In this document: piece after piece, positions 1 through 64,000 of the stretch | Position numbering within the stretch: the first letter of the stretch is position 1 | Layout: each line of letters begins with the position of its first letter | Source: Candidatus Cloacimonadales bacterium | GTDB lineage: Bacteria > Cloacimonadota > Cloacimonadia > Cloacimonadales > JAFGVF01 | Length of the DNA: 64,000 bases | Direction of reading: 5' to 3' | NCBI GenBank assembly: GCA_963663475.2 | Contig: CAXXJV010000001.1 | Span: forward strand, 1,504,001-1,568,000 | Position numbers and translations under genes: made by a program | Notes under the pieces: generated by a model | What the model was told of the DNA's origin: nothing | What the model saw: the letters and a program-made list of their open reading frames with translations, nothing else | Databases searched by the model: none

Positions 1-2
1 GA

Positions 3-530
3 CGTTATGCTCGTTTAGAACGACCTAATAAAGCTAGTCTAACAAATGGAACAAAAACAGGTTCTGCTATCTATATATCATATTCTGATGATTTACTTAA
101 GTGGGATAGCCATGAAATTCTTATGCAAGGGAATCCCCATTATTGGGATGAGTTAATTGGTTCTGGACCAGTTCCTCTCAAGACTCGTCATGGCTGGTTG
201 CATATTTATCATGGTGTTGCTACTCATTTCGCTTCCAGCAATATCTATCAAGCAGGTTTTTCCTTTCTAGATATTGCTAATCCAGCTAAGGTGATTTTTC
301 GTTCTAAATATAATTTCTTAGAACCCAGAGAATATTACGAATGTTCAGGACAAGTTCCTAATGTCGTTTTTCCTACAGGGATTATTGCCCTTGAATATGA
401 TGAAGAAGGCTATGTTAAAGATGATAGTGACCTCTATCTCTATTATGGCTGTGCTGATACTTCTGTCGGCCTTCTTAAAACAAATATGTCTTACTTTATT
501 GAAAAGATGTTAATTGAAAAAGGAGTTTAA
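3..530 (+). CDS. Glycoside hydrolase family 130 (mannoside phosphorylase-like), 5'-truncated by the window edge
   Basis: Frame is open from position 3 (RYARLERPN...SYSDDLLKW...). Motifs IGSGPVP, WLHIYHGV, LEPREYYE.SGQVPNVVFP and YYGCADT are typical of GH130. Confidence 0.8.
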   Translation, partial: RYARLERPNKASLTNGTKTGSAIYISYSDDLLKWDSHEILMQGNPHYWDELIGSGPVPLKTRHGWLHIYHGVATHFASSNIYQAGFSFLDIANPAKVIFRSKYNFLEPREYYECSGQVPNVVFPTGIIALEYDEEGYVKDDSDLYLYYGCADTSVGLLKTNMSYFIEKMLIEKGV

Positions 531-532
531 TA

Positions 533-1642
533 ATGAAGAAATACTTACTACTTATTCTTAGCTTATCTACTTTATTGTCTGTGTCTGCTGAAAGAAAATT
601 TCCCATACCTATGATTGATGATATTCCTCTTAATTATGTCTGCTATAAAAGTCCAGATAAACTTATTATAGATGGTAAATTAGATGATGAAGCTTGGCTT
701 AAAGCTCAGTGGACAGAAGATTTTGTTGATATTCAAGGTTCTCTACGACCAGACCCCCCTTTTGTTACTAAGGCTAAGATGCTGTGGGATGATGATTTCT
801 TCTATATTGCTGCTTATTTAGAAGAAAAAGACCTTTGGGCATCGATAACTAAAAGAGATGAGGTAATCTTTTGGGATAATGATTTTGAAGTCTTTATTGA
901 CCCTGATGGTGATAGCCATGATTATTATGAACTTGAACTTAATGCTTTTAATACAGTTTGGGATTTATTAGTTATTAAACCTTATAGAGATAGAGGACAA
1001 GTAGCTTTCAATAGTTGGGATATAAAAGGCTTGAAAAGTGCAGTTAGTCTTCAGGGAAGCCTTAATGACCCTTCTGACAAGGATGAATACTGGTCAGTAG
1101 AAATAGCTATTCCTTGGCAATCACTTGCTGAAGCTGCCCATAAAGAAACTCCTCCGCTTGATAATGATATCTGGAAGGTTAATTTCTCTAGAGTTCATTG
1201 GCAATTAGAAAAAACTGACACTGGCTACATAAAGAAGATTAATCCTGAAACAGGAAGGCATTATCCAGAAATGAATATTGTTTGGTCTCCCCAAGGCCTC
1301 ATTGCCATGCATTATCCAGAAATGTGGGGTAATGTCATGTTTAGCCACCAAGAAGTAGGTAAGGGTAAAGTAGATTTTATACCCGATGATTTACAAGCTG
1401 AAAAAAGCTATTTAAGACAAGTTTATTATCATCAAAAAGAGTATTTTCTCCAGAATGGAGTCTATGCAAATGAGTTATCACTATTGAAACTAAAAGAGCC
1501 TAATTTCAAGGATTATCAGAAGAAATTACAAGTCTATACTTCTCCTAATACCTTTCATTTGATTCTAAAAAGTAAGAATGCTAAAACTGATTTGCATATC
1601 TTCCAAGATGGTAGATTGTTGGAGAAAATTGATTTTCATTAG
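533..1642 (+). CDS. Secreted carbohydrate-binding family 9-like (DOMON) protein
   Basis: Signal peptide; IDGKLDDEAW, TKAKMLWDD, DNDFEVFIDP and WSVEIAIPW motifs; directly follows the GH130 gene. Confidence 0.75.
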   Translation: MKKYLLLILSLSTLLSVSAERKFPIPMIDDIPLNYVCYKSPDKLIIDGKLDDEAWLKAQWTEDFVDIQGSLRPDPPFVTKAKMLWDDDFFYIAAYLEEKDLWASITKRDEVIFWDNDFEVFIDPDGDSHDYYELELNAFNTVWDLLVIKPYRDRGQVAFNSWDIKGLKSAVSLQGSLNDPSDKDEYWSVEIAIPWQSLAEAAHKETPPLDNDIWKVNFSRVHWQLEKTDTGYIKKINPETGRHYPEMNIVWSPQGLIAMHYPEMWGNVMFSHQEVGKGKVDFIPDDLQAEKSYLRQVYYHQKEYFLQNGVYANELSLLKLKEPNFKDYQKKLQVYTSPNTFHLILKSKNAKTDLHIFQDGRLLEKIDFH

Positions 1643-1677
1643 ATTTAACCTAATCTCTACTGAACCATTGGCGATAA

Positions 1678-1710
1678 AGAAAAGCTCCGAAAGGGGCTCG
1701 GAGCTTTTCT
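1678..1710. terminator. Intrinsic terminator between convergent genes
   Basis: agaaaagctccga-aaggggc-tcggagcttttct inverted repeat. Confidence 0.75.
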
Positions 1711-1735
1711 AGCATTTGGATTTGCTTTTATTGGA

Positions 1736-4060
1736 CTATTTCATAAGGATCATTTTGTTGCTTTTACTGTAATCATCAGTAATTAACTTATATAGGTAGA
1801 TTCCAGATGAAACTTGATTGTTATTGTTATCTCTGCCATTCCATACAACATTTAATCTTGTGTTTGCAGTCTCAACTTGCTTGTTAAGAAGTGTCTTTAC
1901 TAACTGACCTCTCATGTTATATACTTCTAATCTTACATGTTGAGCTTGAGAGATTGAATAAGAAATAGTAGTTTCAGGGTTGAAAGGATTTGGATAGTTT
2001 CCGTAAAGTTCTGTTCCCAGGATAACATCATTTATATCATGGTCTTCTTCATCTGATATTTTGATAGTAACAGGACCGAACATCTGGCTTGTGCCATCAA
2101 AATCAGTAGATTGTAGCCAGTAGTTATAAGTGGTATTCATCTCAACTTCATCATCAAGATACGAATAAAAAGAACCCATAGCTTGGTTAGAAGCAGTTAT
2201 CATTGTAGCTGTAACTCTTAATGCATCATCTTGATTCTCATTCTCTGATCTATAAATATTATAGCCTAGGAGATTTGATTCAGAAGCTGTTTCCCAAGAG
2301 ATTTGTGCAAAATTATCTGCTGTTGCAATAGCATTGAAGGATGAGAGCTCAACAGGGAGGGTAAAATCTTCTCCATCGTTCATAAATATGAAAACTTCGC
2401 TATCTTTAGCAGTAAAATCAACACCTTGGAAAGTAAATGTTCTATCAACATCAGTTTCTGCTATGAAAGCTGGATCAGCTGTATGCCATGCTCCACCATA
2501 ATAGATTCTTGCATACCAAGAACCAGCCGGAGCAGTAACTTGCACATCAATATCATTATCATAACCAGTTAAACCTATTACTTTTTTATTACCTAAATTT
2601 TCATAATTTGGTAATGAAGTAATTATTGGATTATTAGCATTTATATTATGATTATAATAAAGATTTACATTTGGTTGTATTGTTACACCATCTATTATAG
2701 TTCCTTCATTTTCAGGGAAATCTGGTAAGTTTTCTATTTTCATATTATCAATACAAACTGAACCACGAGATCTACCTAATGTTACACCCCTGATTATGAT
2801 ATATTTTGCTGTACCGAGACCTACTCCATATTGTGATAAATCAAAAGAATAATTATACCAACCAACTGATGCTTCAACAGGAGCTAGATTATACTGAAGT
2901 TTTACTGTGCCTACTAAGGTAGCATTTTCTATAGAGCTAGTATTATTAACATATACAGATACTAAATCATTATATGCACTACCACCAATCCTATATACCC
3001 ATAATGAAAGAGAATAATTCAAACCTGGAAACATGATTGGATTAGTTATCAAATCTGCAGTATAATTAGCCGACATTTGATCTCTTCTTATAATTGCCAT
3101 TCCACTGCCTTCATGTGGTGTCGCTCCATTGTTTGATGTTGCGGATATATTCCAATTACCCCACACAGAGACAGGATTAGCTGTCCAACCCTCAGGAAAT
3201 TGGTCATCGAAATTTGCTACTATAGGGAATTCAACATTACCAGAACTAAAGAGATTTGCTGTTAAACCTGCATCATAATTTAATGAAGCATCACATGCCC
3301 AAGCTTTATAAAAATACTGGGTAGATTCTGAAACATTTTCATGGAGAAATTGACCAGCATTTCCAAAATAAATAATTTCTGCAGAACCTAACATATCGCC
3401 AGCTGTATAAGTACTACCATTAAGAGGTTGAGTAAAATCATCTACAGAATTTGTAGCTATTAGAACATTACCAGGTGTGTTATTGTTGACCCAACTCAAT
3501 GAGATTTCTCCGATATCTTCATTTTGGGCACTAAATTCTACAAAATCAAACTCATCTGAATAATGAACTGTTACCTTGAAAGTATTGTTAACTACATATG
3601 AATAACCAGGAAGATTAGGATTCTGCCCACTTAAATCAAAACAGTGTAATTCAAAGTTAATATTACCACCTCCAAAGAAAGAATTAGCAAGATCTAAGCC
3701 AGTTCTTGAATAATGAATTGTTACTGGTGAATTTTGATAAGCTACCGAAGCCATTGATGATTCATAGCTTCCGTTATACCCTCCAGTACTTGTACATTTT
3801 AGATATGACCTTGGTGATGCACAATCATAAGCACCGAAAGAATGAATATCGTACTCTACATCTATTGAAGTGATTCTAGCCCCTATAGGAAGGTTAATTG
3901 TTAAGGGAAGCGCATTTTGCGAATTTGCTGGTGGTTGGGGATCTTCCATCTGATAAGTTAAAGTAACATTTCCTCCAGAGTAAGTTGCACTAGCTGAGTT
4001 TTGTCCTAAAGCAAATGTTACAAGTGATAATAAAATTAATATAAATAAAATTTTCTTCAT
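1736..4060 (-). CDS. Secreted protein with a cleaved-adhesin/MAM-like region and a C-terminal FlgD-Ig/T9SS-type sorting domain
   Basis: Start revised to ATG 4060 (MKKILFILILL, AGGAG upstream); signal peptide; LPVELSSF module; GNYPNPFNPETTI...SSGIYLYKL...KMILMK tail. Confidence 0.8.
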   Translation of the reverse strand: MKKILFILILLSLVTFALGQNSASATYSGGNVTLTYQMEDPQPPANSQNALPLTINLPIGARITSIDVEYDIHSFGAYDCASPRSYLKCTSTGGYNGSYESSMASVAYQNSPVTIHYSRTGLDLANSFFGGGNINFELHCFDLSGQNPNLPGYSYVVNNTFKVTVHYSDEFDFVEFSAQNEDIGEISLSWVNNNTPGNVLIATNSVDDFTQPLNGSTYTAGDMLGSAEIIYFGNAGQFLHENVSESTQYFYKAWACDASLNYDAGLTANLFSSGNVEFPIVANFDDQFPEGWTANPVSVWGNWNISATSNNGATPHEGSGMAIIRRDQMSANYTADLITNPIMFPGLNYSLSLWVYRIGGSAYNDLVSVYVNNTSSIENATLVGTVKLQYNLAPVEASVGWYNYSFDLSQYGVGLGTAKYIIIRGVTLGRSRGSVCIDNMKIENLPDFPENEGTIIDGVTIQPNVNLYYNHNINANNPIITSLPNYENLGNKKVIGLTGYDNDIDVQVTAPAGSWYARIYYGGAWHTADPAFIAETDVDRTFTFQGVDFTAKDSEVFIFMNDGEDFTLPVELSSFNAIATADNFAQISWETASESNLLGYNIYRSENENQDDALRVTATMITASNQAMGSFYSYLDDEVEMNTTYNYWLQSTDFDGTSQMFGPVTIKISDEEDHDINDVILGTELYGNYPNPFNPETTISYSISQAQHVRLEVYNMRGQLVKTLLNKQVETANTRLNVVWNGRDNNNNQVSSGIYLYKLITDDYSKSNKMILMK

Positions 4061-4135
4061 AATTTTCTCCTTTTTTTTAATTTTCAAATAAAATACATAA
4101 GAAATAAATTTAGCATTAAAAACAATTAACCAGAA

Positions 4136-4166
4136 AAGAAAGCTCCGAAAGCTCGGAGCATTTCTT
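4136..4166 (-). terminator. Intrinsic terminator, paralogous to 1678-1710
   Basis: aagctccga-aagc-tcggagc hairpin with an A-run on the + strand (U-run on the - strand). Confidence 0.7.
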
Positions 4167-4189
4167 CATTTGGATTTGCTTTTATTGGA

Positions 4190-6721
4190 CTATTTCATAA
4201 GAATCATTTTGTTGGTTTTACTGTAATCATCAGTAATTAACTTATATAGGTAGATTCCAGATGAAACTTGATTATTATTGTTATCTTTACCATTCCATAC
4301 AACATTTAATTTTGTGTTTGCAGTCTCAACTTGCTTGTTAAGTAGAGTCTTAACTAACTGACCTCTCATGTTATATACTTCTAATCTTACATGTTGAGCT
4401 TGAGAGATTGAATAAGAAATAGTAGTTTCAGGGTTGAAAGGATTTGGATAGTTGCCATAAAGCTCAGTTCTCAAAATGGCATTATCAATATCATGATCAT
4501 CTTGGTCTGAAATCTTTACAGTAACTGGACCAAACATCTGGCTTGTTCCATCAAAGTCATTTGATTGTAACCAGTAGTTATAAGTGGTATTCATTTCAAC
4601 TTCATCATCAGTATAAGAGTAGCTAGCACCCATAGCTTGATTAGATGCTGTTATCATAGTAGCAGTTACTCTTAAAGCATCTTCTTGATTCTCAGTCTCT
4701 GACCTATAAATATTATAGCCTAAAAGATTTGATTCAGAAGCTGTTTCCCAAGAGATTTGAGCAAAGTTATCAGCTGTGGCAATAGCATTGAAAGATGAGA
4801 GTTCTACTGGGAGGGTAAAGTCAGCATTATTTGTTATTACGATGTCTTTGTCTCCTTTTGAACCATCATAGTTGTAAAGAATATATAGCCTACCTTCCAT
4901 AACTATCCAGACATCCACTACTGAAGAACCGTCATACAGATCTAATTCAGTCCCACCAATATATACATGAGAAATTTCAGCTAACTCAGGATAATAGATT
5001 TGAATATTATAAAATCCTATCATATCAAAGTTATAAGTAAATGCAGCTATTGGTTGATATGCAAAACCCTCTGTTGGTAGGTTTTCTAAAATGACAGGAA
5101 CATGAGGAGTTGCATTATCTGGAATATCAATAATTATTCTCTCTATAGGGTTACTTTCATTAGGTTCTTCTGGTTGAATTCCTGCATTTGTTGTAAATAT
5201 ATATTCCTGTGGATCTGTAGTAGGATATGATTTTACATCATTTATTTTGTAATAAGGGGTAACAGTCCATCTTACTGTAGCTGAATAAGGAAGTTCTCCA
5301 CCAGGAAGACCAGTAAAGGAGAAAACTACACGAGATTCTTCATTTTCTACATTTCCAATGATAGTTTCGATTTCTGTTTCAACTTGAATAGTAACTCTAA
5401 CATCATATCCTCTAGTGTAACCAACTACTTGAGGAATAGCATCCCAAGATAGAGAAACATCTGTTGCTTCATTCCTTTGTCCGTCTGTAGGCAATATATT
5501 TAATATAACATGAGGAACTTCGATACTTTCATTAAAGGCATCTTCTAAATTAGTTAAATAAGGGAAACCATCATTGATTTCACTATTTAATGTCCAATAA
5601 TCATTTTCTCCATTAGCACTTTCATCAACAAAATCCCAATCTGAGTCTATAAAGGTAGCTAGAGTTTGTAACTCTTCAGTAGTTTTACCTGTAGCTATAG
5701 GTGAAGTTGCTACACCAGCTGTAGTAGAATTCCAGAAAGAATTTGTGCAAGTTGTAGAAGTTGCAGAGCTTGTGAAAGCTCCAACAGAGCTTTCTATATA
5801 TGTGATTGAACCAAGACTATAACAGTTATCAACAATTACTCTATTAAACTTTCCTGAAAAAGATCCAATTATTTTAGTTCCTTGTACATTTCCTGAAGCA
5901 TAGCAGTTATTTATTGTAAGACGATTTGAAGTATTGGTACCATACATATTACCTCCAAACGCTCCTACAGACTCATATCCACTTACATCTCCAGTTGCAA
6001 AACATTCACTAATAGAAGTCATTTGATAAGCATATCCAACTAAACCGCCGGAATTGGCTCCTGTATTTTGAACATCACCTGTAGCATAACTCTTGGTTAA
6101 AGTAGTGTTTGTTTTGCTATATCCAATCAGACCACCTACAGATGTTGTTCCATTTACAGAACATTCGGAAAAAGTATTTTCTACACTTGTATTAGTAACA
6201 ATATATCCAATCAGTCCACCAACATAGAGTGTTCCTGTAACAGAACCAGTAGAATAACAATTCTCAATGCTACTTGAATTTATTGCTTCTCCTACAAGGG
6301 CACCAGTACAATAAGTTCCTGTTATTTGGCAATCTTTCAATCCAAGATTTTTTATAGTAGCATTATCGCATTTTCCAAACAATGCTTGATTGCCAGAAGA
6401 CCTAGAGATAAAGAGGTTAGATATAAATTTATTGTTACCATCATATATTCCTAGAAAATTGGCAATAGGATTATAGCCTGCCCCATCATTTAAAGTGGAA
6501 GAATCAGAAGCATCGATGTTTCCAGTTTGCTGGATATAAGTTCCGGAAGCCCAATAAGAGGGATTTGAAGATAGGGTAACCAGGTCAGCAAAATCTTCTA
6601 CTAAATAAGGGTTGTCTGAAGTTCCATTTCCACTAAGACCAGTTGGTGGAAGATATTTGTCTAAAGCAAAAAGTGACATAGATAAAACAACTAACAAAAG
6701 TGATAAGATAAGTTTTTTCAT
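4190..6721 (-). CDS. Secreted GLUG-repeat protein with a C-terminal FlgD-Ig/T9SS-type sorting domain
   Basis: Start revised to ATG 6721 (MKKLILSLLLV, AGGAG upstream); G.GT..NPYLV start, repeated GGLVG/NCYSTGSV GLUG-like units; same C-terminal module as 1736-4060. Confidence 0.8.
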   Translation of the reverse strand: MKKLILSLLLVVLSMSLFALDKYLPPTGLSGNGTSDNPYLVEDFADLVTLSSNPSYWASGTYIQQTGNIDASDSSTLNDGAGYNPIANFLGIYDGNNKFISNLFISRSSGNQALFGKCDNATIKNLGLKDCQITGTYCTGALVGEAINSSSIENCYSTGSVTGTLYVGGLIGYIVTNTSVENTFSECSVNGTTSVGGLIGYSKTNTTLTKSYATGDVQNTGANSGGLVGYAYQMTSISECFATGDVSGYESVGAFGGNMYGTNTSNRLTINNCYASGNVQGTKIIGSFSGKFNRVIVDNCYSLGSITYIESSVGAFTSSATSTTCTNSFWNSTTAGVATSPIATGKTTEELQTLATFIDSDWDFVDESANGENDYWTLNSEINDGFPYLTNLEDAFNESIEVPHVILNILPTDGQRNEATDVSLSWDAIPQVVGYTRGYDVRVTIQVETEIETIIGNVENEESRVVFSFTGLPGGELPYSATVRWTVTPYYKINDVKSYPTTDPQEYIFTTNAGIQPEEPNESNPIERIIIDIPDNATPHVPVILENLPTEGFAYQPIAAFTYNFDMIGFYNIQIYYPELAEISHVYIGGTELDLYDGSSVVDVWIVMEGRLYILYNYDGSKGDKDIVITNNADFTLPVELSSFNAIATADNFAQISWETASESNLLGYNIYRSETENQEDALRVTATMITASNQAMGASYSYTDDEVEMNTTYNYWLQSNDFDGTSQMFGPVTVKISDQDDHDIDNAILRTELYGNYPNPFNPETTISYSISQAQHVRLEVYNMRGQLVKTLLNKQVETANTKLNVVWNGKDNNNNQVSSGIYLYKLITDDYSKTNKMILMK

Positions 6722-7409
6722 TTTTTCTCCTTTTCTTTTTTTTAAAATTTTTAAAAACAAAATCCTTTCACTGATATATAATAGCATTATTGCTTCCAAA
6801 AATACCTCCTAAAGGCATATAGTTTGTAACTTATTGTTAGATTGGTAAATATAATAAAAAGCATATATCGCTGAAATGAATTAATTTCTCAAGAAAACTA
6901 AGTAAAGTGCGAAATCGCAATTCGAAATCGCACTCAGTGCGATACCGCCATGTTGACAAATGTAAATGAATTTTTATTTATATTTTAATATTTATATTTC
7001 CATTAAAAGATATGTAATTATGAGGTTACTTCTGTTAAAGCTCCTAGACGGCTGTCTCTTTTTACTAGATTTAAGTTATATCGAATGCATTAGGGAAAAT
7101 AGCTTTGTCTAAGAACTCTCCCAAGCTTAATTAGCTCTTGATTCTATGACCATCTTAAGAGTTAAAAGGGGAAATATTAGATAGGGTGTCTATAAAATCA
7201 ATAAAATATTATTTAAAAATAAAGAATATTTTTTAATAATTCTCTCAGAAAAAGCATTAAAATTGCTTTTAGAAAGATAAATCTATCATAATAAATCCTT
7301 TATTAATGAGGTTTAAACAGATGCAAATAAATATTTATCGATTTATCTTGACATAAAATATCGATATTCAAATATCGTAACTATAAGAAAGATAATTACG
7401 GAGGAAAAG

Positions 7410-7811
7410 ATGGAGACATGTGTAATTAGACTTAGAATGAGTCAGGCAGATGCCCATTATGGTGGTAATTTAGTTGATGGCGCTAAAATGTTGCAACTCT
7501 TTGGAGATGTAGCTACAGAGTTGTTAATTCGTAATGATGGAGACGAAGGTCTTTTTGCAGGATATGATTCAACCCAATTCTTAGCACCAGTTTATGCAGG
7601 TGATTATATTGAGGCTTGTGGTAAGATAATTAATGTGGGTAATTCTTCACGCAGAATGGAATTTGAAGCTAGAAAAGTAATTGTTTCCAAGCCTGAGATT
7701 AGTGATTCTGCTGCAGAAATTTTAGAGGAGCCAATAGTAGTCTGCCGAGCAGTAGGTACTTGTGTTGTTCCAAAAGATAAGCAAAGATTCAAGAATAAAC
7801 AGTCTGCCTAG
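7410..7811 (+). CDS. kal: 3-aminobutyryl-CoA ammonia-lyase (hotdog fold)
   Basis: [20 protein letters not shown]...[19 protein letters not shown]...[12 protein letters not shown] matches the Kal family as I recall it; context with crt/hbd/bcd. Confidence 0.85.
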
Positions 7812-7818
7812 GTGACCT

Positions 7819-8583
7819 ATGCAAGAAATTCTATTTGAGAAGAGTGGATATGTCGGCAAGCTTGTACTTAATAGACCTCAAGCTTTAAATGCTTTAAACA
7901 CCAGTATGCTAAGAGAATTGAATGAAATTCTTACTTCAATTGAGTCTGATAAAGACTTACGAGTACTAGTTATTAGTGGAAGTGGGCGTTCATTTGTCGC
8001 AGGTGCTGATATAAAAGAAATGCAAGCTTACGATTCACTTGAAGCAAGGGAGTATGCTGAATTAGGCTTAAAGACTATGAAGCGGATAGAAGATTTAGCG
8101 ATACCGGTTATTGCTAGTGTAAATGGTTTTGCTTTAGGTGGTGGTTGTGAATTAGCTCTTGCCTGTGAGATAAGGTACGCTTCAGAATCAGCTAAGTTTG
8201 GTCAGCCAGAGGTTGGCTTAGGTATTATACCTGGTTTTGGAGGAAGTCAAAGACTTGCCCGTTTAGTTGGCTTAGCTCAAGCAAAAGAATTAATTTATAC
8301 AGGCAAAGTAATAGACTCACAAGAAGCTTTAAGAATAGGCTTAGTAAATAGGGTCTTTAAGAATGAAGAATTAGAATCTGAAAGCATGAAGTTAGCAGAT
8401 TCAATTGCTAAACAATCAACTTCAGCAGTAAGGTATGCTAAAATTGCAATTAATAGTGGTATTGATGCAGCTTTAGCTAACTCATTTGAATATGAGAAAA
8501 ATCTATTTTCACTCTCTTTCTCTACACAAGACCAAAAAAAGGGTATGCAAGCATTTGTAGAGAAAAGGAAAGCAATATTTTAG
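7819..8583 (+). CDS. crt: Enoyl-CoA hydratase (crotonase)
   Basis: [54 protein letters not shown]. Confidence 0.92.
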
Positions 8584-8591
8584 GAGAAGTA

Positions 8592-9446
8592 ATGAAGATA
8601 GGAATTATTGGTGCAGGAACAATGGGAGCAGGTATTGCTCAGGTTTTTGCTATGCAAAACCACCAAGTATTATTACAAGATATAGAAAAAACTAGCTTAG
8701 CAAGAGCCATAAAGAGTATTGAAAAGAGTTTAGATAAACTAGTTATAAAAGAAAAGATAGATGAAGCTAAGAGAAATGAAGCTCTTAATCACATAGATAC
8801 AAGTTTAGAATTAGAGGATTTCAAGCAAGTTGATATAGTCATCGAGGCAGTAGCTGAAAAGATGGAGATAAAGAAATCATTATTCAGTCAACTTGATGGA
8901 ATTTGTCATTCTGATACTATCTTTGCAACTAATACATCATCATTATCAATTACTGAGATTGCTTCAGCAACCCAGAGGCCAGATAAAGTCATAGGTATGC
9001 ATTTCTTTAATCCAGTACCATTAATGAAATTAGTGGAAATAATCAAGGGTTTAGCAACTTCATTTGAAACAGTTGAAAAAGTAAAGAATCTTACCAAAGA
9101 AATCATGAAAGAGCCTGTAGAAGTAAATGAAATGCCAGGTTTTGTAGTAAACAGAGTATTGATACCAATGATAAATGAAGCAATTGGCATTTTAGCTGAT
9201 GATGTTGCTTCTGCAGAAGATATTGATAATGCTATGAAACTAGGAGCTAATCATCCAATTGGTCCTTTGGCCTTAGCTGATTTAATAGGTAATGATGTTA
9301 ATTTAGCTATTATGGATACTCTCTATGAAGAATTTGGTGATCCAAAATATAGGCCACATCCACTATTGAAGAAGTATGTAAAAGCTGGCTTATTGGGTAG
9401 GAAAACTGGAAGAGGTTTTTACGATTATAGAAAAAAAGTAAGTTAA
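8592..9446 (+). CDS. hbd: 3-hydroxybutyryl-CoA dehydrogenase
   Basis: [10 protein letters not shown] Rossmann motif, [35 protein letters not shown]. Confidence 0.93.
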
Positions 9447-9500
9447 TTATAAAAAGATGATAAAGTTATTGATAATAGATAAGGACATGAGGTAATAAAG

Positions 9501-10640
9501 ATGGATTTTAGTTTTGCTAAGGAATATGAAGTATGCTCAAGCATGTTCAGAGAGTTTGCTGAGAATGAAGTAAAGCCTATTGCAGAAGAAGTTGATGAAG
9601 AGGAAAGATTCCCACTTGAGACAGTGAAAAAAATGGCCAAATGTGGTATGATGGGCATTCCTATTCCTAAAGAATATGGAGGAGAAGGAGCTGATACTTT
9701 AACCTATATTATGGCTGTAGAAGAGTTATCAAAAGTGTGCGGAACAACAGGTGTAATCCTATCTGCTCATACATCTCTTTGTGCAGTTCCTATTCTTGAA
9801 TATGGCACTGAAGAACAGAAACAAAAGTACTTAATCCCCCTAGCAAAGGGAGAAAAAATTGGAGCTTTTGCCTTAACAGAAGCTAATGCTGGTACAGATG
9901 CAGCAGCTCAGCAGACTATTGCAGAAGATAAAGGTGATTATTATCTACTTAACGGAAACAAAATATTCATCACAAATGCAGGTTATGCTGATGTTTTCAT
10001 CATTATGGCAATGACTGATAAGAAAGCTGGTACTCGTGGTATTTCTGCTTTCATACTAGAAAAAGGTATGCCAGGATTCTCTGTTGGTAAGCATGAAAAA
10101 AAGATGGGAATTAGAGGTTCTTCAACAAGCGAATTAATTTTTGAAGACGTTAGAGTACCTAAAGAAAATCTACTAGGGAAAGAGGGGAAAGGCTTTGGTA
10201 TAGCTATGAAGACTCTTGATGGTGGAAGGATTGGGATTGCAGCTCAAGCTTTAGGTTTAGCACAAGGTGCTTTAAATGAAACTATTAACTACACTAAAGA
10301 AAGAAAACAGTTTGGTAGATCTATTTCTAAATTTCAGAATACCCAGTTTCAATTAGCAGATATGCACTGCAAAACTGAAGCAGCTCGTAACTTAGTTTAT
10401 AAAGCAGCTTGGAAAAAAGATCAAAAACAAGCTTATTCTTTAGATGCAGCTATGGCTAAATTATTTGCAGCAGAAGTAGCTATGGAAGTAACTACTAAAG
10501 CAGTCCAACTACATGGTGGCTATGGTTATACCAGAGAATATAGTGTTGAAAGAATGATGCGTGATGCTAAAATCACTGAGATATATGAAGGAACTTCTGA
10601 AGTTCAAAAAATGGTCATTGCAGGCTCAATTCTAAGATAA
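9501..10640 (+). CDS. bcd: Butyryl-CoA dehydrogenase
   Basis: FALTEANAGTDA, NGNKIFITN, KMGIRGS, TLDGGRIGIAAQ, HGGYGY, RDAKITEIYEGTSEVQ. Confidence 0.92.
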   Translation: MDFSFAKEYEVCSSMFREFAENEVKPIAEEVDEEERFPLETVKKMAKCGMMGIPIPKEYGGEGADTLTYIMAVEELSKVCGTTGVILSAHTSLCAVPILEYGTEEQKQKYLIPLAKGEKIGAFALTEANAGTDAAAQQTIAEDKGDYYLLNGNKIFITNAGYADVFIIMAMTDKKAGTRGISAFILEKGMPGFSVGKHEKKMGIRGSSTSELIFEDVRVPKENLLGKEGKGFGIAMKTLDGGRIGIAAQALGLAQGALNETINYTKERKQFGRSISKFQNTQFQLADMHCKTEAARNLVYKAAWKKDQKQAYSLDAAMAKLFAAEVAMEVTTKAVQLHGGYGYTREYSVERMMRDAKITEIYEGTSEVQKMVIAGSILR

Positions 10641-10652
10641 GGAGGAAGGAAA

Positions 10653-11438
10653 ATGAAAATAGTAGTTTGTATTAAACAGGTTCCTAACACTAATGAAATT
10701 AGGATTGATCCAATCAAAGGTACCTTGATTAGAGATGGAGTGGATTCTATTATGAACCCTGATGATAAAGCAGGTTTAGAAACAGCTCTTCAGCTAAAGG
10801 ATGAAAATCCCAATACTAGCATAACAGTTCTTACTATGGGACCTAATCAAGCAAAAGCTATTTTAAGAGAAGCTATTGCTATGGGGGCTGATGATGCTAT
10901 ACTCTTAACAGATAGGACTTTTGCAGGAGCCGATACCTGGGCAACCTCCCTAACCTTAGCAAATGCTATTAGGAAAATTGGTTTTGATGTAATAATCTGT
11001 GGTCGTCAGGCTATTGATGGAGATACAGCACAAGTTGGTCCTCAAATAGCTGAACATCTTAAAATTCCTCATGTTAGTTATGTTTCAAGTGTAAAAGTTC
11101 AAGATAAATTTCTTATTGTTAAGAGAGAATTTGAAGACTTCTATCAGAGAATAAAAGTGGCTACTCCTTGTCTCATTACTGCTCTATCAAGCATGAACAA
11201 ACCACGCTATATGAGAGTTGGAAGAATCTTTGATGCTTACAGAAATTTAGAGATTAAAGAAATGGGCCAGGTTGATATTAATGTTGATCCTGAAGAGTTA
11301 GGCTTGAAAGGATCACCAACCAAAGTTAGAAAAACAGAAACAAAACAAGCAAAGAAGGCTGGGCAAATTGTTGAACTTGACCCTAAGGAATCTGCAGAAA
11401 AGATAATTTCCTTACTTGCTGAAAAATATATAATTTAA
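10653..11438 (+). CDS. etfB: Electron transfer flavoprotein beta subunit
   Basis: VCIKQVP, FAGADTWATS, GRQAIDGDTAQVGP. Confidence 0.93.
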   Translation: MKIVVCIKQVPNTNEIRIDPIKGTLIRDGVDSIMNPDDKAGLETALQLKDENPNTSITVLTMGPNQAKAILREAIAMGADDAILLTDRTFAGADTWATSLTLANAIRKIGFDVIICGRQAIDGDTAQVGPQIAEHLKIPHVSYVSSVKVQDKFLIVKREFEDFYQRIKVATPCLITALSSMNKPRYMRVGRIFDAYRNLEIKEMGQVDINVDPEELGLKGSPTKVRKTETKQAKKAGQIVELDPKESAEKIISLLAEKYII

Positions 11439-11450
11439 GGAGACTGGATC

Positions 11451-12461
11451 ATGACTAATATAGAAAAAAAAGTAATGGTATTTGTAGAGACAAGAAATGA
11501 TCAGATTCAGTCTGTTGGCTTAGAATTAATTGGTAAAGCACGTGACCTTGCCGATACCCAAAACGGGCAAGTAATAGCTCTTATTCTAGGTGAAAAAATC
11601 AGTGAAAAACAAGCTAAAGATTTAATCGCTTATGGAGCAGACAGAGTTATTGTTGCTAATCATAAACTCCTAAAACTATACATGAATGAACCTTATACTC
11701 AGGTTCTTACTGATATTATGACTGATATCAAGCCTGATTCTGCCCTTTTTGGTGCTTCTACTATTGGTAGAGATTTAGCTCCTAGAGTTTCAGCTAGACT
11801 GCATACTGGTTTAACTGCTGACTGTACTGGCTTAGAAATAGATGAAGAGAGTGGTCTCCTTTTAATGACCAGACCTGCCTTTGGTGGTAATCTCTTTGCC
11901 ACTATTATTTGCCCAGACCACAAACCTCAAATGGCTTCTGTTAGACCTGGTGTTATGCAGAAAAAAGAAAAAGATGATGCTAGGCAAGGTCAAATAAATT
12001 TCCTTGATGTTGAAATTGATAATTCTGCTCTTACTTATGAGATTTTAGAAGAAGTAGCAGTTGTGAAAACAAAAAAGAATATTGAAGATGCTAATATCTT
12101 AGTTTCTGCTGGTAGAGGACTTGGTAATCCAAACAACCTAAATAAATTACATGACTTCGCTAATATTTTAGGAGCTGCTATATCTGGCTCAAGAGCTATT
12201 GTTGATGCAGGCTGGATAGATCATTCTCAACAAGTAGGCCAAACTGGTAAAACTGTCAGACCTGAAGTCTATTTTGCTCTTGGTATCTCTGGTGCAATTC
12301 AACATATCGCTGGTATGGAAGAATCAGATTTAATTATCGCAATTAACAAAAATAAAGAAGCACCAATCTTTGATGTTGCTGATTTAGGTCTTGTGGGTGA
12401 TGTTAATCAAATAATTCCTGAACTAGTTAAAGGACTCAATAATTTAAAAGCAAGTAAATAA
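11451..12461 (+). CDS. etfA: Electron transfer flavoprotein alpha subunit
   Basis: GLTADCT, TRPAFGGN, QVGQTGKTVRP, GISGAIQHIAGM. Confidence 0.93.
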   Translation: MTNIEKKVMVFVETRNDQIQSVGLELIGKARDLADTQNGQVIALILGEKISEKQAKDLIAYGADRVIVANHKLLKLYMNEPYTQVLTDIMTDIKPDSALFGASTIGRDLAPRVSARLHTGLTADCTGLEIDEESGLLLMTRPAFGGNLFATIICPDHKPQMASVRPGVMQKKEKDDARQGQINFLDVEIDNSALTYEILEEVAVVKTKKNIEDANILVSAGRGLGNPNNLNKLHDFANILGAAISGSRAIVDAGWIDHSQQVGQTGKTVRPEVYFALGISGAIQHIAGMEESDLIIAINKNKEAPIFDVADLGLVGDVNQIIPELVKGLNNLKASK

Positions 12462-12580
12462 ATGGCATTGTGATAAAGGCAACTTATGGTTGGAAAATTT
12501 ATCATTTGAAGACTAGATCTGTCTTTTAGAATAATAAAAGACAGTTAATAACGATCCTGATACATATAACATATAACCCG

Positions 12581-12618
12581 TGGGGAAGTTCATAATATTT
12601 GAATTTCCCTATTTTTTT
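12581..12618 (+). terminator. Probable intrinsic terminator of the kal-etfA operon
   Basis: gggaagttca-taatatt-tgaatttccc followed by a T-run. Confidence 0.6.
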
Positions 12619-12753
12619 ATATTCGGGTTTATTATTCAATCAATATGCCATACTTAAAGTCTCTTTTTAACTACCAGACTTGAACTTGAGCCTTTTTTTC
12701 GCCCAATGTCCCTTACCTAGGCTTGAGGAAGACCGGTCTTATCAATACCCTTA

Positions 12754-12834
12754 TCATCCTTAATCCTTCCTTTACAGTCTTTCGATGAAACTGGGACTTT
12801 CATCGAAAGACTGTAAAGGAAGGATTAAGGATGA
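12754..12834. repeat. Long perfect palindrome (37-bp arms, 7-nt loop), family B copy 1
   Basis: tcatccttaatccttcctttacagtctttcgatgaaa / tttcatcgaaagactgtaaaggaaggattaaggatga. Confidence 0.95.
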
Positions 12835-13154
12835 ATAGAGGAGAATATAGTTTTTACTCAGTATTTTTTGTGAAATAAAATAGGGTCTTTCAGGATAAAC
12901 TATTGGGAAGAATGGCTTGCTGGTTGAACAGTCTCAATGTATCATAATTTAGCTTATTCAAAATTAACTTGACAAATCATAATCATCGAGAAAGCAATAA
13001 AATAAATTCAAAAAGTGGAGTAAACTTTTGAGAATTGCAGATTCTGCACTTTACCTAAAATTAGACTCTACTACTAGGAATATAGAGAAACACTAAGTAT
13101 CAATTGCTCGAGTAAGTCACTTGAGTAAACACCAATATCACTAAAGGAGCCATT

Positions 13155-16100
13155 ATGAAATTAATTCATAAGCTTTTATACGTCAGTATTATATTTTTGA
13201 TTTTTTGTCCCACACTTTTACATTCTGCATTTTTAAGAGACATGCCTGTTAAGGTAACTCAGCCTAATGGAGAAAGCTTAAACTGCCTTGCGTCAGGCGA
13301 TGAATACCACAACTGGTTACACGATGCCAAAGGTTTTACCATAATTCAATCACCTAAAACAGGTTACTATGTTTATGCTGAAAAAGAGGGAGAAAGGCTA
13401 GTCGCAGGTAATTTAATCGCAGGAATTTCTAATCCCCAAGACAGTAACTTAGTCCCAAATTTAAATATATCACAAGCTAAATATAGGTCTCTAAGAGAAA
13501 GCAAATTTACTATGCCCGAGACAAGGGATGCTCCGACAACAGGCACTATTAATAATATTGTGATTTTTATAAGGTTCAGTGATGAAACAGAATTTAATAA
13601 GCAAATTTCTACCTATGAAGGCTGGTTTAATAGCGATACTAATTCTCAGAAAAACTATTTCCTAGAAGCATCTTATAACCAGTTGACTGTTAACACAAGT
13701 TTCTATCCTGCAGCCTCTAATGGTTATCTTGTATCTTGGCAAGATTCTCATCCAAGATCCTATTACCAGCCTTATAATTCTGTTTCAAACCCTAATGGTT
13801 ATCAAGATGATACAGAAAGTAGAGACCGTGAATTCACACTCCTAGAAAATGCTATAGCTGGAGTGCAAAATTCTATTCCGCAAAGTTTAGTTATTGATGG
13901 TGATAATGATGGCCGAGTAGATAATGTGGTTTTCACTGTAAAAGGTGATTCTGATGGCTGGTCTGATTTACTTTGGCCTCATCGTTGGGCAATCTGGGAT
14001 CGTTATGTATATCTTAATGGAAAAAGAGTTTATGACTTTAATTTTCAGTTAGAAGAATTTCTAGATTATAGTAGTGTTGGGGTTATCTGTCATGAATTTT
14101 TCCATACTCTAGGAGCTCCAGATTTATATCATTATTCTGAAAATGGCATTAGTCCAGCAGGCCAGTGGGACCTAATGGAAGCAACTACTAATCCTCCTCA
14201 ACACATGGGGGCATATATGAAGTATAAATACGGTGATTGGATAGCTTCAATACCTACTATCTCTGCTGATGGTCAATATACTTTAAATCCTCTAACATCT
14301 TCAACTAATAATTGCTTTAGAATAAACTCTCCTAACTCCAGTTCAGAATATTTCGTAGTTGAATACCGAAAACAAATGGGTACTTATGAGTCTTCATTAC
14401 CAGGTTCAGGTTTACTTATATATAGAATTAATCCTGCCTATGATGGTAATGCTGACGGCCCTCCTGATGAAGTATATATCTATAGGCCCAATGGTACTAC
14501 TAGTAATAATGGCTATATAGCTTCGGCTCATTATAGTTCAAATGTGGGTAGAAGTGCTATTAATGCTACTAGTAACCCAAGTCCATTCTTAACAGATGGC
14601 TCTGCTGGAGGACTAGTGCTTTCAGATATTGGTTCAGCAAATGCTACTATCTCTTTCGTTAAAGGTCAAGGATCAGCTCATATTACCTGGGCTCCTGATG
14701 AAATTCAGGAAACTCTTCCAGTAAATTCTTCTATTTCACAAGATATTACAATTGGAAATATAGGAAATCTTGCCTTAAATTATACCTTGTCCAAAGCAAG
14801 TAATTCTGCTAATGTTCTTACAGAAGGCTTCGAAGGAGGAAGTATGCCATCGGGTTGGAGTCAAGAAAATGTATCTGGTCAAGATGTTGATTGGCAGTTC
14901 ACTAGTGGGGGATATAGTAGTCATCCAGAATCTGCTCAGCAAGGGACCTATAATGCAAGCTTCTATCATGGCTCATCTACAGCAAGTGTGTCAAAACTAA
15001 TCACTCCCGCTATGAACTTAACAGGAGCTAATACAGCAACTTTAACTTTCTATCATACCCAAGCAATCTGGGTAAATGATCAAGATGAATTAAGACTTTA
15101 TTACAGGACTTCCTCAGCAGCTTCTTGGAATTTACTCGCTACTTATACTGATAATATTACTGACTGGACTTACAGAAGTATTGATCTTCCTAACTTATCA
15201 GCTACTTATCAAATAGCTTTTGAGGCTACAGGACAATACGGCTATGGAGTTTGCTTGGATAATATTAATGTATCTCAAGAAATTCTTGAAGATTTATCTT
15301 GGATACAAGTCGCTGGTGGTGATTCTTATTCTGATCTGATTAATCCAGAATCTAATTCCCACACTGTAAGCATTAGCCTAGATTCTCATGGACTTAGCTT
15401 TGGGGAATACCAAACCGATCTGATAATCACCAGTAACGCTAATAATAATCCTCTTGTAACAATACCTGTATTAATGAATGTTGCAGGAATTAATGAACAA
15501 AATATTTCACTTGATAAGCAAGAAGTTGATTTTGGAACAGTTACAAGTAATGAATTTGTAATGGAAACTATAAGCTTGTCTAATATTGGTGGGGAGACTC
15601 TTAGTGGAAATATAATAGCAGATAACAACTTTACCATAAGCCAAGTAAGAAATAATATTTCTAAAAATGACATTATGTCTGCTCACCGAGATTTGCGACA
15701 AACACGTAACTTTAACTTCTCTCTAAGTGAAGGAACTTCAATATCATATAATATCAGTCATTCAACCCAACAAGCAGGTTCTTTCTCAGGCTCACTAACT
15801 ATTACATCAAATGATCCTGACTCTCCTGAAATTCATGTTCCCTTAACTTTAGAGGTTAAAGATCCAGCTAATATTAGTGTTGATCCTCTTACTATTGAAG
15901 TGAATTTACAGGAAAACCAATCCAGTGAGACAAGTATCTCAATTGCTAATACAGGAGACCTAGATTTAACTTGTTCTCTAAATCTTATAGAAGGTGACAA
16001 TAGAAATTTAGATGAAATATTCTCTGCCAACTTTGATGATCATGATTTATCAGATTGGAATATAGATTATTTCTACTCAGCAGACCACACTTGGCATATT

Positions 16101-17258
16101 GCTGATGTTTATGATACTTATTCTAGTTCTTATACTCTTGATAACTCTTCATTCCTATTCATTGATAGTGATGCTGCAGGTTATAACAATATTGATGATA
16201 TTATTGAGACTCCTCTTTTCGATGTTAGCAATTATACTGAAATTGCTGTTGAATTTGACCACTATTTTAACAAGTGGACTGATGAAATTGCAGATGTTGA
16301 TTTTTGGAATGGTTCGGAATGGATTAATATCGGAAGATGGCAAGGTGAATCTATTGGTTATTGGTCTACACCAAGTCACTTCTCCTACACTATAACTAAT
16401 GAAGGATACAGCAATGTTAAGCTAAGATTTCACTACTATGATGCATATTACGAATATTACTGGGCAATAGATAATCTCGTAATATCTGGACAAGGCAATC
16501 CTGCACCACAATGGGTTACTTTACCAAGTCAGTATAATAATCTTACTATTACTCCTGATAATATTGAAGATATTACTCTCAATTTCTCTTCAGCTGAACT
16601 TGCTACTGGTCTTTACACTGCTAATCTATCTATTCAGTCTAACTCAGCTGAAAACAATAATCTAAATATCCCAATTTCTCTCAACGTTTACCAACTAGTA
16701 AATGAACCAGACTGGCAACCAGTTATCTATCCCAACAATAGTGCCACTATCTATGCTGAAATTACCCACTTGAATGACCAAATAGCAGAGGATGATATTA
16801 TTTCTGCTTGGATTGGTGATGAGTGTAGAGGACTTGGTGAGATTGTTATAGTTAATAGAAGTCAAGCCTTTACAACTCTTGTAGTGCAATCTAATGGAAA
16901 TCCCGAAAATGTCTATTTCAAACTCTATGATAGATCCGCTGATATTGTCATAACTCAATCAAATGCGACATCTGTTATTAGCGGACAAGTAGTTGGCTCA
17001 GCCCAAAACCCATTTCCTATTAATATTGGACTTATTGAGCTAATTACCCCCAATAATATAGAAGTGCAAGTAGTCAATAATGTAGCTAGCCTTAACTGGC
17101 CTAGTGTTCCTAATGCTGATTACTATGAAATATATTATTCTCAAGATTTAGAAAATTGGGCTTTAATTACTAGTGTAACTACAAGTAGCTACCAACATAG
17201 TCTCCCACCAGTTAATAATCATGCCTATTTCTATAAAATAATCGCTAAGAAAAACTAG
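13155..17258 (+). CDS. Secreted M6 (immune inhibitor A-like) metalloprotease with Ig-like and adhesin-like accessory domains
   Basis: Signal peptide; QPNG...GDEY prodomain; HEFFHTLGAPDLY zinc motif; WDLM; EYFVVEYR and GSGLLIYRI; C-terminal FN3-like domain. Confidence 0.88.
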   Translation: MKLIHKLLYVSIIFLIFCPTLLHSAFLRDMPVKVTQPNGESLNCLASGDEYHNWLHDAKGFTIIQSPKTGYYVYAEKEGERLVAGNLIAGISNPQDSNLVPNLNISQAKYRSLRESKFTMPETRDAPTTGTINNIVIFIRFSDETEFNKQISTYEGWFNSDTNSQKNYFLEASYNQLTVNTSFYPAASNGYLVSWQDSHPRSYYQPYNSVSNPNGYQDDTESRDREFTLLENAIAGVQNSIPQSLVIDGDNDGRVDNVVFTVKGDSDGWSDLLWPHRWAIWDRYVYLNGKRVYDFNFQLEEFLDYSSVGVICHEFFHTLGAPDLYHYSENGISPAGQWDLMEATTNPPQHMGAYMKYKYGDWIASIPTISADGQYTLNPLTSSTNNCFRINSPNSSSEYFVVEYRKQMGTYESSLPGSGLLIYRINPAYDGNADGPPDEVYIYRPNGTTSNNGYIASAHYSSNVGRSAINATSNPSPFLTDGSAGGLVLSDIGSANATISFVKGQGSAHITWAPDEIQETLPVNSSISQDITIGNIGNLALNYTLSKASNSANVLTEGFEGGSMPSGWSQENVSGQDVDWQFTSGGYSSHPESAQQGTYNASFYHGSSTASVSKLITPAMNLTGANTATLTFYHTQAIWVNDQDELRLYYRTSSAASWNLLATYTDNITDWTYRSIDLPNLSATYQIAFEATGQYGYGVCLDNINVSQEILEDLSWIQVAGGDSYSDLINPESNSHTVSISLDSHGLSFGEYQTDLIITSNANNNPLVTIPVLMNVAGINEQNISLDKQEVDFGTVTSNEFVMETISLSNIGGETLSGNIIADNNFTISQVRNNISKNDIMSAHRDLRQTRNFNFSLSEGTSISYNISHSTQQAGSFSGSLTITSNDPDSPEIHVPLTLEVKDPANISVDPLTIEVNLQENQSSETSISIANTGDLDLTCSLNLIEGDNRNLDEIFSANFDDHDLSDWNIDYFYSADHTWHIADVYDTYSSSYTLDNSSFLFIDSDAAGYNNIDDIIETPLFDVSNYTEIAVEFDHYFNKWTDEIADVDFWNGSEWINIGRWQGESIGYWSTPSHFSYTITNEGYSNVKLRFHYYDAYYEYYWAIDNLVISGQGNPAPQWVTLPSQYNNLTITPDNIEDITLNFSSAELATGLYTANLSIQSNSAENNNLNIPISLNVYQLVNEPDWQPVIYPNNSATIYAEITHLNDQIAEDDIISAWIGDECRGLGEIVIVNRSQAFTTLVVQSNGNPENVYFKLYDRSADIVITQSNATSVISGQVVGSAQNPFPINIGLIELITPNNIEVQVVNNVASLNWPSVPNADYYEIYYSQDLENWALITSVTTSSYQHSLPPVNNHAYFYKIIAKKN

Positions 17259-17544
17259 TTAAGAGAAAAACATTTAGAAAATCCCTGACGGGATACAGAG
17301 TGTTGACAAAATCAAATTCTCTGAATCCTGGAAGGGATGTCTTTTAATAGGCAGGGTCCAAACTCTTCACTGCAATGTATTAAACTACCAAACCTGAACT
17401 TGAGCAGCCTTATCTACTACATGCAGAGTATCATAAATCACTGTTATGAGACTAATTTAGATATTTAATAATAGTGATTAATTATCTTGACTAAATTTTT
17501 TTAAAGATTATAATTGACCTTTGAAAATAATAGAGGAGAGATTT

Positions 17545-20500
17545 ATGAAAGTAAGAAACAAGAGTAAAATACTTTTTGGATTTATGTTTATTTTATTGAC
17601 TTTGATAATTACAAGTTGTGTTATTGAAGTTTTAGAGGTTCATCAGCCTGAACTTGGTTATGTTAATAGTAAAGTGATAACAAGCCTGAGAGCTGATTTA
17701 TCCCAAAATACGGGAAGTGGCGCTTATACCTTATCAATTCTAATGCCTGAAGATTGGTCAATTGAAAATAACCAAGTGGCATATAATTTTGAAAATACTC
17801 AAGGAACATTTTACTTCACATATAATGCTAATAATGCTTCAACAATTACTAATGCTCAAGAAACTCCACCTGGCTATATCTGGTGGTCTGGTCTTTCAGA
17901 AACTCACTCTCCTAATCTAGATAAAGCTGAAGCAAATGTTGTATTTATTACTGGCTCAGTTACTACAGATTATACTCTTAGATATCATGTCGGTGATAAT
18001 TCAGATAATAACCTGTCTGAATATCAATCAGGTCCTAAAGAAATTAGCTTAGTAAGCCAACCTCAAACTGACACTCTTCTTGATGGTAGAGCTTTTCCTA
18101 CAGCTGATACTAATCCCTGGGATAAACATATTTTTGAAGTAAGCTTTTTTTCACCTAATGAAAGTATACCAACTAGTGCAGAATTATTCTTAGATGATGT
18201 TGCTTATCAATTAAACCTAGTTGCAGGTAGTGCCGATAATGGGAAATATGGAGTTGATATAGACTTCATTTCAGGAGGTCAACATGATTATTATTTCTTG
18301 TTTGATAACTCCTTAAGATACCCTACGGGAAATGATAATTTATCTTTAACTGTTAATGATATAGAAATATACTCATTACCATATACAGAAACATTCGAGA
18401 ATGATAGTCCTTCAGTAAACCACTGGACTTTAGCCGGGGACTGGGAGATTGGTCAAGCTATGGGGGATAATGGTCATCCTGAAACTACTTATGAAGGTGA
18501 TTATATTGCTGGTACAGTATTATCTGGAGATGGATTAACTACCGTAAGTACTACTAATTCTATATTTACTTCTCCTGTTTATGATGCTAGAGAAGAAGCT
18601 TCTGTATTCTTGAATTTCTATCATAACTCCCAAATTAATGAGTATTCAAATTTGACAATTAGGGTTGAACAAGTTCAAACTGGCATAAACTTTGATAAAG
18701 ATATACTATCGAGTCAATATACAAATGGATGGGAACAAAAGTCTATAAATATTAGTGATCAAGTTGCTGGTACTTTTTTTAGAGTAATCTTTCAATTCGC
18801 TACAGGCTCCCAAGCTTGCCCAGGAACAGCAATTGATAACTTTAGCATAGATATATCTGATTTCTACGATGCTGAAATGAAGTTCGCTGAAAGCATAATT
18901 GTTGCAGACAAGGGTAGTACTGAAGCTTTTATGTTCTCTTTAAAAAATATAGGTTCAGCAAATGATAACTATGATTTAGAAATTACTCCAAATCCTGAGT
19001 TTTCCTATCAATTACTAGAATATGTAGCTAATGATACTTGGACTCCTCTTAACTTTAACGATATTGAACTTACTCCTTCTCAGGAAATTACTTTAAAATT
19101 ACAAGTACAAGTTCCCCTTGATACTCAATTACAAGAGGAAGAGATTATTCTCAATCTTTCTAGTGATAATGGGATTATGAAATCACAAAATCTTACAACT
19201 AAAGTGAGACCTAATGTATTAACAAGCCAAGAATTTGGCTATGTTATGTATTCTTCTGATTATTCTGATTTAGCTCAATATGATTGGATAGATAGTTCCA
19301 ATGCAATTCTTTTATCAGAAGGAGATTTCCTTTCTAGAACAATGTTGCCTTTAGGCTTTTTCTTTGATTATTTTGACTCAGTATATGATAGCATCTATTT
19401 AACTCCTTATGGAGGTGTTTCTTTTTATAATTATGAGGATTATTCAGATGTAGAAGAAATTCCTGGCAATGATGGTGTTGACTTACTCATTGGGCTATAC
19501 TTCACAGAATTAGGTTTAACTTATGGAGGAAATGCTTATTATCAACAGACAACTGTTACAAATCAAAATGCCTTTATTCTTACTTTCGAAGATTGCTATA
19601 CTTTAGAAAATAGATTTGATAGTTTTTCTGCTCAAATGATCATCTTGGAAAATGGAGATATTAAATTCCAATATGCTAGCCTTCCAGAAGAGTATGAATT
19701 AGGTTATCCACTGGTAGGTATTGAAAATTATTCTGGTACTGATGGAATAAATTTCCAAACAAACTATAATGCATTAAAAGAAAATTATGCCCTCTTATTC
19801 TCTAGAAATTTTGTAGCTATTAATCCTCAACCTGAAAATTACTTCCCTGCTTTAGCTTCTACTGATATTTCGTGGGAAACTGTTGGAGAATTTTCAAGTA
19901 TGAAAGTCTATTTGAAAGAAAATGATAATCAGTTCAGTCAAGCAGATTTAATCTATAATGGAAGTCCAACTTCTTCAATTTCTAACAATCAGATCCCAGC
20001 TATGACAATTAATAATACTTATTACTGGAAAGTGGTGGGTATCACTCAAGAAACTTATGAATTATCTTCTCCTATATACCAATTTTCTATTGCAGGAACT
20101 TCTCAAGCTAGTGGTTATGTAACTGATAGTTATACTGGGCAAGCTCTAGAAGGTGTTTTAGTATCTATTATGGATAATCAAGGTGGGGGAGAGTTTAGAA
20201 ATTCTTCAGAATCTACCTTAACTGATGCAAATGGTTACTGGGAAATGGATCTAATGTCTAATGCTTATTACTTAGAATTTAGTAAGGATGGTTATACTTC
20301 TAATACTGGTGTATACTTGAATCTTTATGGAGATAATTCAATTGATGTTGAAATGGATAGACTTTTTGCAATTAATCCATCACCAGCTAATGATAGCTTT
20401 GATATAAGTACAAACACTGAATTAAGTTGGGATAATCCAGCAGGATATAACTATGCTAGTATAGAAATTTCAGAAAATGAAAGCATGGAAAATGCTAACC

Positions 20501-21924
20501 TTGTTTATGACGGCCCTTTGACTAATAATCTATCTTCAGTTAGTAACTTGCAAGCAGGAAGATATTACTATTGGAGAGTTAATCTTTCTATTAATGGAAA
20601 TGAAAATGTAGCACTAGGCCAAGTATGGCGTTTTAGAACTCAATTTCCTCAATCTATTCCTGTTTCAGATTATGAAGTTGACTACCCAAATTACTATATG
20701 GAAAAAGCAACAAGAATAGCTTCGGGTTATCTAATACCTGGTGGAGAATCAGGAAATAGAGAGAAACTAATGAAAGTGAATAATGAAGGACAAGTTGTTT
20801 GGCAACATCATTATGCTATGACTAATAGTGTGTTTAAGAAAGCTATTAGATTAGATAACGGTAATTATTTAATTATCCGAAATCAAGATACTGGTTATTT
20901 ATACGGTGAAGAGACTGGTCTTAGTGAAGTCAATTCTCAAGGTGCTATTGTCTGGAATCAAAGCTATAAGTATTATGAGGGTTCTTCTTATAGCAATGAA
21001 GATGTTGATGATGGCATTATAGATTCAGCTGGAAATATACTTGTTTGTGGCTCTACTGGCTTTGGTAACTGGGACTTCCTACTAACAAAAGCTGCTAATA
21101 ACGCTAACTCTGCTATGTGGCAAAGAAGATATGGCTTAGAAGATTCACAAGAGAAATGTAATAGTATTCTTGAAGCATCAGGTGGTGGCTATGTTCTTAC
21201 AGGATATAGAGCTGGTACAGAAACTTCAACAATAGGTAATACAAGAGTTTTAGTAATAAAAGTAGATAATCAAGGTAATCCAGTCTGGGAATATGAAGAA
21301 GGATTTGGCCATTCAGGAGATGGTTATTCTTCTGAAGCTTTTAAATCACTTGAACTATCCGATGGTTCTATTCTGATTGCAGGACTTGTTTATGATGAAA
21401 CTTCTCACTTTCAAGTCAATCAATCACTATTAATTAAGATATCTGCCCAAGGGGAAAAAGTGTGGCACAAAACTTACCCAATTAAACAATTTGGTAGAGC
21501 TTTAGATTTAGCAGTAGATAATGATGAAAATATATATATAACTGGTGCTCCTGATGCTATGAAACTCGATAGCCAAGGAAATATTATCTGGATTTATGAA
21601 GATGATAATGATAATATCGGCTCTTATTTCTCAAGTGTATTTGTTACAGAAGCAGGCTTTACTATTGTTGGTGATGGTAAAATTATTATATTTGGACAAA
21701 ACACTGAAAGCCCTTTATCCAAACCATTAAATCCGGAAGTAACTATTACTGATAATCAAGTTGAACTTTCTTGGGTTAATGTTGTAGGTGCTACTTCTTA
21801 TAGAATAGAATCCTCTACAAGTCCTGATGGAGATTATAGTCTTGAAGGAAACTCTCCTACAAATAGCTGGAGTGGATCTTATTCAGGGGATAGAAAATTC
21901 TATCGAGTAAGAGCTGAAAATTAA
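17545..21924 (+). CDS. Large multidomain surface protein, probable lipoprotein (Ig-like, carboxypeptidase-regulatory-like and beta-propeller regions)
   Basis: ATG 17545 follows GAGGAG; LIITSC lipobox-like motif; SGYVTDSYTGQALEGVLV...TDANGYW; repeated K.D.QG..VW propeller blades; C-terminal FN3-like domain. Confidence 0.75.
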   Translation: MKVRNKSKILFGFMFILLTLIITSCVIEVLEVHQPELGYVNSKVITSLRADLSQNTGSGAYTLSILMPEDWSIENNQVAYNFENTQGTFYFTYNANNASTITNAQETPPGYIWWSGLSETHSPNLDKAEANVVFITGSVTTDYTLRYHVGDNSDNNLSEYQSGPKEISLVSQPQTDTLLDGRAFPTADTNPWDKHIFEVSFFSPNESIPTSAELFLDDVAYQLNLVAGSADNGKYGVDIDFISGGQHDYYFLFDNSLRYPTGNDNLSLTVNDIEIYSLPYTETFENDSPSVNHWTLAGDWEIGQAMGDNGHPETTYEGDYIAGTVLSGDGLTTVSTTNSIFTSPVYDAREEASVFLNFYHNSQINEYSNLTIRVEQVQTGINFDKDILSSQYTNGWEQKSINISDQVAGTFFRVIFQFATGSQACPGTAIDNFSIDISDFYDAEMKFAESIIVADKGSTEAFMFSLKNIGSANDNYDLEITPNPEFSYQLLEYVANDTWTPLNFNDIELTPSQEITLKLQVQVPLDTQLQEEEIILNLSSDNGIMKSQNLTTKVRPNVLTSQEFGYVMYSSDYSDLAQYDWIDSSNAILLSEGDFLSRTMLPLGFFFDYFDSVYDSIYLTPYGGVSFYNYEDYSDVEEIPGNDGVDLLIGLYFTELGLTYGGNAYYQQTTVTNQNAFILTFEDCYTLENRFDSFSAQMIILENGDIKFQYASLPEEYELGYPLVGIENYSGTDGINFQTNYNALKENYALLFSRNFVAINPQPENYFPALASTDISWETVGEFSSMKVYLKENDNQFSQADLIYNGSPTSSISNNQIPAMTINNTYYWKVVGITQETYELSSPIYQFSIAGTSQASGYVTDSYTGQALEGVLVSIMDNQGGGEFRNSSESTLTDANGYWEMDLMSNAYYLEFSKDGYTSNTGVYLNLYGDNSIDVEMDRLFAINPSPANDSFDISTNTELSWDNPAGYNYASIEISENESMENANLVYDGPLTNNLSSVSNLQAGRYYYWRVNLSINGNENVALGQVWRFRTQFPQSIPVSDYEVDYPNYYMEKATRIASGYLIPGGESGNREKLMKVNNEGQVVWQHHYAMTNSVFKKAIRLDNGNYLIIRNQDTGYLYGEETGLSEVNSQGAIVWNQSYKYYEGSSYSNEDVDDGIIDSAGNILVCGSTGFGNWDFLLTKAANNANSAMWQRRYGLEDSQEKCNSILEASGGGYVLTGYRAGTETSTIGNTRVLVIKVDNQGNPVWEYEEGFGHSGDGYSSEAFKSLELSDGSILIAGLVYDETSHFQVNQSLLIKISAQGEKVWHKTYPIKQFGRALDLAVDNDENIYITGAPDAMKLDSQGNIIWIYEDDNDNIGSYFSSVFVTEAGFTIVGDGKIIIFGQNTESPLSKPLNPEVTITDNQVELSWVNVVGATSYRIESSTSPDGDYSLEGNSPTNSWSGSYSGDRKFYRVRAEN

Positions 21925-21946
21925 GTAATTAGACTAGAAATATATC

Positions 21947-21972
21947 CAGGACTCTTGATTTCAAGAGTCCTG
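21947..21972. terminator. Hairpin downstream of the surface-protein gene
   Basis: caggactcttga-tt-tcaagagtcctg perfect inverted repeat. Confidence 0.65.
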
Positions 21973-22022
21973 TAAAATAATAATTTTATATTTGTTCGAG
22001 ATAACATACTCTTTACTATTAT

Positions 22023-22090
22023 CCCGAATAGTGCAGAAGAGCTTTGAGAATATGGTGCTATTCTCAAAGCTCTTCTGCATTATTATTAGG
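22023..22090. repeat. Short form of palindromic repeat family A
   Basis: aatagtgcagaagagctttgagaata-tggtgc-tattctcaaagctcttctgcattatt; arms match the family A termini. Confidence 0.8.
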
Positions 22091-22349
22091 TTATATAGCA
22101 TCCACTTTTTCAAAATGTCCCAGTCTTATAAGAATGGTTAAAGATAATTTCACTTTAATATTTACAAAAGCGTCCTTATAATGTGCTATAAACATACTTA
22201 TGGGTTAAATCATATTGCGTTAGATTTTTTTTGTACATAATATATTAATAAAATAATATTTGACATATTCCTATAGCTATTATATTATAGTTTTAATTAT
22301 ATAATCTAACTATTTTTGTTCAGTAAGATAAAATGTTAAGGGGGTAACT

Positions 22350-22679
22350 ATGTCGCGTTATGGTGTTTTTTTCAAGTGGATTAGTCTAGTTCTATCAATT
22401 TTGTTTTTTGTTGCTATTAATATTGATACTAAATCAATACTTGATGACGAACTAGATGTATATAAAAACATGAAAGAGAATAACCATCAAAGCCTGGAAC
22501 AAAAGGAAGCTACTGCTTATGAAGAAGTCTATGATACAAATAATGTTATGGCTAGTAAAAATAGTTCAGTTCCATTAAGTTATACTTTTGCTAAGATATT
22601 TTCGTCTTTTTTGATAATAGTTCTAGCAATAATATTAGGAATTACTGGAAGAATTTTAGCTCCGAAAAAACTTGTGTGA
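22350..22679 (+). CDS. Hypothetical membrane protein (two hydrophobic segments)
   Basis: GGGGG RBS-like site upstream; hydrophobic N- and C-terminal stretches. Confidence 0.65.
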   Translation: MSRYGVFFKWISLVLSILFFVAINIDTKSILDDELDVYKNMKENNHQSLEQKEATAYEEVYDTNNVMASKNSSVPLSYTFAKIFSSFLIIVLAIILGITGRILAPKKLV

Positions 22680-22733
22680 AGAATTACTTCTTAATAATTA
22701 AGTAATACTAAGCTTACAATAATAGGAGAATGT

Positions 22734-23024
22734 ATGCGAAAACATGCAAATAAAACAATATGGTTTGGAGTTATCCTAATTATTCTAAGAATAATTTTTT
22801 GAATATTGAGGGACCTTCGGTATAGCGAGTTCACTAAAATCTGGGATTACCTAACATTCATAAAGTTAAAGTAGAGAAGTATCAAGAGAGTGGAAGAGCA
22901 AGTGAATTAATTGAAGATGGTTTTATTGAAGCATATCCTGCAACCACTTTTCTAACTGTTAATACTGATATACTTCTTTATAGCTCTATGTTTAACATTG
23001 CTTTTTTGCTAATTGTTATTAGTT
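22734..23024 (+). pseudogene. Probable degraded small membrane-protein gene
   Basis: AGGAGA then ATG 22734 gives MRKHANKTIWFGVILIILRIIF, then TGA at 22800; a hydrophobic segment (ILLYSSMFNIAFLLIVIS*) follows further on in another frame. Confidence 0.4.
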
Positions 23025-23152
23025 AGTTTTTAAACCCATATAATGCATTATACCTTTGCGAATAGTGTACCACTAGGTTAAAACTTAGTAATCCAATACC
23101 GCGAAATACATAAATAATACGAAAAAAACAAATGGGATCAGGGTAATATTAA

Positions 23153-23989
23153 ATGTTAAATACTGGGATTTTAAAATATATAAAAAAGATATCACCTCAA
23201 GCTGTGGAGTTTCTGAAATCAATACAAACTGAGCAGATAAAAGTTCTGCATCTAGAACATTTTGGTATTGAAGAAGGATGTATTGTCTCTGCAACTGAGG
23301 ATGGTTTTGCTGTAATATATGTTTCACTACTCAATGATATAGCTCCTAAAAAAATTACTAATATTATTTTTCATGAGATAGCGAATTTTGAACAAGAAAA
23401 AGCAATATCTGAGATATGTTTAAATCTCTTTGGTGAGAACAGAGAGTTAATATCTTTAGCTAGAAAAAATAAGTTTAAAGTAGATTTTGAAGGTTATCAT
23501 ATGGAGTATTATTTATCTGAATTATTACATATAGAAGAGAAAGGATTTGCAATTCAACTCTATAAAAAAGAGATACTTCCTGAAGTTTGCCAACTCTTTG
23601 ATTGTGCCTATAATGAACTAAATAAAAACAATGGTTGGATTGGTAATTATTATCAAGATAATTCTGAGCAGTTTCATAAAAAAATTGAACATAAAAAATC
23701 TGCTAATGATCTGCAATTGTTTTGGTTACAGGAAAAGCTGATAGGAGCATTCATTCTTAGCGATAACTATATTAATGATTTAGTTGTCTTACCTGAATAT
23801 CAAAATAAAGGTTATGGTTCTTATATCCTCAAGTGTTGTCTCAACTTAATGAAAACAGATCATAACTTTTCGAGAGCGAGGTTAAGAGTAGCTGCTAGTA
23901 ATCTGAAAGCTTATAGATTATATCAAAAAATTGGATTTGAAACAATTGCATTTTGCTCAGAACATACTTTAGTTGTCTGTGCAAAATAA
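23153..23989 (+). CDS. GNAT-family N-acetyltransferase
   Basis: LVVLPEYQNKGYGS acetyl-CoA motif A; N.KAYRLYQKIGF motif B. Confidence 0.85.
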   Translation: MLNTGILKYIKKISPQAVEFLKSIQTEQIKVLHLEHFGIEEGCIVSATEDGFAVIYVSLLNDIAPKKITNIIFHEIANFEQEKAISEICLNLFGENRELISLARKNKFKVDFEGYHMEYYLSELLHIEEKGFAIQLYKKEILPEVCQLFDCAYNELNKNNGWIGNYYQDNSEQFHKKIEHKKSANDLQLFWLQEKLIGAFILSDNYINDLVVLPEYQNKGYGSYILKCCLNLMKTDHNFSRARLRVAASNLKAYRLYQKIGFETIAFCSEHTLVVCAK

Positions 23990-24041
23990 ATTATAAAAAA
24001 TATTTGGAAATAGATTAAAAAGGACTACTATATATATAAAT

Positions 24042-24056
24042 TTGGAATTATTCTAA
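24042..24056. promoter_or_regulatory. Putative PerR/Fur-type operator
   Basis: 7-1-7 palindrome TTGGAAT-T-ATTCTAA (one mismatch), 35 bp upstream of the Fur-family gene. Confidence 0.6.
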
Positions 24057-24091
24057 TATTGTTTAATAAAGTAAGGAAATAAGAGGGGAAA

Positions 24092-24511
24092 ATGAAAGAT
24101 TATACTAAAATATTAAGAGATAAAAAAATATCTCCTTCCATTCAGAGAATCAAAATACTAGAGTTTCTCGATAAGCATAGAAGTCACCCAACAGTTGATG
24201 AAATATTTACTTCTTTGATTCCTGTGATTCCTACTTTATCCAAGATGACCATCTATAATACTTTAAAAATATTTTCTGCGAAAGGATTAATTAAATCAAT
24301 TCCTAATAGCGAAAATGTTGGCCATTATGATTATAACGTTTCACCTCATTCACATTTCAAATGTAGAAAATGCAAAAAAGTCTTTGATATTGATGTGGAT
24401 CTTGGCGTAAGTATTGGTAAGGAAATTGATGGCTACAAAATCGAAGAATATAATTTAATATTAGAAGGCACTTGTAAAGAGTGTAACGATAACGATAAAG
24501 ATAAAATATAA
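24092..24511 (+). CDS. perR: Fur-family regulator, PerR-like
   Basis: HPTVDEIF, TIYNTL, HSHFKCRKC and CKEC zinc motifs; heads an oxidative-stress operon. Confidence 0.8.
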   Translation: MKDYTKILRDKKISPSIQRIKILEFLDKHRSHPTVDEIFTSLIPVIPTLSKMTIYNTLKIFSAKGLIKSIPNSENVGHYDYNVSPHSHFKCRKCKKVFDIDVDLGVSIGKEIDGYKIEEYNLILEGTCKECNDNDKDKI

Positions 24512-24554
24512 TAAAAGATAAATCAAACAATTGACTTTGTTTTGAGGAGAGTGA

Positions 24555-25730
24555 ATGAAAGCTGTAAAGATTAAAGAAAATGTATATTGGGTAGGTGGTG
24601 TAGATTGGGATTTAAGAAATTTTCATGGCTACTTAACTCAAAGAGGTTCAACTTATAATTCTTATTTGATTATTGATGAAAAAATAACTCTTATTGATGG
24701 GGTCAAACATTACTTATTCCCAGAGCTTATTGAAAGAATTTCTGAAATTGTAGATCCTGCTAAGATTGATTATATCATTCATAATCATGTGGAAATGGAT
24801 CATTCAGGTTCTTTACCAAAAATGCTTGAAGTAGCAAAAAATGCCAAGATTTTTGCTTCACCCAATGGGGAAAGAGGTCTAAAGGCTCATTATGGAAATG
24901 ACCTGCAAGTAAATGTTGTAAAAACTGGGGAAACCTTAAATATAGGAAAGAGAGAACTCTGCTTTGTGCTTACTCCAATGGTCCACTGGCCAGATAATAT
25001 GGTAACATGGAGTCCGCAAGATAAGATTCTTTTCTCCAATGATGCCTTTGGTCAACATATTGCATCTTCTGTACATTTTGATGATGAGTATCCTATGAAT
25101 ACCCTCTTTGATGAAGCTCAGAAATACTATGCTAATATTGTTCTCCCTTACGGAGTTCAAGTACAAAAGGCAATGACAACTGTTAAAGAACTACAACCAG
25201 AAGTTATTGCTCCTAGTCATGGCTTAATTTGGAGAAAGCATATTCCTCAGGTTATTGCTAAGTATGATAAATGGGCATCAAATAATGCTGATGAAAGAGC
25301 TGTAATTATCTATGATACAATGTGGGGCTCTACTCAAAAACTTGCAAACGCTATTGCTAGAGGATTTGAGCATAGTGGAGTACCTTTCCAAATGTTTAAT
25401 CTCCAGTATAATCATATTTCTGATATAATGACTGAACTAGTGGAGGCTAAATATATTTGTGTCGGCTCTCCAACCTTAAATAATAATATTCTACCTACAA
25501 ATGCTTCTTTCTTAACTTACCTTAAAGGTCTAGCACCTAAAAATAGAGTAGCTTTAGCATTTGGTTCTTATGGTTGGGGAGGACAGAGTATTGGTTTAGT
25601 AAGAGAAGATTTAGAAAAGTGTAAATTCAAAATGTGGGATGATATAAAACATCAATATATTCCATCTCCAGAATATCTAGAAAAAGTGACTGAAACAATA
25701 ATGAATAACCTAAAAGAAGAGAGGAAATAA
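24555..25730 (+). CDS. fprA: Flavodiiron protein (FprA/ROO)
   Basis: GSTYNSYLI, HVEMDHSG, HWPD, SNDAFGQH, PSHG; C-terminal flavodoxin domain (FGSYGWGG). Confidence 0.92.
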   Translation: MKAVKIKENVYWVGGVDWDLRNFHGYLTQRGSTYNSYLIIDEKITLIDGVKHYLFPELIERISEIVDPAKIDYIIHNHVEMDHSGSLPKMLEVAKNAKIFASPNGERGLKAHYGNDLQVNVVKTGETLNIGKRELCFVLTPMVHWPDNMVTWSPQDKILFSNDAFGQHIASSVHFDDEYPMNTLFDEAQKYYANIVLPYGVQVQKAMTTVKELQPEVIAPSHGLIWRKHIPQVIAKYDKWASNNADERAVIIYDTMWGSTQKLANAIARGFEHSGVPFQMFNLQYNHISDIMTELVEAKYICVGSPTLNNNILPTNASFLTYLKGLAPKNRVALAFGSYGWGGQSIGLVREDLEKCKFKMWDDIKHQYIPSPEYLEKVTETIMNNLKEERK

Positions 25731-25731
25731 A

Positions 25732-26247
25732 ATGATTAAGAAGAGATTAGTTGATGAAATTAATGAACAGATTAATAGAGAACTAAATTCTGAATATATA
25801 TACTTAGATATGGCAACATATTTTGAAAAAGAAGGCTTGACAGGTTTTGCTCAATTCTTCAAAATTCAAGTGCAAGAAGAAAGATTCCATGCTATGAAAT
25901 TTTACCAATACTTAGCTGATAGAGATGGAGACATTCTCTTAAAAGAATTGGCAAATCCTCATCATGAATATAAATCACCTATGGAAGTCTTTGAAAAAGC
26001 TTATGCTCATGAACAGTATATCACTAAATCTATAAATGATTTAATGGCTATTGCTATTGAAGAAAAAGACTATGCTACTGTTAGCTTACTTAACTGGTAT
26101 GTCGATGAGCAAGTTGAAGAAGAAGCTACAATGAGTGAAATAATTGATAAATTGAAACTTATAGAAGGTTCAGGTCGTGGACATGGCTTGATGATGTTAG
26201 ATAAAGAACTTGGTGCAAGAACATTTACACCACCAACTAATGCCTAA
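25732..26247 (+). CDS. ftnA: Non-heme ferritin
   Basis: NEQINRE..SEYIY, EERFHAMK, HEQYIT, WYVDEQVEEE. Confidence 0.9.
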   Translation: MIKKRLVDEINEQINRELNSEYIYLDMATYFEKEGLTGFAQFFKIQVQEERFHAMKFYQYLADRDGDILLKELANPHHEYKSPMEVFEKAYAHEQYITKSINDLMAIAIEEKDYATVSLLNWYVDEQVEEEATMSEIIDKLKLIEGSGRGHGLMMLDKELGARTFTPPTNA

Positions 26248-26287
26248 AAAAAGCTTAAAGCAAAAATAAATAAGGAGAAATTATACT

Positions 26288-26428
26288 ATGGAAAAATACG
26301 AATGCTTAGCATGTGGATACATTTATGATCCAGCAGAAAACAACAACGTCGCATTTGAAGATTTACCTGAAGATTGGACATGCCCTCTTTGCGGTGTTGG
26401 CAAAGATATGTTCCAAGTAAAAGAATAA
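26288..26428 (+). CDS. rub: Rubredoxin (46 aa), absent from the ORF track
   Basis: Translated by hand: [55 protein letters not shown]; two CxxCG motifs. Confidence 0.95.
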
Positions 26429-26437
26429 TTATAAGTT

Positions 26438-26466
26438 AGAAGGGTTGGAAACAACCCTTCTTTTTC
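26438..26466 (+). terminator. Intrinsic terminator inside the oxidative stress cluster
   Basis: agaagggttg-gaaa-caacccttct followed by a T-run. Confidence 0.75.
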
Positions 26467-26478
26467 AAAATACCAGAA

Positions 26479-26670
26479 ATGGATAAATACGAATGCGTTG
26501 CTTGTGGTTATGTATATGACCCCAAAGAACATCATAATATCGATTTTTCACTGCTTCCTGAAACTTTTATCTGCCCTAATTGTGGTGCTCAAATAGAAAT
26601 GTTTCAAAAAGTAGTAATTTTCGATAGAGAACATGCACCATTTGAATTTAAAAAAATTAGAGGAAAATAA
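26479..26670 (+). CDS. Second rubredoxin-like protein with a short C-terminal extension
   Basis: YECVACGYVYDP...LPETFICPNCGA. Confidence 0.85.
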   Translation: MDKYECVACGYVYDPKEHHNIDFSLLPETFICPNCGAQIEMFQKVVIFDREHAPFEFKKIRGK

Positions 26671-26683
26671 CTAAAGAGGAGTA

Positions 26684-27169
26684 ATGATGCAAAATCTATC
26701 AGTTAATGAAGTTATTGAGTTTGCTTTAAATATAGAAAGAAATGGAAAGGCATTTTATGAAAGTGCTCTTGAAAGAAGTAGTTTAGAAGATAATGCTAGA
26801 GCTTTAATCACTATGCTAAGAGATGAAGAAGTAGGGCATGAAAAGTATTTTAAAACATTAAGAGATTCAGAAGATTTAGCTGAATTAGTTGATCCTGATG
26901 GTTGGGAAATGACATCTTCCTATCTAGATTCAATAATTCAAGCTCATATCTTTAATAAAGAGGGTTCATCAATCAAGTTAGCTACTGAAGCAAAAGATAC
27001 AGCTGAGATTATTAAATTTGCTATGCAATTTGAAAAAGATACTCTTCTTTATTTCCATACACTTTATGGTGAAACTAAAGATCCTAAAGCTCAGAAAGCT
27101 ATTTTTAGAATTATCAAAGAAGAAATGAAACATCTTAAGAAACTTCAAGAAATTGAAAAGGACTTTTAA
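26684..27169 (+). CDS. Rubrerythrin/ferritin-like diiron protein
   Basis: A..IE..G..FY, DEEVGH, EKD...YF and EEMKH diiron motifs. Confidence 0.8.
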   Translation: MMQNLSVNEVIEFALNIERNGKAFYESALERSSLEDNARALITMLRDEEVGHEKYFKTLRDSEDLAELVDPDGWEMTSSYLDSIIQAHIFNKEGSSIKLATEAKDTAEIIKFAMQFEKDTLLYFHTLYGETKDPKAQKAIFRIIKEEMKHLKKLQEIEKDF

Positions 27170-27175
27170 TCAGAG

Positions 27176-27655
27176 ATGGCTGATTTATTTGAGATAAATA
27201 GTCCAGCTCCTACTTTCTCTCTACCAGATAGCCAGGGAAAGATTATCTCTAATGAGGATTACTTAGGTAAATGGTTAATACTTTATTTTTACCCAAAAGA
27301 TGATACACCAGGTTGTAGTCTTGAAGCAAATGATTTTTCTCGATTAGTTGGTGATTTTAAAGATTTAGGTGTTGAAATAGTGGGAGTTAGTAAAGATTCT
27401 ACTCAGTCACACTGTAACTTTATTGAAAAGCATAAACTAAAAATTAATTTGTTAAGCGACCTTGATTTACAAGTAATCAAAAGCTATAAAGCTTGGGGAA
27501 TCAAGAAGAATTATGGAAAAGAATATGAAGGTCTTATCCGATCAACATTCTTAATTAATCCCCAAGGTAAGCTAACTAAATATTGGTCTAATGTTAGAGC
27601 TAAAGGGCATGCAGATCGAGTATTAAAAGAAGTAAAAAAACTATTAGATAAGTAA
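27176..27655 (+). CDS. bcp: Peroxiredoxin Q/BCP
   Basis: YFYPKDDTPGC, GVSKD, RSTFLI. Confidence 0.9.
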   Translation: MADLFEINSPAPTFSLPDSQGKIISNEDYLGKWLILYFYPKDDTPGCSLEANDFSRLVGDFKDLGVEIVGVSKDSTQSHCNFIEKHKLKINLLSDLDLQVIKSYKAWGIKKNYGKEYEGLIRSTFLINPQGKLTKYWSNVRAKGHADRVLKEVKKLLDK

Positions 27656-27676
27656 CAAAAAACATAGGAGAAAGAT

Positions 27677-27931
27677 ATGCAAAAAGATTATATGATTATC
27701 TTAGTGAATGCTAGAAAAGAAGAAGCTGTTACTGTGCAAAAGATTTTAACTGAATGGGGATGTTTTATCAAGACACGTTTAGGACTTCATGGTGGTGTTT
27801 TAGATGATTGCTCTCAAAATGGGACCCTATTCTTAGAATTAGCTGGAGATAAAGAAAAACATGAAGAAATGGCTAGAAAATTAAATCTACTTAAAGGTGT
27901 TTCTGCTAAAATTATTGATATGCAAGTTTAA
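27677..27931 (+). CDS. Small ACT/NikR-C-like protein related to the TM1266 iron-only hydrogenase regulator family
   Basis: R...A..VQKILTEWGC.IKTRLGLH pattern, 84 aa. Confidence 0.55.
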   Translation: MQKDYMIILVNARKEEAVTVQKILTEWGCFIKTRLGLHGGVLDDCSQNGTLFLELAGDKEKHEEMARKLNLLKGVSAKIIDMQV

Positions 27932-28097
27932 CCCAAATAATGCAGTAGACCTTTGTGAACAGCACTATATTCTTCTGCAAAAGTAACTTCCATAATTTCT
28001 CCGAATATATAAAATATATGCGTCAAAATTCTGTAAGCTATTTTGCTAGAATAATCTGCACTCTTCACTAAAGCTCTACTACACTATCTGGATTTAA
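27928..28097. repeat. Palindromic repeat family A, full-length copy (about 170 bp)
   Basis: ttaacccaaataatgcagtagacctttgtgaa...ttcactaaagctctactacactatctggatttaa; nearly identical to 34858-35025 and 37004-37173. Confidence 0.92.
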
Positions 28098-28119
28098 ATA
28101 TTTATAATTATTTACTGAT

Positions 28120-28159
28120 ATAAAACCCGAGAAATATTAGTATTTCTCGGGTTTTTATA
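28120..28159. terminator. Bidirectional intrinsic terminator
   Basis: aaaacccgagaaata-ttag-tatttctcgggtttt between convergent genes. Confidence 0.85.
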
Positions 28160-28161
28160 AT

Positions 28162-30417
28162 TTATTGTTTCACAACTCTGTTAAAAGTTTTATTGTCTCT
28201 TGAATAGTACATACTCCTTGGATTTTCAAATCTGAAATAATAAGTTCTATCTTTATTACCTTTAGAAATTTTAATCATATAAGTTTCATTTGATTTGTTA
28301 TATGAAAATTTTTCATAAATATAAAACTCATTGCCAGTTCTGAAATTATTTTTTTTAATTCCAAAAGTCCAAACACCACTACTAGCATCGTCCCAGTTGC
28401 CCCAGAAATATTCCGGCATAATACTTATATCAGCCTGATTCTCCTCTTGAACACTAACCTCATCAGCCAATTTCTCTAAGATATCTAACTCTTGTCTCAA
28501 GTCTTCATCATTAATTTCAGTAGCTTCTTTGGCGAAATGTAGTTTAAATTTGGAGAACTGATCTTTATAATAGTCAGAAATTTCTAATTTTTTTGATCTT
28601 CTTTCCCATCTATTATGACCATATTGAATTTGATTATTTACTTTCTTTAAGTTATTACCATATTGCCAATCATCCTGACCTTGGTTAGATTGATCTACTT
28701 TTTTGTCATTAATCCAATCATGCATTAAATTAACATAGCGAGAGAGTAAAATCGCTTTTCTAATGCCATTATCTGTACCTTTTGTAGATCTTGAGAATTG
28801 GATTTTCTCACTAACTGTTTCTGGTATTCCATTTCTATCCTTGTAAGAACAGACAAGCTCAATATCATTTCTCCAACCTATTTTATTTAGTTTTATTAAA
28901 ATAATGCCACCCTTAGTCTGACCATCAGCTGTTTCAGAAGGGAAAAGGGTATTAACTCGCATTATTTCACCACTAGCCATATCTGCTTCAGGGGAACCAT
29001 AGACCTCATCTATCTCATAGTTTTCGCTCTTGAGATGGAGGGTTAAGTCAAATACTAAAGGCGTAACCATATAATCAAATTGAGTATCCATACGTTTTTT
29101 GAATTCTTCAGCATTATGAACAGAGAAGTAATTAGCCCCAGGTGTTTTAGTGATATAGCTTATCAGCTCATTATTTAAATCTACACCCACACCGATAAAA
29201 GAAGTATAAATCTTCTTTTCTGAATTAGTCTTCATTAGACCCCAGAGGGTATTTTCATCTGTTACTTGGGTGTTTGGCATGGCATCTGTTAAAAAGATAA
29301 TTCTGTTATCATACTCTTGAGGATCATAGTTATCAAGTTTATCATAAAGTTGTGTAGCTGTCTTGATTCCAGCATACATGTTAGTACCGCCTTGAGGAGT
29401 AATTTGATTAATGTGGTTACGAATAGCTTCCATATCGGTATTACCAACAAGGTTAAGGGGCTTAGCTAAATATGAACTATTATCATAGAGGACAACAGCA
29501 AATCTATCATGATCCTTAAGGTGTTTAGTTAAGGCTATTATGCATTCTTTAGCAATTTCCATCTTAGATCTATTATCATATTCAGCTTCATCTTCTTCAG
29601 TATCTGTGTCTAATCTTGATTTTATTCTGCTTACTCTATTATAATAATATTCATTAAAGTTTGAACTCATTGAGCCAGAGATATCTAGGACTATGGTAAG
29701 ATTTAGCTTTTTACGTTGGAAAGAAGCTTGGGTGAGGTTAGAATTAAGACCTACACTTAGATAAATTTCTTTTTGTCCAGTAAGAGGATTATCACTTTTA
29801 GAAGAAGTATAGCTAGGTTCAAACAAATGCTTAGCTTCTTTTGTGATATTATTATCGAAGAAATAGTCATAGAAAAGGCCTTCATGGCTGATATCTTCTT
29901 CCAGAGGCATAAAATTATTTGCAATATTTTCTCGGAAATTATTAATATCTTTTGCTCCTCCCACAGAGAAGCCTAGACCATCACTATTATTTGCCAGGGA
30001 AGTCCTTGTGGCTGGTTCAGCAGAAAATGATTTAGAAGAACTTCCATTTGAATGCAGACTCATAATTCTTCTACTTTGAGTACGATGTCTGTTAAAATTA
30101 CCGGATCCTTGAAATATTTCATCCTCATCGTCAGTTTCTATCCCATATATCCAGTCATCTTCTACTTCAAGTGTAAGAGTATCTTCTTTTACCTCTTGTT
30201 CTTTGCTAGTTTGTGGAGATTCATTCCAAATGGGATCATTTTCTTTTAATAGAGTATCTGTAATTGCATTTGTTTCAGCTCTTGCTTCATCTTTTTCTTG
30301 AGAAAGAATTTTTAAAGAATCAGCTTGTGAAGCATCAGTATAGTTTTTGCTTTTTGTGCAGGCAAGGAGTAAGATTGCGGTAACAAGTAAGATAAGTATA
30401 AATTTTAAATTTTTCAT
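28162..30417 (-). CDS. vWA-domain lipoprotein, paralog 1
   Basis: LLLAC lipobox; MIDAS VLDISGSM; GGTNM; IFLTDAMPN. Confidence 0.85.
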   Translation of the reverse strand: MKNLKFILILLVTAILLLACTKSKNYTDASQADSLKILSQEKDEARAETNAITDTLLKENDPIWNESPQTSKEQEVKEDTLTLEVEDDWIYGIETDDEDEIFQGSGNFNRHRTQSRRIMSLHSNGSSSKSFSAEPATRTSLANNSDGLGFSVGGAKDINNFRENIANNFMPLEEDISHEGLFYDYFFDNNITKEAKHLFEPSYTSSKSDNPLTGQKEIYLSVGLNSNLTQASFQRKKLNLTIVLDISGSMSSNFNEYYYNRVSRIKSRLDTDTEEDEAEYDNRSKMEIAKECIIALTKHLKDHDRFAVVLYDNSSYLAKPLNLVGNTDMEAIRNHINQITPQGGTNMYAGIKTATQLYDKLDNYDPQEYDNRIIFLTDAMPNTQVTDENTLWGLMKTNSEKKIYTSFIGVGVDLNNELISYITKTPGANYFSVHNAEEFKKRMDTQFDYMVTPLVFDLTLHLKSENYEIDEVYGSPEADMASGEIMRVNTLFPSETADGQTKGGIILIKLNKIGWRNDIELVCSYKDRNGIPETVSEKIQFSRSTKGTDNGIRKAILLSRYVNLMHDWINDKKVDQSNQGQDDWQYGNNLKKVNNQIQYGHNRWERRSKKLEISDYYKDQFSKFKLHFAKEATEINDEDLRQELDILEKLADEVSVQEENQADISIMPEYFWGNWDDASSGVWTFGIKKNNFRTGNEFYIYEKFSYNKSNETYMIKISKGNKDRTYYFRFENPRSMYYSRDNKTFNRVVKQ

Positions 30418-30438
30418 ATTAACCTCATAGTTTATATT

Positions 30439-32622
30439 TTATTCAAAAGTGTGTTCAAGTTTTATTTGATAAGTTCCAATTCTAGCTATCTGTTTATGCT
30501 CGATAATTTTTTGTACTTGTTTAATAAAGGTTTTATCATTTATTGAACCTAGTCCTCTTATAACAGCCTTGATTATCTTATCATCTTTAAAATATAAGTG
30601 AAAATATAATTTACCACTGATAGTTTTATGTAATTTATAGCTAGCGAATTCTTGATTAATTCTAGGAAGAAGTGCGTTAGCAAACCATTCTCTAATAATT
30701 AATTCTTTTTCAGTCGGGGTAATTCCTTGGTTATTATCATTATGTGAAATTGTTTTATTATCATAGGCTATCAAAAAATCTAATAGATCTATTTCTTGTT
30801 GTAAGTCTTGGTCCTTAATATCTTTTAATTCACTAGAAAAGTGAGTTTTGAAACGTTTAAAGACTTCTTTATAATATGAGTTAACTCTCAAATTTGTAGA
30901 TCTTCTTTCCCAATTATCAGAATCAGCCCTTGTTTCTACTTCTTTACCATAGAGCCAATCATCTTCTCCTAATTCTTTAATTACCAGAGTTTTACTCTCA
31001 ATCCAATTGTGCATCAAATCTACATAGCGAGATAGTAAAACAGCCTTTCTTATGCCATTATTACTTCCTTTGATTTCTTTTGAAAAGTTAATCTTCTCTG
31101 AAACAAAATCAGGAATTCCATTTCTATCTTTGTAACTACATCTTAGTTCAAGGTCAGAATCATTAGCAATTTTTTTCAATTTTATCAGGATTATACCGCC
31201 TCTTGTTTTTCCATCCTTGCTTTCAGAGGGGAAGAGGGTATTAACTTTCATAATCTCACCAGTAGCTTGATCTGCTTCAGGAGCACCAAAAATCTTTTCA
31301 ATTTCATAGTTATTACTTTTCAAATGGAGAGTTAAATCAAAGACCAAGGGAGTAACCATATAGTCAAACTGAGCATTCATTCTTTTCTTAAAATCTTGGC
31401 CACTATGAACTGAATAATAGTTAGCACCAGGAGTTTTGCTGATATAGTTAATTAAGTCATTATTTAAATCTATTCCCACTCCGATGAAAGTTGAATACAC
31501 CTTTTGCTCAGCATTATCTTTAATTTTCCACCAAATGGATTTCTTATCAGTTATGTCTGTATTTGGCATTGCATCGGTGAGGAAAATAACTCTGTTGTCA
31601 TATTCTTTGTTACTGTATTCGGGTAGCTTGTTAAATAGATTAGAAGCAGTGGCAATACCTTCATACATATTGGTACTTCCATTAGCTTCAATATTTCTAA
31701 TATGGGAACGGATTTGGTCCATATTAGTTTTACCAACTAGATTAAAAGGTTTTGCTAAGTGAGACTGATTATTAAAGAGAACAACAGCCAAACGATCATT
31801 TTCATCAAGTTGTTTGGTTAAGGCAATAATACAGTCTTTAGCTATTTCAATTTTACTTCGATTATCCCATGTTTCTTGATAATTATCGTCTTTTTTCCCA
31901 TCGTAATGATATTTATCAAATCTTTCTGTCATAGAACCTGAAATATCTAAGACAATTACTAAATTTAGATTTTTTCTTTTAAATGAACTAGCTTTTAAAT
32001 TTGAATTTAACCCTACACTAAGATATAATTCTTCTTCATTTGTGATAGGGTGTTTGTTTTTATAGGAAGTGTAGGTTGGTTCAAACAGGTGACTAGCTTC
32101 TTTATTTAGATTATTATCAAAGTAATAATCATAGAAGATGCCTTCATGAGTTATATCTTCAACAATAGGCATATAATGATTTTTGATATTTTCCCTAAAG
32201 TTTCCTATGTCTTTAGCTCCTCCCACAGACAAACCAAGATTGTTAGAGGAATAGTTTTTTCTCACAGCCATACTTCCTCTACTTGAATAACTTAGATTTC
32301 CAGGGCGTGACTCTATTTCAGCTGTAGATAATAATCCCATACTAGATTTCATGTCTGTAAGACTTGTCATAGAAACATTTCCATCGCCTAAACTACTTGT
32401 CATATCAGAATTTATTTGTCCCAACATACTATTAGTAATTTCACTTTCAGCATTCAGGCTATCGCTAGTGACCTGTAAAGAAGAATCTGTAAGTGCTAGT
32501 GAAATTGTATCAATGTTTGTTTGTAGAGAATCTGCGTCTGAAAGCTCACCATTCATTTTTTTACAACCAATAAAAAGTAAAATTATAGACATTAGAAACA
32601 TAGCTAATGTTAACTTTTTCAT
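30439..32622 (-). CDS. vWA-domain lipoprotein, paralog 2
   Basis: LFIGC lipobox; VLDISGSM; IFLTDAMPN; core closely similar to 28162-30417. Confidence 0.85.
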   Translation of the reverse strand: MKKLTLAMFLMSIILLFIGCKKMNGELSDADSLQTNIDTISLALTDSSLQVTSDSLNAESEITNSMLGQINSDMTSSLGDGNVSMTSLTDMKSSMGLLSTAEIESRPGNLSYSSRGSMAVRKNYSSNNLGLSVGGAKDIGNFRENIKNHYMPIVEDITHEGIFYDYYFDNNLNKEASHLFEPTYTSYKNKHPITNEEELYLSVGLNSNLKASSFKRKNLNLVIVLDISGSMTERFDKYHYDGKKDDNYQETWDNRSKIEIAKDCIIALTKQLDENDRLAVVLFNNQSHLAKPFNLVGKTNMDQIRSHIRNIEANGSTNMYEGIATASNLFNKLPEYSNKEYDNRVIFLTDAMPNTDITDKKSIWWKIKDNAEQKVYSTFIGVGIDLNNDLINYISKTPGANYYSVHSGQDFKKRMNAQFDYMVTPLVFDLTLHLKSNNYEIEKIFGAPEADQATGEIMKVNTLFPSESKDGKTRGGIILIKLKKIANDSDLELRCSYKDRNGIPDFVSEKINFSKEIKGSNNGIRKAVLLSRYVDLMHNWIESKTLVIKELGEDDWLYGKEVETRADSDNWERRSTNLRVNSYYKEVFKRFKTHFSSELKDIKDQDLQQEIDLLDFLIAYDNKTISHNDNNQGITPTEKELIIREWFANALLPRINQEFASYKLHKTISGKLYFHLYFKDDKIIKAVIRGLGSINDKTFIKQVQKIIEHKQIARIGTYQIKLEHTFE

Positions 32623-32693
32623 TTTTAACCTCGTATCTTATTAATTATAAACTATATATAAATTTAAGTATAAGATAGTCAAGGGAAAAATAA

Positions 32694-32725
32694 AAATACT
32701 CTGATTAGTTCCTAATCAGAGTATT
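32694..32725 (-). terminator. Intrinsic terminator after the OsmC-family gene
   Basis: aatactctgattag-ttc-ctaatcagagtatt with an A-run on its left. Confidence 0.7.
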
Positions 32726-32741
32726 AGCTATTAATTGAGCT

Positions 32742-33173
32742 TTAGATTTTACAGGTTACCCTAACACCTTTGAGAGTGTCAGAAACTGGGCATCTTTCTT
32801 CAATAAGTTCAAGTAGCTTTTGAATATTCTCCTTAGGTGAGGGAGAATCGATATTTATTTTATATCTAATTTCCTGATAGCCAGTTCTCACATCTGGATT
32901 AATACCAAGAAATCCTTCAGGGTCTAAATCACCTTCAATATCAACATTACATCCCTTTAAGTCAACTCCACACTTTTTAGCAAAGGCTGCTGCACAGATG
33001 GTCATACATCCTCCTAAGGCATTTAAGAGTAATTCGACAGGGTTCATAGCTTGGTCTTTTCCACCTAATTCTTTAGGCTCATCCAAGCCTACTTGAAAGT
33101 CTCTAGATGTTCCTTGGCTATAAACACCATCTCCTGACCATTTTACATTTGCTTTAAATACAGTCTTAGCCAT
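32742..33173 (-). CDS. OsmC/Ohr-family protein
   Basis: DEPKELGG.D...NPVELLL.ALGGC and CPVSDTL two-Cys motifs. Confidence 0.88.
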   Translation of the reverse strand: MAKTVFKANVKWSGDGVYSQGTSRDFQVGLDEPKELGGKDQAMNPVELLLNALGGCMTICAAAFAKKCGVDLKGCNVDIEGDLDPEGFLGINPDVRTGYQEIRYKINIDSPSPKENIQKLLELIEERCPVSDTLKGVRVTCKI

Positions 33174-33428
33174 ATTTCCTCCATTTTTTTTCTTTATATA
33201 ATAATGTTTAAAGAATCATAAGCAAGAAAAAAGTCTATTTTTAGCGAGAATAAAAAAAAATATAGAGAAAAAATATGAGATTTAATTATCTGTAAAGTTA
33301 GAAAAAACAGGTTATTATCATACAAAGAGCAGTAAGGAAAAAGAGAAAAAATAAAATAATATATAAAAAAGTATTGACAGAAAATCATGCTTTTATAAAT
33401 TGATTAAACTTAACTTATACGAAGTATT

Positions 33429-33503
33429 GGTCCAGTAACTCAGTGGTAGAGTATCTGCCTTTTAAGCAGAGAGTCGATGGTTCGAGCCCATCCTGGATCA
33501 CCA
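33429..33503 (+). tRNA. tRNA-Lys(UUU)
   Basis: Cloverleaf: acceptor ggtccag/ctggatc, anticodon arm tctgc-cTTTTaa-gcaga (anticodon TTT), T-loop ttcgagc, encoded CCA. Confidence 0.95.
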
Positions 33504-33506
33504 TTT

Positions 33507-33581
33507 GACCCCTTCGTCTAGTGGTTAGGACTCAAGATTTTCATTCTTGCAACAGGGGTTCGATTCCCCTAGGGGTCGCCA
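33507..33581 (+). tRNA. tRNA-Glu(UUC)
   Basis: Acceptor gacccct/aggggtc, anticodon arm caaga-ttTTCat-tcttg, T arm agggg-ttcgatt-cccct, encoded CCA. Confidence 0.95.
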
Positions 33582-33616
33582 AGAGAGCTTATCAGCGTGG
33601 TAAGCTCTCTTTTTTT
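33581..33616 (+). terminator. Terminator of the tRNA pair
   Basis: aagagagcttatc...ggtaagctctctt plus a T-run. Confidence 0.85.
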
Positions 33617-33700
33617 ATGCAAAAATTAGTTTTATAGAAAAAAAGACTTGTCTAAATTTTACCTGAAAGCAATTATGGCATATGAAAATAAGGGGTAACT

Positions 33701-34333
33701 ATGAATAAAATTAAAACAATATTAGTAATACTTGTTGGCTTAATTGGATTAGTAGCTTGTGAAGAGGGCGGATCTATAAAGATAAACAATCAAACTAGTC
33801 ATAATGTTTATACAGAAATCGAGGGAGTTGAATATACCATAAGTGGATCTGCTTCTAAAAAAGTTAATGTTGATACAAGCAAAAAAATATTTTTATTCTC
33901 AGATGGTCAGACTACTACTGACATAAAATTGGTGGGGGAGACCTATAGAATTTGGGATGAATATAATGATTTTCCTCAAGATTATACAAGCATAACAGTT
34001 ACTGCAGGAGAAACTTATAATATATACTGTAGTCCTACAACTGCTTCAGTTAAAATAGTAAATAATTCGAATAAGACTGTAGATAAGTTAAGTTATAGAA
34101 GTGTTAAACAATTTTCTGTTGGGGAATGGTTCTATATCACTTATGATCCTCCATTAGCAAATGGTCAATTCGCTTATTATCATCTAAATCCCCAAACTCA
34201 AGAAAATAGATTCTTTTATAATTTTAAAGTTGAAGGGCAAGACCAAGTTCTCTATTCTATCGGAGATGAGTTTGAAGGTGTAGAACTTTTTATTGATGAT
34301 CAACATCTGATAGTTATTGAAGAAAACGACTAA
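33701..34333 (+). CDS. Hypothetical lipoprotein
   Basis: LVAC lipobox; beta-rich sequence with two G/A-S-I/V-K-I-x-N-x-S repeats. Confidence 0.75.
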   Translation: MNKIKTILVILVGLIGLVACEEGGSIKINNQTSHNVYTEIEGVEYTISGSASKKVNVDTSKKIFLFSDGQTTTDIKLVGETYRIWDEYNDFPQDYTSITVTAGETYNIYCSPTTASVKIVNNSNKTVDKLSYRSVKQFSVGEWFYITYDPPLANGQFAYYHLNPQTQENRFFYNFKVEGQDQVLYSIGDEFEGVELFIDDQHLIVIEEND

Positions 34334-34464
34334 TAAGGGTTCTTAACTAGGAGGGATTAAGCCCAAGAGTGAAGTAGTTTTTGTTATTTAAAGAATGAAC
34401 ACTCTCTCCTAGAATTCTACTTAAGTAATTTTGTTAAACCAACGATTTAACAGTGGAATAAGCC

Positions 34465-34809
34465 TCAGGAAAAGCCATTTTTGAACCTAATATAGATTAC
34501 TATAGCAAGGGCTATTAGAAGTAAAATAAAGATTATCCAAGAGATAATATCATTTTTAGACTTAGTAAGTTCTTTAAGCACTTCTTTATTAGTTCTGATG
34601 AAATCTTTAGGTAAGTCCTTATAGTTAGCATCATGAACTAACTTATTTCTCACACTGGCAATGAACCTAATTTTCTTAACTAAATCTGGAGCAAGTTTAT
34701 CTTCTACAGAAGTTAATTTGCTATGAAGTCCTTTGCCTTGAGCTCCATAGTTATTGACTAGAGCTTTTTCAATTTTTTTATTATATTCAATTACTTTCCA
34801 TTTATTCAT
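34465..34809 (-). CDS. Hypothetical protein with an RNxxxH (HEPN/DUF4145-like) motif and a C-terminal TM helix
   Basis: YGAQGKGLHSK...IASVRNKLVHD, then a hydrophobic tail. Confidence 0.55.
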   Translation of the reverse strand: MNKWKVIEYNKKIEKALVNNYGAQGKGLHSKLTSVEDKLAPDLVKKIRFIASVRNKLVHDANYKDLPKDFIRTNKEVLKELTKSKNDIISWIIFILLLIALAIVIYIRFKNGFS

Positions 34810-34832
34810 TTTAATAATCCTTAACTCTCCAA

Positions 34833-35098
34833 TAAAGTTCTACTAGACTACTTGTGTTTAACCCAAATAGTGCAGTAGACCTTTGTGAATAGCACTATAT
34901 TCTTCTGCAAAATTAACTTCCATAATTTCTCCGAATATATAAATTATATGCGTAAAAATTCTGTAAGCTATTTTGCTAGAATAATCTGCACTCTTCACTA
35001 AAGCTCTACAACACTACTTGTGTTTACCCCAAATAGTGCAGTAGAGCTTTAGAGAATATTCTGCTATTCTCAAAGAACTATTACATTATTAGGCTTTA
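34833..35098. repeat. Tandem family A repeats: partial right end, full copy 34858-35025 and short copy 35026-35098
   Basis: Direct sequence match to 27928-28097; the short copy keeps only the arms. Confidence 0.9.
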
Positions 35099-35111
35099 AG
35101 ATAATATAAGT

Positions 35112-36482
35112 CTAATCATGGATAATGTCAAGACTTTTCCACTTACCTTGTTTGAATCTGTGCAAGAGGACTAAAGAAAAACTTAAGAAGGTGAAGACAA
35201 GAACTCCCCAGCCTGTAACAGCAGACGCATTAAAAATCTTGAGACTAATAAAGAGATTAGCTACTGCTAACCAGTGCATTATTATAAAAGCGAACATAGT
35301 CCAATGAGTATCACCTGCTCCTCGTAAGACTCCTACAAAGGCAACTGTAACAGCATCTGCTAAAACATAGATAGTCGCAAGTCTTAGCATTGATTTAGCC
35401 ATAGGGAAGGCCTGGTGGAATACCTCAGATGCTTGGTCAGGTTTAAAGAAGTTTACTAGCATTTCTGTTGCAAATACATAGAGTAAGAAAATAATTGCTG
35501 AATATACTAAGCCAGTAATTACTCCAGAATAGGCTACCTTAGTAGCTGATTTGATATCTCTAGCTCCCATATACTTGCCAACAAGACTGGTTACTGCTAT
35601 TTGAATTCCTACTAATGGCATAAAAGAAACATAATCCCAATTAAACATTATGGTTGAGGCGGTAGCTGCTATCTCTCCTTCAGAATGAAGTAGTAAAATC
35701 ATAGTAGTAAAGGCAGAGAGACTCATAAAGCTTTCAAACCCTTGGGGAAGTCCATACCAGAGTAGTTTTTTCATAATTTCAGGATTAAACTTAAAGGATT
35801 TAATTATCTGAAAATCTATTCTATTCTGCTTGGAAAAATAGAGAATAAAGAGAACTAAAACCCCAACAAAAGCTCCGATGTTAGTTCCAAGAGCAGCACC
35901 TCGGATTCCTAAAGCTGGAAAACCAAACTTACCAAAGATTAAGGTGTAGTTACAGATAACATTGGTTACTAATGATACTAGGGCTGCTATCATTATGTAT
36001 TTGGTTTTTCCTAAACCAGAGAAAAAACTAGATAAAGCTGTCCTTAATAATAAGAAGATTGAACCCCAAAGCAAGATAGAAAAATAGTCTATCTGAAGAG
36101 GTAATTGACCAGCAGGGATATTCATATGCTGAAAGACTAATCTAGCTAAAGGGGTTGTTATCAGTAGAATTGGGTAAGATATTAAGGCAATTAAAATAGC
36201 TTGAAAAGTAGTCACTGCTGATCTTGTTTTAAAACCAGCTCCTAAATATTGAGCTACTAAAGCTGTTGAATAACTAATTAATCCAGTGAAAAATATCGTG
36301 AAAGTTGCTAAATAAACTCCTCCTCCTAAGGAAGCATTCATGTGATCAGGACTTAACTTAGCTAAGAATATCCTATCCGTAAAAGTCATTAACGCATCAC
36401 ATCCCATAGAAGCAAACATGGGAAGGGCTACTAGTAACATTTCAATTATTCCACCTTTTGGGTGATTATTTTCATTCATCAT
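35112..36482 (-). CDS. MATE-family efflux transporter
   Basis: About 12 hydrophobic segments; LVAQYLGA, FFSGLGKT, LIFGKFGFPALGIRGAALGT, LRGAGDT. Confidence 0.9.
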   Translation of the reverse strand: MMNENNHPKGGIIEMLLVALPMFASMGCDALMTFTDRIFLAKLSPDHMNASLGGGVYLATFTIFFTGLISYSTALVAQYLGAGFKTRSAVTTFQAILIALISYPILLITTPLARLVFQHMNIPAGQLPLQIDYFSILLWGSIFLLLRTALSSFFSGLGKTKYIMIAALVSLVTNVICNYTLIFGKFGFPALGIRGAALGTNIGAFVGVLVLFILYFSKQNRIDFQIIKSFKFNPEIMKKLLWYGLPQGFESFMSLSAFTTMILLLHSEGEIAATASTIMFNWDYVSFMPLVGIQIAVTSLVGKYMGARDIKSATKVAYSGVITGLVYSAIIFLLYVFATEMLVNFFKPDQASEVFHQAFPMAKSMLRLATIYVLADAVTVAFVGVLRGAGDTHWTMFAFIIMHWLAVANLFISLKIFNASAVTGWGVLVFTFLSFSLVLLHRFKQGKWKSLDIIHD

Positions 36483-36729
36483 TTTTTTACCTCAATAACA
36501 ATTTATCAGTCAAATGACAGAAAACTTCAACTGGTATTTTGGGCAAGAAAGAAATAAATAAAATAGTTAGTTGACTGTTGAGAATAGGAGGATCTGCACT
36601 CTTCTCTAAAGCTCTATTGCACCATTTAGGTTAAAATAGAAACTAGCTCTTTGGGTAATAATTATCTGATCAAGAAATTTACATAACTCAAGTAAAAAGC
36701 TATTTGAAATTCTACAAAGATTCTTGTAG

Positions 36730-36808
36730 CATCCTTAATCCTTCCTTTACGGTCTTTCGATGAAAGTCCGCTTTTCATCGAAAGACCGTAAAGGAAGGGT
36801 TAAGGATG
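36730..36808. repeat. Long palindrome, family B copy 2
   Basis: catccttaatccttcctttacggtctttcgatgaaa...tttcatcgaaagaccgtaaaggaagggttaaggatg. Confidence 0.95.
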
Positions 36809-36810
36809 GA

Positions 36811-37290
36811 TTAACCAAAATAATACAGTAGACCTTTGCGAATAGCTCAATATTCTTCTGCAAAATTAAGATCTATAATTTCTCTGAATATATATTATAT
36901 GCGTCAAATTTCTGTAAGCTAATTTGCAAGAATAATCTGCACTCTTCACCGGTGATAGTTAGCTTTAGCCAAGTATTACTAAAGTTCTACTGCACTATCT
37001 GGCTTAAACCCAAATAGTGCAGTAGACCTTTGTGAATAGCACTATATTCTTCTGCAAAAGTAACTTCCATAATTTCTCCGAATATATAAATTATATGCGT
37101 CAAAATTCTGTAAGCTATTTTGCTAGAATAATCTGCACTCTTCACTAAAGCTCTACTACACTATCTGGGTTAAAAAATTGATAAAAATATTGACAGATAA
37201 TTTTGAATAAAGCATATAAATTCTAATAATGCAGTAGCTTTTGAGAATAGAAGAATATTCATCACTAAAATCCTACTGCACCATTAGGGA
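36811..37290. repeat. Cluster of family A repeats: 36811-37006 (with an insertion of about 30 bp), 37004-37173 (full) and 37223-37290 (short)
   Basis: Direct matches to 27928-28097; adjacent copies share a ttaaa junction. Confidence 0.9.
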
Positions 37291-37318
37291 TAAAAGACAT
37301 AAAAATGAGGTGTGAAAA

Positions 37319-37891
37319 ATGAAAAAGTTTTTGATTACATTCTATATAATCCTAATAAGTTCTTTATTGCCTGCAAAATCAGGTCTTACAACAGAATCTT
37401 ATATTTATCAGAACCAGAATAATAGATACAAGAAGTATGGCTTTATGCTTGCCTATGCACCTGTAAATGAGGCTTATTCAGCTAAAATATACGGCATTCC
37501 TGAAAATAACATGCTCTCGACTAATTTTTCTTATTTTTCCCTGTATCATGCCAGGAAAGGATCTTTTAAAGGTGGTGAATTTGATGATTCTCCTCTTGAT
37601 TTCTGGGTCAAGGAAGACAAGGATATCTATAGAAAATATATTGTTAATCTAGGTGTTACTCAAGGCTTAACTGCTCAAGGAGGCATATTTTTAGCTTATT
37701 ATGCTGGACTTGGTCTATCTGAGGAATTTCACCAATATAAATCTTCTTATGGAAATTATTGGTTTAAAAATGAAAATAAAATGATAGGGGATATTGGTAT
37801 AGAGTTAAATGGCAGATTGAGTTTAATCAACTTTGGTATAGGATTTTCATATCAATCCCTATATTATCTGTCAGCAGGATTGGAGTTTTAG
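37319..37891 (+). CDS. Putative small outer-membrane beta-barrel protein
   Basis: Signal peptide, alternating aromatic/Gly strands, terminal Phe (YLSAGLEF). Confidence 0.6.
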   Translation: MKKFLITFYIILISSLLPAKSGLTTESYIYQNQNNRYKKYGFMLAYAPVNEAYSAKIYGIPENNMLSTNFSYFSLYHARKGSFKGGEFDDSPLDFWVKEDKDIYRKYIVNLGVTQGLTAQGGIFLAYYAGLGLSEEFHQYKSSYGNYWFKNENKMIGDIGIELNGRLSLINFGIGFSYQSLYYLSAGLEF

Positions 37892-38077
37892 GGGAAAATA
37901 TAAAAAACAGTAGAACTTGTCGATGACTATATGTTCTACTGTGATAGATGGTTCATTTTTAATCCTGTAATATTGTTGATAATTACTAAATCAAGGTCTT
38001 TAACAATATAATGCGATATTCCTCTTGCGAACTATATTTATCTGCTCTCTTCACAAAAGTTCATCTACATCATCACC

Positions 38078-40150
38078 TTAGAAAGAGTACTCAACCATTA
38101 ACTTGGTCCAAAAGTTATTATGTAACTCATCAGTTCTTTCATTAATAGTATCTGCACCGTAGGAATAACCACCAGACAACTCAATATATTTGTTAAATTT
38201 AAAGAGAAGATTTGCATATAGCCCAATATGATCAGTGTAATTATACTCGTGTCCATTTGCATCAATATATTTACCAGAATAATTATTATAGCGAATACCT
38301 GTTGTTGATTTCAATATTTTCCCAATATTCATGGTAAGATCGCCATTTATATATTGGTATCCGTTATCAAATTCTTCTTTTTCTGATGAAGATAAATCTA
38401 AGTAGTTCATAGATGTCATTGAGAGGGATAGATCATACCTTTCCATAAATGTATATTGGGCATTTACTGTATTTTTGTAAAGCTTATAAGTCTCATTAAA
38501 ATTATAAATTAGGGATTTACCAAAGGCTGTTGAATAGGTAAAAGATAAATTACTATAATTACTCCAAGTAAGTGATTGTCTAAGGTCTGGTTCATTGAAT
38601 ATCTCGCCAATATACTCTTGTTGATTAAATCTAAGTCCTAAGTCATAGTTAAATCCATTCATAGTTGAAGCCGTTAGGTAGGATGTAGCAGATAAACTTC
38701 TCTTATCTCCATTTTCATGAAAGAAACTGTAATCAATCCAAGAATCAAGGCCAAGATATCTTAATTTTTTAGTATCAAAAATATATTCAAAACTGCTTGT
38801 TAATAGAGTGTAATTTGTTTCATCTATTCTCCCCATATCTGCTGTGAAATTCTTTGATGAAGAGTTACTTGCCAACATTATATTATATTTTGGAGCATAA
38901 TAGTTATATTCTAAGGAAAAATCAATCCCATTAATTGTTTCTGTATCATCTGCTTTATTAGTAGATAAATAAGAATCAATCATTAAGCTATTTTTATCAT
39001 TAAAATAGATTACAGGTTTTATCTGTAGCAAACTATTAGTATAGTCATCTTGAGGATTAAATCTATTTAAAGTTGTAAGCTGTAAACTCCAATTATCGCC
39101 CTTAGGCTTAACATTTGCTACAAAATATTGATCTCCAGTATTATATATTTTACCATTGTCGGTTAGCTTTTCATCTTTAGCATAGAGAAGACCATAGCTA
39201 ATGTTTTGAAGATTCCCTGTAAACTTGGTGGCTATTTCAGGTTGTTGAATATGCCTAGTATAAAACATATAATTAGGTATATCAAAGATAGCATAATCTT
39301 CAGTAAAAAAATATCTATTCTCACTTAAATAAGGAGCAAACTCCAAATTATAGACATCTTGTTCATAATCCAAAGGTACTTCTGAGTAGTCCGGATTAAC
39401 AGATGCTTTGAAATTTAAAGCAGAAGATGGATTATAAGCAAAATCTAATCCAGAATATTTAGCTCCATACTTACTATCCTGATCTAAGTTATTATGCATA
39501 TATGAAGTATATCCTCGACTTGTAATATTAAGCTTACTACGGACAATATCAGATAAAATAATATCAAATCCTTTATCGAAATAGTCATTGCTCATCTTAA
39601 TATCAGTATATGGCCCACTATAAAGATGGTACTTCTTGGTATAAGCTCTGGAAAATGCTAACTTCCACTTGTGAACCTCTAGGTTAGGGTAATTTAGGTC
39701 ATTAAAGGGAATAGTGAAATCAACAATCCACTCACTATCTGTGCAAAAAGTCTTATAAGAGTAATTACTATCCCAATCATTACTGATATTAAGATCAGAT
39801 TTTCTTACTCCATCTAATAAAGAACCATTTGGATAAGCATAATAGATATAACCAAATCTATCCTTTGGTGAAACAACAACTTGCACTCTTAAATAATCCG
39901 CTTTCTGATAAGTCTCATGATTAACTAAATTTCCAAAAATCATATCTTCATTCTTAGCCATCACAGCGTGAATGTAGAGATTCTCTTTGTCATAAGAAGC
40001 ACTAATGCTTATTGGTTCAATAAGTTCAAGCATATCATTAGGTTCATTTCTCATAAATTGACTTTGATCTGCTGTGAGGATGTTTTCTCCCCAAATTGAT
40101 GCACATAACAACCATAGTAAATTACCCAACAATATTTTAAAACTAGCCAT
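38078..40150 (-). CDS. Outer-membrane protein with an N-terminal CBM9/DOMON-like domain and a DUF5916-like barrel
   Basis: Signal peptide; YDKENLY, W.VDFTIPFNDL; NPDYSEV..D and ENRYFFTE...FYTRHI motifs; terminal VEYSF. Confidence 0.7.
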   Translation of the reverse strand: MASFKILLGNLLWLLCASIWGENILTADQSQFMRNEPNDMLELIEPISISASYDKENLYIHAVMAKNEDMIFGNLVNHETYQKADYLRVQVVVSPKDRFGYIYYAYPNGSLLDGVRKSDLNISNDWDSNYSYKTFCTDSEWIVDFTIPFNDLNYPNLEVHKWKLAFSRAYTKKYHLYSGPYTDIKMSNDYFDKGFDIILSDIVRSKLNITSRGYTSYMHNNLDQDSKYGAKYSGLDFAYNPSSALNFKASVNPDYSEVPLDYEQDVYNLEFAPYLSENRYFFTEDYAIFDIPNYMFYTRHIQQPEIATKFTGNLQNISYGLLYAKDEKLTDNGKIYNTGDQYFVANVKPKGDNWSLQLTTLNRFNPQDDYTNSLLQIKPVIYFNDKNSLMIDSYLSTNKADDTETINGIDFSLEYNYYAPKYNIMLASNSSSKNFTADMGRIDETNYTLLTSSFEYIFDTKKLRYLGLDSWIDYSFFHENGDKRSLSATSYLTASTMNGFNYDLGLRFNQQEYIGEIFNEPDLRQSLTWSNYSNLSFTYSTAFGKSLIYNFNETYKLYKNTVNAQYTFMERYDLSLSMTSMNYLDLSSSEKEEFDNGYQYINGDLTMNIGKILKSTTGIRYNNYSGKYIDANGHEYNYTDHIGLYANLLFKFNKYIELSGGYSYGADTINERTDELHNNFWTKLMVEYSF

Positions 40151-40179
40151 GCTACTACTCCTTTTAGCTACAATTTACA

Positions 40180-41856
40180 TTATCCTACTTTAATCTCTCT
40201 ATTTATGTATCCTGAAATTATGTCTTGATGAGAAGTTATTATAATTGTCTTGGACTTGAATAAATCAAAGAGAAGACTTAAAATATTATTAGCATTTTCA
40301 ATATCTAAGTTTGCTACCGGCTCATCAAGAAGAATAATTTCTGGATTACAGAGAAAAAGTCTAGCAATAGCGATTCTCTGTTTTTCACCTCCAGATAACT
40401 TTTCTCCATAATTTCCTCTCAAGGAGTATAGTTCTTCATTAGTATTCAAATATTCAAGCTTTACTTTTTCTAATACATTTATCACTTCTGAATCGGTTGC
40501 TTTGGGATTACCATATCTGATATTCTCTATTAGAGGTAGATCATACATATAACTCTCTTGAGTTAAATAACCGATTTTTTTTCTAAGCAACTGAGCTGGT
40601 ATTGATTTGATTTCATAGTTGTTAAGTAAAAGAGAACCTTGATAATTATCCTCTAATTTTGTAAGTAAATTTAGAAGGGTTGTTTTTCCAGAACCACTTG
40701 CTCCTACGAAGGCAACTTTATCTCCAATATTTATATCAAAGGATAGATTGTCGATTATATAGTTATTATGAGCTGTGTCATGTTTGAAAGAGATATTTTT
40801 AAACTGAATTATTGGATTTGAGAAACGTGTAAATATATTTCCTTCTACTATATCGACTATTTCTGCTTTGTTTTCACAATCAGTAATTACTTGAGTAATT
40901 TTTCTATAGGAGACAAATGAGCTTATGATGGAATTATAATATCTTGTGATATTCATAAAAGGAAGATAAAATCTACCTAAATATTGAATGAATACTATTA
41001 AACCTCCTACAGATAATTCATTATTCTTTACTAAATTTATTCCTACTACTATTATGATAACATTTATGATTATCCGGGCACCACTGGTAAAGGGAAAAAT
41101 TAATAGATGTAAATTAAGTCCCTTCTTACCAGTCTGAACATATTCTGTTATTAAATTATTGAATAAACTATCCTCTTCGTTTTCTTTAATAAATAACTTA
41201 AATAATTTATAATCTTTAAAACGACTTATAATCGTCGATTTTATTTTTGACATTTGCTCTCGTTCAAGGTTTGATAAGGCATATTGCTTCTTCCCAAAAA
41301 AGTAACCATTAAAAATAACTAACGGGACAGGTATTAACATTATCAAAGTTAGTGATTTAGATAAGTTAAAACAAACGAACGCCATTATAATGGCAGTAAT
41401 CAAATCAACAACAATTCCATTGATTGGACTTATTATAATATCTCTAATTGCTTCCACATCTGAAATAATCAAGGTAGATGCCTCTCCAGATGTCATTTCT
41501 TTTAAATACTTCGGCTTTACCCTAAGTAACTTAGAATATAATGTTTTCCTAACATCAGCTTTAACCTTGTACCCATATAAGGTAACTAAATAACCTCGTA
41601 TTAAGGATACTATGAAGACCCCTAAGGAAACAATTAAATAAGCAATAACCAAGAAGTTAACTATTGACAAACTACTAAGATTATGAAGAAAACTCAGACT
41701 ATTCTCAATGAGATAATTACTAGTGCGAGATTTTCCAGTTAAGTTATCAATCAATATGCCAAATACTTGCTGAGGCAAGACAGTAACAAAAGATTCTAAG
41801 AATACTAAAAATACTATTATAATAAATGTAGGACTTTTAAGATATTTTAATAACAT
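40180..41856 (-). CDS. ABC exporter (fused TMD-NBD, MsbA/MdlB-like), no C39 peptidase domain
   Basis: Walker A GASGSGKTT, signature LSGGEKQR, Walker B ILLDEP; N-terminal TM helices. Confidence 0.9.
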   Translation of the reverse strand: MLLKYLKSPTFIIIVFLVFLESFVTVLPQQVFGILIDNLTGKSRTSNYLIENSLSFLHNLSSLSIVNFLVIAYLIVSLGVFIVSLIRGYLVTLYGYKVKADVRKTLYSKLLRVKPKYLKEMTSGEASTLIISDVEAIRDIIISPINGIVVDLITAIIMAFVCFNLSKSLTLIMLIPVPLVIFNGYFFGKKQYALSNLEREQMSKIKSTIISRFKDYKLFKLFIKENEEDSLFNNLITEYVQTGKKGLNLHLLIFPFTSGARIIINVIIIVVGINLVKNNELSVGGLIVFIQYLGRFYLPFMNITRYYNSIISSFVSYRKITQVITDCENKAEIVDIVEGNIFTRFSNPIIQFKNISFKHDTAHNNYIIDNLSFDINIGDKVAFVGASGSGKTTLLNLLTKLEDNYQGSLLLNNYEIKSIPAQLLRKKIGYLTQESYMYDLPLIENIRYGNPKATDSEVINVLEKVKLEYLNTNEELYSLRGNYGEKLSGGEKQRIAIARLFLCNPEIILLDEPVANLDIENANNILSLLFDLFKSKTIIITSHQDIISGYINREIKVG

Positions 41857-41973
41857 GAATATTCCTTAAGACATAATAATTTATTAAATGAAATTTTAAA
41901 ACAGGGTTATCGTCAAGTATAATTTCTAATTGCTGTAAAAAATACAAACAATTTTAATTAAATATTATGAATC

Positions 41974-42099
41974 CTATTTTGGATCAACAGGTATTTCAGA
42001 ATAACATGAATCTCCATCATTTTTCCACGTTTTGCAACCAGCACCGATATTGATCATTTGATCAAGTTCTATAATCTCAGGCTTTTCATAAGTTTCCAT
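41974..42099 (-). CDS. Putative RiPP precursor peptide (41 aa), absent from the ORF track
   Basis: AAGGAG RBS with an A-rich spacer, then METYEKPEIIELDQMINIGAGCKTWKNDGDSCYSEIPVDPK*; starts 11 bp after the rSAM stop; YxKPxI leader motif. Confidence 0.85.
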   Translation of the reverse strand: METYEKPEIIELDQMINIGAGCKTWKNDGDSCYSEIPVDPK

Positions 42100-42110
42100 T
42101 TTTTTCTCCT

Positions 42111-43457
42111 TTATATATTATTTTGATAACCCTCTTTATCAAATTCTGCTCCATTACAAAGAATTGTATTTATATATTCATCCATCTGGCTTTCCTCAAC
42201 TCGAATTATCCAAGCTGGGCAAATAGCGCAATGATATTTTTTATCACAATTATGACATTTAAAAGCTTGTTTTTTAACATTTTTATTTTTTAGTAATAAG
42301 TTAATTTTTTCCCCAATATCCATCCATGCCTTTTCTATAGAAATATTACTATTAGTCATGCTTATAGAAGGAATCCTCAACTGAACACATGGACTAATAT
42401 TTAATTCTGAATCAATAAAACAGGATGTAATTCCACCACCGCAAATCCAATCAATTTCCTTAAGTTGGGGTGGAATTGAATTTAACATTTTTTTTGAAAA
42501 TACTAAATTCTTCTCTCTATCTAGCGGTTCACTTGGTACTAGTTCTTTGATCCGATGAATTTCTTCAGGCAGTAAGTTCATAGATATCAAGTTTAAATCA
42601 GTTGGATCATTTGGTGGGCATATATTTGAACCATAATTGAACGGAATATTTAAATTAGCACTGATATCATAAATTTTTTTTATTATCTCTTTTGTTTCAG
42701 AATGTAACTGGGTTCGTGTTTGAATAGGGATATTGTTTTGTTTGAAAAATTTTATTGAATTCATTATCCGATTGAATGCTTCAGGCATCTTGGTAAAATA
42801 TTCATAAGATATATTATCATAACCATACAAAGAGATAGCAATCATTGATGGCTTTTTATCTATAAAACATTCTTTTAACTCTTCAGTTAAATGATACCCA
42901 TTTGTATATACTGTTATTTTAAATCCTAAAGAATAGGCATGTGAATATATTTCGCAAAAATCAGGGTGTAATGTTGCTTCTCCTCCAGTAAACAATAAAC
43001 TATAGCATCCAATCTTGGAAAGCTCCGTAATAAGCTCTTTAGTCCTTTCAGTATTAATGAAAGAAGATTGTTTTTTGTCTACATAACAATGCTTACACTT
43101 AAAATTACAGATATTTGTTAACTCAATGGTTGCATTTAGAATGTTCCTTTCTAATCTATTTTGGATAGTAATTTCATCAAAGATGTTATAATTTTGTTTT
43201 GCTAGACCATCAAAATTACCTTTTTCAAAGTTATTCAATAATTTTACAAATTCATCATAATCATGAATTAACATACTCTTTTCTATATTAAATATGGACA
43301 TTAACTTGCTTATACAGTCTTTTTTACTCAACCCAAGAGAATGGACTTGGAACATAATTATACTTGTTTTATTCAATTTCATAACTTTTTCATAGTTTTT
43401 ATACACTAAAAATAACTCAACACCTATTTTTCATAATTTTAAATTTATGTATTGCAT
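42111..43457 (-). CDS. RRE(PqqD)-radical SAM-SPASM peptide maturase; in-frame TGA at codon 9 from ATG 43457 (the ORF track starts at GTG 43406)
   Basis: LNKT...GLS...L...F.......D...F..LL RRE pattern; ELTNICNFKCKHCY (CxxxCxxC); FTGGE, TNG, ISLYG; SPASM CGGG...ISPC...CHNC...HCAIC...C. Confidence 0.88.
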
Positions 43458-43518
43458 CAAAACTCCATTTTTTTTATTATGTTTCACTTATTTTCTTTTA
43501 GTTTATTAATGAGTTCTA

Positions 43519-43719
43519 TCAATTTTCTAAGTAATAGATTACACCATTAACCTCTATTAAAACAATATTTTCATTATTATCCTCATAAATAATGTGATAC
43601 TCCACATGCTCCAAATTAGATAAGATCATTTTATCAATTTGTACAAAATTAACTTGACTATAATTACATACAAAAAAAATAAATACACTAAGTAATAGAA
43701 AAAAAATAATCTTATTCAT
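43519..43719 (-). CDS. Small secreted or membrane-anchored protein (66 aa)
   Basis: GAGG RBS; hydrophobic N-terminus; acidic beta-rich C-terminus; first gene on the - strand of the island. Confidence 0.6.
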   Translation of the reverse strand: MNKIIFFLLLSVFIFFVCNYSQVNFVQIDKMILSNLEHVEYHIIYEDNNENIVLIEVNGVIYYLEN

Positions 43720-43813
43720 GAAGTTCCTCTGTAATAATAAATGAGGAAAATTAAAAAGTCCCGCAAAGATATGTTATACTACTGTATAATAATAAATTAT
43801 AAAGGTATAGATA

Positions 43814-44812
43814 ATGGAAAGATATTATGATAGGGTGTATACAACCGCTAAAAAAGTAGCCTTTTTATATATAAAAAATGCAGATGATGTTGAAGATATT
43901 ATTCAGTTGACTCTTATGCAATTTTATTTAAACAAAGATAAAATTACTGAAGAAAAAATTTATAACTGGGTATTTACAGTTACTAAAAACTTCTGTATGC
44001 AGTATTTTCGTTCAAGGAAAAAAGAAGATGAGTTAAAAAAATCTTATATAATTGAGGCAAGTAGTAATTTATCCCATGATGATAATCAGGATAAAAAAAA
44101 TGAAGAAAATTTAATCATAATAGATATTGATCAGTATGGATTTATTAATAACAAAGATAAAGTTATTTTAAAAGATTATATTGATAAACATAATAGTATT
44201 TCTAAGCTAAGTAAAAGCTATAAAGTGAAAAAAAAGACTCTACAGAATAAGATAAACCTTTTATTGAAAGAGATTAAACTCTATCATATTATTCAGTCGC
44301 AACCTCATGTATTTGATGCTTTGCCAGGCACTAAATTATCCAGAAATATTAATAATTTCCTTAAAACTATCACTAAGGCGATTGAGACAAATGAGATAGA
44401 TAAATTAAAACACTATCTCAGTGACTGTAAAATAAACGATAGTATTGATAATTTATATGTTAAGGAAGTTTCTTCATACAGAATTCAAATTGTAGCATCA
44501 AATATTTATATGTTAATCGTAGGTTTTATAGATTTGGATGACCATGTTAAATTTTTTATGGCTCGATTTAAATTAATAAATAACTATACTTTGAAATTTA
44601 TTGAATTTCCCATCTTTCCTAAGAGAGTTGTTGCTCTTGATAAAAAATATGCAGAGGGGAAAGAAGGGTTAAAAGGACTTTCTGATGATAGAGGTGCTAG
44701 TAATATGAAGTTTGGAACTCCAGACACTATACTAGACAAAAGAATGGGTAAAGTTGTTCAAACAGAAAATGAATTTAAACCCAAAAATAAGGCAGTAGAT
44801 CTTTGTGAATAG
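43814..44812 (+). CDS. ECF-type sigma-70 factor with a long C-terminal extension
   Basis: Region 2: AFLYIKNADDVEDIIQ...FY...NWVFTVTKNFCMQYFR; HTH-like SISKLSKSYKVKKKTLQNKI; about 170 extra residues. Confidence 0.75.
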   Translation: MERYYDRVYTTAKKVAFLYIKNADDVEDIIQLTLMQFYLNKDKITEEKIYNWVFTVTKNFCMQYFRSRKKEDELKKSYIIEASSNLSHDDNQDKKNEENLIIIDIDQYGFINNKDKVILKDYIDKHNSISKLSKSYKVKKKTLQNKINLLLKEIKLYHIIQSQPHVFDALPGTKLSRNINNFLKTITKAIETNEIDKLKHYLSDCKINDSIDNLYVKEVSSYRIQIVASNIYMLIVGFIDLDDHVKFFMARFKLINNYTLKFIEFPIFPKRVVALDKKYAEGKEGLKGLSDDRGASNMKFGTPDTILDKRMGKVVQTENEFKPKNKAVDLCE

Positions 44813-44947
44813 CAGAATATTCTTTTGCAATAGTAACTTACATAATTTTCATGAATTTATATATATTATATGGGTCAAAATTTTGTAAGCTATTTTGCCA
44901 GAATAATCTGCACTCTTCATCAAAGTTTACTGAACCATTTGGTTAAA
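44774..44947. repeat. Diverged full-length family A repeat overlapping the 3' end of the sigma gene
   Basis: gcagtagatctttgtgaatagc...gtaagctattttgccagaataatctgcactcttca...ggttaaa. Confidence 0.85.
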
Positions 44948-44950
44948 ATG

Positions 44951-44982
44951 AAAAAAGGGTTATGAATTTAATCATAACCCTA
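44951..44982 (-). terminator. Intrinsic terminator of argF
   Basis: aaaaaagggttatga-atttaa-tcataaccct. Confidence 0.75.
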
Positions 44983-45005
44983 AATAGATTTTACGTTTCT
45001 ATTGA

Positions 45006-46007
45006 TTAGTCACCTAAAGTAGCAACCATAACAGCTTTAATAGTGTGCATTCTGTTTTCAGCTTCATCAAAGACAACTGAATTTTCAGATTCAAAAACTT
45101 CATTAGAAACTTCTTGAGAATCGATACCATACTTTTCAAATACTTCTTTACCAACAGTAGTATTTAAGTCATGGAAAGCAGGTAAACAGTGCATGAAGAT
45201 AGTTTCTTTTTTACCAGTCATATCCATCATAGCTTTATTAACTTGGAAAGGTTTAAGAAGGTTAATTCTTTGTTCCCAAACTTCAGCAGCTTCTCCCATT
45301 GAAACCCAAACATCAGTGTAAATAGCATCAGCGTCTTTAACACCAGCAGGGATATCTTCAGTAAGAGTAATTTTTGCACCAGTTTCTTTAGCTATTTCAT
45401 TACATTTAGCAACTAATTCATCAGTTGGGAAAAGTGATTTAGGAGCAACAATTCTGAAATCCATACCCATTTTAGCAGCACCAATCATGAGTGAATTACC
45501 CATATTATTTCTACCATCACCAACATAAGTGAAAACAACTTCATTAAGAGGTTTTTTGATATGTTCTTGGATAGTAAGTAAGTCAGCAAGAATTTGAGTT
45601 GGATGATATTCAGTAGTAAGACCATTCCAAACAGGAACGCCAGCATACTCAGCTAATTCTTCAACAACTGATTGGCCAAAACCTCTGTATTCGATGCCAT
45701 CATACATTCTTCCTAAAACACGAGCTGTGTCAGCCATAGATTCTTTATGACCAATTTGAGAACCTGAAGGTCCTAAATATGTTACATGAGCACCTTGATC
45801 ATAAGCTGCAACTTCAAAAGCACAACGGGTTCTGGTTGAAGATTTCTCAAAGATAAGAGCAATGTTTTTACCTTTAAGTCTAGCTTGTTCTGTTCCAGTA
45901 TATTTAGCTCTCTTTAAATCTCTTGCTAAGTCTAACAAATAATTGATTTCTTTTGGAGTGAAATCAAGTAATGTGAGGAAATTTCTGTTTCTTAAATTAA
46001 AAGCCAT
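45006..46007 (-). CDS. argF: Ornithine carbamoyltransferase (ArgF/ArcB)
   Basis: [33 protein letters not shown]; start revised to ATG 46007 (AAGGAG upstream). Confidence 0.95.
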
Positions 46008-46602
46008 AATTAACTCCTTAATATATATTTTTCTAATTACCAAAAAATAGTAAGTAAATTTTATAGCAAGGAAATTTTTTGAGAAAGCTGAGAATTAGTA
46101 ATTAAGGGAACAAGATTAGTCATTATGAAGTTAATAAAAGTAACATATGACTTAGAAAGATAAAAGAACAAGTTGTAAATATACCCTGCAGTTTTTTTTA
46201 AAAATATTTTCAAAAAGTGGGACAAATTTGAAAAAGTGGACACTAGATATAAGTGAAGGGAAATTTCAATCGACAAATAGCAACCGACACCAAGAATGAC
46301 TGCTCAAATTAATCAATTGTTATTTAATACTTTAGATTTTAAAAGAGCTCAAATAGTGCACACTTATCATTAACTATCATATTAATTTCAACTTGACCCA
46401 AGAGAGCGCAATTTCTCGTATCCTGAAAGGTTTTAAAGAGGCTCAAGTTCAAGTCTGGTGGAAGAAAATAAGTAAATAATAAAATGTTTACGTAGTTTAT
46501 ATCCCTGAAAGGGATTAGTAATTTAGCCTGGGGTAAGCTACTCTCAGGAGCGTCACCCCAGGTCCAATATCCAAAACTAATACCAGAACCCTGTAAGGGT
46601 TT

Positions 46603-48265
46603 CAGGCTGTTGACAAACCTATTGTAATTAATAATATGATTTAATATAATACATAAAAAGTTGAATAATTAGCAATAAATATCTTGACATAATATACCCA
46701 TAATACTTTATTGTACAAGAGGTAAGATATGATTGAAAAAATAAATAGACAGACAGAAATTGAGATGGTAACCATCGAACAATTAGTAAAAGAAGACCAT
46801 CCTATAAGAAAAATTGACAAATATATAAATTTTGATTTTATATATGATAAAGTAAAACATTTGTATTGTTTGGATAACGGACGTCCAGGTATTGACCCTG
46901 TAAGATTCTTTAAAATGCTACTAATCGGATATTTATATGGGATTAAGTCAGAAAGAAAATTAGTTCTTGAAATAGAACATAGTACAGCCTTTAGGTGGTT
47001 TTTAGGTTATAAACTATTAGATAAGATACCTCACCATTCAGTTTTTAGCAAAAATCGACAAAGACGATTCAAGGATAGTTCAATATTTCAAGAAATTTTT
47101 GAAGATTTAGTCTTCATGGCACTGAAGTCTGATATGCTTGATGGCAAAGTATTATATACAGACTCTACACATACTAAAGCCAATGCAAATAACAAGAATT
47201 TCAGAAAAATAGAGGTTACCAAAACTCCCCAAGAATATGTTGGAGAATTAAATAAAGCAGTAAATGAAGATAGAGTAGCTCATGATAAGAAACCTTTCCC
47301 TGAAGCCGAGATTAAAGAAGAAACCAAGACAATAAAGCAAAGTACGACAGATCCAGATAGTGGAGAAATGAATCGTGAACGCAAGCCACGGGGTTTTTAT
47401 TATTTAGATCACAGAACAACAGATTCTCTCTTTAATATAATTACAGATGTTCATATAACTCCGGCTAATGTAAGTGATAGTACATGCTATATAGACAGGT
47501 TAAAATATCAGATTAACAGGTTTGGTTTTGATGTTGAAGCTGTGGGTTTAGATGCTGGTTATAATACAACATATATTTGTAAGGAACTATATGATTTAGG
47601 CATATTTGCAACAATGGGAAGAAGAAAAGCAGGAGGGAAAAAGCACTTTTTTAAGAAGAATAAGTTTAAATATGATAAAGATAAAGATATATGGATATGT
47701 CCTAATAATTGTATCTTAAAGTATTATACAACCACGAGAACAGGTTCAAAAGAGTATAAATCGTCAAAATCAGATTGTAAAAACTGTAAATATTTTGGGC
47801 AGTGTATAACTAATAAAAATGGAACTAAATCAATAAGAAATCATGTTTGGCAAAAATATAAAGATTGGGTTAAAGATAATACTAATAGTGAATATGGTAA
47901 GGAAATATATCGACGGCGAAAAGAAACTATAGAACGGAGTTTCGCTAATAGCAAAGAATTACACGGTTATCGATATGCTAAATTTAGGGGAATTGAGAAA
48001 ATGAAATTCCAAGCTTACATGACCGCTATAGCTCAAAATATCAAAAAAATGGCCAATATCCTCAGCAGACGTGGAGGTGGTGGAACCAATCCATTATCAA
48101 AATTTATTTTTTCACAAATGAAGTATTATATTTACATTCTGAAGTTCCAAATCAGTAAAATTAACATAAAAAAAGGCAAAACATAAATGACTCTTCAGAT
48201 TTATTTAAATTGCTAAAAACAGCGTAAATTTCTATTTAAAAAAGAGGGGGTTTGTCTACTACCTG
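46603..48265 (+). mobile_element. IS1182-family insertion sequence (1663 bp) with a 17-bp target duplication
   Basis: Imperfect TIRs caggctgttgacaaacc / ggtttgtctactacctg; direct repeat gaaccctgtaagggttt at 46586-46602 and 48266-48282. Confidence 0.9.
46729..48186 (+). CDS. IS1182-family DDE transposase
   Basis: GRPGIDP...LYGIKSER, DSTHTKANAN, STTDPD, DAGY, CP..C..C, YRRRKETIERSFA. Confidence 0.92.
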   Translation: MIEKINRQTEIEMVTIEQLVKEDHPIRKIDKYINFDFIYDKVKHLYCLDNGRPGIDPVRFFKMLLIGYLYGIKSERKLVLEIEHSTAFRWFLGYKLLDKIPHHSVFSKNRQRRFKDSSIFQEIFEDLVFMALKSDMLDGKVLYTDSTHTKANANNKNFRKIEVTKTPQEYVGELNKAVNEDRVAHDKKPFPEAEIKEETKTIKQSTTDPDSGEMNRERKPRGFYYLDHRTTDSLFNIITDVHITPANVSDSTCYIDRLKYQINRFGFDVEAVGLDAGYNTTYICKELYDLGIFATMGRRKAGGKKHFFKKNKFKYDKDKDIWICPNNCILKYYTTTRTGSKEYKSSKSDCKNCKYFGQCITNKNGTKSIRNHVWQKYKDWVKDNTNSEYGKEIYRRRKETIERSFANSKELHGYRYAKFRGIEKMKFQAYMTAIAQNIKKMANILSRRGGGGTNPLSKFIFSQMKYYIYILKFQISKINIKKGKT

Positions 48266-48810
48266 GAACCCTGTAAGGGTTTAATATAATGCCAACAAGG
48301 TAATATAATAAGTCTTTGATATACATGTGTTTTTATTAAACCCTTACAGGGTTACACTTTTTATATGCATCATAACCCAGGGTTGCGATACTTTCAGCAT
48401 CTTACCCTGGGCTAAACTATTTATCCCCTTTAGGGATATAAGACCTATCCCTTCAGGATTATGTCTTATTCAACTAAAAACTACTATCAACAGTACATTC
48501 TAATCCGTAAATTAGTGTAATACAATATCTAGTGCAAAATAATGCTAAATATTTTCCACCAGACTTGAACTTGAGCCTTTAAAAAGATAATCTCTCGAAA
48601 AAATATCAAAAAATGTCAAGAAAACATGAAATGTCCAATATTATCGACTTCTTTGAGGATAAGCTATTGGGGAGAGTGACTTGATGGTTGAACAGTCTCC
48701 AAGAAAAGCAGATAATCTTGAAATATATGTTGACAAATATAAAACAAAAAATATGGTGTATAATAACTAAAACAAAAAAAGAAGTTTTAACTAAATTAGG
48801 GGGATTGATT

Positions 48811-49203
48811 GTGGCAGATTTTGAAGTAGAGATGTTTATAGCATCTGGTCTTGGTGCTTTTTTTTCTATTTTTTTCTTATATAATTATGCAAGAGTTAGA
48901 AAAATTACTACAGATTTGAAGAAATATAAAAAAATAATTATATCGTCTAAGGGGATTGGTATAAGGGAAATTGCCGAGAAAATATTGAACTACAATGTGG
49001 CAATGAAACTGAGTATAGAAGGGGATAAGTTGATTTTTCAAGATAAACTATCTTTATCATCCTTATCGTGGGGCAAAATGTATATTATTACTGCCGAAGA
49101 GAGCAATATCAATCTATATTATAGAAATACCTTAGGTTTTTATAATGTTTATAAATTTGAGACACGTGAGATGGAGAATATCATTAAAATAATTGTGTCA
49201 TAA
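48811..49203 (+). CDS. Hypothetical membrane protein
   Basis: GTG 48811 after AGGGGG is a more plausible start than 48688, which lies inside a repeat; one N-terminal TM segment. Confidence 0.55.
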   Translation: MADFEVEMFIASGLGAFFSIFFLYNYARVRKITTDLKKYKKIIISSKGIGIREIAEKILNYNVAMKLSIEGDKLIFQDKLSLSSLSWGKMYIITAEESNINLYYRNTLGFYNVYKFETREMENIIKIIVS

Positions 49204-49247
49204 TTCATGTTACTCTAATTTACTCAACTAATAGTTTTGCTAATTAA

Positions 49248-51011
49248 TTAATTTAGGAAATTCCAAGACATCAAGACAGTGATAGATTGAGGAATAGTCC
49301 TATATCCAGCAATAACTTGTTCATCAAGAATATTCTTCCAATAAAGATTAATTTCAAAAAGTTTAGTAATTTGGAAACCAAAATATAAATCTAAGAGAGA
49401 GGATTCTGGGTGGAGAAGTTCAAGTTCTTGGTCAAACACTAAATAAGAATCAAAGAAGTGGTAGGCAGCTCCAACTTTAATATAGTTATTGTGGTTCACA
49501 TCCCTAGCAATTTCAAATGAGTTAGTTAGATTTGCTTTTGGTAGATAGTGAATATTTTCATTAGTATAGTCTTGATAAAAGCTCATTTGTGATGTTAAAT
49601 TAAAGGCATATTTTCCATAAGATTGGGTAAATTGGCCTTGAAACTGAGTTATGAGAGCTTGAAAATCTTGTTTATAAACAGTATTTAAGAGTTTAGTTTC
49701 AATTATCGAGTTTCCCAGAGTTAAAGCTAGACTAAGAGATTTTGATGTATACTTTAAAGATAATCCACTATTATTCTTTTCATTAAGATAGTAGATTGGC
49801 AGACTTAACTCTTGGCCTGTATCAGGGTCAATACCAGGGGAATAACCCTTAATAAGGTAGTTTTTCTGGATACTTTCTTTAAAGTTAGTAAAAGCAGTTA
49901 AAGACATATTTTCTTGAAAATTATAGTTAATGTCAGAATTAGTGATTAGCTGATAAGGATGAGTAAGTATAAGTCTATTAGTAAGATTAAACTTGTCATA
50001 ATTAGATTTTAGGGAAAGGTCTAGTAAATGGTCAATATCAGAAGAAAGGGAGTTTATTTCTTGACTATAGAAGTCTGTTTTGCCTAGAAAAGCTTCATAG
50101 TTAAAGTTTGCTTGCCAGTAATCAAAGTTTAAATCTTTACTCAGGAGAATTTGCAATTTATTTCTTTCTAAAGTCTTATCAGAAATTCCTTTATAAGTTT
50201 CAGAAAGATACTTAAGACCGAAATTGACTATATTATTTTTATAAAGGGCAGAGAGGCTTTGGCTATTATCTTCAAAGATAGAAGTTTTTAGCATAAAGGC
50301 AGGGGATAGTCGATGAAAAGGACCTTCATAAGCAATAGAATTGAAAGCAATATCTAAGCTAGAGTTAGAAAAAGGAATAAGAATATTAGCAGAGGAATTG
50401 GAAGCTAGCTCAGGTCCGTAAAAGAAGTCTCCTTTAGCAAAATTCATTCTGAAGTCTAAATTAAATCTATCCAAGAATTTATTCTTTTTGAGGGCAAAAT
50501 AACCAGTTCCCAAATCATAATCTCCAGTTGATGCCACAACTTCAATTGCTGTAACAGGTAGTTGATAATAGTCCTTAGTTAAATCAATAAAATAATCATC
50601 TTGAGATTCTTGATAGAACCTATTATAATTTTGCAATTTTAGGTAACTTGGATAGAGGGAATTAAGTTCGGTAAAGTTATCTCTTCTAATATGATAATTA
50701 TCACTAACTAAACCGAAGAGATGTCCTTGAATAGACCAATATAATCCTTTATTCTCATCAGCAATAAAGTTCCTTCTGCTTTCAGTCTTGTAGTCTTCTA
50801 CCTTAGAAAAAAGATCTAAATAATCAGATCTATCAAGTTTTTTATCTACATTTGCTAGAGAGTCAATAACTGCCTGGAGGCCAAGAGTATCACTGGCTAC
50901 TTCTTGTCCACTTAAAGAATCATTATCTGTTGGTAAAGCAAGATCTTGAGACCAGGCAAGATTTAGGACAAAGATAAGAATGATAATAAGAAGATATATT
51001 TTAAACTTCAT
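49248..51011 (-). CDS. Putative outer-membrane beta-barrel (porin/receptor-like)
   Basis: Signal peptide; amphipathic strands; C-terminal NILD...P......MSWNFLN resembling putative porins. Confidence 0.6.
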   Translation of the reverse strand: MKFKIYLLIIILIFVLNLAWSQDLALPTDNDSLSGQEVASDTLGLQAVIDSLANVDKKLDRSDYLDLFSKVEDYKTESRRNFIADENKGLYWSIQGHLFGLVSDNYHIRRDNFTELNSLYPSYLKLQNYNRFYQESQDDYFIDLTKDYYQLPVTAIEVVASTGDYDLGTGYFALKKNKFLDRFNLDFRMNFAKGDFFYGPELASNSSANILIPFSNSSLDIAFNSIAYEGPFHRLSPAFMLKTSIFEDNSQSLSALYKNNIVNFGLKYLSETYKGISDKTLERNKLQILLSKDLNFDYWQANFNYEAFLGKTDFYSQEINSLSSDIDHLLDLSLKSNYDKFNLTNRLILTHPYQLITNSDINYNFQENMSLTAFTNFKESIQKNYLIKGYSPGIDPDTGQELSLPIYYLNEKNNSGLSLKYTSKSLSLALTLGNSIIETKLLNTVYKQDFQALITQFQGQFTQSYGKYAFNLTSQMSFYQDYTNENIHYLPKANLTNSFEIARDVNHNNYIKVGAAYHFFDSYLVFDQELELLHPESSLLDLYFGFQITKLFEINLYWKNILDEQVIAGYRTIPQSITVLMSWNFLN

Positions 51012-51077
51012 AAAAGAAATCCTTTTATATTAATTTGTTCAATAAAATATAAAAGGATAAATCTAACAAGAAAAAAA

Positions 51078-51821
51078 TTAGAAACTACCGATTTCAAAGA
51101 ATTCTTCTACTTGTGGGATTCCAGACTTCTTAGCTTGCTCAAGGCTACCAGTGAAGAGGAGTTTACCCTTATGTAAATAGATTATTCTATCTGCAATTCT
51201 GTGAATTGATGCTAATTCGTGAGTAACAATAACCATAGACATGTTTAATTGATTCTTAAGATTGATAATTAACTCATCTAAATCTGCACTTGTCACAGGG
51301 TCTAGTCCTGCTGAAGGTTCATCACAGAAGAGTATTTCAGGTTCAAGAGCTAAAGCTCTAGCCAAAGCTGCTCTTTTTTTCATTCCTCCAGATAATTCTG
51401 ATGGTGTAAGATATACTGCATGGTCTAAATTAACCAAGTGGAGTTTTGTTTTAATAATTCTATCAATAATTTCAGGAGTAAGATTAGTATGCTGTTCTAA
51501 AGGAATAGCTACATTATCATAAACTGATATTGAGTTTAGTAGGGCTCCATTTTGAAAGAGCATACCCGTCCGTTTTAAAATCTCATCAAAGGCTTCTTCT
51601 TCCATATTTGTAACATCCTGTCCTAGAATCTCAACCTTTCCTGAGTAAGGTTTGTACATTTTTAAGATATTTTTTAAGAGAGTTGTTTTACCACAGCCAC
51701 TAGTTCCAAGGATAACAGTAACTTCACCTTTATACATCTCTACCGAAATACCATCGAGAACAGTTTTATCACCATATTTGGCAATCAGATCATTAGTTTT
51801 GATTATTATTTCTTTTTTCAT
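51078..51821 (-). CDS. mlaF: MlaF/Mkl-family ABC ATPase
   Basis: GTSGCGKTT, GMLFQNGAL, PSELSGGMKKRAALARA, DEPSAGLDP. Confidence 0.9.
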   Translation of the reverse strand: MKKEIIIKTNDLIAKYGDKTVLDGISVEMYKGEVTVILGTSGCGKTTLLKNILKMYKPYSGKVEILGQDVTNMEEEAFDEILKRTGMLFQNGALLNSISVYDNVAIPLEQHTNLTPEIIDRIIKTKLHLVNLDHAVYLTPSELSGGMKKRAALARALALEPEILFCDEPSAGLDPVTSADLDELIINLKNQLNMSMVIVTHELASIHRIADRIIYLHKGKLLFTGSLEQAKKSGIPQVEEFFEIGSF

Positions 51822-51823
51822 AA

Positions 51824-52900
51824 TTATAAATAGATAAGGCTAAATGCTGCATCAGCTAGGATTACAGCAAAGATTGAAGTAACAACAGAGCTGGTAGTAG
51901 CTTTACCTACACCCTCAGCACCACCAGTAACTTTCATTCCGTAATAAGCACCGATAATGACGATTAACCAGCTGAAAGAGATAGTTTTAATTAGAGTAAT
52001 TATAATGTCTTTAACTGCTAAAATATTAATTGATCTAGAAATATAGACTTCTAAAGCAACGTCTAAAAAACCCACTGAAATCAGGAGACCTGCTCCCATG
52101 GAGATTAGAACTGAAAAAGCTACTAGCATTGGCATGGTAAGTGTGATGGCATGAAACTTGGGTACTATAACATACTTTATGGGGTTTAGAGCCATCATTT
52201 TTAGTGCATCAAGTTCCTCAGTAACCTTCATTGTGGCTATTTCAGAGGCAATTGCTGAACCAGATCTACCAGCAATAATAATTGCTGTAATGAGGGGCCC
52301 CATCTCTCTTACTATGGAAATACTTAAGAGGTCTGCAATATAGACATTTGCACCGAATTTCTGCAGTTGGAAACCTGATTGAAGAGTGAGGATAAAGCCA
52401 ATAACAAAAGATAGAAGAGCAACAATTGGTAAGGCATCAAGTCCGATTGCTATTGCTTGTTCTGTAACCGCACCTTTTCTTCTTCCTTTTTTATTGACTA
52501 GTCCATTAATACTCCACCAGATAGTATCTGAAGCTAGATATAGTCCATCTACAAGTTGATTTATCAGGGATAAGAGACTATCTCCAGCTTTAACAAAGAT
52601 GTTATCTGCTTTGGGCTTTTCAGGTTTTTCTCCCTTGCTAGTCGAGAAAATCTCAATAGTTTTCATAATAGACTCATTACCTGCTTCTAAGGCATCATTA
52701 GTCAATTCCTGCCTATCAAGAATAGTTTCAATTAGGGATACACCAGCACCATCGATCTCTTCAACATTAGCCAGATTAACTTTATTAAGCTTGGTCTTGG
52801 CATAATTTTGATCATAATCTTTTAGCAAAGCTGTTATATTAGCAATTAGTATTTTACCAGATAAGTAGAGGCTTTTGTCTTTTACTTTTAATTGAGCCAT
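51824..52900 (-). CDS. mlaE: MlaE permease with an N-terminal STAS (MlaB-like) domain
   Basis: REMGPLITAIIIAGRSGSAIASEIATMKVTEELDAL; GGAEGVGKATT; N-terminal L..V..ID.AG. Confidence 0.9.
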   Translation of the reverse strand: MAQLKVKDKSLYLSGKILIANITALLKDYDQNYAKTKLNKVNLANVEEIDGAGVSLIETILDRQELTNDALEAGNESIMKTIEIFSTSKGEKPEKPKADNIFVKAGDSLLSLINQLVDGLYLASDTIWWSINGLVNKKGRRKGAVTEQAIAIGLDALPIVALLSFVIGFILTLQSGFQLQKFGANVYIADLLSISIVREMGPLITAIIIAGRSGSAIASEIATMKVTEELDALKMMALNPIKYVIVPKFHAITLTMPMLVAFSVLISMGAGLLISVGFLDVALEVYISRSINILAVKDIIITLIKTISFSWLIVIIGAYYGMKVTGGAEGVGKATTSSVVTSIFAVILADAAFSLIYL

Positions 52901-52906
52901 AATAAT

Positions 52907-55027
52907 TTAGAAGAAGTAAGATAATCTGATAAATGAGCTAGTTCTATAGACAAAATAGTCTTTGATATTCTCATTATAATTTACATCAAATCGGAAATCC
53001 CAGGAGACATTTCTGATAAGCTTTATGTTGAAGACATTAACAAATTCAAAAGTTGGATTTTCTTGTCCTTGTAAAGGAATAAGTAGGTCAGCAGTTGAAG
53101 ACCAGCTAAGTCTTACCTGAGGTATATTAACATTTGCAACAATAGAAGTTGCAACACCTTTAGTTGAAGTATCATCTAATCTCCTATAGGTACGATAGCC
53201 AGTAGCATCATCATCGCCCTCATAGACAAGTACATCGCTATTGTAGGTCTGCAACCAACCTAAACCAGCTCTAAAGTTAATATTTCCATACTTACCATTA
53301 TTGATTCTATAGTTAAGTCCAATATCTTCCTTGAGAGTAAGTGGGAAGATAGGATTTTGCATTTTAACCCGATCTTTATTAAAGAGGGTATCAATATAGG
53401 TTCCAGATTCATCCTTGATAATATAATTTGAGTCTGTAGAGAAGTAAGTATGTTTAGGGAAGAAGTGAGAATTAGTATCAAATCTACCATAGAAACCTAA
53501 TTGATTCCAAATATTGTAGATAAGTGTATTATTAAATCTAAAATCATCTACAGAAATTTTTAAGTCTTGTTCAGATTCTTTATTAAAACCTAGTTCCCAG
53601 TCTATTCTACCTTCATAATCAATATTATCTCTTTGATAGTACATTTTTCTATCAAACTGACTGCTCATAGTAAGGTTTTCATCAAAAGAATTTTCTTCAT
53701 CTTCATTATTAACATTGATATTGAAGTTTAAATGAAAGGCATTTTGAGTTGACCAGAAAGTTTTGAGGAGATTATCAGTTTCTTGAGGGTGAATTCCAGC
53801 CCCGAGTAGTTTCCCATTAGCTCCAGCAGGATCTACTACAATTGTTAAATTATAATGTTTGTTAGGTTCTAAATCTATGGTAGTAAAATCTACATAAGAA
53901 GAAAAAGATGCTCCATCAATGGTTATGAAGTAGCGACCTGCTTCCAAAATCCAGACACGATTTTCTTCACCTGCTTCATCTGCAGCTGAAAAATCAAAGC
54001 CAATAGCTTCATTTGAATCCCCTTCATAAATGTCATAGTTCATTCTCACCTTATTTTTACTGGAATCAATAATATTTATAATTAATGAAGACCAGTTTGG
54101 AGTAACTATAGTTCTATACTTAGGTTTAATCTCGATTGGATAAGGTATTTCACGCTCCTGACCCTGTCCTAAATAAAGTGTATATTTACCCACAGGTAGG
54201 GTGATTATTTCTCCCATGGAGATGATTGTATCAAAAGAAGTATCATTACTCTTAACTAGAACCTTAGGAGCATTAGAAGAGTTAGATAGGTTAGGGACTG
54301 TTAGTTCACCATTAGTGTCTTCTATACCTTCAATTATGATAGATTTATAAATGTCATCATAATCAACTACTTCCATGTTGAGTTCAGGAATAGCAGTTTT
54401 GCTTTCAATCCCTTCATCAAAGTAGTCTTTAGCTTTAAATAGGAAATTATCATACTCTTCGGCAATGATTTCTGAAAAAGTTTGGACTACAGAGCTCATT
54501 CTAGAATCAAGAACTTGGATGGTTCTATTTGATCTATGAACAACTACAATTCTCTGTTTGGCATTTCTAAGATAAAAATCAATTCTCACATGAGCAGATA
54601 CCTGGTCGTTAGTATTAACTTTTTCAATATTGCCTACAAAAGAATCAATGTAATAGTCTGGAACAGAGGTAAATAAATCTCTTTGAACACTTTCAAAAAA
54701 GTTATATCTATTTGTTTTTTGCAGGAGTAGCTGCGGAACAGCATTATAAAGTTTGTCAGCCCATAAATCAGTTTCAGAATAAGAAATTGTATTGATTGAG
54801 TTCTTCTCTACAATCTGATTTCTTTGGTAAGAACGAGGAATTTGTGATTCAGTAATCTCTACAGTGTAAGGATAAGGCGTAGTCATCCTTAGCTCTTCTT
54901 TATCTAAATGTGGAAAGTAGTCTAAAATGTAGTGATTTACTTCCTTAACTTCTCTATTACTTGAACAGCCAGTAAAGGCAAGTGATATTAAAACTAACAA
55001 TGATATTAAATAAATTATTTTTTTCAT
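52907..55027 (-). CDS. Lipoprotein with an N-terminal PqiC/ABC_trans_aux-like domain fused to a probable C-terminal beta-barrel
   Basis: FTGC lipobox; HYILD...Y.RNQIV.....Y....WAD PqiC-like pattern; amphipathic C-terminal strands ending RLSYFF. Confidence 0.65.
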   Translation of the reverse strand: MKKIIYLISLLVLISLAFTGCSSNREVKEVNHYILDYFPHLDKEELRMTTPYPYTVEITESQIPRSYQRNQIVEKNSINTISYSETDLWADKLYNAVPQLLLQKTNRYNFFESVQRDLFTSVPDYYIDSFVGNIEKVNTNDQVSAHVRIDFYLRNAKQRIVVVHRSNRTIQVLDSRMSSVVQTFSEIIAEEYDNFLFKAKDYFDEGIESKTAIPELNMEVVDYDDIYKSIIIEGIEDTNGELTVPNLSNSSNAPKVLVKSNDTSFDTIISMGEIITLPVGKYTLYLGQGQEREIPYPIEIKPKYRTIVTPNWSSLIINIIDSSKNKVRMNYDIYEGDSNEAIGFDFSAADEAGEENRVWILEAGRYFITIDGASFSSYVDFTTIDLEPNKHYNLTIVVDPAGANGKLLGAGIHPQETDNLLKTFWSTQNAFHLNFNINVNNEDEENSFDENLTMSSQFDRKMYYQRDNIDYEGRIDWELGFNKESEQDLKISVDDFRFNNTLIYNIWNQLGFYGRFDTNSHFFPKHTYFSTDSNYIIKDESGTYIDTLFNKDRVKMQNPIFPLTLKEDIGLNYRINNGKYGNINFRAGLGWLQTYNSDVLVYEGDDDATGYRTYRRLDDTSTKGVATSIVANVNIPQVRLSWSSTADLLIPLQGQENPTFEFVNVFNIKLIRNVSWDFRFDVNYNENIKDYFVYRTSSFIRLSYFF

Positions 55028-55038
55028 AGCTTCCCCTC

Positions 55039-55998
55039 TTATTCTCCTCTTAATAAAATGGTTGGATTATCATTTATCTGTTTAGAAAACTCATTTAAAT
55101 TTTCCATAGCTTCTCTTGCTGAATCTAAGATTTCTAAAATATCTCTTCTAGAACGGATAACAGTGTTGTCAACAGTTTTCATCATTGACTCAAGTCTTAC
55201 TATTGATGAATTTAAGCTTGTAACTAAGACATCTAAGTCTGCATCAGCTAAGTCAGTTGATATTGTATCAAGGTTGGTAATTATATTATTGATTGATCCA
55301 TTGCTCAATATCTTATTTACAGATGATATAGATTGGGTGGTAGCTGTAACAAGTGTATCTAGTTTAGCATCAAGAACATTAGTAAATTTAGCTACATCAC
55401 CAGAAATAAGTTCAAGATTTCGCATAGTACCTTCCAAAGTAGAACGATTTTCAGTAAGTATATTATCTAAATTAGTGATGATTGATGCCATCCTATCAAT
55501 ATTATCTTGGTCTGCTAAATTGTTTAAACTTTTTATTAAGGCATCTAGTTGTTCAGTGATCGAAACAGCTTTATTGGTAATGGTTCCAAAAAGAGATTTC
55601 TCAACTTCAATATAAGATTTTGGTGATAAGAGTTTTGATTCATTGGTTCCACCTTTAATCTCAATAGCATTTAAGCCTGTTATACCCACAGGGGAGAGAG
55701 AGGCTCTAGCATCACTTTTTATAGGTGTACCACCTTTTATACTGATGGTAACAATAATTGACGTTACATCATCAGGTGAGATTACTATATCATCAACTCT
55801 ACCAACACCTATTCCTTGATAGTTGACCTTGCTTCCTACATCTAAACCACCTACTGATTCATCGTGAAAGTTGATGTAGTAGATATCTCTTTGCTGGGAA
55901 AGACTTGCCCCTGCTATGACTGCAACAGTGATGATTATCAGAGAAAAACCAGTTATTAAAAAGACTCCTAAACGAAATTTCTGAGCTTTATTTGCCAT
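55039..55998 (-). CDS. mlaD: MCE/MlaD-family protein with a helical C-terminus
   Basis: ESVGGLDVGSKVNYQGIGVGRV, GITG...IEI.GG; long amphipathic helical region ending NPTILLRG. Confidence 0.88.
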   Translation of the reverse strand: MANKAQKFRLGVFLITGFSLIIITVAVIAGASLSQQRDIYYINFHDESVGGLDVGSKVNYQGIGVGRVDDIVISPDDVTSIIVTISIKGGTPIKSDARASLSPVGITGLNAIEIKGGTNESKLLSPKSYIEVEKSLFGTITNKAVSITEQLDALIKSLNNLADQDNIDRMASIITNLDNILTENRSTLEGTMRNLELISGDVAKFTNVLDAKLDTLVTATTQSISSVNKILSNGSINNIITNLDTISTDLADADLDVLVTSLNSSIVRLESMMKTVDNTVIRSRRDILEILDSAREAMENLNEFSKQINDNPTILLRGE

Positions 55999-56803
55999 AG
56001 TTACCTACCATTAATCTTCCTTCTAAAATTGTAATTGCCTGTCCCTCAATAGAGACACTAGCTTGTTTATTTATCAATCTCATTTGACCTCCTCGATGAG
56101 ACATCTGTTCCAAATCTATTTCATCTGTTTTAAGATTCTCAAACCAATATTCAGATGCAACTAAAGCTGCTGAACCTGTAACTGGATCTTCAGGAATACC
56201 TTCCCAAGGATCAAAAAACCTCATTTTAATCTTCTTATCCCGATAGTTGCAAATAATGAGTCCTCGGATATTAGCCATGATTCTATTTAAAGCAAATATC
56301 TTTTCCAAATCTACTCTTACTTCTTCTAATTTAAGCTCATTGGAAGTTAAAACAAGTAAATAATTATTCTTTTCACTAAAGAATATATCAGCTTTAATCG
56401 AAAAGTTAAAGAAAGATGCTATATCACTATAGTTATCTATTTTTTGTAACTTATCTTTAGGGAAGTTCATACTTATCCAGTTATCTTGCTTATAACATGC
56501 TAAGTTTCCATACTTGGTTGAGAAGTTAACAGAATTAGCTTGAGGATTGATATAATCAAAATATATCTTTCCACTAGCTAATGTTGCATGCCCGCACAAG
56601 CCCACTTCTGTCTGCGGAGAAAACCAGCGAAGACTTATGTTATTCCTATCTTTTATCAGAATAAAAGCAGTTTCTGAAAAGCCAATTTCACAGGCAATGC
56701 TTTGCAATAGCTTGTCAGAAAGTGAGTTATCTAGCAAGACTACTGCTGCAGGGTTTCCCCTAAAGGCCTGATTAGTAAATGAATCAACATAATATATTTT
56801 CAT
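55988..56803 (-). CDS. PhzF-family isomerase/epimerase
   Basis: VDSFT...F.GNPAAV, SETAF, RWFSP..EV.LCGHATLA, EDPVTGSA. Confidence 0.9.
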   Translation of the reverse strand: MKIYYVDSFTNQAFRGNPAAVVLLDNSLSDKLLQSIACEIGFSETAFILIKDRNNISLRWFSPQTEVGLCGHATLASGKIYFDYINPQANSVNFSTKYGNLACYKQDNWISMNFPKDKLQKIDNYSDIASFFNFSIKADIFFSEKNNYLLVLTSNELKLEEVRVDLEKIFALNRIMANIRGLIICNYRDKKIKMRFFDPWEGIPEDPVTGSAALVASEYWFENLKTDEIDLEQMSHRGGQMRLINKQASVSIEGQAITILEGRLMVGNYGK

Positions 56804-56957
56804 AAATCAAATTAAATATAAGATGATAATTAAGTCAAGAAATATGAATAATAAAAGCTTGACTTTTAGTTTTACATCTTTGAATTTTAGTTAATAATAT
56901 GGTTCTCACAAGTAGACTGGACTTACTCAACCCAAGGTAAGGTACTTCAGACGGAGA

Positions 56958-57024
56958 GACCTTTGTGAATAGCACATATTCTTCTGCACTCTTCACTAAA
57001 GTTCTACTACACTATCTGGGATAA
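56958..57024. repeat. Internally deleted family A repeat
   Basis: gacctttgtgaatagcacatattcttctgcactcttcactaaagttctactacactatctggg. Confidence 0.8.
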
Positions 57025-57095
57025 AAAAGCAGTAAATCAATGTAAAACAATTATAGTTTTGATAAAGATTTACTGCTATAAGGTAAATTAGCTTT

Positions 57096-57434
57096 TTATT
57101 CTACAGTGAAAGTAGTAGATTTTTCACCTCTTTTGTTACATTCTACTATGATTTTAACTTGGTCACCTAACTTTAAGTCTGGGATTCGATAAATTAACCG
57201 CCCACCCTCTTTTGTTTCTTGTTGGCTAATAAGCTGTGAGATGATTTCTTTATCATTAACTTCAATTTCAACCTCTTTAATAAAATGATCAGCAGCATCC
57301 CTAACCTTGTGTTCAAAATTAACTGTTAGTAATTTTGTTTCCTGATCATAAGTAGCTGTAACTTCTTGAGCTGAATGGGCAAATAAACCACCCATTAAAA
57401 TAGTAAACAGGGTAACTAGTATTAATTTTTTCAT
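57096..57434 (-). CDS. Small exported protein, possibly metal-binding (desulfoferrodoxin/SoxZ-like fold)
   Basis: Signal peptide ending LFA-H; H..(FEHKV)..DHFI..C pattern. Confidence 0.55.
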   Translation of the reverse strand: MKKLILVTLFTILMGGLFAHSAQEVTATYDQETKLLTVNFEHKVRDAADHFIKEVEIEVNDKEIISQLISQQETKEGGRLIYRIPDLKLGDQVKIIVECNKRGEKSTTFTVE

Positions 57435-57670
57435 TAGTTTTCTCCTCTTTTTTTAAAGATTTGTGATTTTATCCATTTCCAATTGAAACTTATATGTAAA
57501 ATAGCAAATAATGCAAATAAGATTCCTGCTGTTTCATGTATTTCTCCAACTATTTCATCCCCATTTAATGCTGAGGGAATGAAGGCATATAGAAGGGCAC
57601 TTGTGATTGCTGTAAGAAAAGCAAAAAAAAGTAGAATATTTATTACGATAAGAATTTTTTGTTTTTTCAT
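57434..57670 (-). CDS. DUF4405-like small membrane protein
   Basis: Two TM helices; IHE.AG......ILHI..NWKWI motif. Confidence 0.7.
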   Translation of the reverse strand: MKKQKILIVINILLFFAFLTAITSALLYAFIPSALNGDEIVGEIHETAGILFALFAILHISFNWKWIKSQIFKKRGEN

Positions 57671-57857
57671 TTAAGCTCCTTATAAACTCAAATGTTGCAG
57701 TAGATTTTTTAGAATTTTCATTCTTCATAAAAGCTCTACGGCTCCATTTTAGATTAATTTATAACATAATAATTGTTTAAGAGCAAAAAGCAAGTTTTTG
57801 AAGAATTTTTAATCTATTTAGGTACTGGTCGTCATAGCTCTGGTGTCTAATTTTGGT

Positions 57858-57890
57858 AAAAAAAAAGAGGCGAAATTACTTTCACCTCTT
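57858..57890 (-). terminator. Terminator of the hydrogenase operon
   Basis: A-run plus aagaggcgaaa-ttac-tttcacctctt. Confidence 0.8.
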
Positions 57891-57909
57891 AATTACTATT
57901 TAATACTGT

Positions 57910-59697
57910 TTAGTGTTTTTCATCTAAGCCAGTAGTTTGTTTTTCAACATGACCTTTAAATTTATCTCTACCGAAGTAGTAAGTATGAAGTAAGTCATGA
58001 GCTTTATGTGAACCTGGTTTTTCTAAGTAATCTTTATAGATTTTAGTGATTTCAGGGTTGTGATGTGAGCATCTGAAGTCCATATTAGCATCTTCTTTAT
58101 AAAGAGCTTCACCTCTTCTAGCACGTTGTGAAATACCATTACCGAATGGTTGTCCACCACCACCAACACAGCCACCAGGGCAAGCCATGATTTCAACAAA
58201 GTGATATTCAGTTGAACCAGTTTCCTTGATTTGTTGCTGGATTTTGTCCATAACTTTTCTAGCATTACCAAGTCCGTTAGCAACAGCAACTTTAACATCA
58301 CCGAAACCAGGGATTGTGATAACAGCTTCTTTAACACCTTTAAGTCCACGAACTGCTTCAATGTTTGGATTCTCTAAATCTTCACCAGTTACTAAGAAGT
58401 AAGCAGAACGGATTGCAGCTTCCATAACACCACCAGTTGCACCAAAGATAGTACCAGCACCAGTATAGAAACTCATTCCTTCATCAGGTTTAGCTTCTTG
58501 TATGTTTTGGAAGTCTATACCTGCTTCATGAATCATTCTTAGGAATTCACGGGTTGTAAGAACGATATCAGTATCAGGAACACCATCACGAGCTAATTCA
58601 GGTCTTTGAGCTTCAAACTTTTTAGCAGTACAAGGCATGATAGCAACAGAAACTATATCTTTTGGATCTAAACCATGAACTTCAGGATAGTAAGTTTTTG
58701 ATAAAGCACCAAACATAGACATTGGTGATTTAGCTGTTGATACATAAGGAGTTAAGTCTGGATAGTAAGTCTCAACAAATTTAACCCAACCAGGAGAACA
58801 AGAAGTAATCACAGGTTTGCCTGTATGTTTTTTAAGGTTCTCAACACACTCTGTACCTTCTTCCATAATGGTAAGGTCAGCAGTGAAGTTAGTGTCCATA
58901 ACTGAATCAAAACCAAGAGCTCTTAAAGCTGCATACATTTTACCAGGAGTAACTGTACCCATATCCATACCAAATTCATCACCTAAAGATGCACGAATTG
59001 ATGGAGCTTCTTGAACCACAACGTGTTTTGTTGGATCTAAAAGAGCATCCCATACTTTATCAGTATCGTCTTTTTCTCTTAAAGCACCTGTTGGACAATA
59101 AACAGTACATTGACCACAGTTTACACAAGAACTGTTACCAATACCCCAGCTCATAGCTGTATCAACATGAGCTTCAAAACCACGATCAGCAAAAGTTAAA
59201 GCATAAACAGTTTGAATTTCATTACATACAGTGATACAACGACCACAATTAATACATTTATTAGTATCTCTTACTATAGAAGGACTTGAATAGTCAATAG
59301 GCTTCATTTCTAATAATTTAGGAACTTTTTCCATATCGATATCCATAGTGTAAGCTAATTGTTGAAGTTCACACTTTCCATTAGCAACACAGGTAGGACA
59401 TTTAACATCGTGATTAGCAAGAACTAATTCTAAAATAGTCTTTCTTAATTCTCTTAATTCTTTACTATTAGTTGTAACTTTCATTCCTTCTGTTACAGGA
59501 GTAGCACAAGCTCTTTTAGGAACGCCATAGCCTTCTACATCACAAACACAAATACCACATGCAGCTGTAGGTGCTAAGTCAGGATGCCAACATAAAGAAG
59601 GAACTTTAAAACCGGCTTTTAAGGCTGCCTGAATAATTGTTGTACCTTCTGGAACCTCTACAGGGATATTATTGATTGATAAATTAATCATTTTCAT
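57910..59697 (-). CDS. hndD: [FeFe] hydrogenase catalytic subunit (group A)
   Basis: H-cluster motifs TSCSPGW, MPCTAKKFE, EIMACPGGCVGGGGQP; N-terminal 2Fe-2S, His-ligated and 2x[4Fe-4S] motifs. Confidence 0.93.
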   Translation of the reverse strand: MKMINLSINNIPVEVPEGTTIIQAALKAGFKVPSLCWHPDLAPTAACGICVCDVEGYGVPKRACATPVTEGMKVTTNSKELRELRKTILELVLANHDVKCPTCVANGKCELQQLAYTMDIDMEKVPKLLEMKPIDYSSPSIVRDTNKCINCGRCITVCNEIQTVYALTFADRGFEAHVDTAMSWGIGNSSCVNCGQCTVYCPTGALREKDDTDKVWDALLDPTKHVVVQEAPSIRASLGDEFGMDMGTVTPGKMYAALRALGFDSVMDTNFTADLTIMEEGTECVENLKKHTGKPVITSCSPGWVKFVETYYPDLTPYVSTAKSPMSMFGALSKTYYPEVHGLDPKDIVSVAIMPCTAKKFEAQRPELARDGVPDTDIVLTTREFLRMIHEAGIDFQNIQEAKPDEGMSFYTGAGTIFGATGGVMEAAIRSAYFLVTGEDLENPNIEAVRGLKGVKEAVITIPGFGDVKVAVANGLGNARKVMDKIQQQIKETGSTEYHFVEIMACPGGCVGGGGQPFGNGISQRARRGEALYKEDANMDFRCSHHNPEITKIYKDYLEKPGSHKAHDLLHTYYFGRDKFKGHVEKQTTGLDEKH

Positions 59698-59717
59698 CTT
59701 TACATCTCCAGATCTAT

Positions 59718-61277
59718 TTATTTAATTCTTTTTAAAAAATCATTTCTAAAGTTCAAAATTGAACTCTTAATTGGCATATTAGGTGACTGTCCAAGGGCAC
59801 AGAATGAAGACTTTAACATAGCTTCAGAAAGCATAATCATACTTTCTAAATCTTCTTCACTACCTTTACCATCTCTAATTTTACAAATAATATTATACAA
59901 CTGCTGGGTACCTAAACGGCAAGGGAAACATTTTCCACATGATTCATGGCGGAAGAAACGGAGAATTGACCACAGCATTTCTACCATATCAACCTCTTCA
60001 CTCATAACCATAATCGCACCTGAACCAAGAACAGCGGTGTACTCTTTCAAACTTTCATAATCCATTTTTACGTCAAGAAGTTTATCAGATAAAATTACAC
60101 CAGCAGCTCCACCAACTAAGGCTGCTTTGAATTTTTTACCTTTAAGCATTCCACCACCATACTTGTTTATGATGTCTCTTAAGGTAATTCCCATAGGTAC
60201 TTCTGTAAGACCTGGCATAGCTACATCACCCATCAAAGTATATACTTTTGTACCTGTAGCTCCATTAACACCTAGACTCTTATACCAATCAGCACCTTTA
60301 TTAATAATTGTAGGAACGTTAGCAATAGTCTCAACATTGTTTACTACTGTTGGAGTTTGCCAAAGCCCCTTAACTCCTGGGAATGGTGGTTTGAAACGAG
60401 GATTACCTCTGTTTCCTTCTAATGATTCAATAAGGGCAGTTTCTTCACCACAAACATAAGCACCAGCACCTACTTTAATGTCAAAATCTAAGTTGTATCC
60501 TGAATCAAAAATATTCTCACCTAAGATACCATAGGAACGACATTGGTTAATAGCATGTTTTAATCTTTCTATACAGAGCTTATATTCACCTCTAATATAA
60601 ATGAAGCCCTTGTTAGCTCCAAAAGCACGACAAGCAATCATCATACCTTCAAGAAGTTTATGAGGGTCTCCTTCCATGATTAATCTGTCTTTAAAAGTTC
60701 CTGGTTCACCTTCATCAGCATTGATAACTAAGTGTTTATTAGGTGAATCTATAGGGGCAGTAAAACTCCATTTTAAACCTGTTGGGAAACCAGCGCCACC
60801 ACGACCTCTTAAGCCTGATTCTTTAACTTCAGCAATGATTTCTTCTGGTTTCATCTCTAACAAAGCTTTTTCCCAAGCTGTATAGCCACCTGCTCCAATA
60901 TATTCCTCAATATCTTCAGGATCTATTATACCTGAGTTTTCTAATACATTTCTTTCTTTATAATTAAAGTCATATGCTTCAACTCTGTCTGTTGATGCTA
61001 GAAGTCTTTTTACTGGTCTTCCTTTTAAGAAATGTTCTTCAACTAATTCAGGAATATCCTCGACAGTAACATTTTCATAAAGTGTGTTTTCAGGATAAAC
61101 TTTAAGACAAACACCTTTAGCAAAAAAACCGAGAGGACCAGTTTCTAAAACATCAATTTCATCCTGTAAGTTTCTTTTAGCAAGTTCAGATTTTAAAGCA
61201 AGTTCAATCTTCTTAGCACCAGCTTCGATAGAAGTCTCATTGATGCCTAATAGTATGTGGCTACGATAGAATTTCAT
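59718..61277 (-). CDS. hndC: NuoF-like diaphorase subunit of the hydrogenase (short form)
   Basis: [54 protein letters not shown]...C. Confidence 0.9.
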
Positions 61278-61732
61278 TACTTCTCTCCTTTGATGTCTTT
61301 AATAATTCTGACAACTTTTTCTTCAGTAAGGTCACCATAAATATCGTTGTTAATCATCATAACAGGAGCATTACCACATACTCCCAGACAGGCACATAAT
61401 TCTAAGGTAAACATACCGTCTGCAGTAGTCTCATTTTGTTTAATATTTAATATTTCTTTTAATTTTCTATAAATGTTATCACAACCTTTTAAATAACAAG
61501 GAGGTGACTCACATAATCTGATAATATTACGTCCACGTGGTTTCATAGAGAACATTCCGTAGAAGGTGATAACTCCATAAATGTGGTTAATTGGTACGTT
61601 TAAGTATTTTGATACAGCAAGAACAGCCTCTTCAGAAATGTATTGCTGAGGATGATTGTCTTGAATGTCATGTAAAATATAGATTAAATTATCTTTAGTT
61701 GCTTCGTATTTTTTAAATATTTCCTGATACAT
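61277..61732 (-). CDS. hndA: NuoE-like 2Fe-2S subunit
   Basis: LHDIQ, GVITFY, CESPPC...CACLGVC..APVMMIN. Confidence 0.9.
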   Translation of the reverse strand: MYQEIFKKYEATKDNLIYILHDIQDNHPQQYISEEAVLAVSKYLNVPINHIYGVITFYGMFSMKPRGRNIIRLCESPPCYLKGCDNIYRKLKEILNIKQNETTADGMFTLELCACLGVCGNAPVMMINNDIYGDLTEEKVVRIIKDIKGEK

Positions 61733-61752
61733 AAAAAATTCCTTATGGGGTC

Positions 61753-62115
61753 TTAGTCAGTTGAAATTATAAAGTCATTTACTGGGTTGCCATTTACAAT
61801 GTGTTCTGCTACAACTTTTTTAACTTTTTCGGCATTCATGTTGCCATAAGTAACACTTTTTTTGCCATCGATGATTACATCAACAACAGGTTCCATTGAG
61901 GACAGTCCTTTTTCTCCAGTTTGAGTAACTAAAACATCATGAAGCTGTCTGTTTGCTACTTCGTCTAAAAAAGCTTTCATAACTTCACGAGCACCCATAG
62001 CAATTCCAGATGTTCCCATACCTACAACAACTTTTACTCTTGTTTCACTGTTTCTTAGTTTCATGTCGTTTTGTGCTTTCTCTCTAATTTTTCTTAAATC
62101 AGCTAGAGTTTTCAT
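61753..62115 (-). CDS. hndB: HndB-like thioredoxin-fold subunit lacking Cys ligands
   Basis: VVVGMGTSGIAMGAREV, QTG....EPVVDV, VTYG, HIVNG.PV; the protein contains no Cys. Confidence 0.8.
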   Translation of the reverse strand: MKTLADLRKIREKAQNDMKLRNSETRVKVVVGMGTSGIAMGAREVMKAFLDEVANRQLHDVLVTQTGEKGLSSMEPVVDVIIDGKKSVTYGNMNAEKVKKVVAEHIVNGNPVNDFIISTD

Positions 62116-62450
62116 TATACGACCTCCTAATTTATTTATTTGTTAGTAAATTCATCCCAAAATTTATTAAATCCAAAATTATCTAAATTCCACAAAACTG
62201 TCAAATATTAAATCTACTAAGAATAAAAAATAATATTTGCTAACTGCTTAAAGAGTGATATTATATAGGTTAGGAAATAAAAAAATATCTAAAAAAATGA
62301 TAGCTAAGTCACTTTATAATTCTTTTTTTCAAGAATTAACTTAATTGCATAAAACTTGTCTTTTCCTTAAGAGAAGAAAAAAAAATACTACATTTATTGA
62401 CAGCTATATCAGATATTTTTAATAGGAACTATTATTAATAGGTGATTTTT

Positions 62451-64000
62451 ATGAAAACAATGAAAAAGACGATAATAGAAAACATTAACGACGCAATTGA
62501 AAGATATCCGAATCAGATAGCTTTGACCTGGCTTGGGGAAAAAGGTATCACATATAAAGAACTTGGTAAGAAGTATAGAAAAGTAGCTCAACTCCTTAAA
62601 GAACAAGGTATTAGATATGGCGATAAAGTCGCTATCCTCAGTGAGAATTCTCCTAATTGGGGAATAGCCTATCTAGCAATAGTTTCACTAGGAGCTGTAG
62701 TTGTACCAATATTAACAGAATTTCATGAAAATGAAATTCATCATATTCTAAGACATTCAGAAGCAAAAGCTATCTTTGTATCTAATAAGCTCTTCCCAAA
62801 ATTCGAAACTTTGTTTGGAGCTGGCAAAGATATTATAGCTATTGATATTGAAGGATTTAGTATAAAGAACCCAACTTCTGCTCTCAATAAGCTGAAAACT
62901 ATGCTCTTAGATAGACGTGATTCTATGCTAGATAAAACTGGTATTATTGGAGAAATTGCTGGATTTAAACATAAACAAGTTGATGAAAATGATATTGCCG
63001 TTATAATTTATACCTCTGGAACTACAGGTCAATCTAAAGGGGTTATGTTAACTCATAAAAACCTAATCACTAATATATTAGCCTGTTTTGATGTGCAACC
63101 AATGGATCATAATGACAGATTAATATCTATTCTTCCGCTTCCTCATACTTATGAATGCACTTTAGGTTTTCTATTCCCTTTGATGCATAATAGCAAGATT
63201 ACCTATCTAAAAAGACCACCTACAGCAAGTGTTCTTCTTCCAGCCTTAGCTAAGGTTAGGCCTACTATAATGTTAACCGTTCCTCTTATAATGGAGAAAA
63301 TCTTCAAAAATAAGATTCATCCTGCTTTAACATCCAAACCAATTTCAAGATTTCTCTACTCAATCCCTATGATAAGAAAACTACTCCATAATCTTGCAGG
63401 AAAAAAACTCTATAAATCCTTTGGTGGTCAGCTGAAATTCTACGGTATTGGTGGTGCTAAAATTGCCTCTGATGTTGAAAAATTTCTACAAGACTGTAAT
63501 TTTCCTTATTCCATAGGTTATGGTCTAACAGAGACTTCGCCACTTGTAGCTGGAGCACCACCTGCTAAAACACGCTACCGTTCTACTGGACCAGTTGTTT
63601 TTAATCTCAACTATAAGCTGATTAATAAGAACCCACAAACAGGAGAAGGGGAGATTGTTGTTAAAGGCGATAGTGTGATGAAAGGGTATTTTAAGGCTGA
63701 AGAAACTACCAAATCTGTCTTTACCGAAGATGGCTACTTTAAGACTGGAGACTTAGGACTAGTTAAACGGGGCTATCTCTATATCAAGGGAAGGTTAAAG
63801 AATGTAATTATTGGTCCTAGCGGAGAAAATATCTATCCAGAAGAAATTGAATCGATCATTAATGAAAATGAATTCGTTATTGAATCTCTTGTACTTGAAC
63901 AAGACCAAAAACTCCTTGCCAGAATACATTTGAATTATGACTATATAGATCAGATTTACGGTTCTCATGCAAATTCTGAAACTAAAATAAAAAGAGAAAT
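62451..64000 (+). CDS. Long-chain fatty acid-CoA ligase (AMP-binding), 3'-truncated by the window edge; absent from the ORF track
   Basis: Translated by hand: MKTMKKTIIENIN...GDKVAILSENSPNW...IIYTSGTTGQSKGVMLTH...GYGLTETSP...GYFKTGDLG...KGRLKNVI...GENIYPEEIE. Confidence 0.9.
   Translation, partial: MKTMKKTIIENINDAIERYPNQIALTWLGEKGITYKELGKKYRKVAQLLKEQGIRYGDKVAILSENSPNWGIAYLAIVSLGAVVVPILTEFHENEIHHILRHSEAKAIFVSNKLFPKFETLFGAGKDIIAIDIEGFSIKNPTSALNKLKTMLLDRRDSMLDKTGIIGEIAGFKHKQVDENDIAVIIYTSGTTGQSKGVMLTHKNLITNILACFDVQPMDHNDRLISILPLPHTYECTLGFLFPLMHNSKITYLKRPPTASVLLPALAKVRPTIMLTVPLIMEKIFKNKIHPALTSKPISRFLYSIPMIRKLLHNLAGKKLYKSFGGQLKFYGIGGAKIASDVEKFLQDCNFPYSIGYGLTETSPLVAGAPPAKTRYRSTGPVVFNLNYKLINKNPQTGEGEIVVKGDSVMKGYFKAEETTKSVFTEDGYFKTGDLGLVKRGYLYIKGRLKNVIIGPSGENIYPEEIESIINENEFVIESLVLEQDQKLLARIHLNYDYIDQIYGSHANSETKIKRE

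Follow-up and report, generated by a model that had tools for sequence, protein, structure and literature searches.

The window analyzed here is a stretch of 64,000 nucleotides from the genome of an uncultured Cloacimonadota bacterium. It contains a 6.7-kb island (38079..44788, unstranded) with genes for a small secreted protein, a radical-SAM/SPASM maturase, a 41-aa peptide, an ABC transporter and an outer-membrane (OM) protein, as well as a divergent gene for an ECF-like sigma factor. All six genes named in an earlier sequence-only reading of this DNA were found where it had placed them, five on the minus strand and the sigma gene on the plus strand. The island is common to the congener G002, with 92.94% identity over 6728 nt in a single blastn HSP. 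The reading frames are kept in the G002 copy, apart from a single-base homopolymer frameshift in the 66-aa gene, and dN/dS values relative to G002 are 0.11-0.22 across the OM, ABC, peptide and maturase genes. The island is accessory: in G002 it lies at another location, within other flanking DNA, and it is absent from the corresponding site of G004, where the 190-aa ORF, a repeat copy and the OTCase gene are present. The AT-richness of the block, previously judged by eye, was borne out by a GC content of 0.283, the genome as a whole having 0.330; an equally low value occurs in just 0.73% of its 6.7-kb intervals. The right border is formed by a copy of the "family A" repeat (44778..44925, unstranded; repeat families D1 and D2). 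Since this repeat of ~170 nt is genus-wide and present in many copies per genome (all five congeners searched), the flanking by it that had been pointed out is real at the right border but not specific to the island.

The full ancestral frame of the maturase gene spans 42111..43457 (minus strand). The ORF listed before (42111-43406, 431 aa, GTG start) exists but is shortened, the ancestral ATG lying at 43457-43455. When the models proposed by the sequence-only reading were applied, PF04055 (67.3 bits, cut-off 29.5) was the only Pfam match of the window copy, whereas PqqD (PF05402) and SPASM (PF13186) were not matched at E ≤ 0.1; in the intact maturase of G002, the latter two remained unmatched even at E ≤ 10. 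The PF05402 threshold is passed by the nearest full-length relatives, P0061 (30.8 bits) and P0062 (38 bits), and that of PF13186 by P0062 alone (22.6 bits); P0003, P0061 and P0062 are the only other full-length relatives, and the clade is a distinct one of mostly RRE-less proteins of ~350 aa. The cysteines of the CX3CX2C motif (C100, C104 and C107) are invariant, and seven C-terminal cysteines, including a CX2CX5CX2C stretch, are conserved in 48 relatives.

The AF2 model of the intact G002 maturase (pLDDT 91.4) begins with three strands (residues 7-12, 15-20 and 25-29) followed by three helices at a pLDDT of ~90, which is the topology of an RRE, the domain that binds peptide leaders. An RRE fold had been proposed as a check of the locus, and the β3-α3 arrangement was obtained at pLDDT 91, with alignments to SuiB and SkfB running from residue 1-5 onward. 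By fold comparison, the model matches SuiB with Z 23.8 (rmsd 5.5, 358 aligned, model residues 2-436) and SkfB with Z 23.7 (model residues 5-421), and the top three Foldseek matches were SuiB, SkfB and CteB. The intact enzyme is accordingly modelled as an RRE, a radical-SAM core and a seven-Cys SPASM domain. The earlier assignment of a radical-SAM/SPASM enzyme with a PqqD/RRE-like N-terminus is therefore supported by motif, fold and nearest relatives, although not by the Pfam matches of the window copy itself or of the intact G002 copy.

SuiB and StrB are RRE-containing radical-SAM/SPASM maturases that cross-link Lys and Trp in streptide (PDB 5V1Q/5V1S/5V1T). SuiB is the best whole-length structural match of our maturase, RRE included (Z 23.8 and 23.6, Foldseek TM 0.59-0.60), and shares with it, as modelled, the RRE, the radical-SAM core, the SPASM domain and the predicted docking of the leader on β3. 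However, the two are only 13-15% identical, and the present locus differs from streptide systems in its diderm host, its OM barrel gene and the lack of a streptococcal-type quorum-sensing regulator. A streptide-type Lys-Trp RiPP was rejected: the Trp of the core peptide and the Lys preceding it are not invariant, W25 being Cys in the natural variant P0046 and Phe in G119, and K23 of the window being Arg in G002, so that a Lys-Trp link is unlikely. SkfB, the maturase of the sporulation killing factor (PDB 6EFN; NCBIfam TIGR04403), forms a Cys-to-Met thioether and has a twitch-like single auxiliary cluster. Among solved proteins it is the nearest by family profile (E 8.3e-40 against PDB) and ties for the best fold match, and it likewise acts on a short Cys-containing substrate; in contrast to SkfB, the window maturase carries the seven-Cys SPASM pattern and scores only 51.5 bits against TIGR04403 (cut-off 300). 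CteB (PDB 5WGG), AlbA, PapB and the SCIFF system (TIGR03974) combine RRE, radical-SAM and SPASM as the intact maturase does in its model, and sactipeptide and ranthipeptide loci also encode small Cys-bearing precursors beside a maturase and an ABC exporter. Unlike these, our enzyme reaches no maturase family model among its best 25 NCBIfam matches and falls in another clade, and its gene precedes that of the precursor.

A known curated maturase family was rejected as well, since no NCBIfam maturase model came near its cut-off among the best 25 of 58 matching families. The window maturase gave 54.3 bits with the PqqE model TIGR02109 (cut-off 381) and 46.1 bits with the AlbA model NF012164 (cut-off 850). 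PapB (NF047865) was absent from the best 25, and scored 52.9 bits with P0061 and 46.5 bits with P0062 (cut-off 340). The best matches within the same 25 were the heme/cofactor enzymes AhbD and NirJ2; these and TIGR04133 ("rSAM with lipoprotein"), which aligns over residues 75-393, were 5- to 10-fold under their cut-offs.

The 41-aa precursor peptide is encoded at 41974..42099 (minus strand). Its start lies 11 nt past the maturase stop and is preceded by AGGAG, confirming the strong ribosome-binding site described earlier; the ORF is not "hidden", as it had been called, having already been called by public pipelines. The peptide matched no family in Pfam or NCBIfam, which together with the low maturase scores agrees with the previous statement that neither the precursor nor the gene combination was recognized as a named RiPP class. 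The core contains the invariant cysteines C22 and C32 and the invariant stretch KNDGDSCYSE. In G002, the one orthologous maturase locus available for a check of short-ORF conservation, the ORF, its ribosome-binding site and its position are kept, and the peptide is 85% identical to that of the window with eight synonymous and seven non-synonymous differences (dN/dS 0.16). A more distant homologue (46% identical) is found in G119, a 99% complete genome of another family, with an AGGAG ribosome-binding site and an ABC orthologue (44% identical) directly downstream. In contrast to these two genes, a homologue of the maturase was not detected in G119, the best match there (E 1.2e-6) being of a generic radical-SAM kind, and the search for the OM family gave no match either. 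The leader motif YEKPEIIEL does not vary among loci that have the RRE and has diverged in the enzyme-less G119, which is as expected for a leader recognized by the enzyme.

This recognition was also predicted by modelling of the maturase-peptide complex, which scored 0.65 (runs 0.65, 0.66 and 0.61), compared with 0.01 for the best of three controls. Among solved complexes, 58 of 80 attain this score, as do 2 of 110 mismatched pairs. The contacts are reproduced between runs at a level of at least 66%, and the partner has a pLDDT of 51. In the model, leader residues 4-11 contact RRE residues 25-33 and 64-74, so that the precursor leader is predicted to sit on strand β3, and core residues 17-23 and 32 are near maturase residues 340-342, 358-360 and 414-416. 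The good score may perhaps be owed to likeness to solved complexes of the SuiB-SuiA type.

The ABC gene (40180..41856, minus strand) encodes a half-transporter of 558 aa with a TMD and an NBD (PF00664, PF00005), whose best NCBIfam matches, the type I secretion, CydD and MsbA models, were all far under their cut-offs. No C39 domain (PF03412) was found on this protein, which begins with the TMD, and Peptidase_C39 had no match in the whole 99%-complete genome, while control genomes did give matches. Double-glycine leader cleavage with PCAT export was rejected on these grounds. Neither a leader protease nor a membrane-fusion protein (MFP) is encoded in the island, in line with the previous remark that the cluster lacks a protease.

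The last gene of the operon (38078..40150, minus strand) encodes an OM protein of 690 aa with a signal peptide, an N-terminal beta-sandwich and a large beta-barrel. In the AF2 model (pLDDT 78.7), the sandwich comprises residues 47-197 and the barrel residues ~209-689; the best fold match was MtrB (6r2q_B, Z 17.6, rmsd 5.0, 415 aligned), with ushers, LptD and TonB-dependent receptors ranking next. The protein itself had no Pfam match at E ≤ 0.1 and no NCBIfam match. Its remote homologues (E 2.5e-15 to 1.7e-4) carry PF19313 (DUF5916) and PF06452 (CBM9-like), and proteins of these families share the layout of an N-terminal beta-sandwich and a C-terminal barrel. The designation as DUF5916-like thus holds through these homologues but not through a match of the protein to PF19313. 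To our knowledge, the DUF5916 family has no described function, and no mention of it was found in a full-text literature search. The OM family is present in 155 of 232 genomes of the phylum, and 13 of 20 sampled loci had no ABC or radical-SAM neighbour detectable with the queries used.

Taken together, our results suggest that the window contains a horizontally mobile island that probably makes a ribosomal peptide, has it modified by the radical-SAM enzyme and exports it. A locus for peptide modification and export was also what the sequence-only reading had proposed; the checks on the short ORF and on the RRE both failed to refute this. The divergent ECF-like sigma factor would drive an operon of the small secreted protein, maturase, precursor, ABC transporter and barrel. 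According to the complex model, leader residues 4-11 (YEKPEIIE) would pair as an extra strand with β3 of the RRE and contact helix α3, a docking that would bring the core with its two cysteines next to the auxiliary clusters of the SPASM domain. The maturase would then introduce intramolecular cross-links, most likely Cys-derived thioethers of the sactipeptide or ranthipeptide kind. A homodimer of the ABC half-transporter could carry the product over the inner membrane, and the DUF5916-like barrel, judging from the conserved gene order, may transport or handle it at the outer membrane. The peptide, maturase, ABC and barrel genes do lie together; it is nevertheless doubtful that the locus is self-contained, as had been inferred, because a leader protease is missing and the maturase carries an early stop.

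This stop is an in-frame TGA at maturase codon 9 (43431..43433, minus strand), which is AGA in G002 and in the metagenome contig L090. Since the neighbouring 66-aa gene ends in TGA, the codon is a stop here, and a restart at GTG 43406 would drop RRE strand β1 and most of β2. The window genome may thus yield a peptide that is left unmodified, or one produced by an enzyme whose RRE is crippled. Among contigs from public runs, codon 9 is a stop in X1 and X5 and intact in X6 and X12; the stop allele was also seen in a run of a second study, so that the maturase may be dispensable. Likewise, the retention of peptide and ABC genes in G119 without the maturase indicates that modification may not be obligatory for the peptide family. 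These observations would fit a functional core of peptide and exporter, which secretes an unmodified or disulfide-containing bacteriocin or signal (the two invariant cysteines could form the disulfide), the maturase being a late, dispensable addition now decaying in the window genome. We consider this explanation unlikely, though the most serious of the alternatives: purifying selection acts on the maturase (G000 versus G002, dN/dS 0.22), alleles without the stop are present in G002, L090 and runs X6 and X12, and the RRE-linked conservation and predicted docking of YEKPEIIEL argue for a leader that the enzyme recognizes. A modified peptide thus remains the preferred reading.

The sigma gene (43814..44812, plus strand) encodes a protein of 332 aa with putative regions 2 and 4 within residues 1-155 and a C-terminal extension of ~175 aa. 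It matches PF04542 (region 2) with 29.6 bits (cut-off 24), while it stays below the cut-offs of TIGR02937 (33.4 bits, cut-off 42.9) and TIGR02985 (residues 3-155 of a 162-position model, 41.5 bits, cut-off 126); no region-4 match was found in Pfam. The intergenic region facing the operon (43720..43813, unstranded) is conserved in G002 and L090 and presumably holds the promoters of both directions; a sigma-70 consensus scan gave 51 sites where 48.3 were expected. The first operon gene (43519..43719, minus strand) encodes a small secreted or lipoprotein-like protein of 66 aa, the C-terminal part of which is kept in G002 and G006, both with a single-base homopolymer frameshift. The genome contains ~10 full-length paralogues of the sigma factor (28-39% identical), and at least five of the others are preceded by a divergent ORF for a homologue of the 66-aa protein (63-83 aa) bearing a signal peptide, each member of this small-protein family having a sigma paralogue as its partner. 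The sigma factor had been called dedicated, which is overstated, since the two genes form a paralogous module that recurs elsewhere in the genome, also next to unrelated secreted-protein genes, and are thus not specific to the peptide system.

As in cell-surface signalling systems, barrel and sigma factor could together be a device for sensing and uptake. Instead of serving as an export duct, the barrel would then take up or detect the mature peptide, with feedback on the sigma factor. The pore of the barrel has the size of that of TonB receptors and is accompanied by an extra N-terminal domain, the sigma factor has its ~175-aa extension without an anti-sigma gene nearby, and the sigma gene is adjacent in G000, G002 and G006. 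However, neither a TonB box nor a plug domain was recognized in the barrel, the sigma module occurs without a barrel in the genome (one OM-family gene compared with ~10 sigma paralogues), and in G031 and G112, two distant loci of a second cassette type, the barrel directly follows the ABC genes and no sigma gene was seen in the stretches read, all of which makes such a device very improbable. It is very improbable, too, that the maturase acts on the 66-aa protein, the OM protein or a cofactor and that the 41-aa ORF is unrelated exporter cargo, as the ranking of AhbD and NirJ2 among the NCBIfam matches, the alignment of TIGR04133 and the position of the 66-aa gene immediately before the maturase might suggest, since those matches are far under their cut-offs, the 66-aa protein belongs to a sigma module found beside unrelated genes and another cassette type, and the maturase has a modelled RRE on which the complex model docks the 41-aa leader with clean controls.

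For the radical-SAM peptide locus that we favour, comparison across the phylum shows that the middle of the island, comprising maturase, precursor and ABC genes, is an exchangeable cassette in a conserved frame of sigma factor, small protein and barrel. The sister species G006 is syntenic with the window, and its OM and sigma proteins are 96 and 98% identical to ours. Between them, however, it encodes a different radical-SAM/SPASM enzyme, a 39-aa ORF with three cysteines and an ABC-2 transporter. In five of five cases, homologues of this second-type maturase, sought in 232 genomes at E ≤ 1e-30, are followed by a co-oriented OM-family gene at a distance of 2.55-2.78 kb, and the precursors of the second cassette share the motif C-x-x-R-T-x-R-C-P. 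A cassette of a third type, in G227, likewise has ABC and barrel genes at its end, so that members of the DUF5916-like barrel family terminate three unrelated types of cassette in the phylum. It is conceivable, if still rather doubtful, that barrels of ~700 aa of this kind are the dedicated OM partner of Cloacimonadota radical-SAM peptide systems, providing an ABC-plus-barrel route without MFP or TolC into which at least three unrelated cassettes have been plugged, with swaps of whole cassettes at the OTCase locus between species of this genus within a fixed frame and with producer and cheater alleles. Such swapping would resemble the exchange of modules in bacteriocins or polymorphic toxins.

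No paper on radical-SAM RiPPs in Cloacimonadota was found in a full-text literature search, and we know of no cultured producers in this phylum. The island is a concrete RiPP candidate from it and suggests a first function for the DUF5916-like OM family. The two sets of maturase, precursor and exporter at one locus in sister species constitute a natural cassette exchange, which helps to define the interchangeable parts of diderm RiPP export systems. Radical-SAM RiPP clusters of Bacteroidales comprise a peptidase-containing ABC transporter (PCAT), an MFP, a TolC-type OMP and leaders with a GG motif (PMC10352776). Both are diderm RiPP loci with their own OM component and ABC exporter, whereas the island lacks C39 and MFP and has a large beta-barrel of the DUF5916-like kind as its OM protein.

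Nonsense and intact alleles of the maturase coexist in environmental populations. They could represent producer and cheater variants and, together with the genome that has only the peptide and exporter genes, allow one to ask whether the function of the peptide needs the modification.

The block is best read as an island predicted to export a peptide matured by a radical-SAM/SPASM enzyme that bears an RRE. All six genes of the sequence-only reading were recovered in the ORF listing: on the minus strand a 690-aa protein (38078-40150), an ABC half-transporter of 558 aa (40180-41856), a 41-aa ORF (41974-42099), a radical-SAM protein of 431 aa with a GTG start (42111-43406) and an ORF of 66 aa whose N-terminus resembles a signal peptide (43519-43719), and on the plus strand, divergent from the other five, a sigma-like protein of 332 aa (43814-44812). 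The AT-richness noted there by eye was borne out: GC is 0.283 in the block vs 0.330 genome-wide, and only 0.73% of all 6.7-kb windows along the genome reach so low a value. Scans for sigma-70 promoters (51 sites vs 48.3 expected) and terminators (2 vs 2.0 expected) remained at the level of shuffled sequence.

As listed, the 431-aa maturase ORF is truncated. Upstream and in frame lie a GGAG motif, an ATG (43457-43455) and eight codons, followed by a TGA (43433-43431). On the metagenome contig L090, which is 100% identical across residues 1-213, AGA stands in place of this TGA, and the maturase of the congener G002 has AGA at the same codon. Contigs of the public runs X1 and X5 carry the stop allele, X5 coming from another study and X1 possibly being the window's own source, while contigs of runs X6 and X12 carry the intact allele, and public gene calls include both a 431-aa and a 448-aa version. 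The stop thus reflects polymorphism in nature, not an error of assembly. Recoding was rejected, since TGA also terminates the adjacent 66-aa gene and so is a true stop codon for this organism. With a restart at the GTG, the window protein would correspond to the structural model from residue 19 onward, without β1 and most of β2.

This model (AF2; pLDDT 91.4, pTM 0.91) was built on the intact 447-aa maturase of G002. It starts with strands 7-12, 15-20 and 25-29 and helices 31-40, 46-57 and 61-79, a predicted order that is the topology of an RRE. VIA-align ranked SuiB first (Z 23.8, rmsd 5.5, 358 aligned, model residues 2-436), followed by SkfB (Z 23.7) and SuiA-bound SuiB (Z 23.6), and these top matches cover the N-terminal domain. 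The top Foldseek matches were SuiB, SkfB and CteB, and the family profile matched SkfB (8.3e-40), then PqqE, CteB and SuiB. In the window maturase, Radical_SAM was the sole Pfam domain found. The relatives P0061 and P0062 exceed the Pfam PqqD threshold at residues 22-85, which, like the modelled topology, is consistent with the proposed N-terminal RRE; P0062 is also above the Pfam SPASM threshold. Seven C-terminal Cys, with a CX2CX5CX2C stretch, are conserved in 48 relatives.

The own genome holds one copy of the maturase, and among 61 relatives searched an orthologue was found in G002 only (86% identity). Full-length relatives in a word-based search were a 98% cluster, an 86% cluster and P0003 at 40% identity, to which an exhaustive search of 1.84 billion representatives added only P0061 (34%) and P0062 (35%); P0003, P0061 and P0062 derive from Logan or ENA assemblies. 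The majority of the 56 representatives at E<=1e-30 in the exhaustive search are ~350 aa long and lack the N-terminal domain. The genome-contig search yielded no match above 31% identity, and the metagenome search a single one, the near-identical contig L090. By these searches the family is rare. Among the best 25 of 58 NCBIfam matches, no model came near its cut-off (best AhbD, 103 bits vs 500; SkfB, 51.5 bits vs 300), and none of ten relatives scanned reached a curated family cut-off. The maturase falls outside every curated maturase family tested.

The 41-aa ORF starts 11 nt after the maturase stop (AGGAGAAAAAA). Co-conservation of a short ORF was checked on the basis of G002 and G119, the latter from the 232-genome Cloacimonadota set, and the expected companion was found: G002 retains the ORF, its position and its RBS. 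Between the own genome, G000, and G002 the peptide gene shows 15 nucleotide differences, 8 of them synonymous (binomial estimate for so many synonymous changes ~0.013), and its dN/dS is 0.16, with 0.11-0.22 for neighbouring genes. Residues 1-16 are the same in all three known variants, as are C22, K26-E35 (KNDGDSCYSE, with C32) and the C-terminal DPK; one natural variant has Cys at W25. A word-based search with the peptide returned its own 98% cluster only, and a six-frame search of the 232 phylum genomes gave one more homologue, a 45-aa ORF in G119 preceded by AGGAG (E 2.3e-5, 46% identity). The window and G119 peptides have the core pattern C-K-x-aromatic-K-[ND]-D-x-D-S-C-Y-S-E in common. 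Directly after the G119 peptide comes an ABC protein 44% identical across the full length of the window ABC; searches of G119 gave no related maturase (best E 1.2e-6) and no match to the outer-membrane (OM) family.

Just upstream of this peptide/ABC pair lies a phage-type lysozyme-like gene (L222, G119:C43, 2181-2780). A lysozyme-like gene is also located upstream of a precursor of the second type, described below, in G112 (L208, G112:C3, 837-1091), and this may reflect a neighbour common to both loci or a context favoured for insertion.

Complex models of the intact maturase and the peptide, each entered as an alignment, scored 0.65, 0.66 and 0.61 against 0.01 for the best of three controls, a score that may echo solved SuiB-SuiA-type complexes; among 80 solved complexes 58 attain the mark applied, and among 110 mismatched pairs 2 do. 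Contact agreement between runs was at least 66%, and the partner pLDDT was 51. Peptide residues 4-11 are placed against RRE residues 25-33 and 64-74, and residues 17-23 and 32 close to maturase residues 340-342, 358-360 and 414-416. The model supports a predicted binding of the peptide by the maturase RRE. In this predicted leader-RRE docking and in its architecture, the locus resembles the SuiB, SkfB and CteB systems.

Cys-derived thioethers are our leading, if conjectural, guess for the type of bond. A Lys-Trp link appears disfavoured from the peptide sequences, because the Trp and one Lys vary among them. There is also real room for a peptide that functions without any modification, given the nonsense maturase allele in the own genome, the G119 peptide-plus-ABC pair without a maturase and the absence of a leader protease. 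The ABC protein consists of a TMD and an NBD, with no C39 domain found; the cluster encodes no protease, as the sequence-only reading stated, and no Peptidase_C39 match was found anywhere in the own genome. Maturation by the RRE-bearing enzyme is the reading that we retain as the best one.

The 690-aa protein has no Pfam or NCBIfam family match of its own. Its close homologues are unnamed Cloacimonadales proteins, and DUF5916 and CBM9-like domains are present in its remote homologues (E 2.5e-15 to 1.7e-4). The model (pLDDT 78.7) comprises a signal helix, a β-sandwich (47-197) and a large barrel (~209-689). In fold it came closest to MtrB (Z 17.6, rmsd 5.0, 415 aligned) and next to ushers, LptD and TonB-dependent receptors; for the barrel, Foldseek gave weak generic matches only (TM 0.3-0.4). 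The barrel family occurs in 155 of the 232 phylum genomes, with a single member in the own genome. Twenty of its loci were sampled for neighbours with chosen queries: radical-SAM, ABC and barrel genes were combined at two, same-strand ABC genes lay within 3 kb upstream at five where no radical-SAM gene was detected, and neither gene was detected at the remaining 13. The family is therefore broader than radical-SAM peptide systems, yet it recurs as their terminal gene. One of the five ABC-only loci, in the related genome G005 (L187, G005:C10, 8975-13600), has only the barrel (76% identical) and the ABC-2 transporter of the second cassette type described below, with no maturase, precursor or sigma gene nearby, and looks like a remnant or a stand-alone pair of ABC-2 transporter and barrel.

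Of the two most interesting points that go beyond the sequence-only reading, one is that sister species differ by a swapped cassette within a fixed frame. The sister species G006 is syntenic with the window for the MATE gene, a 190-aa ORF, the OM protein (96% identical), the 66-aa gene, the sigma gene (product 98% identical) and the OTCase gene. Its inner set is different and consists of a 39-aa three-Cys ORF behind GGAGG, a 419-aa radical-SAM/SPASM enzyme from a clade other than that of the window maturase (best NCBIfam matches geopeptide, CefB and PapB, all under cut-off), and an ABC-2 ATPase with two permeases. The OM gene is broken inside its 5' end, and the other junction falls shortly downstream of the 66-aa gene. 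Five of the 232 genomes contain homologues of this second maturase (E<=1e-30), and all five have an OM-family gene 2.55-2.78 kb downstream on the same strand. The precursors of G006, G031 (two tandem copies) and G112 have C-x-x-R-T-x-R-C-P in common. A third arrangement, in G227, comprises a 51-aa two-Cys ORF, a SPASM-only protein, a radical-SAM/SPASM enzyme, a 216-aa protein, an ABC protein and a barrel. This recurrent coupling of three unrelated cassettes to the DUF5916-like barrel is the second of the two points. The literature searches gave no described function for such a barrel and no description of such systems in Cloacimonadota; the nearest published architecture (PMC10352776) is that of Bacteroidales clusters with a PCAT, an MFP and a TolC-type OMP.

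The own genome has a second radical-SAM/SPASM gene (G000:C1:891605-892597), whose product is 27.5% identical to the G006-type maturase and may be an anaerobic sulfatase maturase or part of another peptide system.

The sigma-like protein matches region 2 (PF04542, 29.6 bits) and aligns with TIGR02985 over residues 3-155 at a score under cut-off; for its C-terminal extension of ~175 aa, Protein Atlas gave no usable match. With it, the full-length paralogues in the own genome number about ten; they are 320-340 aa long and have a conserved C-terminal extension (G000:C1 ~1026195, 2550140, 280273, 1269331, 568887, 2612945, 1066070, 2603726 and 1572618). Most of them stand divergently beside a gene for a homologous secreted protein of ~65 aa; at least five besides the island copy have such a partner, a signal-peptide protein of 63-83 aa related to the 66-aa ORF by homology (pairwise E 1.7e-12 to 8e-5). 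Downstream of these pairs lie genes for large secreted proteins, some of which have tails resembling T9SS sorting domains, and not peptide-modification genes. The sigma/small-protein pair is therefore a reusable regulatory module that is not RiPP-specific. Of the 'dedicated' ECF sigma proposed earlier, what stands is that the pair plausibly controls the adjacent operon; the specificity does not, as paralogous pairs sit beside non-RiPP genes. Such pairs may constitute an undescribed regulatory module. An intergenic alignment of the paralogues, made in search of a common promoter, showed some blocks present in four of them but not clearly in the island copy. The small genes of G002 and G006 each carry a frameshift of one base in a homopolymer, and the C-terminal frame still evolves like coding sequence.

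In G002 the whole block falls in one alignment (92.9% identity, 6728 nt, window 38079-44788), and its flanks differ, being a dipeptidase gene at one end and an AbiEii/AbiEi pair at the other. There the island is bracketed by a 152-nt direct repeat, 97% identical (L009, 3580-3731 and 10718-10869); the repeat is att-like and takes in the AbiEii 3' end, which is thereby present twice, and no integrase was seen in the island. In the congener G004 the 190-aa ORF, a single repeat copy and the OTCase gene adjoin one another, with no island between. The different location, the empty G004 site, the low GC and the direct repeats in G002 support the reading of an accessory, mobile island. Recent transfer was not accepted from identity alone, because the flanking core genes span 66-93% and the island 93% between G000 and G002. 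Near-identical island DNA was found in 20 run rows from 12 studies, some possibly the window's own source, with wastewater, manure, landfill, compost and faeces metagenomes among the sources.

The 'family A' repeats said to flank the block are real, but they are not specific to it and were rejected as island ends, being spread all over the genome. The element is ~150-170 nt long and partly palindromic, with many copies in all five congeners searched, and resembles a genus-wide MITE or REP element; the window copies are at 34858-35003, 36811-36954, 37005-37150 and 44778-44925, the last abutting the right border of the island.

Outside the island, the 190-aa signal-peptide protein (37319-37891, plus strand), conserved beside the insertion site in G006 and G004, ends in an aromatic residue; it has no family match and looks, from its sequence, like a small OM protein. 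A DDE-type transposase gene (485 aa, 46729-48186, plus strand) has ends at 46436-46603 and 48258-48590 that recur at more than 30 places in G004, which suggests that the IS family is active and has many solo ends or MITEs derived from it.

Follow-up and report, generated by a model that had tools for sequence, protein, structure and literature searches.

Analysis of the window, the whole 64,000-nucleotide stretch of the Candidatus Cloacimonadales contig, revealed a minus-strand gene of 41 codons plus stop (41974..42099) that most likely encodes a RiPP precursor cross-linked by the neighboring radical SAM enzyme. Judged from sequence comparison, this open reading frame (ORF) is a real gene under purifying selection, and the peptide most likely belongs to a large, unstudied family in which it represents one small branch. 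Functionally, the system resembles other radical SAM/SPASM peptide maturases guided by a recognition element. By the tests available, it falls outside the curated families of sactipeptides, ranthipeptides, PQQ, mycofactocin, streptide, and lasso peptides.

The precursor gene was delimited by translation, by its orthologue in the same-genus genome G002, and by clade and family alignments. The minus-strand translation was identical to the 41-residue peptide read in the first-pass annotation, and the features described there, namely the opening Y4-E-K-P7, the hinge G19-A-G21, the 20-residue tail from C22 to K41, and two cysteines ten residues apart (Cys22 and Cys32), were all present. The leader comprised approximately residues 1-21 with Y4-x-x-P7, the hydrophobic I9, I10, and L12, and G19, followed by a core of approximately residues 22-41. 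A Shine-Dalgarno-like AGGAG (42106..42110, minus strand) preceded the peptide ATG by six nucleotides (A6), and the gene started 11 nucleotides beyond the stop codon of the radical SAM gene (42111-42113). The A-run between the AGGAG and the ATG (42099-42105, a T-run on the window strand) was one base longer in contigs from runs X5 and X6, the insertion being reported at 42098, such that the spacer varies in length. Across the coding bases of the peptide (41974-42096), no letter difference was listed for contigs of runs X1, X5, X6, and X7, of which X1 is probably the source of the assembly.

The homologue search proposed in the first-pass annotation recovered the G002 orthologue and three variants. 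The G002 genome (OY829950.1, labeled Candidatus Cloacimonadales) carried an ORF at the same place with 85% identity and was the only one with a true peptide match among 60 relatives' genomes; weak matches in 13 others (E 0.02-1.4) fell mostly inside long frames and were judged spurious. The variants included P0049, which was retrieved by a word-index search of 5.8 billion proteins and differed only by W25C, and a 45-residue peptide on the 1.4-kb metagenome contig L102, where it stood between an enzyme of 40% identity (P0008) and the start of an ABC exporter gene in the same order as in the window. The third variant, the new 45-residue P0171, was found by searching a profile of four peptides against 1.84 billion representatives, which gave four matches at E<=0.001: P0049, P0171, and the repeat proteins P0170 (ankyrin-like repeats) and P0172 (repeats), the latter two being judged spurious as relatives.

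Comparison of the peptide gene with G002 showed 12 changed codons, six of them synonymous (including Cys22 and Gly29) and six non-synonymous, and dN/dS was 0.16 for the peptide gene and 0.22 for the enzyme gene (429 codons). A frame of 41 codons is short and the genome is A+T-rich, as would suit a chance open frame from which no peptide is made, but this reading is extremely improbable in view of the position and frame retained at 40% enzyme identity in L102, the synonymous changes at six codons with Cys22 among them, the presence of a ribosome-binding site, and the matching of the family profile (see below) solely on the enzyme's strand.

The radical SAM/SPASM maturase gene with its fused N-terminal recognition element (42111..43457, minus strand) was assigned from Pfam, homologues, and an AlphaFold2 model. 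Its full-length frame begins at ATG 43455-43457; in this genome, GTG 43404-43406 marks the start of the longest open frame. Full-length homologues were P0006, P0007, and P0008. The protein matched Pfam Radical_SAM (2.3e-18), and the Cx3Cx2C motif (C117, C121, and C124) was invariant in 14 homologue sequences, while six C-terminal cysteines (C339, C357, C401, C404, C410, and C413) were invariant or nearly so in the same alignment; a seventh conserved cysteine near the C-terminus was read from the alignment by eye and was absent from its conserved lists. Pfam SPASM was not reported for the maturase at E<=0.01, more distant homologues and Atlas neighbors carried this domain, and the corresponding region of the AlphaFold2 model had low confidence. 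A 98%-identical metagenome protein (P0006) had a C-terminus differing from that encoded at 42111-42180 and without the last conserved cysteine, possibly due to a frame change in that contig. No other close relatives of the fused-domain enzyme were found among 185,579 species representatives.

Among the best 25 of 57 NCBIfam matches listed for the maturase, no model reached its cut-off, the best being heme-pathway enzymes (approximately 100 bits against a cut-off of 500), and peptide maturase models scored 44-54 bits against cut-offs of 300-850. Sequence-profile matches among solved proteins were SkfB (1e-22), SuiB (7.3e-12), PqqE (7.4e-08), CteB (7.3e-07), and anSME (1e-04), and the AlphaFold2 model (mean pLDDT 73.9, pTM 0.76) gave a similar Foldseek ranking headed by SkfB (2.3e-13), SuiB (1.3e-12), and CteB (2.3e-11). 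The SkfB of the sporulation killing factor (PDB 6efn) was thus the best solved match by both profile and fold and is likewise a peptide maturase with an N-terminal peptide-binding domain, its entry title naming it a RiPP maturase; however, identity in the fold alignment was 16%, the NCBIfam SkfB model scored 51.5 bits against 300, and the precursors are unrelated. Other sactisynthase models also fell under their cut-offs (AlbA 46.1/850 and StsB 45.5/625). According to passages of a published study, SkfB is a sactisynthase that forms a thioether, sactisynthases share a clade with enzymes forming C-C and C-O bonds, and the reaction type of an uncharacterized radical SAM enzyme is not predictable without very high identity (PMC10288494).

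The recognition element occupied approximately residues 1-80 of the maturase (43218..43457, minus strand). In the AlphaFold2 model, strands at residues 6-11, 14-19, and 24-28 were followed by helices at 30-40, 45-56, and 60-78, such that residues 6-78 formed a βββααα block (pLDDT 77-90) with the topology of a RiPP recognition element. A profile of the fused domain aligned with a profile of five discrete proteins from relatives (hhalign 79%, E 1.5e-5, 68 columns), and the three of the five that were checked were all above the Pfam PqqD cut-off (L103 8.5e-11, L108 1.8e-13, and L029 2e-05). Relatives' enzymes without the N-terminal domain (344-349 aa, 35-37% identity) were accompanied by a separate PqqD gene. 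Pfam PqqD did not match the fused domain at E<=1, and a PDB profile search with the N-terminal domain alone gave zero matches at E<=10. The first-pass proposal of a leader and core precursor served by a recognition element is supported by the modeled βββααα fold, by the profile alignment to PqqD proteins, and by the family-wide retention of the leader tyrosine, leader proline, and first cysteine (see below).

Prediction of the complex between the leader and the recognition element, also suggested in the first-pass annotation, was carried out with P0006 residues 1-100 and the peptide and gave an ipSAE of 0.42 in three runs, compared with 0.00 for the best of three controls. This value passed as "weak support," a mark reached by 51 of 78 solved complexes and two of 108 mismatched pairs, but it was not counted as evidence: five of the 78 solved complexes passed at ipSAE <=0.60, as did all four passing mismatches, and since complexes of recognition elements with leaders have been solved for other systems, the pass may reflect likeness to them. 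Contacts were at least 63% alike between runs, the pLDDT of the partner was 46, and no interface was given.

The precursor lies within a minus-strand block in the order radical SAM gene, peptide gene, ABC exporter gene, and 690-aa protein gene, with the enzyme-peptide-exporter order conserved in both G002 and L102. The exporter (558 aa, 40180..41856; Pfam ABC_membrane 1.3e-34 and ABC_tran 2.3e-31) consisted of a transmembrane domain, starting at residue 11, and an ATPase without a peptidase domain, and an exporter was encoded at the same position in G002 and L102. The last gene of the conserved block (38078..40150, minus strand) codes for a 690-aa secreted or outer-membrane-like protein that had no Pfam match and for which G002 has a 690-aa ORF at the same position beside the exporter; its Atlas language-model neighbors carried DUF5916 in 19-84% of members and sometimes CBM9, which serves as a lead only. 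A Pfam scan of the block proteins identified no protease gene. Divergently oriented on the plus strand, a 332-aa protein (43814..44812) had an N-terminal sigma-70 region 2 as its sole domain (Pfam Sigma70_r2 6.2e-07), a 328-aa ORF held the same divergent position in G002, and a role as a dedicated regulator is possible. The 66-aa ORF P0005 (43519-43719) was rejected as part of the system, having no family match and no ORF of at least 60 aa in its place in G002.

A promoter and terminator scan of 41700-43900 gave 18 promoter-like sites against 17.6 expected and zero terminators, and the 129-nucleotide stretch from the last peptide codons to the ABC exporter start gave no attenuator signal (fold z = -0.93). 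No RNA-derived runs were listed at the locus, X5 being labeled metatranscriptomic and flagged "probably DNA." The cluster was patchily distributed, occurring in two of the 12 genomes of the family (72-100% complete), and a 485-aa DDE transposase (DDE_Tnp_1_6, DUF772) encoded at 46729-48186 on the plus strand, approximately 3 kb from the cluster, fits this distribution. Two very long plus-strand ORFs (13155-17258 and 17521-21924; 1367 and 1467 aa) were present further upstream in the window.

Short ORFs with the same opening were identified beside enzyme homologues in records labeled Bacilli (L022), Desnuesiella (L025), Brachyspira (L029), Gemmatimonadales (L183), and Verrucomicrobiota (L199), as well as in many soil-type metagenome contigs. 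First regular-expression screens for the leader gave many chance matches and were superseded by a profile search with a family HMM built from 18 peptides, which themselves match by construction. This HMM gave 82 matches in 52,697 six-frame segments from 255 loci, and all 80 matches in enzyme-oriented loci were on the enzyme's strand. A profile-matching peptide was found in 67 of 80 metagenome loci, and many of the 13 loci without one (L101, L105, L107, L112, L124, L143, L146, L154, L158, L162, L164, L167, and L168) were short contigs. Of 1381 candidates, the family alignment recovered 1361 peptide clusters at E<=1; these had no Pfam domain, and those with a name were called "hypothetical protein," with Thermoanaerobaculia or Vicinamibacterales as the source. 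The family peptides and the peptide itself (the latter at E<=10) were matched by no model of NCBIfam or Pfam. A full-text literature search returned nothing on these peptides as a family or on RiPPs modified by radical SAM enzymes in Cloacimonadota, and the supplementary tables of PMC10288494 may list relatives.

The soil-type relatives (L108 3636-6716; also L109-L180), labeled Acidobacteriota, carried an unannotated five-gene cassette encoding PqqD, a radical SAM/SPASM enzyme, a three-cysteine peptide ending in G-S, an HprK-like protein, and an S26-like peptidase. They share the leader register Y-x-x-P ... G-x-C-K with the Cloacimonadales peptide and have enzymes of 28-30% identity, but differ from it in the three cysteines, the C-terminal G-S, the discrete chaperone, and the additional kinase-like and peptidase genes. 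Variation in locus architecture was also observed in other members: two different precursor genes flank the enzyme gene in L120, one on each side (953-1411 and 3338-3577); a second, HemN-like radical SAM gene lies between the exporter and precursor genes in L103 (1935-3026), the core of which is a 12-residue CWNCGG type; and the Bacilli-labeled enzymes of L022 and P0015-P0017 (515-516 aa) have an extra C-terminal extension of approximately 170 residues.

Within 75 unique family peptides, the leader tyrosine was conserved in 74, the proline in all 75, and the first cysteine in all 75, with a lysine following this cysteine in 66. The residue before the leader proline was proline in 35/75 and lysine in 26/75, and serine in two clade members. 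Since the lysine was not conserved, the YxKP motif of the first-pass annotation, compared there with the WxKP of PqqA, is better described as YxxP, the form seen in lasso leaders rather than a WxKP of the PqqA type. Its likeness to lasso leaders held in form, as lasso-peptide leaders carry a Y-x-x-P motif, although no lasso-leader or PqqA model matched the peptide. The parallel with lasso systems, which combine such leaders with PqqD-like B1 chaperones, extends to the conservation of Y-x-x-P across the whole peptide family and to weak matches of the relatives' discrete chaperones to lasso PqqD models (2.3e-05 and 6.6e-05); however, the modifying enzyme here is a radical SAM protein, and no cyclase or B2 protease Pfam family was found in the genes scanned between 35 and 48 kb.

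PqqA/PqqD/PqqE likewise combine a short precursor that has an aromatic-x-x-Pro start with a SPASM radical SAM enzyme and a recognition element of the PqqD fold. The peptide could also be read as giving rise to a PQQ- or mycofactocin-type redox cofactor inside the cell rather than to a secreted peptide, given the resemblance of its leader to the PqqA-type motif and the weak matches of the enzyme to the PqqE (TIGR02109) and mycofactocin maturase models (54.3 and 50.2 bits). These scores are far under the cut-offs of 381 and 265, there was no PqqA model match, the motif lysine is not conserved, and the block has no other PQQ or mycofactocin genes, an ABC exporter being the conserved neighbor in place of the remaining genes of the PQQ operon, so that this reading is highly improbable.

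The first-pass annotation had asked which core residues are invariant. In five unique clade peptides these were K23, K26, D28, S31, C32, Y33, and E35, along with Y4, E5, and P7 of the leader, whereas positions 27 (N/D), 30 (D/N), and 34 (S/C) varied, giving the core pattern K-x-x-K-[ND]-D-x-[DN]-S-C-Y-x-E. The first cysteine was present in all clade peptides, one place earlier in P0171. Position 25 was W, W, C, S, and F across the five peptides, and the Lys-Trp and W-x-N crosslinks considered in the first-pass annotation thereby lose their anchor. The same variation bears on the comparison with streptide, the chemistry of which needs a Lys-Trp pair: SuiB (PDB 5v1q), one solved entry of which has the precursor bound, was the second-best match in fold and sequence and has the same three-domain layout, but relatives carry C, S, or F at the tryptophan position.

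The best explanation for the locus, held here with considerable confidence, is that of a RiPP precursor whose leader (residues 1 to approximately 21) would dock through Y4-x-x-P7 and its hydrophobic residues on the fused winged-helix recognition element of the enzyme, a docking that would present the core C22-K41 to the active site. The enzyme would then abstract a hydrogen atom from a core residue and close one or two rings, most likely through thioethers of the sactipeptide or ranthipeptide type that join Cys22, Cys32, or both to a carbon atom of a residue close by. The product would exit via the adjacent ABC exporter, and the leader would presumably be cut off by a protease encoded outside the block.

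If the peptide is a precursor, its residue conservation gives a cysteine thioether in the mature product roughly an even chance. Cysteine was the sole core residue type common to the whole family and Y-x-E was confined to the clade, for which reason the thioether was ranked first and a tyrosine-centered link second, the remaining probability falling to other chemistries. That SkfB is the nearest solved enzyme also favors a thioether. CteB of SCIFF (thermocellin; PDB 5wgg) and PapB of freyrasin install thioethers from cysteine to a non-alpha carbon and share with the maturase the layout of recognition element, radical SAM domain, and SPASM domain, the last being putative in the maturase, and their precursors have in common with the peptide a cysteine-rich core with acidic residues. 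The peptide nevertheless differs from ranthipeptides in having two core cysteines rather than six and no Cx3D repeat, its spacings being C-x5-D, C-x7-D, and C-x2-E, which agrees with the mismatch to the Cx3D and six-cysteine SCIFF patterns recorded in the first-pass annotation. The PapB model (NF047865) scored 44.4 bits against 340, no SCIFF-type peptide model matched, and no SCIFF maturase model was among the best 25 of 57 matches listed.

Alternatively, the ring may be a carbon-carbon or carbon-oxygen link on Tyr33, such as a Tyr-x-Glu cyclophane of the triceptide type, with the cysteines forming a disulfide or having another role. Triceptides have a conserved aromatic-x-x motif in the core, and Y33 and E35 were invariant across all five unique peptides of the clade, the residue between the two being S or C; furthermore, the second-best structural match, SuiB, is a carbon-carbon-forming enzyme of the same domain layout. 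The motif was, however, absent from the wider family, which has no conserved core aromatic (L103, L022, and the soil peptides having none there) and retains the first cysteine in 75/75 peptides, the other clade aromatic, Trp25, is variable, and no triceptide maturase model was among the best 25 of 57 NCBIfam matches listed. A link on Tyr33 is accordingly unlikely. Only somewhat less doubtful is that the peptide is a compact member of a very large RiPP superfamily, defined by the YxxP leader and the invariant first cysteine and comprising at least 1361 clusters, whose enzymes install an undescribed crosslink. In this clade such a link might be centered on the core pattern, e.g., from Cys32 or Tyr33 to a Lys, Asp, or Glu side chain, and would then be distinct from sactionine and from the ranthionines and cyclophanes known so far.

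Whether the thioether pathway proposed above operates in this genome is affected by a TGA stop in frame at maturase codon 9 (43431..43433, minus strand), which lies in strand 1 of the recognition element where homologues have AGA (Arg). Relative to the longest open frame found here, homologues start 17 residues earlier; codon 9 of the full-length frame is AGA in G002 and L101, and the genome search reported "1 TGA" inside the match of this genome. The TGA allele was found in contigs of X1 and of X5, a run from another study, and AGA in those of X6 and X7. The X7 contig, with the AGA-type allele, had one base missing from the A5 run at 43386, a deletion that would cause a frameshift within this N-terminal domain; together with the TGA allele, it suggests that selection on the recognition element is relaxed. 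Initiation at the following start codons in frame, GTG (codon 18) or ATG (codon 26), would drop strand 1 and part or all of strand 2.

The nonsense codon falls within the recognition element and may leave the pathway silent or impaired in this genome, for which the chances are about even. A stronger form of this reading, in which the locus is a decaying remnant with an intact precursor, a knocked-out maturase, and no modified peptide made, falls a little short of an even chance. Decay would accord with a TGA that recurs in runs of two studies, at a codon read as AGA in G002, L101, and contigs of X6 and X7, with the strands lost from the later starts, and with the patchy occurrence of the cluster and the nearby IS transposase. 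Conversely, the maturase is open over its other 431 codons, the genes for the exporter and the 690-aa protein are uninterrupted and of full length, only X5 is independent support for the TGA allele since X1 is probably the assembly source, and low-level read-through or a truncated yet active enzyme may sustain the pathway.

The nonsense allele common to runs of two studies would represent a natural loss-of-function variant that could be compared with the intact alleles. As the family illustrates, radical SAM enzymes reuse the YxxP leader grammar of the lasso type, and solving the chemistry of one member would annotate more than 1000 "hypothetical" short ORFs together with their enzymes in records labeled Cloacimonadales, Bacilli, Desnuesiella, Brachyspira, Gemmatimonadales, Verrucomicrobiota, and Acidobacteriota classes. 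The most compact system for such work is that of the Cloacimonadales clade, with three or four genes, a core of 20 residues, and a recognition element fused to the enzyme.
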